In this document: piece after piece, positions 1 to 64,000 of the stretch | How positions within the stretch are numbered: the first letter of the stretch is position 1 | How the letters are laid out: each line of letters opens with the position of its first letter | Source: Macrostomum lignano | Lineage: Eukaryota | DNA: 64,000 bases | Direction: 5' to 3' | NCBI GenBank assembly: GCA_002269645.1 | Contig: NIVC01003215.1 | Coordinates: forward strand, 1-64,000 | The notes under the pieces: model-generated | What the model was told of the DNA's origin: nothing | Databases searched by the model: none | The model's input: only the letters and a program-made list of their open reading frames with translations | Made by a program: the position numbers and the translations under genes

Positions 1-178
1 TTTACACCTGCACTCTAACGTTCTGAATTACGGCATTGTTACACCTGCACCAATGTTCTGAATTAGGCATTTACACCTGCACCAATGTTCTGAATTAGGC
101 ATTTACACCTGCACCAATGTTCTGAATTAGGCATTTACACTTGCACCAATGTTCTGAATTAGGCATTTACATCTGCAC
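1..178. repeat. 32-bp tandem repeat (TTACACCTGCACCAATGTTCTGAATTAGGCAT), about 5 copies, cut by window start
   Basis: The unit restarts at 39, 71 and 103, giving a period of 32. Confidence 0.9.
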
Positions 179-849
179 TGTTGCGCTCCGATTTCTGAAT
201 CATGTCGACAATCGATTGATCGCTAATGGTAGCTTGCGTTTTTTTCAGCCAAACTTTCTACGAAAGACTGCAGGCAAATAGATTGCAGGCGGATGATACT
301 TCACATTACGAGCTAATTACATAGTCTACTAATGTCACGAAACTCTGATTCGGTTTCGCATTACTCGTAGTTGGTTTATTTATAAAGATCGAATACTTAA
401 GTCTTCAGAATACGATGAGAAAAGTGGCTATGGCAATTTTTGTAAAAAAAAGTTTTCTATAATGTCCCCTGAAGTTCCAATCCATTTGTATTGACAATTT
501 ACAATTAAAGCATCTGTGAACAGGACGGTGATGTTGACAGGTTACATATACGCTCGTAGTTTTGGAAAAGTTGGCACTAATTTCAAAAGCAGAGGCGGCC
601 TACGAAACGGGGATTTTCAACCATTCGCCACCCTCAAAATACGATTATACGAGTCAGTTGGCGCGTTTACAGGACACGCGTGATATGCTACTAACAGTAG
701 AGCACGTGTAAATGTGGCATTAATTTTAACTCGCTCCTAAATGGTCTATCAAGAATCGAGTAATGTTGCAAAGGAAAAACTAAAACTTCATATTTCTGTT
801 TTCCCTGATGACAACTAAATGTATTTAATCGCTACTATCTGAACTCAAC

Positions 850-1100
850 GGGGTTGTAGCCTAGTAAATAAGGTCGTGGGTTCGATTCTCGACCCACTCG
901 GAACAATTTGTCCTTGGGCAAGACATTTAAACTCGGCATTGCTTCAGTTCACCCAGCTGTAAAATGGGTGCCAGCATTAGCTGGGGTAATTGAGCGTGTG
1001 TGGCGACCCCCCAGCCCTTGCCGCCGAGCTGTCGGCTGCACATCTGCTTATTGGAGCAGGTGTGATCAATTATTATTAGTGTTGTTGTTGTTGTTGTTGA
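850..1100 (+). mobile_element. tRNA-headed SINE with a conserved-core-like (Deu/V/Meta-type) body and (GTT)n tail
   Basis: A-box-like TAGCCTAGT and B-box GGTTCGATTC near 882. Core GTCCTTGGGCAAGACATTTAA...CACCCAGCTGTAAAATGGGT resembles metazoan core-SINE domains. Simple-repeat tail. A second, decayed copy lies at 34308-34408 on the minus strand. Confidence 0.7.
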
Positions 1101-1823
1101 ACTCAAATGATTTCATAATTAAAACGAAAAGAAAAGAATGCAAAGTCTGAGTTATATGTATCAGGTTTTTATAGAATTTTTGCTTAGCATTTTATTGAAC
1201 GCCCAATTATATTTCTCTTAGAACAGAACACACGCCAGACTAATGCCTTCTCTCTGTACAGTATCGGTGCCACTGATAAAATTAATTTAAACACATGTTT
1301 AATCAGATATAACCATATTTTATATGAAAGGGACAACAGCGGCGCGAGCTGAACACAGACACGTTGGGGTCAGGGTGAGGGGAGCAGGACAAAAAACAAA
1401 ATAAACTATTCATAAACGCAGAAAATAAACAGGGTTTAAACACAAAACTACAGTGGGCCGCGAACTGGACCAGACGGTGCGGGGCTAATGGAGAACAAAA
1501 AAGCACACATATCGAACGATCAAACAAGAATGGCGGATTTGGGGCGAGGATTAACCGGAAACACGACTGGAGGATTCGAGGAAGAATAAAACGGATCAAG
1601 CGAGCGGACGACTGATTGCAGGTCGGCGAACCGATTAGAAGCTGCGACAAGCAAAAATATGAAATTCAAAGAGAGGTTCTGCGCGAACAGGAGATGAGAA
1701 AAATGAGAGAAGAAAAAGCCACGCTCGAATTCGATAAGCGGACCGTCAATCAATCACTGTTAATGTCCAACAGCGCGCTGAGGTCGTCGGAGTCCGGGGA
1801 CGCCGCCGACGCCAGGCCGGGCA

Positions 1824-3309
1824 TCAGGGGCGCGTCGGAGAAGACGCCGACTCGCTAGACGGAGCGTCCGGACTGTCGCAGAGCAGCAGCGAGTCCAGCT
1901 GGTTGAGCGCCGACTGGTCGAACAGCAGGTCGCCGAGGCCGGCTAGGAGGTCGCCGCCATCAGCACCGGCGGGCTCGGCAGCGACAGGCCAGTCGACGTC
2001 TGGAACTGCAAAGGCCGGAGCGTCGAGGGTGTCAGCGCAGGCGGTTTCGGCGCCAGCGCCGGCGGCGGTGGCCAGGTGTCGGCCATCCAGGCCTGACACT
2101 TGCGCGGCTGGCCAGAGTGGCCTGCAGTCGCCGCCGGAGCCGGTCGGCCACACGCGAGCTGCCGAGCGGCAGGAGGCGCCGGTGCTGGTTCTGGGACTGA
2201 TTTTGCCGCTGTGCGCAGCCGGTCGAGCCAGCTGCAGCGCGAGCGCCAGCGTCATGAGCAGGCGCGCCAGACCCCGACCCTGCTGCTGAGGGTTGGCCAC
2301 AGGCACTGCTGTCCTGTCTGCCGGGATCGAGCGCGCGCCGCTCAGAGCTGAAACGCCCTGGCCGCAGCCGCCCTCCAGCTGCACAAGCAGGTGGTTCAGC
2401 CTGCTGCCCAGCTTTTCCAGCTTCTCCTTAAGCTCGGAGTTCTCGCAGCGCAAGTAGCGATTCTCAACCTCCAGTCGCTGCAACGCCGACTCCATCTTTT
2501 CCATTTTCTGCTTCTTCCGGTCGCGAGCCTGCTGAGCCGCGATGCGGTTCATTACTTTCCTGGAAAGTTGTCAACGAGAAAAAAATAATTCTTTTCTATG
2601 ATGTTTTGTTTGCAACACACTACTTAAAGTAGACGAGTCAGTAGAATCGCAGGAATGACTTCCGGGTGAGTCTTAATTTACAACAGATTCAAAGCTTACC
2701 GTCGGGTCAGTTTCTCGTCAGCGGTCAGGTGGTTGAGCCGAGCCCGCTTCCGGCCGTAGATTGACGAGCCGAGCAGGTCGTCGTCATCCTCGAACTCGTT
2801 GAAGGACAAAGTCGAGTAGGTCGACGAATCTAGTGGGGCCTTCTGCAGAACCAGATTCTCCGATTCGGTGCGAATCTTTGAGTCTCCGCAGCCACTGACG
2901 AAGACAACGATGTTGAAGTCGTCAGGGCCGGGGACGAAGCCGACGCCGGATTTGTCGAGCCGAGGACGATGCGCGCAGGCTGGGCGTCCTCCATGTCGAG
3001 CAGGCGCGGCTCCTGCATCATCTTGCGCTTGCGAAAGTGCTGCTGCGAGCTGTCGGCTGGGCTAATGATCTTAGTCCCGCTGCCGCCGCCGCCGACAAAA
3101 CAAGTCGACGCAGGAGGCGCGGCCGACTCCGAAACATCGAGGAAGTCGGCCGACGCGTCGGCTCGCTTGAACAGCTGCTGCTGTTGTTGTTGGGTCAGCG
3201 CCAGCTTACCGTTGCCGCCAGGGACTTCAACCAGGCACATCTGCGGCCCGGCGATGCCCGCCTTCTGCAGCAGGGCGTACACGACTTTCGATGACGCGTT
3301 GATAGTCAT
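1824..3309 (-). CDS. xbp1: XBP1-type bZIP transcription factor (2 exons; GT-AG intron 2560-2699; apparent 1-nt frameshift near 2880)
   Basis: The spliced junction reads RKRARLNHLTADEKLTRR|KVMNRIAAQQARDRKKQKMEKMESALQRL, matching the XBP1 basic region (RKRQRLTHLSPEEK..RRKLKNRVAAQTARDRKK). It is followed by a leucine zipper, a dual-hairpin IRE1 site and the hydrophobic stretch LARLLMTLALALQL. Confidence 0.92.
2286..2308 (-). other. Unconventional IRE1-cleaved 23-nt intron of xbp1
   Basis: Sense strand GGACAG|CAGTGCCTGTGGCCAACCCTCAG|CAGCAGGGT. Both sites fit CNG|CNG in 7-nt loops, with stems ACAGG/CCTGT (A-G closing mismatch) and ACCCT/AGGGT. The length is 23 nt, as in nematode and insect xbp1. 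Confidence 0.88.
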
Positions 3310-3517
3310 CTCTGCGTTACAAAGCGAAGCAGGAGGTGTTATGTTCTTCTGATGCAAGAGATTGATGATGAAATATTTAAGACTGGGAGAGTTGTCTAAC
3401 CCATTACAAAGCCATGCGGCGATGCTTATATAGGATGATCAGTACCAAAGGTAATCGGTCAATTCAGTCCAAGATTGTATGACGAAACTACCTCAGAAAA
3501 AACCGCTTGAGAAACTT

Positions 3518-3525
3518 CCACGTCA
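3518..3525 (-). promoter_or_regulatory. UPRE (TGACGTGG) upstream of xbp1
   Basis: Plus-strand ccacgtca is TGACGTGG on the gene strand, about 210 bp upstream of the ATG. Confidence 0.6.
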
Positions 3526-3562
3526 GCAGTCCGTTGTTTAAATAAGGCTGACTGTAACGCGT

Positions 3563-3581
3563 CGTGGCGTTTTCCTATTGG
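3563..3581 (-). promoter_or_regulatory. ERSE-I (CCAAT-N9-CCACG) upstream of xbp1
   Basis: The gene strand reads CCAAT AGGAAAACG CCACG, an exact consensus with a 9-nt spacer. Confidence 0.8.
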
Positions 3582-5014
3582 TCCGCGACCCGGTAGAACG
3601 CCAGAGCAAGAGAGCTGGAATTGCAATGCTGGAACACGGGGCAAAGCTGTACATTTATACGCCTGTACATTTCGATACGCACGCCCACTATGAAGCACGT
3701 GACCCATTGCGGGACAGGATTGTACAGTGATCCTGGTCTATTTTTAGAAATCACGCAGGGGCTGAGTGATCCTACTGTTAAAAAAATCCGTCCTATCCAC
3801 CCGCCCCCTCTTACTGCCAGCGTGGAGGCAGATCCGCCCCCTCCCCCGGTTCTAAACTGCGATTCCAGCGTGGAACTTTGGGCATTGGGTGGGGCTGCCG
3901 GCTGTGCCTTGTGTTTAAACTCTAGCGAAATGCTGTTTCTCGTAATTTCAGCTGTTTACTAGGCACGTTGCCATATAAGACGGCCAGTGCCCCCCCACCC
4001 CTACGAGGGTGAGAGAGGCGGAAAGAGCGGGGAGAGGCAGCCCGCCGAACCCGTAGCAGCCAAAGCTCACGCCCGGCATGACTAGGCAAAAAAGCACTGC
4101 CGATCGATAGGCGATAGTAAAGACGGTTTACACTGAGTAGTTGGATATTCAATATTCTCTCCAAAAGGGATCAGATACTCGATAGTTCCCAGCTAAGCTA
4201 AGCCAATCAGTAACTGCAGAAATAGAAACGAAGAGGAAAGAAAGGCCAAACCGGAGTTCTTAAATAAGAGTTGTTCTGACAATGTTCAGCCGACTGTAAT
4301 TCACTTGCATTACAAGCCTTCCAGCTGGGCAATTCGAACATAATGAATTGAAAACTGAAATCTGTACAACTTACAGATTTGATACAAAACATGGCATATC
4401 AGTACAAAACATGAAATGAACAGGCAAATAGAAAAGACAAAGAAGTACTCCGCAGCAAAACCATCAATTGAAGCCTAAATTTCAAAAAATTAACTCTTTT
4501 ATGCATAAATTTTGAAGAGCAAAAATTCAAAATTTTTGCCGTTTTTTAGTGCAATAACAGAAATTGTTTTCAGACTAGCACGAAACTGGAAAACGATGAC
4601 AAATTATTAATGAATGATAAATTGATGAAGAATAATTGAAATATGAAGCAATCAACGCACTCGAGGTTGTGAAAGAGAATAGTTTTGAGTAGCAACCAAC
4701 ACATTTGGACACAACAATCATAGCAAGACAGAACAACAGAAAAAGCATCATTGTGAATCGATATTTGTTAGTGAGCCTTTGCAGTGCAGACTGCAGTACT
4801 ATAAATATCCAAAACAATGGGAAGCAAACCAATGCAAATAAAAGCTAATAATATTATGAAGAAATAAAACAATGCCTACTAACAGTAGTTGGTAGGTAAG
4901 TACCGCATTAACCGAGTGTCACTAAATATTATAAATAAAAGATGAATCAATATAAAATTCTCAAACTAACAATAGAACTCAATTTGATAAAATGTCTGCT
5001 CACTAGCGCTCTGC

Positions 5015-8000
5015 TCACTGCAGAGTCGGCCCGCCGTGTCCAGAGGCTGAGGGCCGGCCGGTCCTGCAGTACACTGAGCCCTTGCTGCGCATATACTTGC
5101 TAATATAAGACTTCGCCTTGCCCTGCACATTGGCGTTCACCTCCAGGTCTTCAATATGGCGCGTGTGCTTCAGCTCCTTCAGCAGGATTGCGTGAGTCAT
5201 CTTCTTGACTAAGTACTTCAAGTCCTCTTGATTGGTGATGCGGCCAGTCTGGCAGGTGGCGGCGCAGTAGCGCTGCAGGTGCGCGTGGACGAACTCCTTC
5301 ATCGAGGCGGTGAAGGCAGCCTTCTGCTGCAGCTCGCGCGAGCTGGCCACCTCGCGGCGCCTCTGTTCAACTTTTTCAACGCGCTCCCGGCGCCGGATTT
5401 TCACGGCGTTCCGGGTGATCATGTCCTGGATCTCGTCGTGGGACACCTGGAAGCGCCAGGCTCCGTTGTACTCGAAGGCAGCCTCGGAGGCGGCCGCCGA
5501 TGGCTCCGCAGCGGTCTCTTCGGGCAGGGCGTCCCACGGATAGGTGGGCTCCCAGGAGTGCTCGCTACCCGGCTGGTCGCGCCACACAGTCCGCCTGGTG
5601 CCCAGATGGTAAAAGTACACACGGCCGTCCGGATCGCGGGCCGAGCGCCATTGCGGCGGCAGGCCGCCCGAAGCTGCGACGGCTGCAAAATGAAATGCAA
5701 ATACAATGCGAAAATTATACTACTTACTGCCGTGAGTAGACAGGCACAAAAAACATGAAAACTCGATGATCCGATAAAAAAACTGGCTCACCCGCATCGC
5801 CTCGCTGCGTGACAGCCAGCAGTAGTCGGTGCACATTCGGATCAGCCGCAGCCGCATCGGCGAGATCCTCCTGGCTGACGCAGCCGGCCATAGCGGCGGA
5901 TCTGGCATGGAAGCCGCCGCCGCCGCTGCCGCCTCGCAGTAGCATTGCCTCGAGCACGCGGCACAGGATGGCGTGCACCCCGCCGGACGAGCCGGCGAGG
6001 GCGGCCGCCTGCAGCTGCTTTCTATCGGGCTCCGTCATGCCTGCGTACGCCTCGAACAGCCGGTCGAATTCCTCGGCCGCCGCGCAACTGTCCGCCGTCG
6101 GCTGCGGCGTCGTCGAAGTCAAAGCCAAGGAAGCATCGGGAGCGGCTGCTTGGGTTGATGCTGTTGAAGACGCGGTCGCTGCCGCGCCGGAACCGGGAGC
6201 CGCTGTTTCGTTCGGCAGACGGTCCCAGCGGGCCAGCAGCTCGGCAGCCAGCTGACCGACTGCATCCCGGTCCCCAGACAGACGGCGGAGCAACTGCTGC
6301 AGGCTGTCAGCCACAGAGGCTCGGGCCAACTGATCAGCCGATGCCAGCGGCACGCGGGCCATCGTACGCAGAGCTGCCAAGACCAGCTGAGTGTTCGGCG
6401 AGGATGACGAATTCGAGCAGCAGTTGGGCGCTGCCTCGGTCAGGCAGGCGGCGGTCAGTTGCAGCCCGTGGTGCCGCCGAAGAGTCAGTAGGCAGTCGGC
6501 GACAGCGGGGCCTGCAGCATCGGCCAGCAGCTGTAGCAGTCGGGTCCTGGCTTCGATCGGCAAATCTCGCTGGTGCAGCAGGGCCTTCAACAGCAATTCA
6601 CGATAGCATGGGTTAGCTAGTTAGTTCGGAAATAGGGCTGTCTGTGGACGCTGCCGCAAATCATGGCAAGAGGTCAGTCCGCTAATCCCTGAGCACACAC
6701 CCACACGGATACATACACAGGGTCAACAGCTGTACTGACTTTCTAATCAATTTGGGCTCAGACAACAGCAACACAGTTCATGAGCCAACTCACCCTGAGC
6801 AAGCTTATCACTTCATTAGGCTGCGTCACAGTCTCAAGCGTCAGCAGCTGGCTAGCATCGTGGCCAAAGTCGAGCGTCATTGAAGGCTTGCCGCAGCAGC
6901 TGCAGCGCGTCTCGGCCCCGACTGCGGCTGGCCAAGACAGAAACCGGCAGTCGATGACCAACTCCTCACCTCTGGCGATGTCGCGCCTAGCGAACAGGCC
7001 CAGCCGACGCTGGCCGCCGGTTACCCACACCTGCGCTTCGGTGTTCGCCTCAACTCCGGCGCTGCCGCTGCAGCTGACAAATCTGGCCAGGTTGCCATTC
7101 GCAGTGGCATCAGCCACCAGACTGGCTCCCATCGGCATAAAGTACAGCCGCTTGCCAGCCGCCTTGTCCGCTGCACGACGCTGCCAAAACTCGCTCCAGT
7201 CGACCAGTTCGCCGGCGAATTCAATTAGAAAAGCGCCGGCGCCAACAGACGAGGTGGCGCGGACGCCCCAGTCGCGTCTGGCGCCCAGATACAGAGGCTC
7301 AAGCGGCAGGGCCGATGGCGGCAAGTCGAAGCGCCGATTTGTGCACATCTCGCCGCACGGACAGCGCCTGTTGTCGCATTCGACGCGCAGGGCTCGGTTG
7401 ACGCAATCGGAGCCGCAGGCCTCGGCGCCTCTGGCTGCCTGGTCGGGCGTTGGCACGCTGCAATCGCAGGGCCAGCCGCAAGCCGGCTCAGTCGGGAGAA
7501 ATTTTGCTAGCGGAACGCTTCGTTGCAGCAGCTCGTAGCTCGGCGGCGACATGCCCGGCGGCGCGGCCGGTTCGAGCGGCTCTAGGGCGGCCGCTGCAGC
7601 AGCCCGCTTAGCTGCGGCCTCAGCGGCGGCGGACGAATCCAGGGTGTCGTCGTGCGGCTCCTCCGGCTCGGCGACGTCCGAGGAGAGGCAGCCGGCCAGG
7701 AGGGACTGCCGGTCCTGTTCGTCCAGCTCGACCTCGTTGATGCTACGATCGCTGGCGCCGCCGCCGCCATCGCCGCGCATCGGCGAGGTAGACGAAGCCA
7801 CCGACATGTCGCTGCTGCATCCGCCGCCAGCGGTATCGTCCGGCCTCGGCGCGGGCGGCGGTCGGCCCGGTGGAGTTGTCGGCACAACAGAGACGGCGGC
7901 AGTTGTGGGGCCGGAGTCGGAGGCACGCAGGCGGGACAGCTCCCGCTGCTGCATGGCCACCTGGCTCTGCATCTGCTTGGTGAAGTTAGTCAGCATGCCG

Positions 8001-11000
8001 AAGAAGTCTGTCAGTTGTTTGAAAGCGGCGTTGGCATCGGCGGAGCTGCCGGTTTTACTAGCGGGCTTACCGCCGACAGCTGCGCCGACTGTAGCCGCCA
8101 CCGGCTGCTGCTTCGGCTGGTCAACCCGGACCGGGGCCGCCTTTGACTCCTGGGGTGGGTAACAGTTCGGGATTGCTAGCTGGATGAGCTGGGGCATGGC
8201 TTGTTAGCGATGGATTATTGGGCATCATCATCCCCATGGTCATCATCATGATCAAAGTGGTCCCCATCAGCAGCTGGACATGTTGGCGAGTGAGCAGCTC
8301 CAGCTGCTCTATTTGGTTGCTGCAAAAGTGAAATGCAACGAGGCGGCGGGATGCAATGGTAGAACGTTTTTAATTAATGTTGACTAAACCAAATCCACGG
8401 GAACGCGCATTCACCATACTACTAATACTAAGTAGATTGAAATCCTTAGAGCTCTCATGACTAGAATATCTGGAAAACTTCAAACAACCCAGTTGCTTAA
8501 ATAGAAACCCGCCTATTAAATAGGGAAGCCCCAGAACCCAACTGAAACCTTAATAGAGGCCTGGCAAATTAATAAAACAATGAGAAAAATATAAATTATT
8601 AATAGATCGCTCGGCAGTGTAAAAACAAACTTATTGAAGCTTATTCGACGACGACCAACGGGATGGGGGGGGGGTAGTAGAGAGGAAACTGACGGGGTTG
8701 CTACGAATGCGACAAGCGGTTGTTTTGCATTATTAATAAATATATTCGAGCTAAGCATATGCTATATAGTATTAGCAAGTTTGCCAGGTGCGAGAACGTT
8801 TGGAAGGGGGGCACACAAAATTCAAAGACGAAGGAAAACCGGGGGGCGGCGGTCATGCAAATTCAGCAGTTCAGGCTGCAGGCAGGGCGGAATGCGCGGC
8901 ACGCCGCCGGTCACCCACCTGGCGCGTGGCGTGCAGGCGGTCGCCAGAGGCGCCAGCGTCGCCGTTACCGCTTCTGACTGCGCTACCGTCGTCTCCCGTA
9001 TCGCCTCCGCCGCTGCGCTGCCGCTGGATCATGGCGTCGACTTGGCGCAGCCGCTCCTTCACCTTCTGTCTCTCCAGGTGGCGCCGCTCGCGCTCTTCGG
9101 CTTTGCTGGCCGCGGAGGTCTCGTCGGCGGAGGGTTCAGCGGCCGAAGCTCGCTTGCTCTGGTGGTGCTGTCTGGACCGAGAGCCCGATCGGCTGCGGCG
9201 CTGACGGCTGCGACTGCGCTGCCGCTGATTCTGCTGACGGTGACCGCCGCCTCCGCCTGGCGCAGCTCCGCTAACGCCGCCGCCACCGCCCCCTCCGCCT
9301 GCCGACCCGTCAGAGTCACCGGGGCTTCGCCGGCGTCGATGCCGCTGGGATCGATCTCGACGGCCGCTAGAGCTATCAGCCTCGCCGCTGCTAGCCGACC
9401 GGCTGTCGTCGTCATCGCGCCGGTGACGCCGCTTTGACCGGCTTTTGCCGTGCCGATTCCGACCATTGTCGTCTCTTCGGCGACTGCCGCTATTGCTGTC
9501 GCCGTGTCGACGGTGCCGGTCCTTCTCGTGCTTCCCTTCCTTACCCCGATCGCCGTCTTCTTTGGCGTCTCGGCTGTTGCCTCGCGACCGATGTCGATGG
9601 CGCGACTGAGTCGGCGGCGTTGGGGACCGTCGTCGTCGGCGCTCCTCCCGATGTCGCTCGCCGCTTTGGTCATTGGGCGATCGCTCTCTGACCCGGTCCT
9701 TAGATCGCTCCGATGAGCGCCGGCTCTCCGTTGCCTCCTGGGCGGTTGGGGCCGATCGCGAGGCCAGGCGGTCCTTCGAGAGGCTCCGGCGCAGCTGGGA
9801 CTGCGGCCTTCGATCGTCTTCTCTCTGCGGCGCTTCTACAGGCTCCACCGCCGCAGACTTGGATTCGGCGGCCTTTGTTTCCTTCGACTTTTCATCGCCA
9901 GCTTTATCAGCTTCTTCACAACCGTCGTCATCGTCGTCCTCGCCGAACTCGGCTAGCGTCGACTTAAGCTGCCCTTTAGACGCAGAAGTGTTCCTTCTTT
10001 GAGTTGCGTTGGCGCCGCTTCCGGTGGCTGGCGCACCGGAGTCGCCGCCGGAGAAGCTCATGTGCACTTTCTCGCGAACCTCTGGCAGCTCACGCAGCTC
10101 AGTGCCAGCAGCCACGGCCGCGGCGCCGCGATTGTCAGCGTCGCTAAGCCCCATCTCGGTGTCAGTCAGCTGCTGCGGCTCCTCGTCCGACAGGGTCTCG
10201 TAGGAGCTTCCGCCAGACTCTCTGCGCCCGCCGCCGGGTTTGGCCGCGCCGCCGTCTCCGTTGTTTTTGCTCGCTTCGGCTGTTGAACGCCGACGCTCGC
10301 CGCCGTGATGTCTCTTCGGCGAGGCTCCCGGCGACGAGGCACGATGCGACCGGCGCGGAGACGACGAAGACTTTCGGTGCCTGCTGTGCCGATGGCGCCG
10401 GCTGTCTGGGGAGCGTGAGCCGCGCCTCCGCTTGCGGTGCCTGTGCCGGTGCCCGTGCGAGCCACTGGAGCGGCGACGGCGCCGGCTTCCTCCTCCTTCA
10501 CCTCCTCCGTCGTCCTCGCCGGGATCGCGCTGCACATAGCCGTCGTCGCGCTGGTGCATCATGAGCAGTTCGCGTTCTCGCGAAGATCGCAACCGATCGG
10601 CCTCCTGGCGGGTCATCAGAGCGCCGGGAATGGGCGGCAGCGCGGCCGGATTCAGGTGCGACACGTCTGGCAGTGGCGGCGCCTCGGCTGCCTGCTTGGC
10701 GGCCAGCAGCAGGTTCGGCCGGTTATGCTTCGGCTTGCCCTGGGCTGATGGTTTTAAGCTTGGCAGGCCGAGGTTTGAAAGGGCACTGGAACCGCTGAGG
10801 CTGGAGATGCCGCCAAGACTGGACAGCCCGCCGACACCACCAAGGCCAGAGAGTCCGCTGAGGCCACCGACACCGCTTAGGCTGGCGAGGCCGCCAGAGC
10901 CAAGCGAGGACACGCCTCCAATGCTGCTGCTCATGAGGCTGGTTATGCCGCCAGCTGCGCTGGACTCGGTGACAACGGAACTACCGGATCTGTTTCCACT

Positions 11001-12086
11001 GTCAGCGCGGGTGCGACTACCGCTTGCAGATCCAGTCAGGGCGGCTCCTGAAGATGAGGCCGCCGTGGTGCTGGGCATCGAGGAGCCGCCAGATCCGGAC
11101 TCGAACGGTTGGATTGGCGTCTTCTCGATGTCGGCCGCGTTAGGTAGGAAAAGCTCTGCGCGTCGGTTGCCGATGGGCGCGGCGCCTCCACCGCCGCTGC
11201 CACCGCCGGCCTGTCCGGCATTGCTAGCTGGGCCGCTGTCCGATTCTGGCAGTTTCTTTCGTTTAGCCGGCAAAACGCCAGTCTGCAAGGTTAGCGGCTT
11301 CCGTTTGCCCGGTCCGGCCGGTGCTTGGACCGGCATTGGCTGCTTCCACTGCTGCTGTTGTTGCTGCTGCTGCTGCTGGGTGGGCGAAGTGGCACTCTGC
11401 TGCCCACCAGACTGCTGCTGCATTGAAGCAACCACAATTGACGGCTGCTGAGACGGTTGCTGCTGGGAGTAGGGCACAGCGGAGCCGCTCTTGGCGTAGC
11501 TGATCATGCCGAATGCGCTTTTCAATGCGAATTTCACCGGCCCGCTGCTGGCCGAATGGTGAGAGCCGGCGGACAGGTGCGACAAATCCGGCGGTGGAGG
11601 GGCCGCGGTGTGCTCCAGCGCCGGCAGCTGGTCCGGCAGGGGAATGTCGGCCACATTGCCAAAGTCCTTGTCGCCGTCGAAGTCGTCGTCAATGTCGGAT
11701 CGGCTGGATGACGGCGGCGGCGACTTGCGGAGGTTTCGGGCCGGCGGCCGAGGCGGCGATGACGAAGGCGGCGGCGGTGGAGGCGGCGGCGGCGGCGGAG
11801 GGGGTGGCGGGGGAGGCGGCGGAGGCGGAGGGGGCGGCGGCGGCGCGGCTCTATTGACAGCCTGCACTGGCATCGGAATCTCGTCCAGCTCACTGAAAAG
11901 TTATTTGTTGATTGTTATTAATGTGGAAAATAAATTTCGCAACCATGGCTGCAATCATGGACCACTGAAACACATCTGGACTATTCAGTCTGAGTCTGCT
12001 CCAGTCCAGATAGTAGTTTCAGTGATGCATGGTATCTGATGGGAACAGCAAACTCACTCGGTTGGAAAAGCGGGGTCGTACTCCAT
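5015..12086 (-). CDS. setd2: SETD2/Set2-architecture protein (Pro- and RS-rich N-terminus, AWS, degenerate SET, helical region, WW, SRI); multi-exon
   Basis: Exon 1 (MEYDPAFPTD) splices GT-AG in frame to exon 2 at 11892. AWS: CGSDCVNRALRVEC...CPCGEMCTNRRF. SET region about 6900-7290. WW: WRSARDPDGRVYFYHLGTRRTVW. SRI: FTASMKEFV...GRITNQEDLKYLVKKMTHAILLKEL...KAKSYISKYM. Domain order matches SETD2. Confidence 0.9.
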
Positions 12087-12367
12087 AGCTGTTGAAGCTA
12101 TTCAAGCTTTGACGTCAGATTAGATAATATTTGGCCAGACAGTGTCCGGGTCACAGCATAGCAACTCCGGTCGGTCTGCATGAATAAGAAATTTGGATTT
12201 TAGAAATTGTCCGCTTCAAAGAGCACTTATTATATAATGACTGAAATACTAGCTTTTATGTCAGCATGATAGGATATACACAATTTATAGTTTAAAAGAC
12301 TCCAGCGAGACAGGTCTGCTGAGCTTAGGCGAGATAGCACTACTGCGTTCACGTTACAACTGATAAG

Positions 12368-14292
12368 ACTAATGGACACAGGTGAGGTGGGAATAATGGA
12401 CACAGGTGAGGTGGGACTAATGGACACAGGTGAGATGGAACTAACGGACTCAGGTGAGATGGAACTAATGGGCACAGGTAAGATGGGCCCAATGGGCACA
12501 GATAAGATGGAACTAATGAGCAAAGGTGAGATGAGACTAATGGGCTCAGATGAGATGAGACTACTGGGCTACTGGGCTCAGATGAGATGGGACTACTGGG
12601 CTCAAATGAGATGGGACTACTGGGCTCAGATGAGATGGGACTACTGGGCTCAAATGAGATGAACAACAGGGCTCAGATGAGATGGGACTACTGGGCTCAG
12701 ATGAGATAGGACTACTGGGCTCAGATGAGATGGGACTACTGGGCTCAGATGAGATGGGACTACTGGGCTCAGATGAGATGGGACTACTGGGCTCAGATGA
12801 GATGAGATTTCTGGGGACAGATGAGATGGGACTAATGGGCTCAGATGAGATGGGACTACTGGGCTCAGATGAGATGAGATTTCTGGGGACAGATGAGATG
12901 GGACTAATGGGCTCAGATCAGCTAGGACCTACAAAAGCAAAACGACAAGAGACTTGAAACTGGACTGGACTACTGGGCTCAGATGAGGTGGGACTACTGG
13001 GCTCAGATGAGATGAGATTTCTGGGGTCAGATGAGATGGGACTAATGGGCAAAGGTGAGATGGGACTACTGGGCTCAGATGAGATGGGACTACTGGGCTC
13101 AGATGAGATGGGACTACTTGGCTCAGATGAGATGGGACTACTGGGCTCAAATGAGATGAACAACAGGGCTCAGATGAGATGGGACTACTGGGCTCAGGTG
13201 AGATGGGACTACTGGGCTCAGGTGATATGGGACTACTGGGCTCAGATGAGATGAGATTTCTGGGGTCAGATGAGATGGGACTAATGGGCAAAGGTGAGAT
13301 GGGACTACTGGGCTCAGATGAGATGGGACTACTGGGCTCAGATGAGATGGGACTACTTGGCTCAGATGAGATGGGACTACTCGGCTCAAATGAGATGAAC
13401 AACAGGGCTCAGATGAGATGGGACTACTGGGCTCAGGTGAGATGGGACTACTGGGCTCAGGTGATATGGGACTACTGGGCTCAGATGAGATGAGATTTCT
13501 GGGGTCAGATGAGATGGGACTAATGGGCAAAGGTGAGATGAGACTAATGGGCTCAGATGAGATGGGACTACTGGGCTCAAATGAGATGGGACTACTTGGC
13601 TCAGATGAGATGGGACTACTGGGCTCAAATGAGATGAACAACAGGGCTTAGATAAGATGGGACTACTGGGCTCAGATGAGATGGGATTACAGGGCTCAGA
13701 TGAGATGGGACTACTGGGCTCAGATGAGATGAACAACAGGGCTCAGATGAGATGGGACTACTGGGCTCAAATGAAATGAATAACAGGGCTCAGATGAGAT
13801 GGGACTACAGGGCTCAGATGAGATGGGACTACAGGGCTCAGATGAGATGGGACTACAGGGCTCAGATGAGATGGGACTACTGGGCTCAGATGAGATAGGA
13901 ACACTGGGCTCAGATGAGATGAGATTTCTGGGGTCAGATGAGATGGGACTAATGGGCTCATGTGAGATGGGACTACTAAGCTCAGATGAGATGGGACTAA
14001 TGGGTTCAGATGAGATGGGACTACAGGGCTCAGATGAGATGGGACTACAGGGCTCAGATGAGATGGGACTACTGGGCTCAGATGAGATAGGAACACTGGG
14101 CTCAGATGAGATGAGATTTCTGGGGTCAGATGAGATGGGACTAATGGGCTCAGGTGAGATGGGACTACTAAGCTCAGATGAGATGGGACTAATGGGTTCA
14201 GATGAGATGGGACTAATGGGCTCAGGTGAGATGGCACTGCTGGGCACAGATGAGCTAGGACCTACAAAAGCAAAACGACAAGAGACTTGAAA
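12368..14292. repeat. 24-bp minisatellite (GATGAGATGGGACTACTGGGCTCA), about 80 units, with a 239-bp higher-order repeat
   Basis: Direct inspection. The repeat ORFs show an 8-aa period (GLLGSDEM), and ORF ends recur at 13163, 13402 and 13641. Confidence 0.95.
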
Positions 14293-14560
14293 TCGGCCAA
14301 GACTGCCAAAATCAATATTGAATGCAAGCATACGGTATGCATTCACTTGCGTTCAATATTCAGTGCAGGATTTTATTAACAAAACTCCAGATCGCGGGTT
14401 AAAGATTTCACAGCAAGCCAAAGGACAGATCAAATAAAAACTAGCGAAACATCTGCTGCTTATAACAGATTTACAAACAACTGTTGCATAGTGGAATCGA
14501 AGAGTCGAATTGAGATCAGTCAAATGCAAGAGAGTTTCGCTATAAGCATCTCGCAGACAG

Positions 14561-17500
14561 TCAGGCCGATTCGCCAAACACAACGCAGTCGCTGCGTAGG
14601 CGCTTCCTCCGCCTGGCGAACAGCTGGCCCGGGCCCTGCAGCGCCTCGGCCAGCAGCGGCTGCGCAGGCGGCTCCGCTAAAATCGGCTGAGCCGGCGGCT
14701 GCGACTGGGGCTGCTTCGACGGCTGCTGCTGCGTCTCAACCGTCTCATTGGATGCCGTCGGCGGCGTTGGTGGCGGCGACGGCAGCGGCTCGTCCGGCAG
14801 TAGCAGCGGCCGGAGCAGCGGCTCACAAAGGCCGAGGCCCTCCAGAGAGGCGGACAGCGGCTCCTCGGCGGCGGGGGCCAGTGCTGTGGCCGACGCCGGG
14901 TCCAGGGTAGTCCGGCGCCGCTTCTTGTGCTTTTTCTTGGCGGACAACGGCGCAGTGGCAGCGGCGGAGTCGGCAGCCTCGCAGCCGTCTGACAGGCTGG
15001 CTATGGCGCTAATGAAGTCGTCAAGGCTGTAGCGCCGGCACAGCAGGGCAAAGCGGGACCGAAGCTGCTGCGGCAGGGCGGGCCAAGGCTGCAGCGAGGA
15101 CAGCAGCACGAGGTGGAAGTGCATGCCAGAGAGGCAGGCTCCGTCCTTGCCGGCTCCGTCTAGCAGCTCTCGGTGCCGGTGGACGGCAATGCGCACGACG
15201 GCCCGGACGCAGGCGTGGAACAGGCTGGCCTCGTCCGCGCCTAGCGTGCCGGCCCGCTTGTTGTATCTGGGGAGAGAGGAGCGTGGATTGGGAGCTGGGT
15301 GAGTGTTTTCGAATTTTAGAACTAGTGCTTTTACAATTATGACTAGTACTGTTGGAATTGGGACTCGTGCTGCTGGAATCGGGACTCATGCTGCTGGAAT
15401 CGGGACTAGTGCTATTGGAATGGGGACTAGTGCTGCTGGAATCGGGACTAGTGCTATTGGAATGGGGACTAGTGCTGTTGGAATGGGGACTATTGCTGCT
15501 GGAATCGGGACTAGTGCTGATGGAATTGGGACTAGTGCTGTTGGAATGGGGACTAGTCCTGCTGGAATCGGGACTAGTGCCGCTGGAATGGGGACTAGTG
15601 CTGCTGGAATCGGGACTAGTGCCGCTGGAATGGGGACTAGTGCTGCTGGAATCGGGACTAGTGCTGCTGGAATGGGGACTAGTGCTGCTGGAATGGAAAC
15701 TAGTGCTGTTGGAATGGGGACTAGTGCTGCTGGAATCGGGACTAGTGCTGCTGGAATGGGGACTAGTGCTGCTGGAATCGGGACTCTGTAATCAGCACTC
15801 ACTTGGAAGCCATCAGCCTGGCGCGGTCAACCAGCAACAGCAGTACGGTGTACAGCAGATGCTGGTGCACAAATGCGCACCTGGCGCACAGGTCGCCAAG
15901 CAAAGAGAGGCAGCGCAATCGAAAATTGGCGCCAAGATGCGAATCAATAGCGCGCTTCCACAGGTAGTCCAGGAAGCCGTGAGCAATCCGATCATTTGCT
16001 GAGCAGGCCAGCGCCAGCAGCAGGTGCAGTCGGGATGGTCCAGCCAGATGGGCCAACTCCCTGTCGAACACGGTCAGCAAGTCCTTGTACACAGCCTTGG
16101 TGCGGGGCCAGTCGCTGGGGTCCAGCTCGGCTCGCACGTAGCACAGCAGCGGATGAAGGCAGCCGTTGAGCTTCAGCCGCTGGTCGCAGGCGCGGCAACT
16201 GGCACCGCCAGCGGCAGGAGACGCGAGCAGCAACAGGCTGTGCAGCTCCGGGGTCAGCTTCCACCAGGTGTCAGTAGTTGCTGACGACTGACGACTGGCG
16301 AGACAGGCGGCTGACGCTTCGGCTGCGGCGGCCGATTGAGCGCAGGTGCACCGAGCCACCAAAGCGGTGCCTGAAAGTGCCCAGATTTGTACCAATAAAT
16401 CCTGAAGGACTGAAAAACTGACTACTAGCAAGTCAGTAGCAAGATAAGAGTTTGAAGTGAAGCATATTGCTTATATAGAGAGTGCAAAATAGGGTTTCAA
16501 CCAAACCTTTAAAAGTATATTTTGTTAGCATCTTACCATCGAAGCTTCGGCTTACGCCAGCCGTCTCATCAGCCAGGCTCTCCAGTTTAGCCACCGTTCG
16601 ACAGGCGACAAACAGCAGACGGGTGCGCAAGCCACCGCCGCTGCCGCCAGCTCCCAGATAGGTGGCAGCGGCACGGAGCACATTGAGCAGGTAGCAGGCC
16701 AGCTGGCGGGTCGGCCGGCCCCACAGGCAGTGCGACTCGGCCAAGTCGCAGATTGCGCCAGGCGCGGAGGCTGGGAAAGCGGAAGCGAGAGCCTCTAGCA
16801 GCCGGTGGGCGAGGCTGAACTGGCGTCTGAATGTGCGGGAATTTGGGGGAAATTACACAGGCTAGAATAGAGGCACATTGAAGGACCCAAAAGGAAGGGA
16901 TAGAGGCACACTGAAGGAAATAGAAGGGAAAGGATAGGGGCACATTGAAGGACATAGAAGGAAATAGTATATTAGAAGGATAAGGTTAAGAATAAGGTAT
17001 ATTAAAGATAAGGTGCAGCCCTTCGGCGTCGATACGATGGCCTAGGTGTGTGACTTCGTCCTTGAAAAAAGTGCACTTCTCAAGCTTGCAGGTCAGCCCG
17101 GACTCCTTGAAGACCTTCAGAACTGCTCTCAGGTTGCGGAGGTGACTGGCGTCGGTTTCGCCTGTGATGATGACATCATCGATGAAGGATGCAGAGTGCG
17201 GAATTCCTCGCAGTAAGCTGTCCATCACCCGCTGAAACACGCTGGGGGCGATCGACACGCCGAAAGGCAGACGGGTGTCCCAGCGAGGTGTTGATGGTAC
17301 AGAGCTCTTGAGCATCCTCATCCAGGGGAAGCTGCGAAAATGCCTGGCTCAGATCCAGTTTTGAGAACTTCTTTCTGCCAGCCAAGCGTGAAAACAGCTC
17401 GTCGATGTTCGGCAGCGGGTAAGCCTCAGGCCGGATAGCTGTGTTGACCGACTGCTTGAAATCAGCGCAGATGCGCACGCTGCCGTCGGACTTCATTACC

Positions 17501-19955
17501 GGCACGATCGGGGACGCCCAGTCGGAATTTTTGACCGGCACCAGGATTCCTTGGTCGATTTCCTTCTGCAGCTGCTGCTCAACCTTCTCGCGCAGCGCAA
17601 ACGGCACCGGCCGCGCCTTATAGAACCTCGGTCTGGCGTTCTCCTTCAGACTGATGGACACCGGCTTGCCGCTGAACTCGCCCAGACCTTGAAAGACTTC
17701 TGAGAACTCCTGTAGCAACTCCTTGGCTGCATCAGCTTCTTCCATCCGCTTGATAGATTGCCAGTCCAGCCGCAGGCGGTGTAGCCAGTCTCGACCAAGG
17801 AGGCTCGGACCACAACCGGCGACAACCAGCAGCGGCAGCTGTTCCTCGGCCGAACCTTGCGAAACTCGCACGCGTACGAAGAGCTGACCGAGGACACGGA
17901 CGGTTTGACCGGTGTACGCATTGAGCTGAACCGTTGACGCAGACAGAGACATCCGGCTTCCCATGTTTTCTTTGAGCGTACGCTCGGACATCAGCGATAC
18001 GGATGCCCCCGTGTCCACCACCATCTCGAATCGCTTCTCCTCGATGAAGACAGAGGTCACGATTAGAGGAAACCTGGCCTGCGATCGGTCAGCCCCCAGA
18101 TGGTAGAAGGGATAAGCGACCTCGACTGGGCTGGGCGGCTCGGCGGCCTGAGCTGAGCTGCTGTCTGAAGGCTGCTGGTCAACCAGCTGGTGCATTTGCT
18201 GCTGCTGTGTCACCGCCTTGCATGCCTTCGCGGTGTGCCCGGTTTTGCTGCAGTTGAAACAGCGTTTGTCCGCGAAGGGACATTTGGCTCCGGATGGCGA
18301 GTCGACAAGCAGCGGAAACAGCGCCGCCGGCCTTCTGTTCCAGACTGACGGCTGTCTTGCGGTCGCTGTCGTTCCATTCGAAGCACGGAGTCGCTCTCTG
18401 TCGGTGACGATGCCGATGTCGCTGCCGCAGGTTTTGCTGAGCCCAGCGATTGACAGTTTTTGGCTGCTGACTCGCCCGCTTGCGCGATCTGTTTGGCAGT
18501 TTCGAGGGTCAACTCGGTCTCCATCAGGAGAAGGCGCTGGATCTGCTGATCCGCGATGCCGCACACCAGCCTGTCGCGCAGCATGTCAGACAGGCTGCCG
18601 CCGTAATTGCAGAACTCCGCCAGCTTGCGCAGCTCCGCAAGGAACTCTGCCACCGACTCTCCAGGGCGCTGAACTCGGTTATTGAAGTGGAACCTCTGAA
18701 TGATCTCACTCGGCCTTGGGTTGAAATGAGCGCTCAGCAGCTCGCGTATTTCGGCATAGGATTTGTCCGCGATTTTGGCTGGAGAGCAGAGGCTTCTGGC
18801 CAACTGAAAGGTTTTCCTACCGCAGACGCTCAGCAGCGTGGCCCTCTTTTTACTTTCGTCGGTGATGTCCTGTGCCAGGAAATGTTGCTCCAGACGCTCC
18901 TGGTACTCATCCCAGGTTTCCTCGGAGTCCTCATATTCTCCGATTGCGCGGTTAGGCATTGCTTAGCCACAATTCTCGTCGCCACTAAAAACAACTCTAT
19001 AGTGGTTAGTGCGAGAAACCATAAGTATTGAGCTCTGAGCTCACTAGACGACTTTTATATTTTGGTACAAGCGAACGTAAGAATGATTGATGCATAAAAG
19101 CACAAGGGGTTTTAAAAGAACGCGCACACTAGTCACGCTCAATGAAGCATTGTCAGTCAATCGATGAAAATAAAACAGCGAATGTACTCAATGTACACCG
19201 CTGAGTCACGCGATACGACAGGCACATTGAAGCACATAGAAGGAAATAGTATATTAGAAGGATAGGGGCACATTGAAGGATACAGAAAGGACAGGATGGA
19301 GGCACAAAAGAAAAGGATAGAGGCACATGAAGGACCCCATGGGAGGGATAGTAACACATTGAAGGACCCAAAAAGAAAGGTTAGTGGCACAGTGAAGGGC
19401 CCAGTGTGAGCGATAGAGGCGCACTGAAGGACCCAGTGTGAGCGATAGAGGCGCACTGAAAGACCCAGTGAGGATAGTCGCAGCCCAGAAGCAAGACGCT
19501 AAGAAGCCGAAGCACACCAAGCGACACAATTAAATCCGAACCTGTCAGTCTTGAAGTCCTCAGCCTGGGCAGTTCCATCTGGCAGAGCGGGAGAGAACCA
19601 GACCACGGCAGATTGCATGGCCAGTTGGCGCAGGTCGGGATGCCGGCTAGCCAGGTGCAGGCAGAGCCGGCGGTACCTGTCCAGTCCGGCCGAGTCCAGC
19701 AGACGACAGGGCGGCCAGTTGGTGAGCAGCAGGCGGGCCAGCTCAGCGTGCCGCTCGGGGTCAATGCGGCCAGCCAGGGCTAACAGGTAGCGAACGACTG
19801 CGCCAGCCTGAGCCTCGGTTGCTAGGCGCTGGGCGGTCAGGCCACCTGAGGCCAACTCGTGGCAGGCCAAGTTGTAGTGCTTTGCGCTGGCTGGATTGGA
19901 GTCGAGGGCGCGTGACAGGGCGCCACAAAGTGCGCCGGCTGCCTGAATGGCGCCT
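14561..19955 (-). CDS. rrn3: RRN3/TIF-IA-like RNA polymerase I initiation factor (at least 4 exons: about 19955-19542, 16826-16550, 16375-15811, 15268-14561; first exon not located)
   Basis: Colinear matches to RRN3 blocks: AHRLLEALASAFP...RQLACYLLNVL (cf. CHRALQIIARYVP...RTLECYVHNLL); KAVYKDLLTVFDREL...GFLDYLWKR (cf. KDLYRDLINIFDKLL...AFLEHLWKK); LFHACVRAVVRIAVHRHRELL (cf. PFYSACQAVFYTFVFRHKQLL). The 19542-to-16826 splice is in frame. Confidence 0.8.
15345..15786. repeat. 21-bp intronic minisatellite (GGGACTAGTGCTGCTGGAATC/G), about 21 copies
   Basis: Direct inspection; it fills most of an rrn3 intron. Confidence 0.95.
17011..19220 (-). mobile_element. 3'-truncated Ty3/Gypsy LTR retrotransposon (putative 5' LTR, gag, protease, partial RT) in an rrn3 intron
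   Basis: A putative LTR starts TGTCGTATCG at 19220 and contains TATAAAA. A PBS-like TGGCGACGAG precedes the gag ATG at 18959. Gag has two CCHC-type knuckles. Protease VVDTGAS; RT motifs VRICAD, LDLSQAF, RLPFG, FIDDVII. There is no RNase H, integrase or 3' LTR. Frameshifts occur near 18287 and 17278. Confidence 0.9.
19221..19480. repeat. Degenerate GAGGCACATTGAAGG-type minisatellite, continued at 16860-16982 on the other side of the Gypsy insertion
   Basis: The same motif family flanks both ends of the retroelement. Confidence 0.7.
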
Positions 19956-21474
19956 GCGCCAATTGAAGAAAGTGAAATATTTGTTTAAAATGACAAACTC
20001 TTCTTTACTAACACTGTGTTATTTACTAGAGGTTATTTTACTATCAATAATTCCAGTCATACATTCCCAACACCTGGCCGACCCGAGAAAACACATAAGA
20101 AGTACTAATTAGATGACGATAATTAGATGACTTATAGTTATGCCTGCTGCATACCCAAAAATTTTGCTGTATTTTTTTATTTTATAGGTTAGCTGCTATA
20201 TTAATATATATTAACAGTAGAAATTCTGTTTCTATAATTTTATTATAATATTTATCAATTTGCTTATCATGAATCGGTTAATTTTACAACTAATGATATT
20301 TTTTGGATACTCATATATTTTTTTAGGATTTTTTAGGATTATTAATATCATTTTTCAAAATTTGTCCAGGAATTTAATACCAAGTAAGCCCTGGGTAGCA
20401 AGTACCAAATCAGGTCAACTTCTACTGTTTGGTTCACATCGCATTGAAGTTAAGCATCAGGTTCATATAAGTGAGCTTATGATAACACTCTAAGTGGACA
20501 TAGCACTATTGTTGATATCATTGTCAATATCAAGGATTGGATATTTTTATAAATATAGTTCAAGGCAATAAGAAACTATTTATGATCTAATTCCATATTA
20601 ACTGTGCCAATTTCACTGACATCCATAATTTTGCCAATTTACACTTAAGTTAAGAAAAAGTTAATTACAACAAAAAATAAGATAGTTAAGTAACAAGTTT
20701 GGAGATAGCCCATTTCAATAATAAACTCTGATAACAGACACTTTGGAAACAAATTATTTCCACCTTGACCAACAAAGTATGTCCTCTTGCAATGAACAGG
20801 CAATACCAAATAGGTGCTGCCTATAAGTATGATCCAAGCAATCTGTTTTAGTCAAAAGGATTAATATGTATACTTTACATGCACAAAGTTATAAATAATA
20901 TATACTATTTATTATAGTTTAACATAAGTAAAAAATAGTATAATATAATAATGTGTTGTGCATTGCCAGGGTCCAGAATGTATAATGGTGTATACCAGAA
21001 CAAAAATCCTATTTCTAGCTAAATATATACCAATGTGCACCAAAAACGAAAACTTTCCCTAAAATGTATACCAAAAATTTCTCCTAAAAGGTAATTTGGT
21101 TTTTACAAGTTGTGTTTCCTAAGAAAGGCTTTTGTATAAAAAGTCTTTAAATTTAAAATAATATGAATATACCATAGTCCATTTCAATATAGTTATGCCA
21201 GAAATCTCTACTATACTTCTAGAAAAAAATTAGCTTTCATGTAAATGCTTGGCATAAGAATTAATAAAAAATGAATTGGCATAAATGACTGGCACAAAAA
21301 CAACTATATATTATCTTTTACATTACATTTTTCCTTGACTGGAAATAAATGTGACTGTGATTTCAATGATCATGTTAACTTTTTTTATTTAAATCAAACA
21401 GAAAATTGGAATAACTACATATTAAATTACTTGTAAAAAGTAAAACAAGTTTAAAATCTAGAAATTGTGCTATA

Positions 21475-22794
21475 CGAGGGCTGCTTAATAAGTTTGCGGA
21501 AAACCAAACTTATCTTCAAGCGAATCAAACGAAATTTTATGAACTTTTTCCTTCAGATATTGGCACCTTTCACACAAATTTTCAGCCAGTTTGGCCAAAA
21601 TGTTGCGACGCAGTGGCCGAAGAAGTGATGAAACCCCCACTCCAGTGCTGCGCCTGACTGAGCGCGACAGGCGAGTCGCAATTCTGGTCCAATTCCGGCT
21701 TGGCCTGTCTGCCTCCGAATGCTTGCAGACGCTTCAAAAGGCCCTTGAGAGTGAAGCCCCATCCCAGACGATGGTGTACAAGTGGTTCGGTCGATTCCGC
21801 TCTGGTTGTCTGGAGCTGGACGATGATGAACGTGAAGGCCGTCCAAATTCGTCCATCTCGGACACGACTGTGGCCAGTGTCTGAAAGCTGCTCGATGCAG
21901 ACCGCCGAGTGACAATTCGGGAAATCGAAAAACATGTCGGGATTTCGGATTCAAGCGTCATTACTATCTTGCACGATCACCTCGGCATGAGGAAGGTGTC
22001 AGCTCGCTGGGTCCCTCATCAACTGAAGCCGGCTCAGATGCAGGCCCGCGTGGATTTTGCGAATTTCATGCTCGACAAGTTCGACGCAGGCGCCTCAAAT
22101 TTGGTGGACGGCATCCTCACAGGTGATGAAACGTGGGTGTACTTTTATGATCCCGAGACAAAAGTACAGAGCAAGCAGTGGGTCGCCTTTGAGGAGGATT
22201 CGCCCTTGAAATTTCGTCACGAGCGAAGCGTCGGCAAAGTGATGGCTGCGGTGTTTTTCCATTGGTGCGGAATTCTGCTGCCCGTTCTGCTCGAGGAGGG
22301 AGCCACAGTGACTGGCAGCTGGTACTCCAGTGTCTGCCTGCCGCAGGTGCTGGAATTCCTGCGTCGAGAGCGGCCAAAGACCAGAGATCGCGGCATTTTC
22401 CTGCACCACGACAATGCGCCCGCTCACAGAGCCAGTGTCACCCAGCAGTTCTTGGCATCAACTGAGCTGACTCTGCTGCCGCATCCGGCCTACTCGCCCG
22501 ACCTCGCGCCTGCAGACTTCTTTCTCTTTCCAAAGATCAAGAAAAATCTGAAGGGGAAGCGCTTCGACACTCGTGAGGAGCTGGAACAGGCGTTGAATGC
22601 GGAGCTGGAAGCCGTCACAAAGGCGGAATTGAGGGACTGCTTTGCGGCGTGGTTTCATTGGATGAAGAAATGCGTTTATCTGGCTGGGGACTATGTTGAG
22701 AAGTGCCATTAGGTTGGGCTAAGTGTGTGTAAAATTTCACGACTGTGCGATAACTATAAGTATGTTTTTCCGCGAACTTATTAAGCAGCCCTCG
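21475..22794 (+). mobile_element. Full-length mariner (DD34D) transposon, 1320 bp, TA TSD, one in-frame stop in the transposase
   Basis: TIRs CGAGGGCTGCTTAATAAGTT(T/C)GCGGAAAA are flanked by TA. ORFs 21591-21884 and 21909-22712 share a frame. Motifs: HTH, WVPHQL, TGDETW, HHDNAPAH, YSPDLAPAD. There are 34 residues between the last two Asp. Confidence 0.96.
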
Positions 22795-24872
22795 TAATGC
22801 ATAAACTTTTGCATTATTTTTTTTTATATTTATATGTTTATACTACACAAATACCACACTTTGGATCATGTAGTTTGTGCCCAAAAATTGGGGCATGCAT
22901 TGGCCTTGCACACCAAAAGTAGGTGTGCACAGTCAGTGTGCATCATTCCTAAGAAAATAGTGTGTGCACACCTGGCATGCACTATAGAATCATGCGGAAG
23001 AATTATTGTGAAGTAGAAAAAAGATTTGAAAAGTTTATTTTAAATGTAAATTTCAAGCTTTCTAGGTTTTTAAGCTTATACTAAAGCATTTAAACAAATC
23101 TTTGTGAGCATTGACTTTCTACTATGAATAGTATCACTGAGGAAGCAGAAAAATTAACCAAATTATTTGCCAAAAAGGGTCCATTAGGCAATACAAAAAA
23201 GGTCATTTATTGTTATATCAGCATAGTTTCAAAAAAAGGTATGCATTTAATTTTTGGTATACATTTGTAATTATTTGATTTTTGTTCGGGCATGCACCTA
23301 GCATGACCCAGACTATGGCACAAATGAAAACATTAATTTTTTTTGGAATAAACATGTTTTTACAAATTACCTAACCCTCCCCCCCCCCTAGTCTAGGCAT
23401 TATGCCTGGTGTGCAATGTATAAGCTTGGCATAAATCTGACATAAATGATGAAATTTCATGTTTTCTTCTGGTGTAACTCCAAGCATAAAACAGACTATT
23501 GTGAATATTTTCATTTTACACCAACTTAAATTATACCTATAAAAAATTGCAAAATTTATTTATTTTATTTATTGTTAATTTTAAAGAAGCAAAAAGTTTA
23601 TCACTGACTTTCTAGTAAAGATGGCCCAAAATTTTGGCTAGAATTTTGGGTACCCAAAATTTTGGGCATTTTAATTGCAAATTTTTGGGTACAGCTTTGA
23701 TTTTGGATATTACACTTTTGGGAACATTAATACCCAAAATTTCAATCATGTTGTATTGTGCTCAGGAAAAGTGCTCATTTTGGAATATGGAAGAAACAAA
23801 TCAATGCCATCATTTAATTCCAAACTAACTATACTTTAAGGTACTACAATGAGTTTTTCTAGAAAGAGCAAAACCTGCTTAAATATTTGAAAAAAAGGAA
23901 AAAACCTTTACACTTTTTTGATTGCTCAATTGGATTTCCAACAATAAAATATTTCCTGCTGGTGCAAACCATTATTAGGGTGAATTTTCAAAATTGCATA
24001 CTTTGCCAAAAGTAAATTGAAGCTTAATGTTTATAAACATTAGAAATGGGACCACTAATGGGTATTTTACTTTGGTTACTTACTATGGACCAAACTGGCA
24101 CTGGCAAAGACAGATTTGAGAGAAACTAATTGCTTCATTGTATTTGGCTCCAGCATTACAATAACTATATTGGGGTCTAACTGGCTAAGTTATCAAAAGA
24201 AGCTAGATACCAATCATCAGTCTCACCATCCTATACCTAACATGATTTTAGTCATATGCAACAATAATACCCTCTTTTAAAAGTTTTCAATATCTAAAAT
24301 TCTGTGTTAAATTTTATAAAGTTTCATAAACAATGAAATTTTTGTTATTCACATGCTGGTGGTTTAAAAGTAGCTACATTTGTGCAAACATATACTATCA
24401 TTATTACTACACCTATTATTATCATAACTTTTGTATATGACCTATGAAAGTTAAAGCGCAAATTGTACTTTTCTAATTTTATTTTATCATTTGTTTAGGC
24501 ACTTAGGCTGGCTTGCTTGCTTTGTAAGGTGTGGCCTTGGCCACTTTCTCCCCCTTCTTTTATGATCCAAACATTTGAAAGCTTGCTACAAGTATACATT
24601 TAATTTTATCAATTGATTATTTAAAACAAGCCTATAGTGGTTGATGTTGAGAGTAAGTGGCCTTGAGAGAAAGCCCATGGGCAGACTATGAACCCTCCTA
24701 TTATGGAAAATTGGGCCTTGTACATTGCATAATATACACTATATGAGACAGTAAGGTAAAAAGAAAGAGAATAATAGGCTAGCCAATAGCAATAGCATGT
24801 GCTTCTCTCCAGTCTACTATAGTAGGGGGGAGAAAGGTGTCAGACGGCTTAATTCTAACCCCCATACCCAAT

Positions 24873-25538
24873 GGTATAAGACCAAGATGGCCACACACCA
24901 AGATGGCCACAGCTGGGGTGGGGGTCACAGAAAATGACAACTGGTTTTCTATTGGATAGGGCAGAGATGAGAGAGAGAAAGATAATATAGGAGAGGGCAA
25001 AGATGAGAGAGAAAGATAATATAGGAGAGGACAAAGATGAGAGAGAAAAGATTAGAGACAAGAAGGCAAAGATGAGAGAGAAAAGATTAGAGACAAAAAG
25101 GCAGAGATAAGAGAAAAGATAAGAGACAAGAGTGCAGAGATGAGAGAAGAGATAAGAGACAAGAGGGCAATCCAAATTTGCTTACTTCTATCATAACTAA
25201 TACCTTTACCTTCTACCTTTAACTTTTAACATATAGAAACAACACGTCAGTTTTGGTATATTGAGATAGGTTTGAAACTATTATCCAAGATACAAAAATC
25301 AAATGTCTTGTGCTAGTAGTGCTACTAGCTTTAGTAGGTAGTAATAGGCCCCTACCTGCTGTAAAGGAAAGTGTTTTTTGTTTTACTAATCTAATTTCAC
25401 TAACAAAATCTGTTTTCTCCAAGACTTGAAGCTAGGTCATACCTTACCCCAATCACAGCCAATAGGAAATGAGGAAATATATAGACCTATTCCTATCCAA
25501 GCAGCCATTCAAAACTGTGGCCATCTTGGTCATGCGCC
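24873..25538. mobile_element. Short non-autonomous TIR element of the same family as 30352-32385
   Basis: GG-terminated ends with a perfect 15-bp inverted core GACCAAGATGGCCAC. Both arms are nearly identical to the longer copy. No TSD is visible here. Confidence 0.75.
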
Positions 25539-25686
25539 ATATATTTGATATTAAATAAAAGTAATTTCTCATTGCTAAAAACAAGTCAAATAGTTAATAA
25601 AAAAGACAGTATAACAATTATGTCTATGATTTAGACTTTATAGCCATTTTTCTTGTCAGTGTTATGTCTTTGTATATACATGTACA

Positions 25687-26293
25687 CCATAGTCCAGATC
25701 ATGCTGGACTTACGCCGGAGGAAAAATCCTACATTTTTTGGCACTTACGCCAGACTTACGCCAACCAAAAAAGGTCCCTCTGACTTACGCTACCCAAAAA
25801 AAGGTCCTTCACAATTCTTGTGAATAGAATAGAATAGAATAGAATAGAATAGATGATTTACAATTAATTGGTGATTAATTAAATTCAGAAGTTGCAACTG
25901 TTTAAAAATCTCACAAGTTGCAAATTCTGAATCAAGAATCAAAGTAAGCATCTTGAAGCTAAAAAAACTTTTGCTATCCTACAATAGATATTCTGCTATC
26001 CTGCTATCTCATTTATACGAACTGCAATATTTTAATGAACTTTGTTTTAATGCTGCTCTTTAACATCATAATTAACGCAAATGTGTAATGTTCTATAGTG
26101 ATACATTTGATCGTGAATGATCTCATTTGTGCCAACATTTATGCCACTTGATTTATGCCATGTACTTATGCCAAGCACTTACGCCAAGGCACATTTTGGC
26201 CTATACTTACGCCAAGCACTTATGCCAGCCTCCAATCCCAAACCAGATTTATGCCAGAGATCTCTAGCGTAAACGACATGATCTGGACTATGG
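25687..26293. mobile_element. 607-bp MITE with 17-bp TIR (CCATAGTCCAGATCATG) and 8-bp TSD CATGTACA
   Basis: Perfect TIRs at 25687-25703 and 26277-26293. Identical 8-mers at 25679-25686 and 26294-26301. Many internal TTAYGCC motifs. Confidence 0.85.
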
Positions 26294-26768
26294 CATGTAC
26301 ATTGGGTAGACTTATCTGGACCCAATCCCTTATTCTACATACATACTAAGACTAAGATACTAAGATGGCCACAGCTTTGAATGGCTGCTTAGATAGGAAT
26401 AGGTCTATATATTTCCTCATAGCATAATATAGCATACATATATAGCTATATAGCCAGTGATTTGAGCAATTCTATAATATTTTATTGGTACCTTTACATA
26501 ACTATTGTGTGTCTATTTATTAATGCTTAGCTACTTATATTTGCATTGTAGAACTTATGCCCATAGTTTCCCTTCTTATAAATCATTTTACATTAGACAT
26601 TTTACAACTCTCACCCTACTTTATCTATTAGGCTAACTTTATGTATGATACAAGTCACAACACAAAGTACACGTATAGGAGCATCAGCATTAGCATTAAT
26701 ATTATAATAATGCCTTGGAAGTTGGAAGTCTCTAAATAATCAATACAACACTAGGTATTATAAAATTC

Positions 26769-27934
26769 GACTTCCAGACAATCTGGCTACAAGACAATCT
26801 GGCAATAGACAAACTGGCAACAGTCAAATTGGCGACAGATGATCCGGCAACAGATTTTGTATTGTACATAGATTTTATGGATTTTAGATAAAAATTTAGA
26901 TATAAAACAAAACTTTACATGAATTATATACTAGCTGTAGTTTTCAATTATTATAATCATCATTATAATGTTTTATCATTATCTCATATTATCATTATAA
27001 GAAAACAAGCTGTTAATAGTTGATCCAAATCCGCACATTTTGAACCCAATAAATTCCAATTCTCTCAGTTATTTTTGCATACATTCTAATAAAAAAGTTA
27101 ATAACAATAATACCAATTATAATAATTTCAACAATCAAAGCTCCGTTTAATCTGTTTAAATAGCAATCACCGGCTTCCATAGTGCGGAAGGACGGGTATA
27201 CGCCAGAAATCTCTGTCGTACACAGGGATCGCCTGTCGTACATGTCATATATTGCTAATTTTTGGGGGGCACTATGTCGGACACTGTCGATGCCATACTA
27301 CTCATACGTGAAGTATAGACATAGTTAGTATTCCTTTGATAGACAATCGGACACCAGTACCAGATACTTGTAGTCTCGTAACTAACTCATAATGTCGTTG
27401 TTAACGTATTGCGTTGAAGCAAAGAAGTAAAAATTCAATAGTTGCACTTTTCCTTTCAAAGGGTAATTTAAATTATCAGTATTATATTCGTACAAACTCT
27501 TAAATTCAATTTTATTGGCGCAAAACTATACTTGACATTGCAAGCAGAAAAGTACAATATATCTGTTGTTTTACTTTGCATATTAAAAAAATGCAATATC
27601 AAGAATTTCCCGCACCTACCCACATATTCAAAAAGTTGACTTTATTTATTGCCAATTTCATATAATTGAATCAATTTTTGTCGTACAGCACTTCCTTAAA
27701 CTCTAACTCTGTTGTACAACACTAGTACCATTTTCCAATCCCTGTCGTACTGTCGTACAACAGGCCGAAATGAAAATTTGCCTTCCGTCGTATACAGAAA
27801 TCCTTCTGCACTATGGACCGGCTTTCATGTAATAGCTTTTTACTACAAATTGTCGCCGGATTGACTGTTGCCCTTTTGACTGTCACCGGATTGTCTGTCG
27901 TTGGATCGTCCTGTTGCCGGATTGACTGGAAACC
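26769..27934. mobile_element. Decayed foldback-like element with inverted subterminal arrays of about 15-bp units
   Basis: The left array (ACAATCTGGCAATAG-like) and the right array are approximate reverse complements. No TSD found. Confidence 0.4.
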
Positions 27935-30069
27935 ATAAAATTCCAACCCCAAAGCTGACTGGGGCAAAAAGACTTTGTCTTTATTAACTAAATTGTATTT
28001 CATTCATTAACTTCATACATAAATTGTAATATGAATAGTAGGCCTAGGCCTATCAACTGGCAATCTAATCTTAGTATAGAAAACCAAAAATTGCATATAA
28101 ATTCATAACTCACCAGATTCTATTTGGTTAAAATTTGCATGGTTGCATGTTTCATCCTGCTTATTAACTTCCTGCAACCAATCAAATACCTTTTCTTTTC
28201 TTTTCTCTTCCATTAAAATTTACCTTTTAGCTTAAGATCAAAAGGCTAGTCCAAAACAAATATTGCTGTTTATGCTCAGTTATATTAGTCTCAGGACTAT
28301 ATTACAACGACGGGCATAGATACAAATTGTCGCTTGTGTCGTAGGGCCACCGAAATTTAACTTTTGTTGTTTCTTTCTTATATTCAAAACTCCGCTGAAT
28401 TGACGACCGATGTTTAAACCGATTTAAACAAAGATTAAATTTTCAGCGCACATGACAAGATTTTAGGTTTAGAGATAGCACCATAAATTCTATAAAAATG
28501 CAAAAAAAAACTTATTTGTAAAAACAGATTATAAAGTATTTCTAAGAAGGTTTTTTTAATGTTCTTTTTAGATTTTCAGCAAAGTAATAATAAAACTAGC
28601 AAACTAGCCGAATGAGCAAGGAGCAAAAATAGTTTATGGAAAACAATTAAAAAAAGCTGTCTGTTTGTCAGTCTGTCTGTCAGTCTGACTGTCTGTCTGC
28701 CTGTTAAACATTTTCTTAAGAACCAATTCCTTCTTTACTTTTAAAAATCATCTTATATTCATGTAAAATTGTCACGGACAAAGATTTTTGCTATGAATCT
28801 CTTTTTTTTCTAAAATTAACAAACAGACAACAAAATATAGCCCCCCTAAATAGAAAATATTTCGGCATTCCTTCGGTTCACGATCACCACAAAAAACAGT
28901 TGTAAGACATAAAATCCATAGTTTCCAATGAAACATAATCAAATGTTTTGTTTTTGTTTTTGCACTATAGTAAGCAAAATATAAGGTGATTGTAAACCAA
29001 ATCTGGAAAAATAGAAGGAGGCTCTTCATATTGCTTGTAAAAATTTGTAAAGCATAACTTTTTGTCTCCTAAATTATAGGGATAGGCCTATTAGTGCTTT
29101 AAAATTGTGATTATTGAATGGCAATAGATAGCCAAGAAGATTGTGAAAAAAGTGAAAATTGTGCAAAGTAAGGCTTTTAAGGCAGTCATACATTCAACAA
29201 AGTTAAATAGTTGTACTGCTTTTTTTCTTGAAAATCCAAACAGATTCTGGTTCTGGAATCTGTTGGCATGTAGGCTTTTCACACAATGATTCCAGAGGAC
29301 CAGAACCAGAATCGGTTTGGATCTTCTGAGACAAAACGCAGTATAACTATTTAACTTTGTTGAATGTTTGACTGCCTTAACAGCCTCATGTTGCATATTT
29401 TTCACTTTCTTCTTGGCTATTGCAATTCAATAATTACAACTTTAGAGCATGTACATCCCTCTAGTTAAAGAGAGAAAAAGTTATACTTTGCAAATTGGAT
29501 TTGGTTCTAGAACCAGAACAAGCAATATGAAAAGGCCCATAAAGAGCCTTAAGGTGATTGTAAACCGAAACTGGCAAAATAGATGGTAATCGTAAACCAA
29601 AAGGATTGCCAATATTCTAAAGACAGCAAGTACCCCCTCTCCCAGATATTGTAGAAACATCTATCTAGATAGCAAGCATCCCTAAATAGCAAGCATCCCT
29701 AGATAAAAAGAATACCTAAATAGCAAGCATCTCTGGATAGAAAGAATCCCATATATCATACATGTAGCCAATACCATATCCCCCTCTCCCAAATAGCAAG
29801 TACCCTCCCCCCCTTGAGAGTAAGCATCTATTAGATAGCAAGTAGCTAATGCAAATATGTTACCTCTACTAATGCAATAGTTGCTTTCTCAGGTTGTGCA
29901 ACAATCTACATCTCAGCTAGCACAATAATCTCTTTTAGACAATGTAATAATCAGTTTCTCAGCTATTAAAATAATCATTTTCTCATCTAGTGCAATAATT
30001 TTTTATTCATTAAGTCCAAAAATTGATGTCTTAGCTTATATGCAATATCCCTTGCTAATATAGTACAAT

Positions 30070-30351
30070 AATCCTTAGCTTATCAAGTGCAATATTCCTT
30101 GGTTTATCTAGTGCAATATTCCTTATTATCAAAGTGCAATAATACTTGGCTTATCAAGTGCAATATTCTTTATTATCCAGTGCAAAAATCCATGGCTTAT
30201 CAAGTGCAATAATCCTTGGTATATTAGGCCTTGGCCTAAGTGCAATAATCCTTGGTTTATCAATATCAAGTGCAATAATCCTTGATAATCCTTGGCTTAT
30301 CAAGTGCAACAATCCTTGGCTTATCAAGTGCAATAATCCTTAGTTTATCAA
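30070..30351. repeat. Degenerate roughly 23-bp repeat (TTATCAAGTGCAATAATCCTTGG), resuming at 32386-32500
   Basis: Direct inspection; the array is split by the 30352-32385 insertion. Confidence 0.75.
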
Positions 30352-32385
30352 GGTGTAAGACCAAGATGGCCACACATCAAGATAGCCACAGCTGGGGTGG
30401 GGGTCACAGAAAATGACAACTGGTTTACTATTGGATAGCTTTGGGTGGGGAGATGTGGGATTGAAATGGGGGGGGGGTTTAGATAGGCAGTTAGAAAATT
30501 TTGAGTATATTGGGTTAAAGACAAAAATGGTTACGAGTCTTGATTTCCTACTTATAGTAGGCCCCTAAGAGGTGTAAACATATTTTGTATTAAACAAATA
30601 TCTTCTTCATATAAAATCAGGTATAGTTTTTTTCGATTTCTCTCTTTGGTTGAGACTAATTTACTTGTTTAAAAGGGATAAAAAGTAGGTAAATTCCTAC
30701 AAAATTTTAAACAGCAGGGCAGGACCTCCTGCGGAGTAGACCCATAGAAAATTTTTTGGTTTCCAAAATAATTTTGACTTATAGGGAATAAACACATACT
30801 GTACGGGCCTAATTTTTTAGCTCAAATCCTAAATATTTAAACATTGCCACGGGAACACAGAGTCACAACATAGATTGAATATAATAGAAAGCGTAAATAA
30901 ATAAGCGAAAAGCGATATCCAATGAGGCAACACAAGCAAACTTTCAATATGCTATTTGGAAGGGGATTAAGCAATCACGGGCTGACTACTATTCTGCCAC
31001 TCAGTGGGGGTCAAACAAGAGACTCCTAATAAATAAAATTTCTTAGTCCTATAATCTATAATGGCATGAGTGCTAGCTAGAAAGGTGCTGCCTAGGAGTG
31101 ACATTGCCATTGAATTGCCAACAATTTTTATCTTTGGAGCTAAGGGTACAAGCTGGAGCAAGAGGGCACCGTTGCTATCCACACCCTAGAGATCAATGTA
31201 GATGTAAGAATAAAGAATGTACAATGGCCAGTGGGCAGTAGGGGATTGCATTTGTGCTCCCTTTCTCAAGAGCCTTATTCCTTTCTTTCTCTGCCCCATC
31301 ACTACTTGGTTGTATAAGTGCCGTCAACCTCAATCAGGTATGTGGACATACAATGGTTCACATTGTTCTCAACCCCATTCCACTATAGTTTTTATCTAAT
31401 GTGACTAAGCTAGGTGCTTTTAGTGCAGGGGTTGGCAAACTTTTTACCTTGATTGAGAACCCAGCTCATGACTGCCCTTCTGGGTCCACTTCGTTGGGCC
31501 CCTAAGCAAAGCAAGGAGTCCTGATGACAGCAAGCCAGAGGTGAAGAAAGAGGGTAAGGAATAGAGAAGAGAAATATGAGCATAGGATAAAGGAGAGGTG
31601 AAGGAATAAAGGAGAAGAGAGTTGATGAGAGGAGATATTAAATATGAGCGGAGAGAGAGGAGAAGGAAGATTAATGGAGAGGAGAAAGAAGGGAATGGAG
31701 AAGAGAATGAAGAGGAGAAGGGAGATGAGAGGAAAGAGGTAAGGAGAGAGAAGAGGATAGAGGTGTGGAGAGAGGAGAGGAAAGGAGAGAGGAGAGGGCA
31801 GAGATGAGAGAGAGAAAAGATAAGAGACAAGAGGGCAGAGATGAGAGCGAGAACAGATGAGAGGAGAGGGCAAAGATGAGAGAGAAAAGATAAGAGGAAA
31901 GGGCAGAGATGAGAGAGAAAAAGATGATACAGGAGAGGGCAGAGATAAGAGAGAGAAAAGATTAGAGACAAGAGGGCAGAGATGAGAGAGAAAAGATAAG
32001 AGACAAGAGGGCACTCCAATTTTTGCTTATCATAACTAATACCCTTACCCTCTACCTTTAACTTTTAACATATACAAACAACACGTCAGTTTTAGTATAT
32101 TGAGATAGGTTTTAAACTATTATCCATGATATAAAAATCAAATCTCTTGTGCTAATAGTGCTACTAGCTTTAGTAGGTAGTAATACTAGCTATAAAGGGA
32201 AGTGTTTTTTGTTTTACTAATCTAATTTCAATAACAAAATCTGTCTTCTCCAAGACTTAAAGCTAGGTCATACCCCATCCCAATCATAGCCAATAGGAAA
32301 TGAGGAAATATATAGACCTATTCCTATCCAAGCAGCCATTCAGAGCTGTGGCCATCTTAGTATGTGGCCATCTTGGTCATGCGCC
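30352..32385. mobile_element. 2-kb non-autonomous TIR element with GG...CC termini and 8-bp TSD TTTATCAA (possibly Merlin-like)
   Basis: Termini GGTGTAAGACCAAGATGGCCAC and GTGGCCATCTTGGTCATGCGCC. TTTATCAA occurs at 30344-30351 and 32386-32393. No transposase ORF. Confidence 0.75.
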
Positions 32386-34307
32386 TTTATCAAGTGCAAT
32401 AATATTAGGTTTATCAAGTGCAATAATATTTGGTTTATCAAGCGTAGTAATCTTTGGTTTATCAGGTGCAATAATCCTTGGTTTATCAAGTGCCACAATC
32501 CAGGTATTTTAATTAGTCCTTTAAACAAAAGCTTTCAATAAAAGTTAGAAAGGAACTAGATTCAAACATAGGTTGCTGCATTAGCAGTCCGGTGTGTTCA
32601 TATCTAGGCTAGCTCTCATTAAATTTATAAATAATTTTGTAATATTTATAATTCAATATTCACACCAAGTCAGTTGAGTAAAAGTCATACAAAGCAGTTA
32701 TGACATAATCAATTTTTTAGGTAAGTTAGTACCAGTCTCTATTAAAGTTAGCAATATGGTTATGCAATATAAATCAAGTATTGTGCTATTTCTACATTGC
32801 ATTTTCAATTCTGTGATGACACAATTTAATTCAGTGTCAAAATTCAGCCAGTACACAGACTAAAATAAATAAAAAGCCAATTGTGATGTAATCTACTTCA
32901 GAATCAGAATTCAAACAGTCAGAAAATTGTTTAAGCCATTTTTGCTAAAATTGATCATATATCTAGATACCTAGATAGATACTTACCAACAAACCATTTT
33001 TAGTATATGGACAAGCATACAAAAATTAGAGATTTAGTATATTTAGATAGATTTTCAATATATTAGAAATAGTATGTATGCATTAAGCTGCACGCATTAA
33101 AGTCAACTCCAAATAAATAAACTTAGGGATAAGTCAACTTGAATTAGTTCATATTTTTCTAGAGAAATAAAAGATCTATAAACCTTAAAAATCTAGAAAT
33201 TAGCAACTTAAAAGCTATTGTTATATTCAACTTTTTGTTTACTAATCAATTATTATTCATAAATACTGATATAATAGTTTTGAAACTAATGACCTATAGG
33301 ATAAGCCTAATACAAAAACTTTCATATTTTTCAATATTTCTGCCTACTTATTACCTATTATCTATCAAATCTATTATTATCAATTTATTAAAAAACAATT
33401 ACTAGTGGTAATGCTATACAAAAAAGTTGGGATAAATATATAAGTCTATAATATATTTATTTTATACAAGGCTACTTGGTTTATTTAGTGGATAAATATC
33501 TATAAGTCAGGCTACAATTAAAGCTAAAGCCAAAGGGAATAATTATAATATAATATAATTCTATTATAGTATTTATCTTCTCAAGACTTGAAGATCTACA
33601 CATAATTCATACATGCGCAACTGCTGGCCAACCTGGCCAATCTGGCCACCATAAATTGTGGTGGACCAGGGGTAAGTCGCAAAAATGCCCAGCCTAAATA
33701 ATACAGATGTAGTACTAATGAGATGACGAGGCATTTAGCCCTTATAAGACATTCATAGTTACTCCTGCCGTTTACCCAAAATTGCGTTGGGTTTCTTTCA
33801 CAGGTAAGTTGCATTTTTCGTCAAAAAGTAAGTCGCATGGCCAGTGTAAATCGGGGGGGGGTTGCGCATGTATGTACAAATTACTATTAATAGAAAATGA
33901 ATGAAATATGAGACCTAGGCTTAGTTGTTATTATCTATCATTATGTTAAACAATGCTATTATTATCTATATCCATTATTGACTATTTGACAAAATGCTAG
34001 TTTATAAAATACCTAGCACCCTTAATTCAAACCAAATGTCTAATCAATTCAATTTTAAATATACCTCCTAGGCCTATCTCTAGTCTAGTATAGGATACTA
34101 GGCCCTTATAAGATCAATATTTGTGGGTTTTAATTTTGAATAATAGGAGATTTATTAAACCAATCCCAATTAGGCAAAATTTGAAACCAATAGCTTTGCT
34201 GCAGCTATTGCATGGTATATCTAAAAGCTATATATAGCCATACCTACCCTTAATTATCCTAGCTAATCTTAGTACCCATTTTAGCTGTGTCATAAACTAA
34301 AGAAATG

Positions 34308-34408
34308 CAGAGTTAAATGTCTTGCAAATTGTTCTGAGTGGGTCAAGACTTGAACTTTCATCCTTCAAGTTGTGAGTCTAGCACTCTAACTACTAGACTA
34401 CAACCCCC
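34308..34408 (-). mobile_element. Decayed tRNA head of the same SINE family as 850-1100
   Basis: The reverse complement GGGGTTGTAGTCTAGTAGTTAGAGTG...GTTCAAGTCTTGACCCACTCAGAACAATTTG aligns with the first copy. Confidence 0.7.
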
Positions 34409-34790
34409 TTGTCCATAAAAAAGATCTTTGAGTGCAAATACTCAAATTGGCTAAATCTTTATATATTAAAACACTGTTATGCAATAGTCAAGGCTTAGAC
34501 AAGACATCTATAGAAAAGGCAGATATATTCTAATTAGCTGTCATATAGCAAGTAGTTAAGCCATACTATGTCATAAAATTATATTATATTTGTTTAATTT
34601 TGCCTAATTGTTTTTTTAAATATTTAACCAAAAATAAAGAGAAACCTAAAAATCAACATGCAGTTTTTTGACAGATTTCGCACACCTAAGTCTTTTTTGT
34701 GCTTAGAATTTTGGTTACCTCCAAATTGACAAATAAGTAAATAAAATTGTTGCATGCACTAATTCTACTTTCATTTACAACAGCATAATC

Positions 34791-37700
34791 ATGTCTGAAG
34801 TATGTGCTACACAGTTCATAGATGGCTATAAAGATTTTGATGATATAATTGACACCAATGGGGCTACTCCTACCATTGAGAATGGTAGCCAGAATCCTGT
34901 AAATGGAAATGGATTATCAACTTGGGGACGGCTGTTATCTGTAAATGATGATTTTCCTTCTATTGGTAAGTGGCAATCTGAGCTTATATTCTTATATACC
35001 AAGCTATGGGTCACCCTTGTCTCCCCCAGTTCCTCCAGCAAGCCACCTAATCTTTGCTAACTAATTTTCCCTATCAAAAATGACTCGCAGAGCTGCAGAA
35101 GCACTCAATTTCTGTTGGTCGCGGCAGCTCGTGCGACTTTTGCTTGCCCAGTTTGAAGCGGAGCCAGCAAATTTCTACTCATCACTTCACTCTGCTACGA
35201 ATGGTAAGACTGTTCAATCAATCAATCATATTGCTCCCTAGGTTGATCTCACGTTCAGATTTAAAATTATTAAAAATCACAAAACTTCCTTCCAGCCGGA
35301 CGTTAAGGTAGACAGTCAGAGAAACGATTCTTTGGGCCAGTCAGTTAGCAACGGCGAGAGCAAAATAAACGCTAATGGCAATGGCGACTGCGCCGACGAA
35401 CAAGCTAATGGCCACGCCGAGCCGACCGTTACCATGGTCACTGTTTTGCAAGATCACAGTACTAATGGAACGTTTGTTGATGGCGTTAAGATTGGTAAGC
35501 TGATCATGGATCGGGAAATCTTTGCGTTATGCGGTGCTTTATTAATGTTGACACTCACTTGGGCTTATCTGTTTACTAGTCAGACCACAGCCCACCCCGT
35601 TTTCTACCACCCGCTGACACATGACTGTGTGTGAGGCTTATCTGTTTACTAGTCAGACCACAGCCCACCCCGTTTTCTACCACCCGCTGACACATGACTG
35701 TGTGTGAGGCTTATCTGTTTACTAGTCAGACCACAGCCATCCTATTTTCTACCACCCGCTGATTTTATGACTGTGTGAGGCTTATCTGTTTACTAGTCAG
35801 ACCACAGCCCACCCCGTTTTCTACCACCCGCTGACACATGACTGTGTGTGAGGCTTATCTGTTTACTAGTCAGACCACAGCCCACCCCGTTTTCTACCAC
35901 CCGCTGACACATGACTGTGTGTGAGGCTTATCCGTTTACTAGTCAGACCACAGCCCATCCTATTTTCTACCACCCGCTGATTTTATGACTGTGTGTGAGG
36001 CTTATCTGATTACTAGTCAGACCACAGCCCATCCTATTTTCTACCACCCGCTGACACATGACTGTGTGTGAGGCTTATCTGTTTACTAGTCAGACCACAG
36101 CCCACCCCGTTTTCTACCACCCGCTGACACATGACTGTGTGTGAGGCTTATCCGTTTACTAGTCAGACCACAGCCCATCCTATTTTCTACCACCCGCTGA
36201 TTTTATGACTGTGTGTGAGGCTTATCTGATTACTAGTCAGACCACAGCCCACCCCGTTTTCTACCACCCGCTGACACATGACTGTGTGTGAGGCTTATCT
36301 GTTTACTAGTCAGACCACAGCCCACCCCGTTTTCTACCACCCGCTGACACATGACTGTGTGTGAGGCTTATCCGTTTACTAGTCAGACCACAGCCCATCC
36401 TATTTTCTACCACCCGCTGATTTTATGACTGTGTGAGGCTTATCTGTTTACTAGTCAGACCACAGCCATCCTATTTTCTACCACCCGCTGATTTTATGAC
36501 TGTGTGAGGCTTATCTGTTTACTAGTCAGACCACAGCCCACCCCGTTTTCTACCACCCGCTGACACATGACTGTGTGTGAGGCTTATCTGTTTACTAGTC
36601 AGACCACAGCCCACCCCGTTTTCTACCACCCGCTGACACATGACTGTGTGTGAGGCTTATCCGTTTACTAGTCAGACCACAGCCCATCCTATTTTCTACC
36701 ACCCGCTGATTTTATGACTGTGTGTGAGGCTTATCTGATTACTAGTCAGACCACAGCCCATCCTATTTTCTACCACCCGCTGATTTTATGACTGTGTGAG
36801 GCTTATCTGATTACTAGTCAGATCACAGCCCACCTCGTTTTCTACCACCCGCTGATTTTATGACTGTGTGTGAGGCTTATCTGTTTACTAGTCAGACCAC
36901 AGCCCAGCCCGTTTTCTACCACCCGCTGATTTTATGACTGTGTGAGGCTTATCCGTTTACTAGTCAGACCACAGCCCATCCTATTTTCTACCACCCGCTG
37001 ATTTTATGACTGTGTGAGGCTTATCTGATTACTAGTCAGACCACAGCCCATCCCGTTTTCTACCACCCGCTGATTTTATGACTGTGTGAGGCTTATCCGT
37101 TTACTAGTCAGACCACAGCCCATCCCGTTTTCTACCACCCGCTGATTTTATGACTGTGTGAGGCTTATCCGTTTACTAGTCAGACCACAGCCCACCCCGT
37201 TTTCTACCACCCGCTGATTTTATGACTGTGTGAGGCTTATCTGTTTACTAGTCAGACCACAGCCATCCTATTTTCTACCACCCGCTGATTTTATGACTGT
37301 GTGAGGCTTATCTGATTACTAGTCAGATCACAGCCCACCTCGTTTTCTACCACCCGCTGATTTTATGACTGTGTGTGAGGCTTATCTGTTTACTAGTCAG
37401 ACCACAGCCCAGCCCGTTTTCTACCACCCGCTGATTTTATGACTGTGTGTGAGGCTTATCTGTTTACTAGTCAGACCACAGCCCACCCCGTTTTCTACCA
37501 CCCGCTGATTTTATGACTGTGTGTGAGGCTTATCTGTTTACTAGTCAGACCACAGCCCACCCCGTTTTCTACCACCCGCTGATTTTATGACTGTGTGTGA
37601 GGCTTATCTGTTTACTAGTCAGACCACAGCCCACCCCGTTTTCTACCACCACTAATCCTGCTGATATTATAGCTTTCCGATCGAAACCGTTTGTTGTGGG

Positions 37701-40700
37701 TGGGCTTAATTATAAAATCGATTTATATTGGGCCACAAAACTAGGCAACACAAATCTCAACGCTATACCGAACAGAGAACCGCAGGAAAGTTGAACTCAA
37801 TGACAAGAGCTAAGATATTTTTCTGAAATCTTTCAATTCAATAATGTTTTTACATAAAGGCTTACTTATAGGAAATTCTTACATTAACCCGTCAAATGAG
37901 CATATGAGTGGTTAGTTACTTTATCTCAGCCATAGACGGTCTTTTGGTGGGCTATGAGCTTAACAGAGGGACTTACTGGCGGTGTTATTTTGTTTCACAC
38001 CTCCCTCCACACTTTGCCAGGCAAGGACAAGCAGGTATTGCTCCAATCCAACCAGGTTATCTCTCTGCTGTCGCCTAGCAACCGCTGCTGGATGTACACC
38101 GCCTGCGGCAGCTCCGAATCGGACCAGAAGCCGAAGCTGCCGGCCTCTTTAGCCGACAAATATATGCTGTCCAAGCAGCTCGGCGAGGGCGGCTTTGGCG
38201 CAGTTTATCTCGCCTACGAGATTGGCACCTGCGAGCCATGCGCAATCAAAATTCTGAGCAAGCGGGACTTGTTCTACTTAGGCAATGTGAGTTTTTTGTG
38301 TACTTTGTGTGTTTCCCCTAGCGATTAATGTATCTCCCCTAGTGCTTTATGTGTTTTCCCCAGTGATTGATGTGTTTCCCCAGTGATTGATGTGTTTCTC
38401 CCTAGTGCTTTATGTGTTTTCCCCAGTGATTGATGTGTTTCCCCTAGTGATTGATGTGTTTCCACTAGTGATTGATGTGTTTTCACTAGTGATTGATGTG
38501 TTTTCCCCAGTGATTGATGTGTTTTCCCCAGTGATTGATGTGTTTCCCCTAGTGATTGATGTGTTTCCACTAGTGATTGATGTGTTTCCACTAGTGATTG
38601 ATGTGTTTCCACTAGTGATTGATGTGTTTCCACTAGTGATTGATGTGTTTCCACTAGTGATTGATGTGTTTCCACTAGTGATTGATGTGTTTCCACTAGT
38701 GATTGATGTGTTCCCCTAGTGATTGATGTGTTTCCACTAGTGATTGATGTGTTCCCCTAGTGATTGATGTATTTCCCCAGTGATTGATGTGTTTCTCCCT
38801 AGTGCTTTATGTGTTTTCCCCAGTGATTGATGTGTTTCCCCAGTGATTGATGTGTTTCTCCCTAGTGCTTTATGTGTTTTCCCCAGTGATTGATGTGTTT
38901 CCCCTAGTGATTGATGTGTTTCCACTAGTGATTGATGTGTTTTCACTAGTGATTGATGTGTTTTCACTAGTGATTGATGTGTTTTCACTAGTGATTGATG
39001 TGTTTTCCCCAGTGATTGATGTGTTTTCCCCAGTGATTGATGTGTTTCTCCCTAGTGCTTTATGTGTTTTCCCCAGTGATTGATGTGTTTCCCCTAGTGA
39101 TTGATGTGTTTCCACTAGTGATTGATGTGTTTTCACTAGTGATTGATGTGTTTTCACTAGTGATTGATGTGTTTTCCCCAGTGATTGATGTGTTTTCCCC
39201 AGTGATTGATGTGTTTTCCCCAGTGATTGATGTGTTTCCACTAGTGATTGATGTGTTTCCACTAGTGATTGATGTGTTTTCCCCAGTGATTGATGTGTTT
39301 TCCCCAGTGATTGATGTGTTTTCCCCAGTGATTGATGTGTTTCCACTAGTGATTGATGTGTTTCCACTAGTGAATGATGTGTTCCCACTAGTGATTGATG
39401 TGTTTCTCCTAGTGATTGATGTGTTTTCCCCAGTGATTGATGTGTTTCCACTAGTGATTGATGTGTTCCCACTAGTGATTGATGTGTTTTCACTAGTGAT
39501 TGATGTGTTTCTCCTAGTGATTGATGTGTTTCCCCTGGAGATTGATGTTTCCCCTAGTGATTGATGTGTTTCCACTAGTGATTGATGTGTTTGCCTAGTG
39601 ATTGATGTGTTTTCCTAGTGATTGATGTGTTTCCCCTAGTGATTGATGTGTTTCCACTAGTGATTGATGTGTTTGCCTAGTGATTGATGTGTTTTCCTAG
39701 TGATTGATGTGTTTCCCCTAGTGATTAATGTTTCCCCTAGTGATTAATGTGTTTCCACTAGTGATTGATGTGTTTTCCTAGTGATTGATGTGTTCCCCTA
39801 GTGATTGATGTGTTTCCACTAGTGATTGATGTGTTTGCCTAGTGATTGATGTGTTTCCACTAGTGATTGATGTGTTTTCCTAGTGATTGATGTGTTTCCC
39901 CTAGTGATTGATGCGTATCCATTTCCAATCTACCGCAGGTCTCCGAGATTGACCGGGCCATCCAGACGCAGGAGGTGAAGAACCTGATGACGATTCAGCA
40001 TCCCAACATTATCCAGGTGATAGAGTTTATTAACGAGACGGAGGAGGCCTTCATCGTTCTGGAATAGTGAGTTTGACTAAATGGAATTGCCGTTGTGTTG
40101 AGATTTGAGAATGAAAGAAATTTATATTGTTGCTAAGGGGAGAATTCTAGCCATTAGGAACATCGTTGCCAGGGGGAGAACTCATTGTCACTGGGAATGT
40201 CATTCTGGAAGCCAGTGTACTTTTATCTTCAACTTTCCAGCATGGCGGGCGGCGACCTGTACGATAAAATTAGCGAATGCAAAACCCTGTCGGAGGCTCA
40301 GGCCAAGCACATTGGCTATCAGCTGGCTGATGCAATTCTGGTTCGTTGAAATCTAGGTTTTTCAACTTTTATTTAATCTGCTATTTCATTACGAGATGTC
40401 AAATGATTTTTACAATTTCACTCGAATTTCAATTGCGCTCCAGCATCTGCATGAGAACAACATTACTCATCGGGACATTAAGGTTTGTTTAACGTTTATT
40501 TTGTTATTGTTGTTGCATTTCCCTGTTACCTAGACCATCGGAGCAGTCCTATCTGAGTCCTTGACCATCGGAGCAGTCCTAACTGAATGGTTGACCATCT
40601 GAGCAGTCCCAACTGAGTCCTTGACCATCTGACAGTCCTAACTGAGTCCTGGACCATCTGAGCAATCCTAAATGAGTGGTTGACCATCTGAGCAGTCCCA

Positions 40701-42225
40701 ACTCAGTCCTAGACCATCTGATCTGAGCAGTCCTAACTGAGTCCTGGACCATCTGAGCAGTCCTAAATGAGTGGTTGACCATCTGAGCAGTCCCAACTCA
40801 GTCCTAGACCATCTGATCTGAGCAGTCCTAACTGAGTCCTTGACCATCTGAGCAATCCTAAATGAGTGGTTGACTATCTGAGCAGTCCTAACTGAGTCCT
40901 TGACCATCTGAGCAGTCCTAAATGAGTGGTTGACTATCTGAGCAGTCCTAAATGAGTGGTTGACTATCTGAGCAGTCCTAAATGAGTGGTTGACTATCTG
41001 AGCAGTCCTAAATGAGTCCTTGACATCTGAGCACACGAGTAGGTTTGAATTCCAACAAGCCCGCTGCCCACCCGCAGCCCGAGAACGTGCTGCTAGTTGA
41101 CAAAGACGCCGACATGCCAACCGTGAAGCTGACAGACTTCGGTCTCAGCAAGCTGCTACACAGGGGCACCGTGCTGCGCACAGTCTGCGGCACGCCGGGC
41201 TACACTGCGCCCGAGATCGACTCGCTTGAGGACGAGCAGAGCTACACAAATAAGTGCGACGTCTGGTCGCTTGGCGCTTTGCTGTTCACATGGTGAGAGC
41301 ATTTTTATGTACTGTAATTACCACACAGCCCACGCCAAGTCGAGGGTTTAAAGAGGATCGCTTAGCCCAGTGGGAGTTCACCTGCAAGTTAAGCATGAGT
41401 TGGTTGCGGTTAGTACGCATCAGAATAGGTTGCTTGCGTCACCGCATCAGCGTCTAATCTGAGCCCCAGTTTGCCCTTCTGTAATAGGGTTGCAGCTTAT
41501 GCGATTTAGAAAGTCAGGGCCACTGTACAGTGTACACCCTGTGTGAGCGTGTGTATTTCCGCAGCTTGTTCGGCCGCTCCTACGATCGCGATACCGATGC
41601 GGAGCTGCTAGCTCTGAGAGCTGCCGCCTCGACAGAACTGCCAGATTCGCCGTCCGATGAAGCTTCGCCGTCAATCGCCGTGTCGCCGTCAGTCGCCAGT
41701 CTCTTGCTGGCCATGCTGGAGCCGCTGCCGGAGCGACGCCTCTGCATGGCCGACGTGGTCGCTCACGATTGGTTCGCCGACTGCCGACTGGGGAAGGCGG
41801 ACAGCTCCACCGCCGCTGCCGCCACCGCTTCCACCGGTGACAGCGTCGAAGTGAATGGCGGCGACACCCCGCAGTCGCAGTCCGACGTCAATTGCCAAAA
41901 GCCGTCGCTCTCGTCTGCGCCAACCCTGGAGGCTGCGGCTGCGCATTCGGCCTCGCCCGCAGTCTCCGCGCGCAGCAAGAAGCGGCAGAGCAAACGGCTG
42001 AGCGCCGCCGCTGCCACCGCCAGTCCGCAGCCTCAGTCGCCGGCGCGCTCCTCGCGGCGCAAGCGCGGCCGGCAGGAGGTCGACAACTCCGCGACGGAGG
42101 AGGTGCAACTGCAGCAGCCGCAGCGGGACGAAAACAGAGGTGAACCGGAGGTGGCCGCCACGCCGCTGGAGCCCGAAGCTCCTCAGGCCAAGCGCTGGCG
42201 CGGCTGGGGCTGCCAGCTGCTCTGA
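34791..42225 (+). CDS. chk2: CHK2-like FHA-domain Ser/Thr kinase (about 9 exons)
   Basis: N-terminal TQ and SQ dipeptides. FHA motifs WGRLL, VGRGSSC..ISTHHF, DHSTNGTFV. Kinase motifs GEGGFG, CAIK, HPNII, THRDIKPEN, TDFGLSK, TVCGTPGYTAPE, CDVWSLG. The splice junctions checked are GT-AG and in frame. Confidence 0.88.
35565..37650. repeat. 70-73-bp intronic minisatellite, about 29 copies, in two main variants (GACAC vs GATTTT)
   Basis: Period 73 (35581 to 35654); lies in the intron within the chk2 FHA domain. Confidence 0.95.
38320..39912. repeat. 21-bp intronic minisatellite (TGATTGATGTGTTTCCCCTAG), about 75 copies
   Basis: It occupies almost the whole intron between two kinase exons. Confidence 0.95.
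40534..41030. repeat. 30-bp intronic minisatellite (TGACCATCTGAGCAGTCCTAACTGAGTCCT), about 16 copies
   Basis: Direct inspection; lies between the HRDIK and PENVLL exons. Confidence 0.93.
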
Positions 42226-43319
42226 GAGGAAGATTTCTAAAGAAGTTTCACTCGAAAAAGCAACATATTGAACAAAAATGTGTCCCAAATATGTGCGTCG
42301 CTTTATTGTTTTGCTTTAAATTTGTCTGCTTTATTGTTGTGAAATTCTCACCGAGTACCCGCCATTTCGCAGCAGCTTTTCTTGTCGTGTTTTTAATTTT
42401 TATCCTCACCTTTTCTCTCACTCTCTCACAAGCCAACCAAAAGTTATTTTCTCTGCGCCTGATTTCGCGTTTAACAATTGAAATTTGTTTTATTTGTGTG
42501 CGTTTTTTTTTAATTCACAGTTTAACAGTCATTTTTGTTTCTAACACAGAGAGTTGAGCCTTGTCAACCCAAATCAGTTTTGTCACCGACTGCCGCTCCA
42601 AGAGTTGGCAACTGTTTTTAACTTGTATTTTTAGTGTCTAAACCAAAAAAGCAAGATATTATTGCATGGTAAAACTAATAATTCGATTTTTCTATTATGA
42701 GCTATACAATGACCAATGCAAGTCTGTCCAAACTCACTTTTTATATTTTCTATTTGTTCCATTCTGTATTGCTCGGCCCTGCCAAATTTGAGCTTCATGT
42801 CCTATCCTGTCTACTCGCGCATCGGCCGTATTCAGTAGTAGTTTAGAATTGCAGCAGCGCTCTCGTAATTGGCTGACCCGGTTTCTTGTATTCTGTTTTT
42901 AATTTCTGCTCGCTTTCTAAAGAAATTCCTTTTTCATTGTCCCCCTTTTTGTACCGCACTTTTTTGCTTTGTCCGACTGTCTTTTTACTGTAATCGTACT
43001 TGTCCGTCTGCCGCGTTACTTTTATCGAATAGTAAAACAAACTCGATAGAGAAAAAAAATGCGGATTGCGAAAATCCTGCTCAAAAAACTCCTCTCGCTT
43101 CTCCAACTGCTGAGTTGAAAGTGAAATCTCCGGCTTGCCTGACTTCGTCTTGTTCATTTTGGGTTCGTACTTTGGATCTTCTTCTGCCGCTCCCAGATCT
43201 AGACGATCTAAATTTCTTTATTTTAATCATTTACCTGTTCTGTCATAGGTTCAACATGTTGGATAAAATGAGTAATGCACTGCGGTAGAAATAAAAGTAC
43301 ATATAAAAAAGCAGTCTCG

Positions 43320-46300
43320 CTACTGCCAGTAAGCGATATGCAAACTTGTTTTTGACTGGCCTCGATGGCCTTGGCCAATCAGGTTGCAACTTTCGGCTGT
43401 GTTTGGCGGTGGCTGCTGCACCGGACTCGGTGACCGGAGGGTCCGCTGGCTGCGGGCGCTGCTGCAGGGGCTGCTCCCTGAGACCGGGCTGGCCCTCGGC
43501 TGCCTGATGCCGCCTCTCATGAGTTCGTGATCGTCGGCCATTAGTTGAGGCGTCGGAGTCGATGGCGGCGTTGTCTCAGACGCCGCCGCCGCGCTGAAGT
43601 AGGCGCTTCGCACGCGGCTCCGCAGGCCGCTGCTGTACAGGTCGTCGGCCTCGACGCCGCCAAGGATAAAGTCGGCGTTACTCGTCGACTTCATCGAAGC
43701 CGTGGACGACGTCACCAGAGTTCGTGGCCCCGGCGCCGCCATCAGATGGGTGGAGCGCACCAGCTCCTCGCCGCGGCGCCTGCGCGCGTCCAGCATCGGG
43801 TGCAGCCGGCGGGCTCTTGCGGCAGCGGCTCCCGCAAAGCCGTCCATAGCCGTCTCACCGCCGCCATCGAGCTGGACGCAGCTGAGCTTGGCTCGGCTGG
43901 TAGCCAAGCTGGCGGCTCCTCTGGCCGTGGCAGAGCGCGCATTACAGGCGGAGCTGAATTGAGCGGAAGGGAAAAGCCGGCGAGGCCGCGGCGTGCTCCA
44001 CTGCGGCAGCTCGAGGCGCACGTCGATCAGCTGCATCGGCCGAGTCTAGCAATGAGAGTGGCAGATGTCTCTAAGAATTATAGCCGATCGTAGATGGCCT
44101 TGAGAAAAATACCTAATTTTCAACTAGTGGACTGTTTTAAGTATTTCGAGTTCCAGGGACTTCATTTCCAACGATTTCAGTTCCAAGGATCTCAGTTCCA
44201 AAGATCTCAGTTCCAAAGATCTCAGTTCCAACGCTTTCAGTTTCAGTTTCCCCAAAAGAGGAGTTACACAGTACACGTATTTTTAAATGACGATTTGCGA
44301 GTGCCTCTGTAAACTGTACAGACCTGCTCCCCATTGGTGTTGGGACTCCGCTGAGTCTGGCTGGTCGTCGCTGCCGTGTTGGATGCGTCGCCACCGCTCG
44401 ACTGTTGTCGCCGCTGCTGCAGCTGCTTCTTTGCATCTTCGGCAGCGTCCGCGGCCGGAGCAGTTGCCGCAGGCAGCGCCGTTCCGGCGGAAGTTTTAGG
44501 CCTCCGCTGCACCAGCCCGAACGGCAGCGGCGCCAAAGTCTGCCTGCCGGACATTCGCCCGGATGTCGCAGCCTCCTCCAATCGGGCCGTCAGTCGGCCG
44601 CCGCCGCCGCCACCGATCAGGTTTCCGACTTCGTTGGTTTGGTGCGACTGACCTGCGAGTTGCGACCAGCGGCGGTTCCACTGACCAAGCGGCCGCACCC
44701 GGCTCGCGCCGCTGCCGACTGCGCCGACTCCGCCTCGAACTGTTGGGGCTGCCGACGCCGCTGCTGCTCCCAAGCTTGACGCCCGTGGGCTGTGGGTGAT
44801 TCGAATGAACGGGGTTAATCTCTAGTTTTCGAGCTTTCCTGTAAGAAAAGTATTTTAACTATGACTTTAGACAGCTAGAGCAGGTAACGCAGCCAACGGC
44901 ACAGGCGCTACCATTGCGCAGAGCATCCAAGGCCGCTCTGTAAAGCTGGTGCAGTGCTGGCAATCCTTCATTTTTATTGAGCTGCTACATGTGCCTTACA
45001 GGTATCCCATACCAGCAAGGTGAACCTGCTCGGTTCATATCCCAATCTCACCCCATCCCATTCCATCCTATCCCATACCATCTCATCCCATCCCATATTA
45101 TCCCATCCCATCCCAAACTATCCCATATCAGCCCATCCCAGCCCATTCCATCCCATTCCATCCCAGCCTAGCCCATTCCATCCCAGCCCAGCCCATTCCA
45201 TCCTATTCCATCCCATTCCAGCCCATCCCATCCCATCATATCCCATCCCATCCCAGCCCATTCCATCCCATCCCATCCCATCCCATCCCATCTCATCCAA
45301 ACCCATCCCATCCCAGCCGATTCCACATCCCATCCTATCCCATCCCATCCCATCCTATCCCATCCCATCCCATCCCATCTCATCCCATCCTATCCAATCC
45401 CATCCCATCCCCTCATACCCCATCCCATCCCATCCCATCCCATCCCCTCATACCCCATCCCATCCCATCCCCTCATACCCCATCCCATCCCATCGCCTCA
45501 TACCCCATCCCATCCCATTCCATCCCATTCCATCCCATCCAATCCCATTCTATATCCCATCCCATCCCAATCCATAATTCAATAATCGCTCGCTAAGGTG
45601 CTAGTCTGGCGCCCCCCATGCGTTTATGACTGTCAGTGGACCGCGCGCGTTTAATCGCCATTTTTTATTCACTCCACGTGCCTGCTGGCCCTCAATTTCA
45701 ATAAAATACTCAAATCCATTAGCAGCGCGGCCCGATGCAATAAAACTTTGAACTGCTCTGCTTGACGAGCTGCCAATAAAATTGAATTTTATGACAAATT
45801 AAAGAATCTGCACTTTTGTCGCGGAATCCACTTTGAAGTTTTCTTCCCGTTTTCCTCTCTGGGCCTCAGTATTCTGTGCAGCCTCGCCATCAGTGAAATT
45901 CATTTTTTTAAATCCAATTCAATTTTTCTCCTATCATGAGGAAAGGCGACAGCTCAGCCAGGCAATTTTTTTATAATTTTCATTAATTCCTGGATTGAAT
46001 TTTCCAGGTCTGATCTGGGATGTGTTGTTGCTCTGTTGGGTTAATGGTTAATGGGAGTTGCTATGGTTACCGAGATTTTGTTATTTGTAACAGCTTCCTC
46101 TCAGTGCGGTATTAGTTTGCGCTCACAGAACGCGGCTCACCTCAATCCGTTGGCTGCGCTGACGTCGCTGCCTGTCGGTCGCCCCTGCAGCCGCCTGCTC
46201 AGCTGCTGAGCTCTTCTGCTGCCGCTAACCTGGAAGCCTCCTCCGACAACGCCAACAACGCTGGCGATGGTGAGGCCGCTGTCGACAGTCGAGGTCGCCG

Positions 46301-46400
46301 CCGTCGTGGCCGCAGCGGACGAAGTGGTCGTCGGGAGCATCGGCACGTCCAGCTCGAGCTGATGAACACCCACTGTTGAAGCGGCTGCCTCAATCATCGT
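43320..46400 (-). CDS. Multi-exon gene encoding an unrecognised low-complexity Ala/Ser/Arg-rich protein
   Basis: Three GC-rich ORF segments join in frame through canonical splice sites: 46141 AG|gtgag...cag|C CCA, and GAG CAG|gt...tag|ACT CGG. No domain was recognised, and the start and end are uncertain. Confidence 0.6.
45040..45575. repeat. Degenerate (CATCC)n / (GGATG)n pentanucleotide satellite, intronic
   Basis: Direct inspection. Confidence 0.95.
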
Positions 46401-47854
46401 CGTTTCGATGTAGAAAGTCTCAAATAGCCCCAAAACCAATCACTTTGAGGCCATGCAGCACTGTTCTGTTTGTGCCGAGAGTCTTTGATTCCAGTTCGAA
46501 TCTCTGAGCTCTGTGTATGCCGTATATGCCTACAGCTAGTGTTGAAAAGCTGGGAAGTGGTATAACACTCTTGCCTCGATGAGGCTCACAAGTGCGCTTC
46601 TTGTGTGGCCAGACTCACAGGGTCCTTGGTTATTTTTAACAGCTTCCTCTCAGTGTGGTATTAGTTTGCGTTCACTTTCAGCTGATGGCGAGCGAACCGC
46701 ACGCAGCTGGGACAGCTTCAATTCTTTATTGTGCACTCTGAGGACCTGGCGGCTCGCCCTCCTCGGCTTCTACTGGACCACGCAGTCCTCAGGGCCAGCT
46801 CTCACTCAGCCATTGGCAAACCAATCCGCCCTGCTGGGCTTGCGCTGAAAATGCAAACAATGCATCAATTAAATCGCTCTCGGACTCGCTTGCCTTGCTT
46901 CTGCCAATTTTTAACTTGGCATGGTTTTTTACGTTCTCTTCAACCTGCGAGTTTAGCTTATGTAAGCTTTCTCCACTCCTGACCCTTGGAGGCTCGCAAC
47001 CAGCACTTTGCACATGCTTGTATGGTACGTAGTTAAAGTGTGATATGAGATGCAGCTGCAAAACGAGCCCTACGAATATAAGGGGAGAGGGCAGTGATAG
47101 AGTCTAATTAGCGGCAGCAGGTCCATCTAATTGAGATTCAAATTGATGAGATTGGTTGAGCTGGTGAAGGCTTGGTAGGAACGCGATATATTTAAATATA
47201 GAATTCGAGGGCCTATATTGAACGAAATGCATCAAGTGTACATGTACTGCTTTATTTTTGATCTACAGCCAAATCGATCGCTTGAGTTTATCTAAGTGCC
47301 TTGAATATAAATTCTGCAAGTACATTACATTTTTGTGGTCAGCCTAGCTACAAATGCATGTACATATCACATAAACACATAGCTCGGATCTGTCCATGGT
47401 ACATGTTGTTCGATTGTATAACTACATGTACAGATATATTGCTCAATTTATAATTACTTATGAATCGGAATGAAACGAATGAAGGACGGAAATAACTCTT
47501 AGCGCAAGCTCGATCATAAAGATCAGCGGCAGTATACTAATTTTTCGATGCCTTTATTTTTCCAGTTTGATCCTGATTTCATCAGAAATCATCAGTTTTA
47601 AATGCCAAGGACTACTCACGTTAATATAGTCCTTGGAAAAGGCCTTCATATGCTTATGATGAAATTGTAAAGCAGTGCGCTTTAAAAAACCTGTGTAAAT
47701 ATTACCATATTTACTTTTGCTTAAAAATGTATGCTGTGTGACTAAGAGCTTCGTCAATGATTATGTTTCTTGCAATTTTTGTTAAATTTAGTACAAAAAT
47801 CAAATGATTCAGCTGATGAAAGAAATACGCCGATGTTGATGATGATTATTATTA

Positions 47855-48516
47855 GGCAGTGCTTATCCCCACGGTACCGTAGGAATAATTTCTGTCTTAT
47901 TCCAACGGTACCGTGGGGATAATTTTCTGCTTATCCGCACGGCACACTGACGAGATAGCTGCCTATCTTCTACATATGCCGTGGGTTCATAATTTAGTTT
48001 AGTACTTACGGTTTGAGTGCAATATAACAACATAACTTTGCTTGGCTATTATTTTGATAGAAGTAAAGATTTAATGGCCTTTTTACGCAAAAAAAACACT
48101 TTTTTGTATTTATGACGTATGATTTAAGATGAATTGCTCTAGTAATTGTTTACAATTTAGGAACTTTTAGCAACTAGTCTAATCCCGACATCCCCGAAAA
48201 GTCCATTGCCGCTGCTTCTGTAGACTTCTTACTAGACATGTAAATTCTCAATTTGTTTGTATAGATTATTGCATTGCTTCAACAATTCACCCGTGCGGAT
48301 AAGCAGAAAATTATTCCCACGGCATATGTAGAAGATGGGGCAGCTATCTCGTCAATGTGCCGTGCGGATAAGCAGAAAATTATTCCCACGGCATATGTAG
48401 AAGATGGGGCAGCTATCTCGTCAATGTGCCGTGCGGATAAGCAGAAAATTATCCCCACGGTACCGTTGGAATAAGACAGAAATTATTCCTACGGTACCGT
48501 GGGGATAAGCACTGCC
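47855..48516. mobile_element. PIF/Harbinger-like MITE, 662 bp, long TIRs, TTA TSD
   Basis: GGCAGTGCTTATCCCCACGG...CCGTGGGGATAAGCACTGCC with inverted arms over 100 bp. TTA lies on both sides. The right arm has an internal tandem duplication of about 72 bp. Confidence 0.85.
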
Positions 48517-49528
48517 TTATTATTATTATAGTTATGATGGAGACAGACGGACAAAGAATTGAAGAAGCCACGATCATGTGCATTTGTCTTTGCACTACTA
48601 ACTAGGCCCCTATATTGTCTACACGGTTAGATAGTTACAAATGAATAAAATAGGGTGCAAACCATGGCATGAATTTGGCTTTAGCTTCAAGTTTAAGTTC
48701 AAATCTTGACTTCATCATACTCGTAATCGTAAGACTAGACTAGAGGGTAAAGATCCCAAAAAGGATAAAGCATAAAAGGATGATTCCATAGGCCTATTTT
48801 GCTAAAAAATTTTTAGTCCTTTTCATTTTTAGGTTTCTGCCAAAGGGGGCATGCAGGCAATAAAGGTTACTAGGCCTAGGCCTAGGCTAGGCCTAGTAGG
48901 CCTAATTTGGTAAAAAAAAGGTCATTTTGATAATAGAAATTTTAGCATGATAGTAATAGTATGTCTAGTTTAAAGCAGGGAATCAATAGCAATAGGCCTA
49001 CAACTTAAAAGTGGGTAATCTAGTTTTAAATAGAAAATTTAAGTGAAAGGGTCAAAATCAATTGGCTTACTGGCTAGGCCTACCAGAGCATCTACAAATT
49101 TGTACACAAAAATTATATAGCTGATTAAATCCTGTTGTCTGTTGATAAGGGTGCTGGACACAAATGAGGCAGAATATGGCCTAGCCAAATATGCTATGTT
49201 ATTATGTAGTAGGCTAAAGTGTAAATTTTGGCATAGCATTTTCTCAGTGATTGAAATTAAAAGTTATGCAATAGCATAACATATCTATTGCATCAAATGA
49301 ATGGAGTTGATGCAAGTGTTAGGAAACTAAGGAGAGGTGTGGCTTTAACTATTTGTTGATAATATAGTTAAGTAGCATGTGTCATCCTTCTGGCTTTTTT
49401 CAATAAGAAGGAGAGATATGACCCTAGCCTAACTGGTGAACTATCATTCTAGTCTGACTTATATATAATAGGCCTAGGATTGATATAGATCTAGATAGGC
49501 CTATTTAGTCTAGCTAACAAATATATAG

Positions 49529-50210
49529 GCATTCTTTCGTCTTATGATGCCTACTATGCATTTCAATGAGACGGCCCCTATTTGTTTTATAATGCCCATA
49601 GAAAGCATATGGCGTAGGCATGATGGTGTAGTTTCTGTATAATTTTCATTTTATAGCTATATATGTATTTTGTATTTGTATACTTGATGGATTGTTGTTC
49701 GTTAATGAAAGTCAAGCTATATATTCCATTTCGTTTTACAATGCCGCAAGTGTTAGAATTGTACATTGGGCATCGTAAGACAAAAGTGAGGGGGGGGGTT
49801 ACTTCGGGTCCTTAAATTGGTTTACTACTTCTTCAGCCATGGCTACAAAGCGCCCACTAGGATCATTCTTATAATTGCCCACCAGGCCTATAATATCCAT
49901 TTCGTTTTACAATGCCCCAGATGTTGTAATTATTCATAAGGCATCATAAAATGAAACGGATTATAATGGCTCGATAGCTTCAGTTGCTAATGAGGGCAGA
50001 CATAACACAATGTTAAAGCGCATGAGTCGTGACATTTCCATGGAAATATAGTCAGAAGTACAAACCAACTGTGTGACTCAATTTAAGACCTCTGAAACAC
50101 TATACTCTTACGTCGTAAAGTATACATTTTTAAAGCCTTCTTGCTTATTTAACATGGGCATCATAAGACAAAACAGATATAATTTTGGGCATTGTAAGAC
50201 GAAAGAATGC
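49529..50210. mobile_element. MITE with about 23-bp TIR (GCATTCTTTCGTCTTAYRATGCC) in TA-rich flanks
   Basis: Inverted termini and repeated internal GGGCATYRTAAGAC / TTACAATGCC motifs. Confidence 0.65.
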
Positions 50211-51979
50211 TGATATATATTAATATAGTATTATGTAGGCCTAATATTGATGAACATTATATACATTTACAATAATATCATTTTGGATGGTAGTGAGGTG
50301 GAGCAGAGAAAAGGATTGGGTTCTTCTAGTTTTTTGGATAGAGGTTTCTTAACTTTTGAAATGCCACCTTTGTTATCTTGGCACTCACAAAGCTGGAAAA
50401 ATTTCACAGGATGATTCAAGCACTTTTTTTCTTTGTTACTCTGACTGCCAGGTTCTCAAGTCTGGGGGAAGGGTAGTTGTAATTGCAGTAGAGCAGTCAT
50501 TAGAGCAGCACGGTCATTCAGATGGTATAGACACCGGAGATTATGACACTGTAGAATGTAGATGTCGAAATGCTAAGGCTGAGCTGATTACTCTTAGTAG
50601 GGTAGAGCTACCACCACCATAATTTACATATTATGGAATGTTATAGTCTCAAACTTTCTTTGAGTTGAAGACCTTGGTTATTTGCCCCACAGGCAAATGA
50701 CTTAAGATAGACTAGTGTGACTTTAGTTAATTGAAGAAGAAAACTTAAACAGAAATTAATATTTTATTTAATTTTGTTGGCAAGTTTAATAATGTCAAAA
50801 CTAATAGTTATTTAGGCGACAAAGAATGAATTATGTGAGTTAATGGCTGATCTAGTATGCCAGGATGCTAAGCTAATTTGACTTAAAGAGCAATAAACTT
50901 AAAGACCAATACCAAACAAAATTAACCAAGGGGTTGAGAAAAGAGAAAGAAAGTTAAAGTGAGCATATCAAATTCTCAGTAATTAAATAAGTTAGAAAAG
51001 GCATTAGGACATTAGTTGGAATACGCAAGTCCAAAATTGGGGCCAAAGCCGGAAGCCACCAATGGCATATCCAAAGGGCGAAGCAGAAAATTAAACAAAA
51101 ATTAAGCAAAAGTTATTAGAGCATGGGGGTGGGGCAACAATCGGACCATAGACAGAAAAAGGCAGACCACATGAGGGCGCAACAATGGGACCAACCCAAG
51201 GGGCAAGCCTGGGAAAGGGAGATGGTGGAAAACTCCTCAAAATTATTCACACCTCATGGTAGACAGAATGGACCAAGCCTGGGGGACAAAAAAAACAGTG
51301 GTAGCCCCACCTACCACAGTTGGAAAGGCAAAAATGTTTATAGTAATTTGTAGATATCTACCTATGCAAAATATCTAATCATTATTTGTATATATTAATT
51401 TTGACATTTTGTTTGTTTGCCCATCCTTCTTTGTTTGCTATCTCTTCTAAGAATGTCAGTAAGTCATTCCTTTAAGATATCTTCTTCAATGAAGGAGTTC
51501 AGCTTATACCATGTATATACTTTATGTTACCTTGCCCCATCTACATGTTATTACTCTTATCCATGTAGAGCTCTCACTTACTTCATAGTTATATATACTT
51601 TCTTGGTCTTGTCAGCATTATATCTAGCAGTGATATTGTCTATTGGCAGAGATCAATTATTAAAAGGGAAAAGTGTTCATTTTCTAGCCTTGTGCCAAAC
51701 ACTACCAAACTGGAAATGTAGAAAAATGAGTAAAAGAATTTGTTTACTTCCTTATGAAAAGATGAGGTCTCATTTTGCTAGCAAAATATTAGCAACATTT
51801 TACTAGAAAAATAGTAGCAGAATGTTACTATTATTCAGTAGCAAAATGTTAGCAAATTTATCTTACAATTCATGACTATTTTGCCAGGGTTTAGTTACCT
51901 TTTAATTTCTTTAAAATTTCATTTTTATTGATTTCATTTGCATGGAAAGCAATTTTTAATACAATAGTATTGTTTATAT

Positions 51980-52344
51980 TAGAGGTCGGACAAGCAGAAA
52001 ATTTTGGTTGGGCGTGAAATTTTGTGAAATTTTCAAAGTCGGGTGTGATCATGATCGTGATCGTGAATTTATATTTGCATATATGTATTTTGAGCTTGTA
52101 AGTTACAAGTGTTGAAAATAGCAAAACAAGAAAAGAAATATTTATAAATTGATAATAGCTACTCGGTAATACTGTCAAGTCAACAAATTTAAAATTTATT
52201 ACTCTTTTACACATTTGTATTCACATATTTTGGTAAACCAAGTAGAAAAGTTATACTTCTAATAAAAATGTAATAAAGCGGAAATTCACAACTGTCGTGA
52301 ACGGGTTTCAAGGAAATCATGATCGTGATCATGTCCGACCCCTA
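51980..52344. mobile_element. hAT-like MITE, 365 bp, TAG...CTA termini, 8-bp TSD GTTTATAT
   Basis: TIRs TAGAGGTCGGACA and TGTCCGACCCCTA. GTTTATAT occurs at 51972-51979 and 52345-52352. Confidence 0.88.
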
Positions 52345-55300
52345 GTTTATATTGTATTTTCCCTTTCACAAGAATTTAAACCTCTATACCCTTTTTCAGC
52401 CAAAAAAAGCTTTAAGGAACAAAAAACTGCTCTTACATTTTTAAATATTAGATTTGTCAATGTTGTGAGAAAATTAATCTATTAATATGCCAACTTATAT
52501 ATTATATACAAGTTAAAAAAACAAAAAAGAAAAACTATTGTGCAAAAAATCCATGAATGAAAACTTATAAATGTCATAAAACTTCATACAATTCTTCATA
52601 TTTTATTAATTATTATTTTTGGATGTTCTTGTCCTTAGCTTTTTTAGTAAACTGATCTTGTTATCATTTGATATAATGGCTACACTAGGAAGCCTGACCA
52701 GGAGATCAGCCAAAGGGACCATCTTTTACTAGTATTGCCTTTATTCTTCATCAACTTCAGATGTTTTTTATGATTTTTCTTTGCTTTCAGTTGTCTTTGG
52801 TATTGAATGGCAAATTGCCTCTAAAATTATATAGGTAAATTCCCTATTGGAATAAGTTTCAAAAACCCATGGGCATGCAACATGGGTGCAAAAATTGTGC
52901 CCTAAAAAGTGTGATGCAACACCAAATTTTGTTGACAGGGGGGAGGGCAATGCAGCAATATGACATCAATGCAACTGAATGACCAGGGGTAGGGTGGGGG
53001 GGGGAGAACGCCATAGCAGCCACGTTGCATGTTGCCCAACTAGTCGTCCTAGCCCCAAGACCATGGGGCAAGGGACAAGAGTATTCCTTTCAATTTTGTG
53101 GAAAAAGAAATGAAATTTAAAAACAATAAAAAGTAAAACAACTTTAAAAATACATTAAAAAATCATGTCATTAAATTAGTTTATAAAAAACATGAAAATA
53201 GATCAAAGTTTTTTGGCTTATAAAATCTAATAATGAGCTTTTTTAATTATGCCTATTTATCTTTTTATCTGATTGTTGTAAAAATGCAATATAGCCTAAA
53301 AACTATAGCAGGCCTAAGCTAGGCTAAACATTAAAATCTATCAAAATGAATGATGTATCTATGTAAAAAATGGAAGTTATTTAAGGAATCAAATCTAAGG
53401 TCCAATGGTAATAAAAAAGATCTTATAAGATTTTTAAACTTCCAAAAAAATCTAAGCAAAATTTTTACTTTTAAAAAGCTTAAGTCTGTTTAAGAAATCA
53501 GTAGCAGCAATAGCATTATAGTCACAGAGCTAGGCCTATATAATCTATTGTTATTTTCTTCCAGCTTTTTAAAGTCAGTCTGAGATTGAGAAGAAGAAAT
53601 AAAAATTTTAGATAAAAAATCTAGGAATCTAGTAATATCTGGAATTGAGAATAACTATGTTGATTATTATCAACTAATAAATTAAATGTTCTAAACATTA
53701 AAAGTTATAATAAACATTCAAGTTGTTAATCTCAGAAATTCAATGACCCATCTTACAAAGTAGACTTAGTAGAGCAGTGTCATATTAAAAAAAGACATTT
53801 TTTAATTTATAACAATGCTTTTTAGCTTAGTAAACTTTCTATAACATAAAGAAAAATTATTTCTAAAAATACAATAAATAGTAGAAACTAAATTAAAAAT
53901 ATAAATACAACTACAATAATTCACATAAATTATTTGTTTTTTTATAATTAACTATGTAAGCCATTCATTTCTTTGTCGCTATAATTGCTCTAAAACATAT
54001 ATTTAGCATAAATTTACTTTTAAGAGATCTTTACTCTTTTTTTAAAGTAATAAAAAGCCACAAACAATGTTATAAGAGGCAGCCAACATGGACTATTAAT
54101 TGGTAGCAAATTGTGGCAAAATTGTTGCCAAAGGAAAAGCTATTAAAAGTTTTGAGATTTGTACTACACTTATGTTTGGTGGTTTTTAGGCATTTTATAC
54201 TAGGTGTTCCTGGTAATTTTAAGCACATTTTCCATTTTTCTATGTCTACATTACCAACCAAGCATTTCTCTAGCATTTTGCCAGCTCATTTTTCACAGGG
54301 TTATTAAGTAAAGATTATGTACTCATTTTTGCAATTTTTTGTAGCAGTTCTAATGACAAAACTTCAAGAAACAAAATTAAATGAGGTGGAATAAAATTCC
54401 ACAAATAAAAAACATACAAGTAACTTTGATTGTAGTCTTTTTTAATATATCTGTCAATTTCATTTGACCACTGCTGAGAAGGATGTCTGCCTCATTGTTC
54501 ATTAGACTAATGGTGCAACTACTGGTCATTAGTTGATGCTAGCAATGCAATTAATATGTGTAATACCTGAAGTATAAGTAAATTAAATTAGCTTTGCAAG
54601 ACTTCAAGATTGTAATTTAATACTTCAATAAGCTGCCATGAGGATAAGCTGAACACATCTGTGTGAATAAAATTGGAATTATCACCATGGGACATGGGGA
54701 TAAGCACTTCCTTTAGCATAAAGGTTTGGTATAGATTATAGGCCTAGTGAAATGGTATATGGTAAAAGAGGGATAGGTAGTGATGATAAGATTGGATGGT
54801 GAGTTTGAATGATCTTAAAACATTTAATCTTGATTAAATAAATTATACAAAGTATATAAAGCTTAGTTATTTTTAAATGAACAATAAAAATGTAAACAAA
54901 TAATTGTATAAACTATTTATATAACACTAATATTTGTGTAAAAGTGTATGATATATAATGTACAATATGCTAGCAGAATGTTTATTTAAAAGCAACTATA
55001 GCTATTGCCTACCACACTCCAAATCATAAAGTATATGCCTGAAAATTTTGGTGTGTTTAAAGTTAAACACACAAAAGTTAAATGTGCATAATTGGCATGC
55101 ATTATTCCTAAGAAAGTAATATGCATGCATACCTAGCATGCACTATCTAAAATCAAACAGAAAAGTTAGTACAGTTTGAACAATGAACAATGAAAAGTTT
55201 TTTAAGCATAAAGCTTTCCAGTTTTTTAGTTTGTAATAAAGCATTTAAACAGTTTTTGTGTATATGCTACAAGTATTATAAGCAAAAAAAAGAAAAAATC

Positions 55301-55737
55301 TACCATTAAAGGTCATTTATTGTTGCAACACTAGCCTACATTTAGGACTATAGGCATGCACTCAAAGAAGTATATTAGAGACCCTAACTTTATGACCTTT
55401 CAGAGCAAAGTTTTTTCAGGTAGCTAGATGCAATTTCTAAACTGTATCAAAATTATGAAATGCTAATTAAAGAAAGAATTCCTATCTAAAACAACCAAGA
55501 GCCAAATTTCTTGTAGTGTAGCCTAGATGGACTCTAGCTTTCACTCATAGTTCATCAAAACATGAAAGCGTAGACCTCAGTTTTATACAGCCAACATAGA
55601 TAGCTAGTCTGTTAGAGGCAGTCTTGACGCATTAATGTAGAAAAGGTATTGTGCAAATTAGTAGTAAATAAGTGTATTAATTTGTGTTCTCTAATTTTCT
55701 GCCTCGGAAGCCGGAGTGCGCGGCGCATCACTCCCAG

Positions 55738-57820
55738 ATGGACACTGACGCCCCCGCTGCCTCCGCCACCGCCGCCGCCGACTCCAGCTCCGCCCCGACG
55801 ATGGATAGCGGCCTGTTTGCCGACTCCGGCATCGGCGCAACCGAGATGGAAAACGAAATTTCCTCCGCTAGCAGCGCCACGCCTGGGTCGCTTTGCTTCC
55901 GCGACATGATGAGCCGGCTGCCTCCGGTGCACAGGCAGGGACTCAAGCGGCTGATCGGGTATGCTCAGAGGCAGAAGAATCCGCGCTTAATTGGCACCCG
56001 GATAGCCGTAGAGCAGGTGGACTTCCTGGCTGAGCTGGACGACTACGACCGCTCCGGATTCCTGCTGGACTGCCTGTTCAAACGGGCCGGCTTTGATGCG
56101 GCCACCTGCGCCCTAATGCGCCTCGTCAGCTCCCGATGGCGTCAGCTAGTTGATAGGTCTGTCTGTTGTAAATGGGCTTTTTGTTGCTTGATGCTATTTA
56201 CTGACGCCACTATATTCCCGATTGTCGCCTCTATATTCCCGATTGGCGCCTCTATATTCCCGATTGGCGCCTCTATATTCCCGATTGGCGCCTCTATATT
56301 CCCGATTGGCGCCTCTAGATTCCCAATTGGCGCCTCTATATTCCCGATTGGCGCCTCTATATTCCCGATTGGTGTCTAGATGTCCTTATAGTGGTGCCTG
56401 GACTATCCTATAGTGATGCCTGGACTATCCTATAGTGATGCCTGGACTATCCTATAGTGATGCCTGGACTATCCTATAGTGATGCCTGGACTATCCCATA
56501 GTGATGCCTGGACTATCCTATAGTGATGCCTGGACTATCCTATAGTGATGCCTGGACTATCCTATAGTGATGCCTGGACTATCCTATAGTGATGCCTGGT
56601 CTATCCTATAGTGATGCCTGGACTATCCCATAGTGGTGCCTGGATATCCCATAGTGGTGCCTGGGTTTCCCATAGTGGTGCCTGGATATCCCATAGTAGT
56701 GCCTGGATATCCCATAGTGGTGCCTGGATATCCCATAGTAGTGCCTGGATTTCCCATAGTGGTGCCTGGGTTTCCCATAGTGGTGCCTGGATATCCCATA
56801 GTGGTGCCTGGATATCCCATAGTGGTGCCTGGATATCCCATAGTAGTGCCTGGATTTCCCATAGTGGTGCCTGGGTTTCCCATAGTGGTGCCTGGATATC
56901 CCATAGTGGTGCCTGGATATCCCATAGTGGTGCCTGGATATCCCATAGTGGTGCCTGGATATCCCATAGTGGTGCCTGGATATCCCATAGTGGTGCCTGG
57001 ATGCTGCACAATAGCATCTTGGCAATCCAAAGTGGCGGCTCCGAACCTTTTCTTGAACGTCGAATTCTCTTTTGAACTAAATTACTTTTTCTCTCCACTC
57101 CCTAGATTCGGCACCCGTGGTGGCCCGGCCAGAAACGACGTCGGGGCTGGTGGCAGAGCCGACAAAGACACGACTAGCCGTCGCCATCATCGCCGTCGGC
57201 GTCGGAAACATCGCCGAGCCACGCTGGACAGCTCGTCGACGTCTTCTATAGAAAATCGCAGCCTAAACGAAAGCGGCGCCGGCGCCAGCCGTCGGAGCAG
57301 CTTGTCGGCCGCTTCAACTGTCGTTCCTAGCGCCGGCGGGACCTTCGGTGACGCGCAGTTATCGGCGGCGGTTGCCATGGAGACGTCGCCGGCGCCATCG
57401 ACATCCAGTCCGGCTTGGCCCAGCCAGCCGCCGCGGCGTGCTTTGAGGATGGCACCGCCAGTCGCCGTGGTTGACAGTTTTCAGGCCGACGCCGGCGAAG
57501 CCGCTAGCGTCGGTGGCAGCAGCGGCGGCGGCGGCGGCCGCTTGTTCGACGCATTCGTTGAAGAAAGCAAGCGGCTGGTGAACAATCAGGGCCTGCGCCC
57601 GTGTCCGCGCTGCCGCTGGCCGGCCAGAGTCGATCCGGACACCCGCATCGGGCGTTGCACCCGGCCGGAGACCGAGTGCGGCTTTGCCTTCTGCCTGAAC
57701 TGCCTGACCGACGGGCACCTGTACCGCCACTGCCCGTTCCTGCTGCAAACCAGCCCAGTAAAGCCGCCTCCGCCGCCGAAGCAGCGGCTTAGCTTGAAAA
57801 AGCGGCTGCATCGGCTTTGA
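55738..57820 (+). CDS. fbxo5: Emi1/Emi2/Rca1-like APC/C inhibitor (F-box, ZBR zinc finger, RL tail); exons about 55738-56155 and 57106-57820
   Basis: RLIGTRIAVEQVDFLAEL...VSSRWRQLV resembles the Emi1 F-box. ZBR: CPRC...C..ECGFAFCLNC...H...C. The C-terminus KKRLHRL* matches the Emi RL tail. DSGxx motifs lie near the N-terminus. The splice GAT AG|A TTC is in frame. Confidence 0.85.
56207..57002. repeat. Two abutting, related 21-bp intronic minisatellites (about 8 and about 29 copies)
   Basis: TATTCCCGATTGGCGCCTCTA followed by TATCCCATAGTGGTGCCTGGA. Confidence 0.95.
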
Positions 57821-59144
57821 ATGGTTTGGCTTAGTAGATTGTACGGTTAACTAGTCGCTGCTAAAATAATTATCAGACTGTGCTTTTATTGATTTTATGC
57901 AAGAAGGCTGAAATTCTTTACATTTCCTGTCCATTCATGATTTCTTTTCCGTTTGGAAGGACTGTTCTCATGCTCAGAGCAGAGCTCAATGGTGAGAACT
58001 GTTCTCATGCTTAATTTTTTTAGGACAAGCATTCGGCCTATCAAATTTACCCTACATAAGCTAAGCTTCATCAATGACCTATATTGCCAAAAATTCGTGT
58101 CATAAATCACAAATGCCAAGTCAAACAGCTGTCAAGTTGTATTTTTAGTTGGCCTGTCCGCCAGTGCTTTTCCACTGTGCTGTTTATTTTTTTAGCAACT
58201 TTTCTTTAATTAGTTTTTTAGCTTCTTATTGTGAAAAGCATTTTCAATTTGCAAGGCATTAGGCACTGTTGCGTCCGAAACTGTCTATAATTCTATATCA
58301 TTTTTGTATTTCGGAAACTTCCCAAGGTAATCATATTTTTCTATTGCAATTTTTATCTTAATCCCTGACGCCTGATTTATTGCTTGTACTTTTGTACTGA
58401 CTGCTCATCTTCACTTGTCAGCAGCTATTGACAATTTCAGTGTGTATTGATTCACGATTCTCCTACACCGAAACCAATCATCTTCATTATACCTGCCCTG
58501 TCGATATTATTTTCGCTTTGGCTAAGCCTGTCTCATCTATCAATAATCAATTCAATGTGAGCAGCTACATTTTATTTTCTCTGTCCCCGATCTGCTTATT
58601 TTTCACGTTTTTATAAACACTAAAACAAATCGGACCTTATTATTCAATCAATTAATCTGCTACAAATAATTTGTCGTCTCCATTTTTTTATTATAATAAT
58701 AATAGGATTATTAATTTGGGTGTGGTGTCAAAACTGGTGAGTAGTCAGTAAGGAAAATGGTTAGCTAATTAATTCCACTCGGGTTGGCACAAAGCCGATA
58801 TTCATACCAAGGAAGCGTGTCAAACAATTCATTGGAATCTTATACTTTGTTAGAAATATTATTTTCTGCAACAAATTATAGTGAAGCCACAAGAAATTTA
58901 TCAATTCCTGCGACTGCATCTCTCTTCCGTGGAAAGCAAAGCAGAGGGCGTAGCCAAACCACTCCCAAGTGCGGTAATAGACACTGTAAAAGTACGGCGT
59001 TACTATATATAAACACCATTATTATTGATATGATAGTGGGTTGGTTTCGATGCAGTTTTACAATTACGCTACTGTTAGTAGTTTCAGCTCGGGAAAATGT
59101 TAAAAGTTTGTTTAGATAATAGAAATAATTATATTTTTCGGGCT

Positions 59145-59963
59145 TGTACAAATTTAGACGTGAGGCCGTGGTTTTGTCTCGCATAGAGACGCCTAACCGC
59201 AGTCACTTCTGTGAAACTTGTCTCTGCCTGGCTGAAAGCTTGTAATGAGTGAGTAGGCTGGGTTGGAGGGTAATAGTGGATCGGGAGGGGCTGTGGGTAG
59301 CTGTATAGGAAGGCAGGCCTATACCTGTACCAAGGTGCTCTGACGGTATCCCTCAGGCGCCCTCTGAGCGTACAGCCAGCGACCCTATTAAAGCTGGAGT
59401 GTGCCAAAACCAGGACTGAGTCTGAGCAGGACGGGGCCGTTGGCACGGCCACTATAAAAATGGCGGGTTGGCGAAGCAAAGGGTGAAATAGTCCCGGCGA
59501 ATAGCCCTCCTGCCGCTTCAAAGATAAGAGACTGTCTGGCAAGAATACCCAGTGTTTAGTGGGGGGGGGAAGGCTCCTTCGGGTTGCCACGGCCGTGGGA
59601 GGGTCTTTATGACCGTTTTTGGCACTACTAACTCCGGAGAAGGCACGGGCTTCCCTGATTGGTTCACTTAACCCTCGCTGGTCCCGGGGAGGTTTAGTAT
59701 TGTGTCTGGAGTAGGTGTGACGCCCCGACAGCTAGGGGTAGGGCCCGCCCTCAGCCCGACTGATGTCGCCTGCTCGGTTTGATTGGTCACAGTCTCCTAT
59801 AGCCTAATTTAGAAGCCTAGTGTACCTGAGTACACTCCCAACCTGGAAACTAATTTATGTTAGTGGCGTAAGAGCCTATTCATTTGGCTTAGGCGCCGAT
59901 TTTACTTATTTTAGTTAGTTACGTGAGCTTATGGGGGATAGGAGGTAGATATTGCCAATTACA
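59145..59963. other. GC-balanced non-coding island with CCAAT and GC boxes (solo-LTR-like or promoter)
   Basis: A compositional step against AT-rich flanks, two CCAAT boxes and GGGCGG on the minus strand, and TGT/ACA at the approximate edges. No TSD found. Confidence 0.25.
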
Positions 59964-60154
59964 GGTGTGCAAAGATAGTCCTATTGCTTATAATACACGG
60001 GATCTTCTCATGCTTTGCTAATTTCTTCTCTATAATATTAGTAGACTAGTAGCCAAGTCACTGATCAGTCTCGACTTCTTATACATAAAAATCAATAATT
60101 GATCAATTGCAGGCCCCAGTGGCACTCTGTTGACCCCTCCGGCCATCAGTAGGC

Positions 60155-60439
60155 ATGAGCGCCCTGTCTAGCACTGCTCGCTACCAGTTCATCTACGCGC
60201 TGCCATCGCGACTGCAGGCTCCAGCCGAGCAGCCAGCAGCTGCGGCGGCGGCCGCCACAGTGGCAATGATCGGCAGGCGGCACCAGTTCTGCTGCCGAGA
60301 CGGTTGTAGCAATTTAGCCGTGAGCGATCCGCGCTGGGACTGGGAGTACTGCTCAGCCGACTGCTGCCTGGCTCACGTTGATGAAGTTCGCAGTCTGTTT
60401 GTTGAGCTTAATAACAGCGGCGATATGAACAAGATTTAG
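60155..60439 (+). CDS. 94-aa ORF with a TOX4-type C-terminal Cys/His motif and no HMG box
   Basis: CCRDGCSNLAVSDPRWDWEYCSADCCLAHVDEV aligns with the remembered TOX4 C-terminus [33 protein letters not shown]. The segment is GC-rich and exon-like. Confidence 0.72.
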   Translation: MSALSSTARYQFIYALPSRLQAPAEQPAAAAAAATVAMIGRRHQFCCRDGCSNLAVSDPRWDWEYCSADCCLAHVDEVRSLFVELNNSGDMNKI

Positions 60440-60844
60440 CAGTTTTTATTTTCGATATGATGCGTCAGCTCGTACTCTCGCTAAAGGCAGCCATCAGTTA
60501 TCAGAATTACTTTCATAATTTCTCTGCTTGTACAGTGAAATGAAATCTATGAGCTAGGTTTTTACTACGGTACCAGTGCTGTTTGTAGTGTTGATTGTAA
60601 TAAACAAAAGAATTTTGCATTTTTATCATAAAGCAGCTCATATACAAGTAAGTGTTGAAACTAGTTACTACAATTAAAGCTTTGTGGCCTATGTGGTTTA
60701 TGCGTCTGCCTTCTAAACATTCTTTTCAAGCAGTTTATATTTTAATAAAAATTTGATTCGCCTCTTTTATTTCTGTTCCTAACTTCTTATCTGATCTTTA
60801 CTGATTTTTTCCAGGGTCCATAAATAACTGATCTCTTAGCTAAG

Positions 60845-61352
60845 ACAGATAAGCCAGGCACCCAACTGTACATTGGGGCAGATAAGCCAGGCACTCAACT
60901 GTATATTGGGGCAGATAAGCCAGGCACTCAACTGTATATTGGGGCAGATAAGCCAGGCACTCAACTGTATATTGGGGCAGATAAGCCAGGCACTCAACTG
61001 TATATTGGGGCAGATAAGCCAGGCACCCAACTGTATATTGGGGCAGATAAGCCAGGCACCCAACTGTATATTGGGGCAGATAAGCCAGGCACCCAACTGT
61101 ATATTGGGGCAGATAAGCCAGGCACTCAACTGTATATTGGGGCAGATAAGCCAGGCACTCAACTGTATATTGGGGCAGATAAGCCAGGCAGTCAACTGTA
61201 TATTGGGGCAGATAAGCCAGGCACCCAACTGTATATTGGGGCAGATAAGCCAGGCACCCAACTGTATATTGGGGCAGATAAGCCAGGCACCCAACTGTAT
61301 ATTGGGGCAGATAAGCCAGGCACCCAACTGTGTATTGGGGCAGATAAGCCAG
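60845..61352. repeat. 33-bp minisatellite (GGGGCAGATAAGCCAGGCACYCAACTGTATATT), about 15 copies, immediately 5' of the CCR4 coding exon
   Basis: Direct inspection; 11-aa periodic ORFs. Confidence 0.95.
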
Positions 61353-61479
61353 CAATTCAGAGAGCAGCAATTTTGCAGCCGGGCAAACCGCAGCAGCCCA
61401 GTTTAACCGCCGCCGCACAGACAAGCGCAAGACAGGAAGGAAGACGCATCAGCCAGCAGGTGAACGCGGTGGACAGACG

Positions 61480-63914
61480 ATGCACAGGAAGCGCAAATGG
61501 GAGCAGGGCCGGGCCAGCAGGCAGGTGCAATTCCTCACTGCGGAGGACCGCGAAACCGGCGGCAAGGCCTGCTGGGACCAGCTGGAAATTGTCGGCAATG
61601 TGAAAATATTCCCGCCCGGCCTGTGCTGCATGACCTACCTGCGCTACCTGTACATGTCACACAACAAAATCAGCGTCATCCCCAGCCAGATTTCCCAGTT
61701 GAAGAATCTCGTTCACCTGGACCTGTCCTTCAATATGATCAAGATTCTGCCGCCGGAGATTGGCGAACTCACTGAGCTTAAGGAGCTCTACCTGCAGAAC
61801 AACCAAATCAGAGCTCTGCCCATGCAGATTGGCCGCCTGTTCCAGCTCACCACCCTTAATCTGAATCACAATCCGCTTAGTCCGGACATCTCTCAGCTTT
61901 ACAATGCTGAGACTACTCAGAATATGCTCAGCTGGTTTCTGGATAGCGAAGGTATTATTAGAGTCTTGGCTGGTTCAATCTGTGCATTTTTTACTTAGAC
62001 TGAAACTGAAACTACTGAAAATTTACTGAGAAAATCATTTCTAAGAGAGCTCCTATCATCAAGTAAGAATAGCATGGAATAAGCTTCTCTCTAAGAACCC
62101 CGCTTATTCAAATTAGAAGTCCATCGTAGAAATTGCATATCTATTCAACTTAAAGTCCCCCCCCCCTGCCTAGATTAAACTATCGCCCATGGTACCTGTA
62201 TTTCTAAGAAAACCGAAATCGCACCACAGGATTCGCCATGCCGCCGCCGCCCAGCCGAAACTGGCGGTACCTGCGCAATCCCAACGACACCAGCGATGGA
62301 ATGGCCTTCACGCTCATGTGCTACAACGTACTGTGCGAAGGCTACGCCACTAAGAAGCAGTACCCCTACTGTCCGTCCTGGGCGCTGCAGTGGGAGTACC
62401 GGAGACGCGGCATTATGGATGAGATTCGTGTCTACCAGGCTGATATTCTCTGTCTGCAGGTGCGCCTTTGCTTTATTCAGTTGGTTTGCTACCTTCCTTA
62501 GGTGCTCAGGTCGCCACATTTCCAGATGATCAGGTCACCACACTACCAGGTGCTCAGTTTGTTACCCTGCAAGATCCACATTCCCAGGTGTGGTCAGGTC
62601 GCCACACTCCCAGTTGGTCACATTCCCAGGTGTGGTCAGGTCGCCACACTCCCAGTTGGTCACATTCCCAGGTGTGGTCAGATCGCCACATTCCCAGTTG
62701 GTCACATTCCCAGGTGTGGTCAGGTCGCCACACTCCCAGTTGGTCACATTCCCAGGTGTGGTCAGGTCGCCACACTCCCAGTTGGTCACATTCCCAGGTG
62801 TGGTCAGGTCGCCACACTCCCAGTTGGTCACATTCCCAGGTGTGGTCAGGTCGCCACACTCCCAGTTGGTCACATTTCCAGGTGTGGTCAGGTCGCCACA
62901 CTCCCAGTTGGTCACATTCCCAGGTGTGGTCAGGTCGCCACACTCCCAGTTGGTCACATTCCCAGGTGTGGTCAGATCGCCACACTCCCAGTTGGTCACA
63001 TTCCCAGGTGTGGTCAGATCGCCACACTCCCAGTTGGTCACATTCCCAGGTGTGGTCAGATCGCCACACTCCCAGTTGGTCACATTCCCAGGTGTGGTCA
63101 GGTCGCCACACTCCCAGTTGGTCACATTCCCAGGTGTGGTCAGATCGCCACACTCCCAGTTGGTCACATTCCCAGGTGTGGTCAGGTCGCCACACTCCCA
63201 GTTGGTCACATTCCCAGGTGTGGTCAGATCGCCACACTCCCAGTTGGCCACATTCCCAGGTGTGGTCAGATCGCCACACTCCCAGTTGGTCACATTCCCA
63301 GGTGTGGTCAGATCGCCACATTCCCAGTTGGTCACATTCCCAGGTGTGGTCAGATCGCCACACTCCCAGTTGGTCACATTCCCAGGTGTGGTCAGGTCGC
63401 CACACTCCCAGTTGGTCACATTCCCAGGTGTGGTCAGGTCGCCACACTCCCAGTTGGTCACATTCCCAGGTGTGGTCAGGTCGCCACACTCCCAGTTGGT
63501 CACATTCCCAGGTGTGGTCAGGTCGCCACATTCCCAGGTGTGGTCAGGTCGCCACATTTCCTATGGTCGCTCTGCATTGACCCAACCCTTTCATTGATAT
63601 TTGGTTCAAAGGTTATTCCAGTTAAATGGCATTAATTCAGTTGCTATGCAGCCAGCCCCATCACTCCAGCCTCCCCCCGCCCGCAGGAGGTGGAGACCGA
63701 GCAGTTCTCGGTGTTCTTCAAGCCCGAGCTGGCCAAAAGCGGCTATGACGGCATCTTTAGCGCGAAGAGCCGCGCCAAGACGATGTCGGCAAGCGAGAGC
63801 AAGTACGTCGACGGGGTGGCCATCTTCTGGAAGAAAGAGCGCTTCAATCTCATCAAAGAGGACGTCATCGAGTTCTCGCGCATGGCTGTTGAACGCTACG
63901 AGAAGGATTGCAAG
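61480..63914 (+). CDS. cnot6: CCR4/CNOT6 deadenylase (LRR plus EEP nuclease), partial; exons 61480-61951, 62230-62459, 63687-63914, continuing beyond the window
   Basis: WDQLEIVG, LRR repeats, FTLMCYNVLC, YCPSWALQWEYRR, ADILCLQ|EVETEQ, GYDGIFSAKSRAKTMS, VDGVAIF. The frame is open upstream to 61348, so the true start may be earlier. Confidence 0.95.
62576..63560. repeat. 42-bp intronic minisatellite (CACATTCCCAGGTGTGGTCAGGTCGCCACACTCCCAGTTGGT), about 23 copies
   Basis: Direct inspection; 14-aa periodic ORFs in several frames. Confidence 0.96.
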
Positions 63915-64000
63915 GTTGGCTGCTCAGATGTTTGAAAGTTCTTTCTGACGTACCCATTGTCACCGGGTATCCCTCTAATCACCTACCTGTGTCACCGGGT

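What the first reader, a model, noticed from the sequence alone, without database searches (positions are those of the whole stretch)
6880..7300. SETD2-architecture protein with a predicted catalytically dead SET domain
Seen in frame: RFxNHSC becomes RFVSCSG plus a 4-aa insertion, losing the SAM-binding Asn/His and a Zn-ligand Cys. ELTFDY becomes ELVIDC, losing the invariant Tyr. EYCGE becomes EFAGE. The post-SET CxCxxxxC becomes CSCCGKPS. AWS cysteines, WW and the Pol II CTD-binding SRI remain well conserved. Knowledge: these residues are required for SET methyl transfer. Inference: a pseudo-methyltransferase kept as a Pol II-tethered scaffold, reader or competitor of active H3K36 methyltransferase. 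Coordinated in-frame substitutions are unlikely to be sequencing errors.
Basis: partly seen in the sequence, partly recalled or inferred. Interest (0 to 1): 0.78.

Follow-up and report, generated by a model that had tools for sequence, protein, structure and literature searches.

The report
Flatworm SETD2 with degenerate catalytic site
The flatworm Macrostomum lignano carries a SETD2-type gene (the enzyme that normally marks transcribed genes with H3K36me3) that keeps its RNA-polymerase-docking and partner-binding domains but has lost the residues needed for methyl transfer, so it is probably a natural enzyme-dead SETD2.

Summary
The window is the first 64 kb of Macrostomum lignano contig NIVC01003215.1. 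The gene on the minus strand (5015-8197; GenBank PAA52569.1, Mlig017137g2) has AWS, SET, WW and SRI domains, and its best solved-structure match is human SETD2. Among the 157 nearest relatives drawn from 1.84 billion representatives, only the two M. lignano sequences have lost the motif III Asn (N1628 to S) and the motif IV Tyr (Y1666 to C). H1629, the zinc ligand C1631, the first Gly of motif I and the third post-SET Cys are also replaced, and there are two 4-residue insertions. Of columns at least 95% conserved, 9 of 28 are changed in the SET core and 0 of 22 in AWS, WW and SRI. Parasitic flatworm orthologues are canonical and share flatworm-specific motifs with this protein, so it is a SETD2 orthologue with lineage-specific loss. 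The reading frame is intact, the gene model comes from an RNA-seq-based annotation, and the SET core still models as a SETD2 fold. A catalytically inactive protein kept for non-catalytic, Pol II-linked roles is the best reading. Activity was not measured, and an intact paralogue could not be excluded.

The parts
5015..8197 (-). SETD2-like gene as annotated from RNA-seq (GenBank PAA52569.1, BOX15_Mlig017137g2, 954 aa). CDS exons are 8197-6794, 6584-5792 and 5682-5015 (stop included), with GT-AG introns 6793-6585 and 5791-5683.
   Evidence: My spliced model is 100% identical to P0001 over all 743 residues queried. Junctions and phases were checked. Pfam families on the product are AWS, SET, WW and SRI.
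7328..7480 (-). AWS zinc-cluster domain, fully intact.
   Evidence: Pfam AWS E = 6e-11. All 12 columns that are at least 95% conserved are retained, including every Cys. It carries the flatworm-specific W.CDC..PT and NRA motifs.
6941..7303 (-). SET core. The fold appears retained but the catalytic motifs are degenerate.
   Evidence: Pfam SET E = 2e-11. Median identity to 76 full-architecture SETD2s is 37%, against 61% among those 76, the lowest of all 77. 9 of 28 highly conserved columns are changed. AF2 pLDDT is about 86-94, and the model superposes on SETD2 crystal structures at about 2.0 A over about 175 columns.
7262..7279 (-). SET motif I (G-x-G, contacts AdoMet): KGWG has become RDWG, with the first Gly replaced by Asp (codon 7273-7271).
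   Evidence: The role of the motif is described in PMC3585878.
7208..7222 (-). SET motif II (Y-x-G): EFAGE, with Tyr1579 replaced by Phe (7219-7217). This is a conservative change and is not unique to this lineage.
   Evidence: Y1579 is part of the lysine cage (PMC4973290, PMC8110526).
7040..7087 (-). SET motif III (RF-x-NH-x-C-x-PN): ARFVSCS+GSAG+VEANT. N1628 is Ser (7075-7073), H1629 is Cys (7072-7070), there is a 4-residue insertion GSAG (7066-7055), the zinc ligand C1631 is Val (7054-7052) and P1633 is Ala. R1625 is kept.
6941..6970 (-). SET motif IV (ELxFDY): GEELVIDCRF. Y1666 is Cys (6949-6947). F1664 is Ile, which is flatworm-wide.
6863..6937 (-). Autoinhibitory loop and post-SET. R1670 is Ser, there is a 4-residue insertion PAAV (6931-6920), and C-x-C-x4-C has become C-S-C-C-G-K-P-S-M, with the third Cys replaced by Met (6880-6878) and one extra Cys.
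   Evidence: AF2 gives pLDDT about 40 for this segment. The C4 zinc finger is formed by C1631 plus three post-SET Cys (PMC11626819).
5570..5662 (-). WW domain; both Trp residues are present.
   Evidence: Matches the SETD2 WW domain (2mdi) at E = 1e-8. Pfam WW is recorded on the product. Conservation equals the family median, and 0 of 6 conserved columns are changed.
5069..5320 (-). SRI (Set2-Rpb1 interacting) domain.
   Evidence: Pfam SRI E = 4e-15. Matches the human SETD2 SRI (2a7o) at E = 5e-20. 0 of 4 conserved columns are changed. Of the CTD-contact residues, K2506 and H2514 are identical, F2505 is Leu and R2510 is Lys (conservative), and V2483 is His (alignment read against PMC11626819).
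8919..11873 (-). Possible N-terminal exon (985 codons; Pro-, Gln- and Arg/Ser-rich, disordered). It would join in frame through the GT donor at 8918 and the AG acceptor at 8150, giving a 1923-aa protein. This is uncertain: GenBank annotates it as a separate upstream gene.
   Evidence: One search shows the phases fit. P0151 begins exactly at the 8149 acceptor. GenBank splits the two, and its pipeline cuts transcripts at trans-splice sites. The ORF shows no similarity to other SETD2 N-termini.

Best explanation
This is the Macrostomum lignano orthologue of SETD2/Set2 (KMT3A). Its methyltransferase centre has been disabled in this lineage, while the rest of the protein has been kept. What the sequence shows: three of the four SET motifs have lost residues that are otherwise near-invariant. 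These are the first Gly of motif I, the Asn and His of motif III, and the Tyr of motif IV. Two of the four ligands of the post-SET zinc site (C1631 and the third post-SET Cys) are also gone, and there are two in-frame 4-residue insertions next to the active site. AWS, WW and SRI are as well conserved as in ordinary animals, or better than in other flatworms. What I infer: the protein cannot bind AdoMet productively or position the lysine, so it does not methylate H3K36. It still folds. It is still recruited to elongating RNA polymerase II through the SRI domain binding the phosphorylated CTD, and it can still contact nucleosomes through AWS and the remaining H3-groove residues, and proline-rich partners through WW. 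It would therefore act as a non-catalytic adaptor on transcribing chromatin. H3K36 methylation in this animal would come from another enzyme (NSD- or ASH1-type, or an undetected SETD2 paralogue), or trimethylation would be reduced.
For: Identity and architecture. Pfam finds AWS, SET and SRI and WW on the product. Human SETD2 is the best PDB match for the catalytic module (7e-34, against ASH1L at 6e-28 and NSD1-3 at about 1e-19 to 1e-22) and for WW and SRI. The top hits in the exhaustive search are SETD2 orthologues.

Orthology. The protein shares flatworm-specific motifs with Schistosoma, Taenia and Mesocestoides SETD2, and an AWS-only tree places it among the flatworm sequences.

Lineage-specific catalytic loss. 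Only the M. lignano sequences lack N(NH) and Y(FDY) among 157 relatives. 9 of 28 SET columns that are at least 95% conserved are changed, against 0 of 22 in the other domains (p = 0.003). Its SET core is the most divergent of 77 full-architecture SETD2s, while its WW sits at the family median. Measured against slowly evolving references, M. lignano scores AWS .53, SET .37, WW .58, SRI .51; Schistosoma scores .44.54.46.35.

Mutational precedent. In Set1, N1016A, H1017L/R, Y1054A and Y967A are null, and motifs I, III and IV contact AdoMet (PMC3585878). In Set2, R195G and C201A are catalytically dead (PMC3629013) and H199L leaves only residual H3K36me1. Y1579, M1607, F1664 and Y1666 form the lysine cage, and C1631 is a zinc ligand.

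Not decaying. The 954 codons are uninterrupted with clean GT-AG introns. The gene model comes from an RNA-seq-only annotation. The SET core models confidently as a SETD2 fold.

Precedent for a non-catalytic role. Full-length catalytically dead Set2 still confers MMS resistance, a role for which that paper reports phospho-CTD binding is needed.
Against: No enzymatic, AdoMet-binding or CTD-binding measurement exists for this protein. SET-fold enzymes with atypical motifs are known (from my own knowledge, PR/SET and SMYD types), and Set1 H1017A behaves like wild type, so the His-to-Cys change alone is not decisive. The number of cysteines around the lost zinc site is unchanged, with a new Cys at the H1629 position and an extra Cys in post-SET, so a rewired site cannot be excluded. 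Purifying selection is inferred from domain conservation and an open frame, not from dN/dS. Expression is inferred from the annotation method, and reads cannot be assigned among copies that are at least 95% identical. AF2 used an alignment of canonical homologues, which biases the model towards the canonical fold. SRI contact V2483 is changed to His.
Confidence: 0.62

Rival explanations
1. The protein is still an active methyltransferase with a remodelled active site. It may have a different substrate, a different product state, or a rewired post-SET zinc site that uses the new cysteines.
For: The SET fold, R1625, M1607, F1606, F1589, E1636, F1668 and the PN Asn are retained. There are still four cysteines near the former zinc site. 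Set1 H1017A is wild-type-like. Three algal NSD-like proteins have Ser in place of the His.
Against: The Asn of NH and the Tyr of FDY are each changed to small residues. The corresponding Set1 Ala mutants are null, and no other protein among 157 relatives tolerates either change. On top of that there is a Gly-to-Asp change in motif I, and the insertion sits directly in the motif III-IV pseudoknot. AF2 gives no confident post-SET structure.
Confidence: 0.13
2. It is a redundant copy drifting towards pseudogenisation in a recently duplicated (hidden polyploid) genome, and an intact SETD2 elsewhere does the work.
For: The M. lignano DV1 assembly has extensive duplication, with 180 Mb in blocks at least 95% identical. 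The 'g2' suffix implies more copies. An intact paralogue could not be excluded, because only about 31 of the 150 hits had their source looked up and short fragments could be hidden inside other clusters.
Against: The SET core has diverged to 37% identity, which needs far more time than the recent duplication. Over that time the 954-codon frame, the splice sites, AWS, WW and SRI stayed intact, with 0 of 22 conserved columns changed. The second M. lignano sequence has identical SET motifs, so the degeneration predates the copies. Every hit with the flatworm signature whose source could be traced comes from another species; one, P0089, could not be traced.
Confidence: 0.1
3. It is an assembly or annotation artefact, such as PacBio indel errors or a chimeric gene model.
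For: The assembly is long-read based. UniProt A0A1I8HAG4 is clearly a mis-fused model that reads through into Xbp1.
Against: The changes are in-frame substitutions plus two insertions of exactly 12 nt each. Two different database entries agree residue for residue over the SET domain. Flanking domains in the same exon are normal.
Confidence: 0.02

Closest known systems
SETD2 / Set2 (KMT3A), the Pol II-coupled H3K36 trimethyltransferase; nearest sequenced relatives are parasitic flatworm SETD2s (Schistosoma rodhaini CAH8675669.1, Taenia asiatica VDK39472.1, Mesocestoides corti VDD75809.1)
   Same: The domain order is the same: AWS, SET, post-SET region, a conserved segment after post-SET, WW, SRI. 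SETD2 is the best match for every domain. Flatworm-specific sequence signatures are shared. The SRI basic CTD-contact residues and both WW tryptophans are kept.
   Different: Motif I Gly, motif III Asn/His/Cys and motif IV Tyr are replaced. The third post-SET Cys is lost. There are two 4-residue insertions at the active site. The autoinhibitory R1670 is replaced by Ser. The SET core is the most divergent of 77 orthologues compared.
Laboratory catalytic-dead Set2 alleles (yeast set2-R195G, -H199L, -C201A)
   Same: The same motif III positions are altered (His and Cys), and the SRI-mediated Pol II binding region is intact. The dead yeast alleles keep methylation-independent functions (MMS resistance; partial rescue of mTORC1-stress sensitivity).
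   Different: Those are engineered single substitutions. Here many positions changed together in nature and have apparently been kept over evolutionary time. R195 (human R1625) is retained here.
Naturally inactive SET-domain proteins, for example C. elegans SET-24 (PMC12886896). From my own knowledge and not tested here: SETD5/KMT2E, yeast Set3/Set4, Drosophila UpSET
   Same: A recognisable SET fold lacking catalytic competence, used as a chromatin-associated non-enzymatic module.
   Different: Those belong to other SET subfamilies and have no AWS, WW or SRI. None is a SETD2 orthologue tethered to Pol II.
NSD and ASH1L H3K36 methyltransferases
   Same: They have an AWS-SET-post-SET catalytic module with the same lysine-cage residues.
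   Different: They have no WW or SRI, and they score lower. An NSD-type gene is separately expressed in M. lignano neoblasts and is the likeliest provider of H3K36 methylation if this protein is inactive.

Membership tests
SETD2/Set2 (KMT3A) orthologue group | An AWS-SET(-post-SET) module that is most similar to SETD2 rather than to NSD or ASH1L | tested here: met
   Pfam AWS and SET. In the PDB search, SETD2 scores 7e-34, ASH1L 6e-28 and NSD1-3 about 1e-19 to 1e-22. The named top hits of the exhaustive HMMER search are SETD2s.
SETD2/Set2 (KMT3A) orthologue group | C-terminal WW followed by an SRI (Set2-Rpb1 interacting) domain | tested here: met
   Pfam SRI 4e-15. Pfam WW on the product. SETD2 WW 1e-8 and SETD2 SRI 5e-20.
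SETD2/Set2 (KMT3A) orthologue group | Orthology (descent from the flatworm SETD2 gene) rather than ancient paralogy | tested here: met
   The protein shares the derived motifs W.CDC..PT, NRA, ARFV and I-D-(Y) with Schistosoma and cestode SETD2. An AWS-only NJ tree nests it in the flatworm group (no bootstrap, so suggestive only). Its highest SET identities are to cestode-type sequences.
SETD2/Set2 (KMT3A) orthologue group | Canonical catalytic residues: motif I GxG, motif II YxG, motif III NHxC, motif IV FDY Tyr, and post-SET CxCx4C | tested here: not met
   G to D, Y to F, N to S, H to C, C to V, Y to C, and third post-SET Cys to Met.
SETD2/Set2 (KMT3A) orthologue group | H3K36 (tri)methyltransferase activity | not testable with these tools
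   This needs an in vitro methyltransferase assay or an H3K36me3 blot or ChIP after knock-down.
SETD2/Set2 (KMT3A) orthologue group | Binding to the Ser2/Ser5-phosphorylated Pol II CTD through SRI | tested here: inconclusive
   Only sequence could be examined. Of the five contact residues (V2483, F2505, K2506, R2510, H2514; PMC11626819), two are identical, two are conservative (F to L, R to K) and one is changed (V to H), from the alignment.
Pseudoenzymes: catalytically inactive SET-domain proteins | Homologous fold retained | tested here: met
   AF2 pLDDT is about 86-94 over AWS plus the SET core. Foldseek's best matches are SETD2 structures at about 2.0 A over about 175 columns. Caveat: the input alignment consisted of canonical homologues.
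Pseudoenzymes: catalytically inactive SET-domain proteins | Loss of residues required for cofactor binding or catalysis | tested here: met
   together with mutational data in PMC3585878, PMC3629013 and bioRxiv 10.64898/2025.12.09.693285.
Pseudoenzymes: catalytically inactive SET-domain proteins | Maintained by selection and expressed (not a pseudogene) | tested here: inconclusive
   In favour: an intact 954-codon frame and splice sites; 0 of 22 conserved columns changed outside SET; an RNA-seq-derived gene model. Missing: dN/dS, because no close relatives were retrievable, and expression data specific to this locus.
Pseudoenzymes: catalytically inactive SET-domain proteins | Demonstrated absence of activity | not testable with these tools
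   This needs biochemistry.

The most novel reading that the evidence does not exclude
This degenerate gene (with its near-identical copies) is the only SETD2 in Macrostomum lignano. A free-living animal would then have given up SETD2 catalysis altogether while keeping the Pol II-bound SETD2 scaffold under selection. That would imply that the conserved, selected function in this lineage is non-enzymatic, and that co-transcriptional H3K36me3 is either absent or written by an NSD- or ASH1-type enzyme.
Probability: 0.38. Interest if true: 0.8.

Novelty: new variant of a known kind. Interest (0 to 1): 0.62.

Why it matters
SETD2/Set2 is treated as the universal co-transcriptional H3K36 trimethylase, and how much of its biology is non-catalytic is an open question (review PMC9167812; yeast dead-allele data in PMC3629013). 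A natural SETD2 orthologue that keeps AWS, WW and SRI but has lost its catalytic residues would be an evolutionary separation-of-function allele. It would show which parts of the protein selection retains when catalysis is gone. It occurs in a flatworm where RNAi is routine (my own knowledge) and transgenesis is established (PMC5730564), so the question can be tested directly. It also raises the question of who writes H3K36me3 in this animal. On a practical level, the UniProt auto-names 'Histone-lysine N-methyltransferase' and 'SET domain-containing protein' probably overstate the function of this protein.

Tried and rejected
1. Word-indexed homologue search. The SET segment and the WW-SRI segment returned nothing. 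A flatworm profile returned only proteins of 405 aa or less. The index evidently does not surface long eukaryotic proteins, so I draw no conclusion from these absences.

2. Intact M. lignano SETD2 paralogue. I looked up the source of about 31 of the 150 best representatives, chosen by composition, by divergence and by flatworm-signature motifs. None is from M. lignano. This is not exhaustive.

3. Locus-specific expression or orthologue tables. I searched the supplements of six M. lignano papers for Mlig017137 or SETD2; a seventh paper had no supplements held. The only results were an NSD-like neoblast-enriched gene and an unlinked 'SETD2' symbol in gene-ontology lists.

4. Joining the upstream 985-codon ORF as exon 1. 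The frame and splice phases fit, but the ORF has no similarity to other SETD2 N-termini and the RNA-based annotation separates the two. I kept it only as a possibility.

5. The middle exon against the PDB gave only weak armadillo-repeat-like noise.

6. Rejected as diagnostic: EYCGE to EFAGE, and Phe to Ile in FDY.

7. Pseudogene and artefact readings were considered and given low weight; see the rival explanations.
Full report
WHAT IS THERE

The region lies in a eukaryotic, minus-strand gene. Long GC-rich open segments (GC3 about 0.73) are separated by AT-richer introns with GT-AG ends. I assembled a spliced model. The exhaustive HMMER scan of 1.84 billion representatives returned a protein 100% identical over all 743 residues queried (P0001). 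That protein is PAA52569.1, 'hypothetical protein BOX15_Mlig017137g2' of Macrostomum lignano (UniRef A0A267DVF4, auto-named 'Histone-lysine N-methyltransferase'). It is encoded on contig NIVC01003215.1 of GCA_002269645.1, and the locus coordinates show that the window is the first 64 kb of that contig.

The RNA-supported CDS is 8197-6794, 6584-5792 and 5682-5015, giving 954 aa. A second M. lignano entry (P0151, UniRef A0A1I8HAG4) starts exactly at my acceptor at 8149 and has identical SET motifs. It reads through into the downstream Xbp1 gene, so it is a mis-fused model.

CHECK OF THE OBSERVATION

Pfam finds AWS and SET in the large exon and SRI in the last exon. WW is recorded on the product. 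Human SETD2 is the best solved-structure match for the catalytic module (7e-34; ASH1L 6e-28; NSD1-3 about 1e-19 to 1e-22), for WW (1e-8) and for SRI (5e-20).

- RFMNHS----CEPNC against RFVSCSGSAGVEANT. N1628 is Ser, H1629 is Cys, there is a GSAG insertion, C1631 is Val and P1633 is Ala.
- ELTFDY against ELVIDC. Y1666 is Cys.
- EYCGE against EFAGE.
- Post-SET C-x-C-x4-C against C-S-C-C-G-K-P-S-M. The third Cys is Met and there is one extra Cys.

- KGWG to RDWG, replacing the first Gly of motif I.
- K1639 to Val.
- The autoinhibitory R1670 to Ser.
- A second 4-residue insertion (PAAV) after motif IV.

IS IT MORE THAN CHANCE, AND IS IT SPECIFIC?

I aligned the 157 best relatives to the query. The motif III Asn is Asn in 155 of 157 and the motif IV Tyr is Tyr in 155 of 157. 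The only exceptions are the two M. lignano sequences. The His is Cys only in M. lignano; three algal NSD-like proteins have Ser.

Taking every column that is at least 95% conserved among the other proteins, M. lignano has changed 0 of 12 in AWS, 9 of 28 in SET, 0 of 6 in WW and 0 of 4 in SRI. For the SET columns the other 150 proteins have a median of 0 and a maximum of 5. SET against the other three domains gives Fisher p = 0.003.

Across 76 other full-architecture SETD2s, the SET core is normally the best-conserved part, with a median pairwise identity of 0.61. M. lignano averages 0.37 to them, the lowest of all 77. Its WW equals the family median (0.50 against 0.50), and AWS (0.49 against 0.60) and SRI (0.44 against 0.55) are only mildly lower.

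Measured against four slowly evolving deuterostome references, M. lignano scores AWS .53, SET .37, WW .58, SRI .51, and Schistosoma scores .44.54.46.35. M. lignano is therefore not a generally fast-evolving lineage. Only its catalytic core is.

ORTHOLOGY

Three of the hits are parasitic flatworm SETD2s: Schistosoma rodhaini, Taenia asiatica and Mesocestoides corti. Several more carry the same signature. All have canonical NHSC, I-D-Y and CxCx4C.

M. lignano shares their derived features: W.CDC..PT and NRA in AWS, ARFV in motif III, and Ile instead of Phe before D-Y. An AWS-only NJ tree nests it among them. When SET is included it has by far the longest branch (no support values, so this is suggestive only).

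Two consequences follow. First, this is the flatworm SETD2 orthologue with loss specific to its lineage, not an ancient divergent paralogue. Second, F1664 to Ile, and Ala in E-Y-A-G-E (seen in cestodes), are not signs of inactivation, and Y1579 to Phe occurs in about 4% of relatives.

WHAT THE SUBSTITUTIONS MEAN

This section rests on established knowledge plus inference.

Motifs I (GxG), III (RFINHxCxPN) and IV (ELxFDY) contact AdoMet, and motifs III and IV form the active-site pseudoknot (PMC3585878). In yeast Set1, N1016A, H1017L/R, Y1054A (motif IV Tyr) and Y967A (motif II Tyr) are null, but H1017A behaves like wild type. In yeast Set2, R195G and C201A are catalytically dead (PMC3629013), and H199L leaves only residual H3K36me1 (bioRxiv 10.64898/2025.12.09.693285). 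By my own reading of the Set2 sequence, these are the R, H and C of RF-x-N-H-x-C.

In human SETD2, Y1579, M1607, F1664 and Y1666 cage the target lysine (PMC4973290, PMC8110526). Y1666 is a cancer hotspot. C1631 plus three post-SET cysteines form the zinc finger that folds over substrate and cofactor (PMC11626819).

M. lignano combines several hits at these positions: Asn to Ser, Tyr to Cys, Gly to Asp, and loss of two of the four zinc ligands, with an insertion inside the pseudoknot. I consider canonical methyl transfer very unlikely, about 0.75-0.8 that the protein is inactive. The His-to-Cys change alone would not be decisive.

One caveat: the count of cysteines near the former zinc site is preserved, with a new Cys at the H1629 position and an extra Cys in post-SET, so a rewired site is conceivable.

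IS IT A LIVE GENE?

The 954-codon frame and both introns are intact, and at this GC content an open frame of this length is not expected by chance. The SET core is still recognisable at E = 1e-34 and models confidently (pLDDT about 86-94). It superposes on SETD2 crystal structures at about 2.0 A over about 175 columns, while post-SET is predicted disordered with pLDDT about 40. The model is biased by the canonical alignment used as input.

Mlig_3_7 gene models are derived only from RNA-seq and de novo transcripts. Names sharing a prefix are clusters at 95% identity or more (PMC5730564). So 'Mlig017137.g2' implies transcript support and at least one more near-identical copy.

The depth of SET divergence, together with identical motifs in the second sequence, shows that the degeneration long predates the recent genome duplication. 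Formal dN/dS could not be computed because no close relative was retrievable.

LIKELY MECHANISM

This section is inference. The SRI keeps the basic CTD-contact residues: K2506 and H2514 are identical, R2510 is Lys, F2505 is Leu, and V2483 is changed to His (one search read). Both WW tryptophans and all AWS cysteines are present. Several H3-groove residues remain (F1589, F1606, M1607, E1636, F1668; read using numbering anchors).

The protein would therefore still ride on elongating Pol II and touch nucleosomes, but without writing H3K36me3, acting as an adaptor. There is direct precedent. Full-length dead Set2 confers MMS resistance, a role for which that paper reports phospho-CTD binding is needed (PMC3629013). 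Methylation-independent Set2 functions are also suggested by the H199L data.

An NSD/WHSC1-like gene is expressed and neoblast-enriched in M. lignano and is a candidate source of H3K36 methylation.

WHAT REMAINS OPEN

1. Whether an intact SETD2 paralogue exists. None was found among the roughly 31 of 150 hits whose source was looked up. Every flatworm-signature hit that could be traced comes from another species, and one (P0089) was untraceable. The check is not exhaustive, and I estimate about a 0.2-0.25 chance that one exists.

2. The true N-terminus. A 985-codon Pro-, Gln- and Arg/Ser-rich ORF (11873-8919) can be joined in frame. However, GenBank separates it, the annotation pipeline cuts at trans-splice sites, and the ORF has no similarity to other SETD2 N-termini.

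3. Activity, binding and phenotype.

COMPARISON AND NOVELTY

By architecture and descent this is a SETD2/Set2 family member, but it fails the family's catalytic-residue criterion. As an enzyme it should not be filed as an H3K36 methyltransferase. It most resembles the engineered dead Set2 alleles and, as a class, the naturally inactive SET-domain proteins (for example C. elegans SET-24, PMC12886896).

I found no description of a naturally inactivated SETD2 orthologue, and no M. lignano paper mentioning this gene surfaced among the listed results. I rate it a new variant of a known kind, with interest 0.62. It would rise to about 0.8 if this is the animal's only SETD2.

Noticed in passing
window 1824-2552 (-), intron element 2262-2336 (-): The downstream neighbour is an Xbp1-type bZIP gene (Pfam bZIP_1 and bZIP_2). 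It carries the unconventional IRE1-spliced Hac1/Xbp1 intron, matched by Rfam RF04247 at 41.2 bits against a gathering score of 41.
   Followed up: partly
window 5015-8149 plus 1824-3357 (-): UniProt A0A1I8HAG4 (P0151, 1394 aa) fuses the SETD2-like gene with the downstream Xbp1 gene, skips 10 residues (VPLAKFLPTE), and differs at a few residues near the SRI and the C-terminus. It is a read-through gene-model artefact, possibly from a slightly different copy.
   Followed up: yes
window 7070-7072 and 6893-6904 (-): The two lost zinc-ligand cysteines (C1631 and the third post-SET Cys) are matched in number by two new cysteines: one at the H1629 position and an extra one in C-S-C-C. This could be a rewired zinc site or a coincidence.
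   Followed up: no
window 8871-11873 (-): A 1000-codon ORF encodes a low-complexity protein with a poly-Pro start, poly-Gln, Gly/Ser repeats and long Arg/Ser/His-rich tracts. It lies directly upstream on the same strand and has an in-phase GT donor 48 nt before its stop codon. GenBank annotates it as a separate 652-aa gene. It may be a separate cistron of a trans-spliced transcriptional unit or an alternative N-terminal exon.
   Followed up: partly
window 12367-14261; 35562-37650; 38308-39920; 56388-57002; 60846-61352; 62577-63546: There are large minisatellite arrays with units of 24/48, 73/220, 21, 21, 33 and 42 nt and up to about 79 copies. They generate long spurious ORFs, such as the 'MGLLGSDE' repeats and the weak Cornifin and LRR Pfam hits.
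   Followed up: no
window 17176-18564 (-) and 21909-22712 (+): Transposon remnants. One is an LTR-retrotransposon gag/protease/RT ORF, lying within the span that GenBank annotates as an RRN3 gene (L001 1-3637, equal to window 14561-18197). The other is a mariner/Tc1-type DDE transposase ORF.
   Followed up: no
tool behaviour: The word-indexed protein search returned nothing for two SETD2 segments, although an indexed relative visibly shares a 9-mer with one of them. With a profile it returned only proteins of 405 aa or less. Absences from that tool should not be read as absence of homologues for long eukaryotic proteins.
   Followed up: partly
P0135, P0149, P0119 (hits): A group of green-algal and environmental NSD-like SET proteins has N-S-x-C instead of N-H-x-C in motif III. 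The His is therefore not strictly invariant in the wider AWS-SET family.
   Followed up: no

What the first reader, a model, noticed from the sequence alone, without database searches (positions are those of the whole stretch)
60113..60439. Apparently stand-alone TOX4 zinc-motif microprotein
Seen: a 94-aa ORF whose only structured part matches C-x-R-x-G-C-x-N-x7-W-D-x-E-Y-C-S-x2-C-x3-H. There is an in-frame stop at 60131 upstream of the ATG and no HMG-box exon between the Emi1-like gene and this ORF. Knowledge: the TOX4 C-terminal region binds the PNUTS N-terminal domain in the PP1-PNUTS-WDR82-TOX4 complex controlling Pol II CTD dephosphorylation. Inference: a DNA-binding-less microprotein that could compete with or replace TOX4. 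With the SET-dead but SRI-intact SETD2, this window may hold two non-canonical Pol II CTD-pathway modulators; that link is speculative.
Basis: partly seen in the sequence, partly recalled or inferred. Interest (0 to 1): 0.7.

Follow-up and report, generated by a model that had tools for sequence, protein, structure and literature searches.

The report
Flatworm stand-alone TOX4-tail microprotein gene
A small, separate gene in the flatworm Macrostomum lignano encodes only the zinc-binding tail that TOX4-type proteins use to dock onto the PNUTS-PP1 phosphatase. It has no DNA-binding part, so it is probably a natural competitor or decoy for that docking site, but this has not been tested.

Summary
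Window 60155-60439 (+) is a 94-aa ORF, and residues 43-89 are a true homologue of the TOX4 C-terminal zinc/PNUTS-binding domain (PDB 9CI7 chain B, E=2.6e-6). The AlphaFold model scores pLDDT >90 over roughly 41-80 and Foldseek's top hit is 9ci7_B. All four zinc cysteines are present.

The window is Macrostomum lignano contig NIVC01003215.1. The ORF is annotated there as a separate 94-aa gene. Two further genomic copies keep the same neighbours: Emi1-like, then the microprotein, then CNOT6-like, then a caspase.

No TOX-type HMG box exists in any frame of the 64-kb window. A full-length TOX-like gene (470 aa, HMG box plus the same tail, intronless) lies on another contig, so the small gene adds to TOX rather than replacing it.

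A TTGCAG motif, the species' spliced-leader acceptor consensus, ends at 60112, and AATAAA follows at 60599. The domain shows constraint: 4 synonymous to 1 non-synonymous change between copies, and saturated synonymous sites (pS 0.76) against pN 0.29 versus the TOX-like tail.

Most likely it is an Id-like, DNA-binding-less PNUTS binder. Binding and competition were not tested, M. lignano PNUTS could not be retrieved, and no transcript data were accessible. There is no evidence for a link to the SETD2-like gene. Interest is moderate.

The parts
60107..60112 (+). TTGCAG, putative spliced-leader trans-splice acceptor (exon would start at 60113)
   Evidence: Matches the M. lignano SL acceptor consensus [T/C]TNCAG (PMC8629364). 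It is invariant in all three copies. An identical TTGCAG at 61373-61378 sits 3 nt before the annotated 5' end of the next gene's CDS. The motif occurs about 2 times per kb by chance, so alone it is weak evidence.
60113..60154 (+). Short 5' leader; in-frame TGA at 60131-60133
   Evidence: Read directly. In the ORF's frame a stop closes the leader, so an exon joined at 60112 cannot read into the ORF. The other two frames from 60113 are also closed: TAG at 60150 in one, and a TAG just past the ATG in the other.
60155..60439 (+). CDS of the 94-aa microprotein (stop included)
   Evidence: The exact protein is in NCBI/UniRef as an annotated M. lignano gene product.
60155..60280 (+). Residues 1-42: N-terminal region with a poly-Ala run, predicted disordered and fast-evolving
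   Evidence: pLDDT <50 for 1-12, 15-30 and 32-38. Ser6Ala and a 3-bp Ala indel separate the copies. No homologue apart from a doubtful repeat-protein match.
60281..60421 (+). Residues 43-89: TOX4-type C-terminal domain, a zinc loop plus the PNUTS-binding helix
   Evidence: 9ci7_B at E=2.6e-6. 10-residue block mean pLDDT is 93-96 for residues 51-80, 81 for 41-50 and 86 for 81-90; helix 68-88. Foldseek top hit 9ci7_B, prob 1.00, TM(target) 0.62. 60% identical to the tail of the M. lignano TOX-like protein.
60290..60364 (+). Codons of the four predicted zinc ligands: C46 (60290-92), C51 (60305-07), C66 (60350-52), C70 (60362-64)
   Evidence: They align with human TOX4 C572, C577, C592 and C596, the zinc ligands in the crystal structure (alignment; PMC12278311). 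C46, C51, C66 and C70 are nearly invariant across 78 family members.
60440..60620 (+). 3' UTR with AATAAA at 60599-60604 (end approximate)
   Evidence: Motif positions. The region is about 96-97% identical overall to the two other copies, with 2 and 6 base mismatches over 406 nt, the rest being indels. The poly(A) site itself was not observed.

Best explanation
This is an independent small gene of Macrostomum lignano. It arose by an old partial duplication of the 3' end of the species' TOX-like HMG-box gene.

Its mRNA most likely starts at a spliced-leader acceptor (TTGCAG ending at 60112) and ends after AATAAA at 60599. It may be processed from an operon-like unit shared with the neighbouring CNOT6-like gene.

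It encodes a 94-aa protein with a disordered N-terminal 42 residues, followed by the TOX4-type C-terminal domain. That domain is a four-cysteine zinc loop and an amphipathic helix. In human and fly TOX4 it is sufficient for sub-nanomolar, zinc-dependent binding to the Tox4-binding helices of the PNUTS N-terminal domain.

The protein lacks the HMG box. It is therefore expected to occupy the single TOX site on PNUTS and give PNUTS-PP1-WDR82 complexes without the DNA-binding subunit. That would make it a competitor or decoy of the full-length TOX-like protein, comparable to Id proteins or plant microProteins.

Shown here: homology, predicted fold, absence of an HMG box, separate annotation in three copies, and sequence constraint. 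Inferred: trans-splicing, translation, PNUTS binding and competition.
For: - Homology and fold.
- Zinc ligands and interface mapped on 9CI7 (PMC12278311). C46/C51/C66/C70 are kept. W61, Y65, L72, V78, F82 and V83 occupy six of the eight hydrophobic contact positions.
- The two unusual substitutions (human F605->R, W608->F) are shared with the M. lignano full-length TOX-like protein P0002. Both proteins therefore plausibly fit the same lineage-specific partner surface.
- In the published work the human CTD alone (51 aa) binds PNUTS with Kd 0.3 nM.
- No HMG box anywhere in the 64 kb.
- The TOX-like gene is intronless and on another contig, so the ORF is not a detached last exon of it.
- Three genomic copies with identical synteny are each annotated as a separate 93/94-aa gene. 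The annotation pipeline is transcript-based and cuts genes at SL and poly(A) sites (PMC5730564).
- The acceptor motif and AATAAA are conserved.
- Constraint between copies: in the domain, 4 synonymous to 1 non-synonymous change (binomial p=0.007). Changes outside the domain are non-synonymous, an in-frame indel or a stop shift.
- Constraint versus the TOX-like CTD: pS=0.76 (saturated) against pN=0.29 (Fisher p=9e-6). This is too low a ratio for a copy that has drifted neutrally since duplication.
Against: - No transcript, SL-read, ribosome or peptide data could be examined. The gene IDs were absent from the supplementary expression tables of the two papers searched, and no paper's main text mentions them.
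- M. lignano PNUTS could not be retrieved, so the partner and its interface were not checked.
- Several contact positions differ from the metazoan consensus: D586->R60, a charge reversal at a salt-bridge residue; K585->P59; F605->R79; R612->N86.
- Overall ORF divergence between copies (3.2%) is no lower than nearby non-coding DNA (about 2.6% upstream, 0.5-1.5% downstream).
- The four synonymous changes are clustered in 34 bp, so they may be one event, such as a conversion tract. That would weaken the 4:1 test.
- The acceptor motif is common by chance (about 2 per kb).
- After trans-splicing, the SL's terminal AUG would open a 7-codon upstream ORF.
Confidence: 0.55

Rival explanations
1. The protein is functional and CTD-only, but it is not a competitor. 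Either it is a constitutive alternative subunit that stabilises or chaperones the PNUTS N-terminal domain in particular tissues, or its diverged helix binds a partner other than PNUTS.
For: The domain is constrained. Salt-bridge and contact residues are changed: R60, P59, R79, N86 against human D586, K585, F605, R612. In Drosophila, Tox4 has both PNUTS-dependent and PNUTS-independent roles (PMC12278311).
Against: The same F->R and W->F changes occur in the full-length M. lignano TOX-like protein. This points to a shared partner surface rather than a new one. The only known function of this fold is PNUTS binding.
Confidence: 0.22
2. It is a transcribed but functionless relic of a partial gene duplication. 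The ORF is open only because the three copies diverged recently.
For: Total divergence of the ORF between copies is similar to flanking non-coding DNA. The N-terminus and C-terminal tail change freely, including a shifted stop. No expression or orthologue data were found.
Against: Synonymous sites are saturated relative to the parent TOX-like CTD, yet 60% of residues are retained, including all zinc ligands and core aromatics. pN/pS is far below the value of at least 0.5 expected if one lineage had been neutral. There is a 4:1 synonymous excess in the domain. The ORF is intact in all three copies.
Confidence: 0.13
3. It is the last coding exon of a larger gene. Its HMG-box or other exons would lie beyond the window or belong to the upstream Emi1-like gene, joined through the weaker acceptors at 60149 or 60152.
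For: CAG at 60147-60149 and TAG at 60150-52 would allow an in-frame junction. Transcript data were not seen.
Against: No HMG box in 60 kb upstream in any frame. An unrelated, complete gene with its own stop (Emi1-like, 55702-57820) lies between. Independent gene models exist in three loci. The species' real TOX-like gene is intronless. The strongest acceptor (60112) is followed by stops in all frames.
Confidence: 0.07

Closest known systems
TOX4 C-terminal domain (human TOX4 571-621; Drosophila Tox4/CG12104 206-246), PDB 9CI7, Duncalf et al. 2025 (PMC12278311)
   Same: Same fold and motif: a four-Cys zinc loop followed by a long helix. The key W, Y and hydrophobic helix positions are conserved. 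The domain sits at the extreme C-terminus of the protein.
   Different: Here the domain is the whole structured protein, with no HMG box and no long N-terminal region. Several polar contact residues and F605 and W608 are substituted. Zinc and PNUTS binding were not tested.
M. lignano TOX-like HMG-box protein (P0002/P0079; Mlig018335.g1/.g2, 470/471 aa)
   Same: 60% identical over 45 residues of the CTD. Shares lineage-specific features (ADCCL, HV instead of HC, R at the F605 position, F at the W608 position).
   Different: The full-length protein has a Q-rich N-terminus, an acidic stretch, an HMG box (275-331) and a K-rich linker. It lies on a different contig and is intronless. Synonymous sites between the two are saturated, so the split is old.
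MicroProteins / dominant-negative single-domain paralogues (Id proteins versus bHLH factors; plant LITTLE ZIPPER versus HD-ZIPIII) - from general knowledge
   Same: A small protein that keeps only the protein-interaction module of a multi-domain transcription regulator and lacks the DNA-binding part. It is encoded by a separate gene.
   Different: The target here would be a phosphatase scaffold (PNUTS) rather than dimerisation with the parent factor. No functional data exist.
Short HMG-less 'TOX4' entries in other animals: Kerria lacca XKL60989.1 (98 aa), Strongylocentrotus purpuratus XP_011673527.1/XP_003723723.1 (138/152 aa), Anopheles triannulatus A0A2M4AUE3 (131 aa)
   Same: CTD at the C-terminus of a protein shorter than 155 aa with no HMG box. 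The Kerria gene sits between RPS8 and THOC5 with no TOX-type HMG box within 10 kb either side.
   Different: These are not orthologous to the flatworm gene. Each resembles its own clade's TOX CTD. Some may be partial models or isoforms, and none is characterised.

Membership tests
TOX subfamily of HMG-box proteins | TOX-type HMG box | tested here: not met
   Pfam finds no domain in the ORF. There is no HMG box in any frame of the window. P0002 from the same species does have one.
TOX subfamily of HMG-box proteins | Descent from a TOX gene (shared derived CTD sequence) | tested here: met
   The best non-self hit in 1.84 billion representatives is the M. lignano TOX-like protein (E=3.2e-10), with shared lineage-specific residues.
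TOX4-type C-terminal zinc/PNUTS-binding domain (9CI7) | Four cysteine zinc ligands with spacing C-x4-C-x14-C-x3-C | tested here: met
   C46, C51, C66 and C70 align to C572, C577, C592 and C596. They are nearly invariant in the family alignment.
TOX4-type C-terminal zinc/PNUTS-binding domain (9CI7) | Zinc loop followed by a long helix; fold matches the crystal structure | tested here: met
   AF2 helix 68-88, with 10-residue block mean pLDDT 93-96 for residues 51-80 and 81-86 for the flanking blocks. Foldseek top hit 9ci7_B, prob 1.00.
TOX4-type C-terminal zinc/PNUTS-binding domain (9CI7) | Conserved PNUTS-contact residues | tested here: inconclusive
   6 of 8 hydrophobic contacts are kept or conservatively replaced. 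F605->R, D586->R, K585->P and R612->N differ. The F->R and W->F changes are shared with the species' own full-length TOX-like protein.
TOX4-type C-terminal zinc/PNUTS-binding domain (9CI7) | Zinc-dependent binding to the PNUTS N-terminal domain | not testable with these tools
   M. lignano PNUTS could not be retrieved.
MicroProtein (competitive single-domain paralogue) | Small, separate gene, keeps only the interaction domain of a larger regulator | tested here: met
   94 aa. Separate gene models in three loci. CTD only.
MicroProtein (competitive single-domain paralogue) | Interferes with the parent protein's complex formation | not testable with these tools
   Needs binding and competition assays or genetics.
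SL trans-spliced M. lignano gene | [T/C]TNCAG acceptor immediately 5' of the mature mRNA, with no upstream cis donor | tested here: inconclusive
   TTGCAG at 60107-60112 is conserved in all copies. The motif frequency is about 2 per kb, and SL-containing reads were not available.

The most novel reading that the evidence does not exclude
HMG-less, CTD-only TOX4 derivatives may be a recurrent, independently evolved class of endogenous regulators. They would cap the Tox4-binding site of PNUTS and so tune how much PNUTS-PP1 is tethered to chromatin through an HMG box. The flatworm gene would be the cleanest case: a separate locus, three conserved copies, and a full-length paralogue retained. Scale-insect, sea-urchin and mosquito examples would be parallels.
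Probability: 0.25. Interest if true: 0.7.

Novelty: new variant of a known kind. Interest (0 to 1): 0.45.

Why it matters
PNUTS-PP1 is a main RNA polymerase II CTD/SPT5 phosphatase controlling pausing and termination, and the role of its TOX4 subunit is still poorly understood. The TOX4 tail alone binds PNUTS at 0.3 nM. A naturally encoded tail-only protein would therefore be a ready-made endogenous competitor. It would give a genetic handle, in an RNAi- and transgenesis-capable flatworm, for separating the DNA-tethering function of TOX from PNUTS occupancy.

It also shows that short ORFs annotated as 'hypothetical protein' can be recognisable interaction modules. Similar HMG-less entries in other phyla deserve a check.

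Tried and rejected
- **Pfam on the ORF:** no family models this domain.
- **Word-indexed homologue search:** found only the species' own copies. The exhaustive HMMER search was needed.
- **Pfam on raw frame translations:** Replaced by a local TOX-HMG HMM.
- **M. lignano PNUTS:** a search with the human PNUTS N-terminal domain returned only vertebrate fragments. An alignment of those hits would not reach flatworms, so the last search was not spent.
- **Expression data:** the gene IDs Mlig016869, Mlig023070 and Mlig018335 appear in no paper's main text and not in the supplements of PMC5816591 or PMC12896417.
- **Literature:** no paper connects TOX4 with a microprotein form. Of the two papers holding both terms, the one listed is an unrelated cancer lncRNA review.
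- **Rfam and tRNA scans of 55-64 kb:** nothing. No genomic SL copy in the window.
- **Match of ORF residues 1-41 to P0003:** P0003 is a protein of four 93-aa repeats matching at 39% identity. Judged probably fortuitous.
- **'Detached last exon of the TOX gene':** rejected because that gene is intronless and on another contig.
- **Link to the SETD2-like gene:** rejected for lack of any positional or sequence connection.

Full report
**Where the window comes from.** The exact 94-aa product of window 60155-60439 is an annotated protein of Macrostomum lignano (assembly GCA_002269645.1). Window coordinates equal contig NIVC01003215.1 coordinates. M. lignano is a free-living flatworm with a recent genome duplication, widespread spliced-leader (SL) trans-splicing and operon-like gene clusters (PMC5730564, PMC8629364).

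**The observation.**
- Pfam has no model for the motif.
- phmmer against PDB sequences finds one significant hit, TOX4 chain B of entry 9CI7 (E=2.6e-6, ORF residues 43-89).
- An exhaustive HMMER search of 1.84 billion cluster representatives returns 77 proteins at E<=1e-3. In nearly all, the motif lies at the extreme C-terminus, and 30 also carry an HMG box. They include TOX-family proteins of a sea star, a nemertean, a leech and a mite.
- An AlphaFold model built on that alignment is confident only for the domain. Residues 1-38 are mostly below pLDDT 50; 10-residue block means are 93-96 for residues 51-80 and 81-86 for the flanking blocks; there is a helix at 68-88.
- Foldseek against PDB puts 9ci7_B first, with prob 1.00 and 52 of 53 residues aligned. 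MYND domains follow far behind, as the crystallographers also reported.

**Mapping on the crystal structure.** Duncalf et al. 2025 (PMC12278311) show several things about human TOX4 571-621:
- It binds zinc through C572, C577, C592 and C596.
- Residues 597-612 form the PNUTS-binding helix.
- This 51-residue piece alone binds the PNUTS N-terminal domain with Kd 0.3 nM, on helices 1-4. This is a surface distinct from the TIM-binding face.

In the ORF the four ligands are C46, C51, C66 and C70.

| Human TOX4 contact | ORF residue |
|---|---|
| W587 | W61 |
| Y591 | Y65 |
| V597 | C71 |
| V598 | L72 |
| V604 | V78 |
| F605 | R79 |
| W608 | F82 |
| V609 | V83 |
| K585 (polar) | P59 |
| D586 (polar) | R60 |
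| D588 (polar) | D62 |
| R612 (polar) | N86 |
| N613 (polar) | N87 |

So the zinc site and most of the hydrophobic stripe are kept, while some polar contacts and F605 are not.

**A full-length TOX-like gene exists elsewhere.** The best non-self hit (P0002, E=3.2e-10) is an M. lignano 470-aa 'HMG box domain-containing protein'. It has a 471-aa second copy. Its HMG box is at 275-331 and its CTD at 420-464 is 60% identical to the ORF. It shares the ORF's unusual residues: ADCCL, HV in place of the near-universal HC, Arg at the F605 position and Phe at the W608 position. Its CDS is a single 1413-bp exon on another contig. The microprotein therefore adds to TOX rather than replacing it, and it is not a stray last exon of that gene.

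**Stand-alone status.**
- tblastn with all 77 family members, and a TOX-specific HMG HMM run with --max on every stop-to-stop fragment of all six frames, find no HMG box anywhere in the 64-kb window. The HMM scores E=2.5e-26 on the real TOX-like locus, though that sequence was in its training set.
- Directly upstream on the same strand is a complete, unrelated gene. It is Emi1-like, has an IBR-type zinc region, is annotated at 55702-57820 and has its own stop.
- Two other M. lignano contigs carry a 93-aa version in the same order: Emi1-like, microprotein, CNOT6-like, caspase. In one of the two no upstream gene was called. In every case the microprotein is annotated as its own gene.
- That annotation derives from a transcript assembly cut at experimentally mapped SL and poly(A) sites. 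I could not see the underlying reads.
- TTGCAG at 60107-60112 fits the species' SL acceptor consensus [T/C]TNCAG. The identical hexamer at 61373-61378 lies 3 nt before the annotated 5' end of the CNOT6-like CDS, which suggests such sites are used here.
- From 60113 the ORF's frame is closed by TGA at 60131 and the other two frames are also closed, one only by a TAG just past the ATG. AATAAA lies at 60599.
- The gap to the CNOT6-like acceptor is about 770 bp, of which 507 bp is a 33-bp tandem array. Under the repeat-adjusted criterion of PMC8629364 the two genes would count as one operon. This is an inference.
- The hexamer is frequent by chance (about 2 per kb), so the trans-splicing claim stays provisional.

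**Is it maintained by selection?**
- Between the window copy and the two 93-aa copies, the domain (residues 43-85) has four synonymous and one non-synonymous change (dN/dS about 0.06; binomial p=0.007).
- Outside the domain the differences are Ser6Ala, a 3-bp alanine indel, Asn87Ser and a stop shifted by two codons.
- Against the TOX-like CTD, synonymous sites are saturated (pS 0.76) while pN is 0.29 (Fisher p=9e-6). If the small gene had drifted neutrally since duplication, the ratio should be at least about 0.5.
- Caveats: the four synonymous changes lie within 34 bp and may be one event. Overall ORF divergence (3.2%) is not lower than flanking DNA (about 2.6% upstream, 0.5-1.5% downstream). 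No orthologue from another species is in the databases.

**Mechanism.** The best-supported reading is a DNA-binding-less paralogue that keeps only the PNUTS-docking module. The isolated human CTD is sufficient for sub-nM binding, and PNUTS has a single Tox4-binding surface. A CTD-only protein should therefore compete with the full-length TOX-like protein and produce PNUTS-PP1 complexes without an HMG box. The shared lineage-specific substitutions in both M. lignano proteins fit a common, co-evolved partner surface.

These steps are not shown: translation, zinc binding, PNUTS binding and competition. M. lignano PNUTS could not be retrieved with the available search. Alternatives are given as rivals: an alternative constitutive subunit or a new partner, a relic, or a mis-split exon.

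**Comparison and novelty.** The domain belongs to the TOX4 CTD family by sequence and predicted fold. The protein fails the defining HMG-box criterion of the TOX family. Functionally it resembles Id-type or plant microProteins.
- The only listed paper holding both 'TOX4' and 'microprotein' is an unrelated review.
- The gene is deposited only as 'hypothetical protein'.
- Short HMG-less CTD proteins are also present for Kerria lacca, Strongylocentrotus purpuratus and Anopheles.
- The Kerria gene lies between RPS8 and THOC5 with no TOX-type HMG box within 10 kb. The phenomenon may be recurrent, though those models are unverified.

I rate this a new variant of a known kind, of moderate interest. 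The suggested connection with the SETD2-like gene at 5-12 kb (AWS, SET and SRI domains) has no support beyond co-occurrence in the window.

Noticed in passing
window 59165-59920 (target-site duplications 59158-59164 and 59921-59927): A 756-bp GC-rich insertion flanked by a 7-bp direct duplication (ACGTGAG). It is absent from both paralogous loci L001 and L002, so it is probably a recent transposable-element insertion about 190 bp upstream of the putative acceptor. No Rfam or tRNA match.
   Followed up: partly
window 61373-61381: TTGCAG lies immediately before the annotated 5' end of the CNOT6-like CDS (starts at 61381, not at an ATG; first ATG at 61480). This suggests the gene model was cut at an SL trans-splice site. 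An SL-donated AUG joined at 61379 would be out of frame and open a ~75-codon overlapping ORF (61379-61603).
   Followed up: partly
window 5018-11873, minus strand: SETD2-like gene with Pfam AWS, SET and SRI hits. In the SET domain the usual NHSC motif reads SCSG and the FDY tyrosine reads IDC (seen in the ORF 6758-8197 translation). Not analysed further.
   Followed up: partly
window 60281-60318: All four synonymous differences between this copy and the two 93-aa copies fall within 34 bp (His43, Gly50, Asn53, Leu54 codons). This could be a small gene-conversion tract or a multi-nucleotide event. The donor is not the TOX-like gene, whose codons differ.
   Followed up: partly
window 56205-57002, 60846-61352, 62577-63546: Large, very regular tandem arrays (21 bp x 8 and x 29 inside the Emi1-like gene span; 33 bp x 15 between the microprotein and CNOT6-like genes; 42 bp x 23 inside the CNOT6-like gene span). 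They create long spurious ORFs in several frames.
   Followed up: no
L005 10001-10863 (Kerria lacca CP138445.1): A 98-aa CTD-only 'hypothetical protein' gene with one intron lies between RPS8 and THOC5. No TOX-type HMG box within 10 kb on either side. This may be an independent HMG-less TOX4-tail gene in a scale insect.
   Followed up: partly
window 60155-60277 (ORF residues 1-41) versus P0003: The disordered N-terminus matches, at 39% identity, each of four 93-aa repeats of an unnamed 362-aa database protein (E=1.6e-6 in the large search). Probably fortuitous or compositional, but unexplained.
   Followed up: partly
window 16986-18959 (minus) and 21909-22712 (plus): Retroelement gag/protease/RT-like ORFs and a mariner-type transposase ORF lie between the SETD2-like gene and the kinase gene. 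Judged from their translations only.
   Followed up: no
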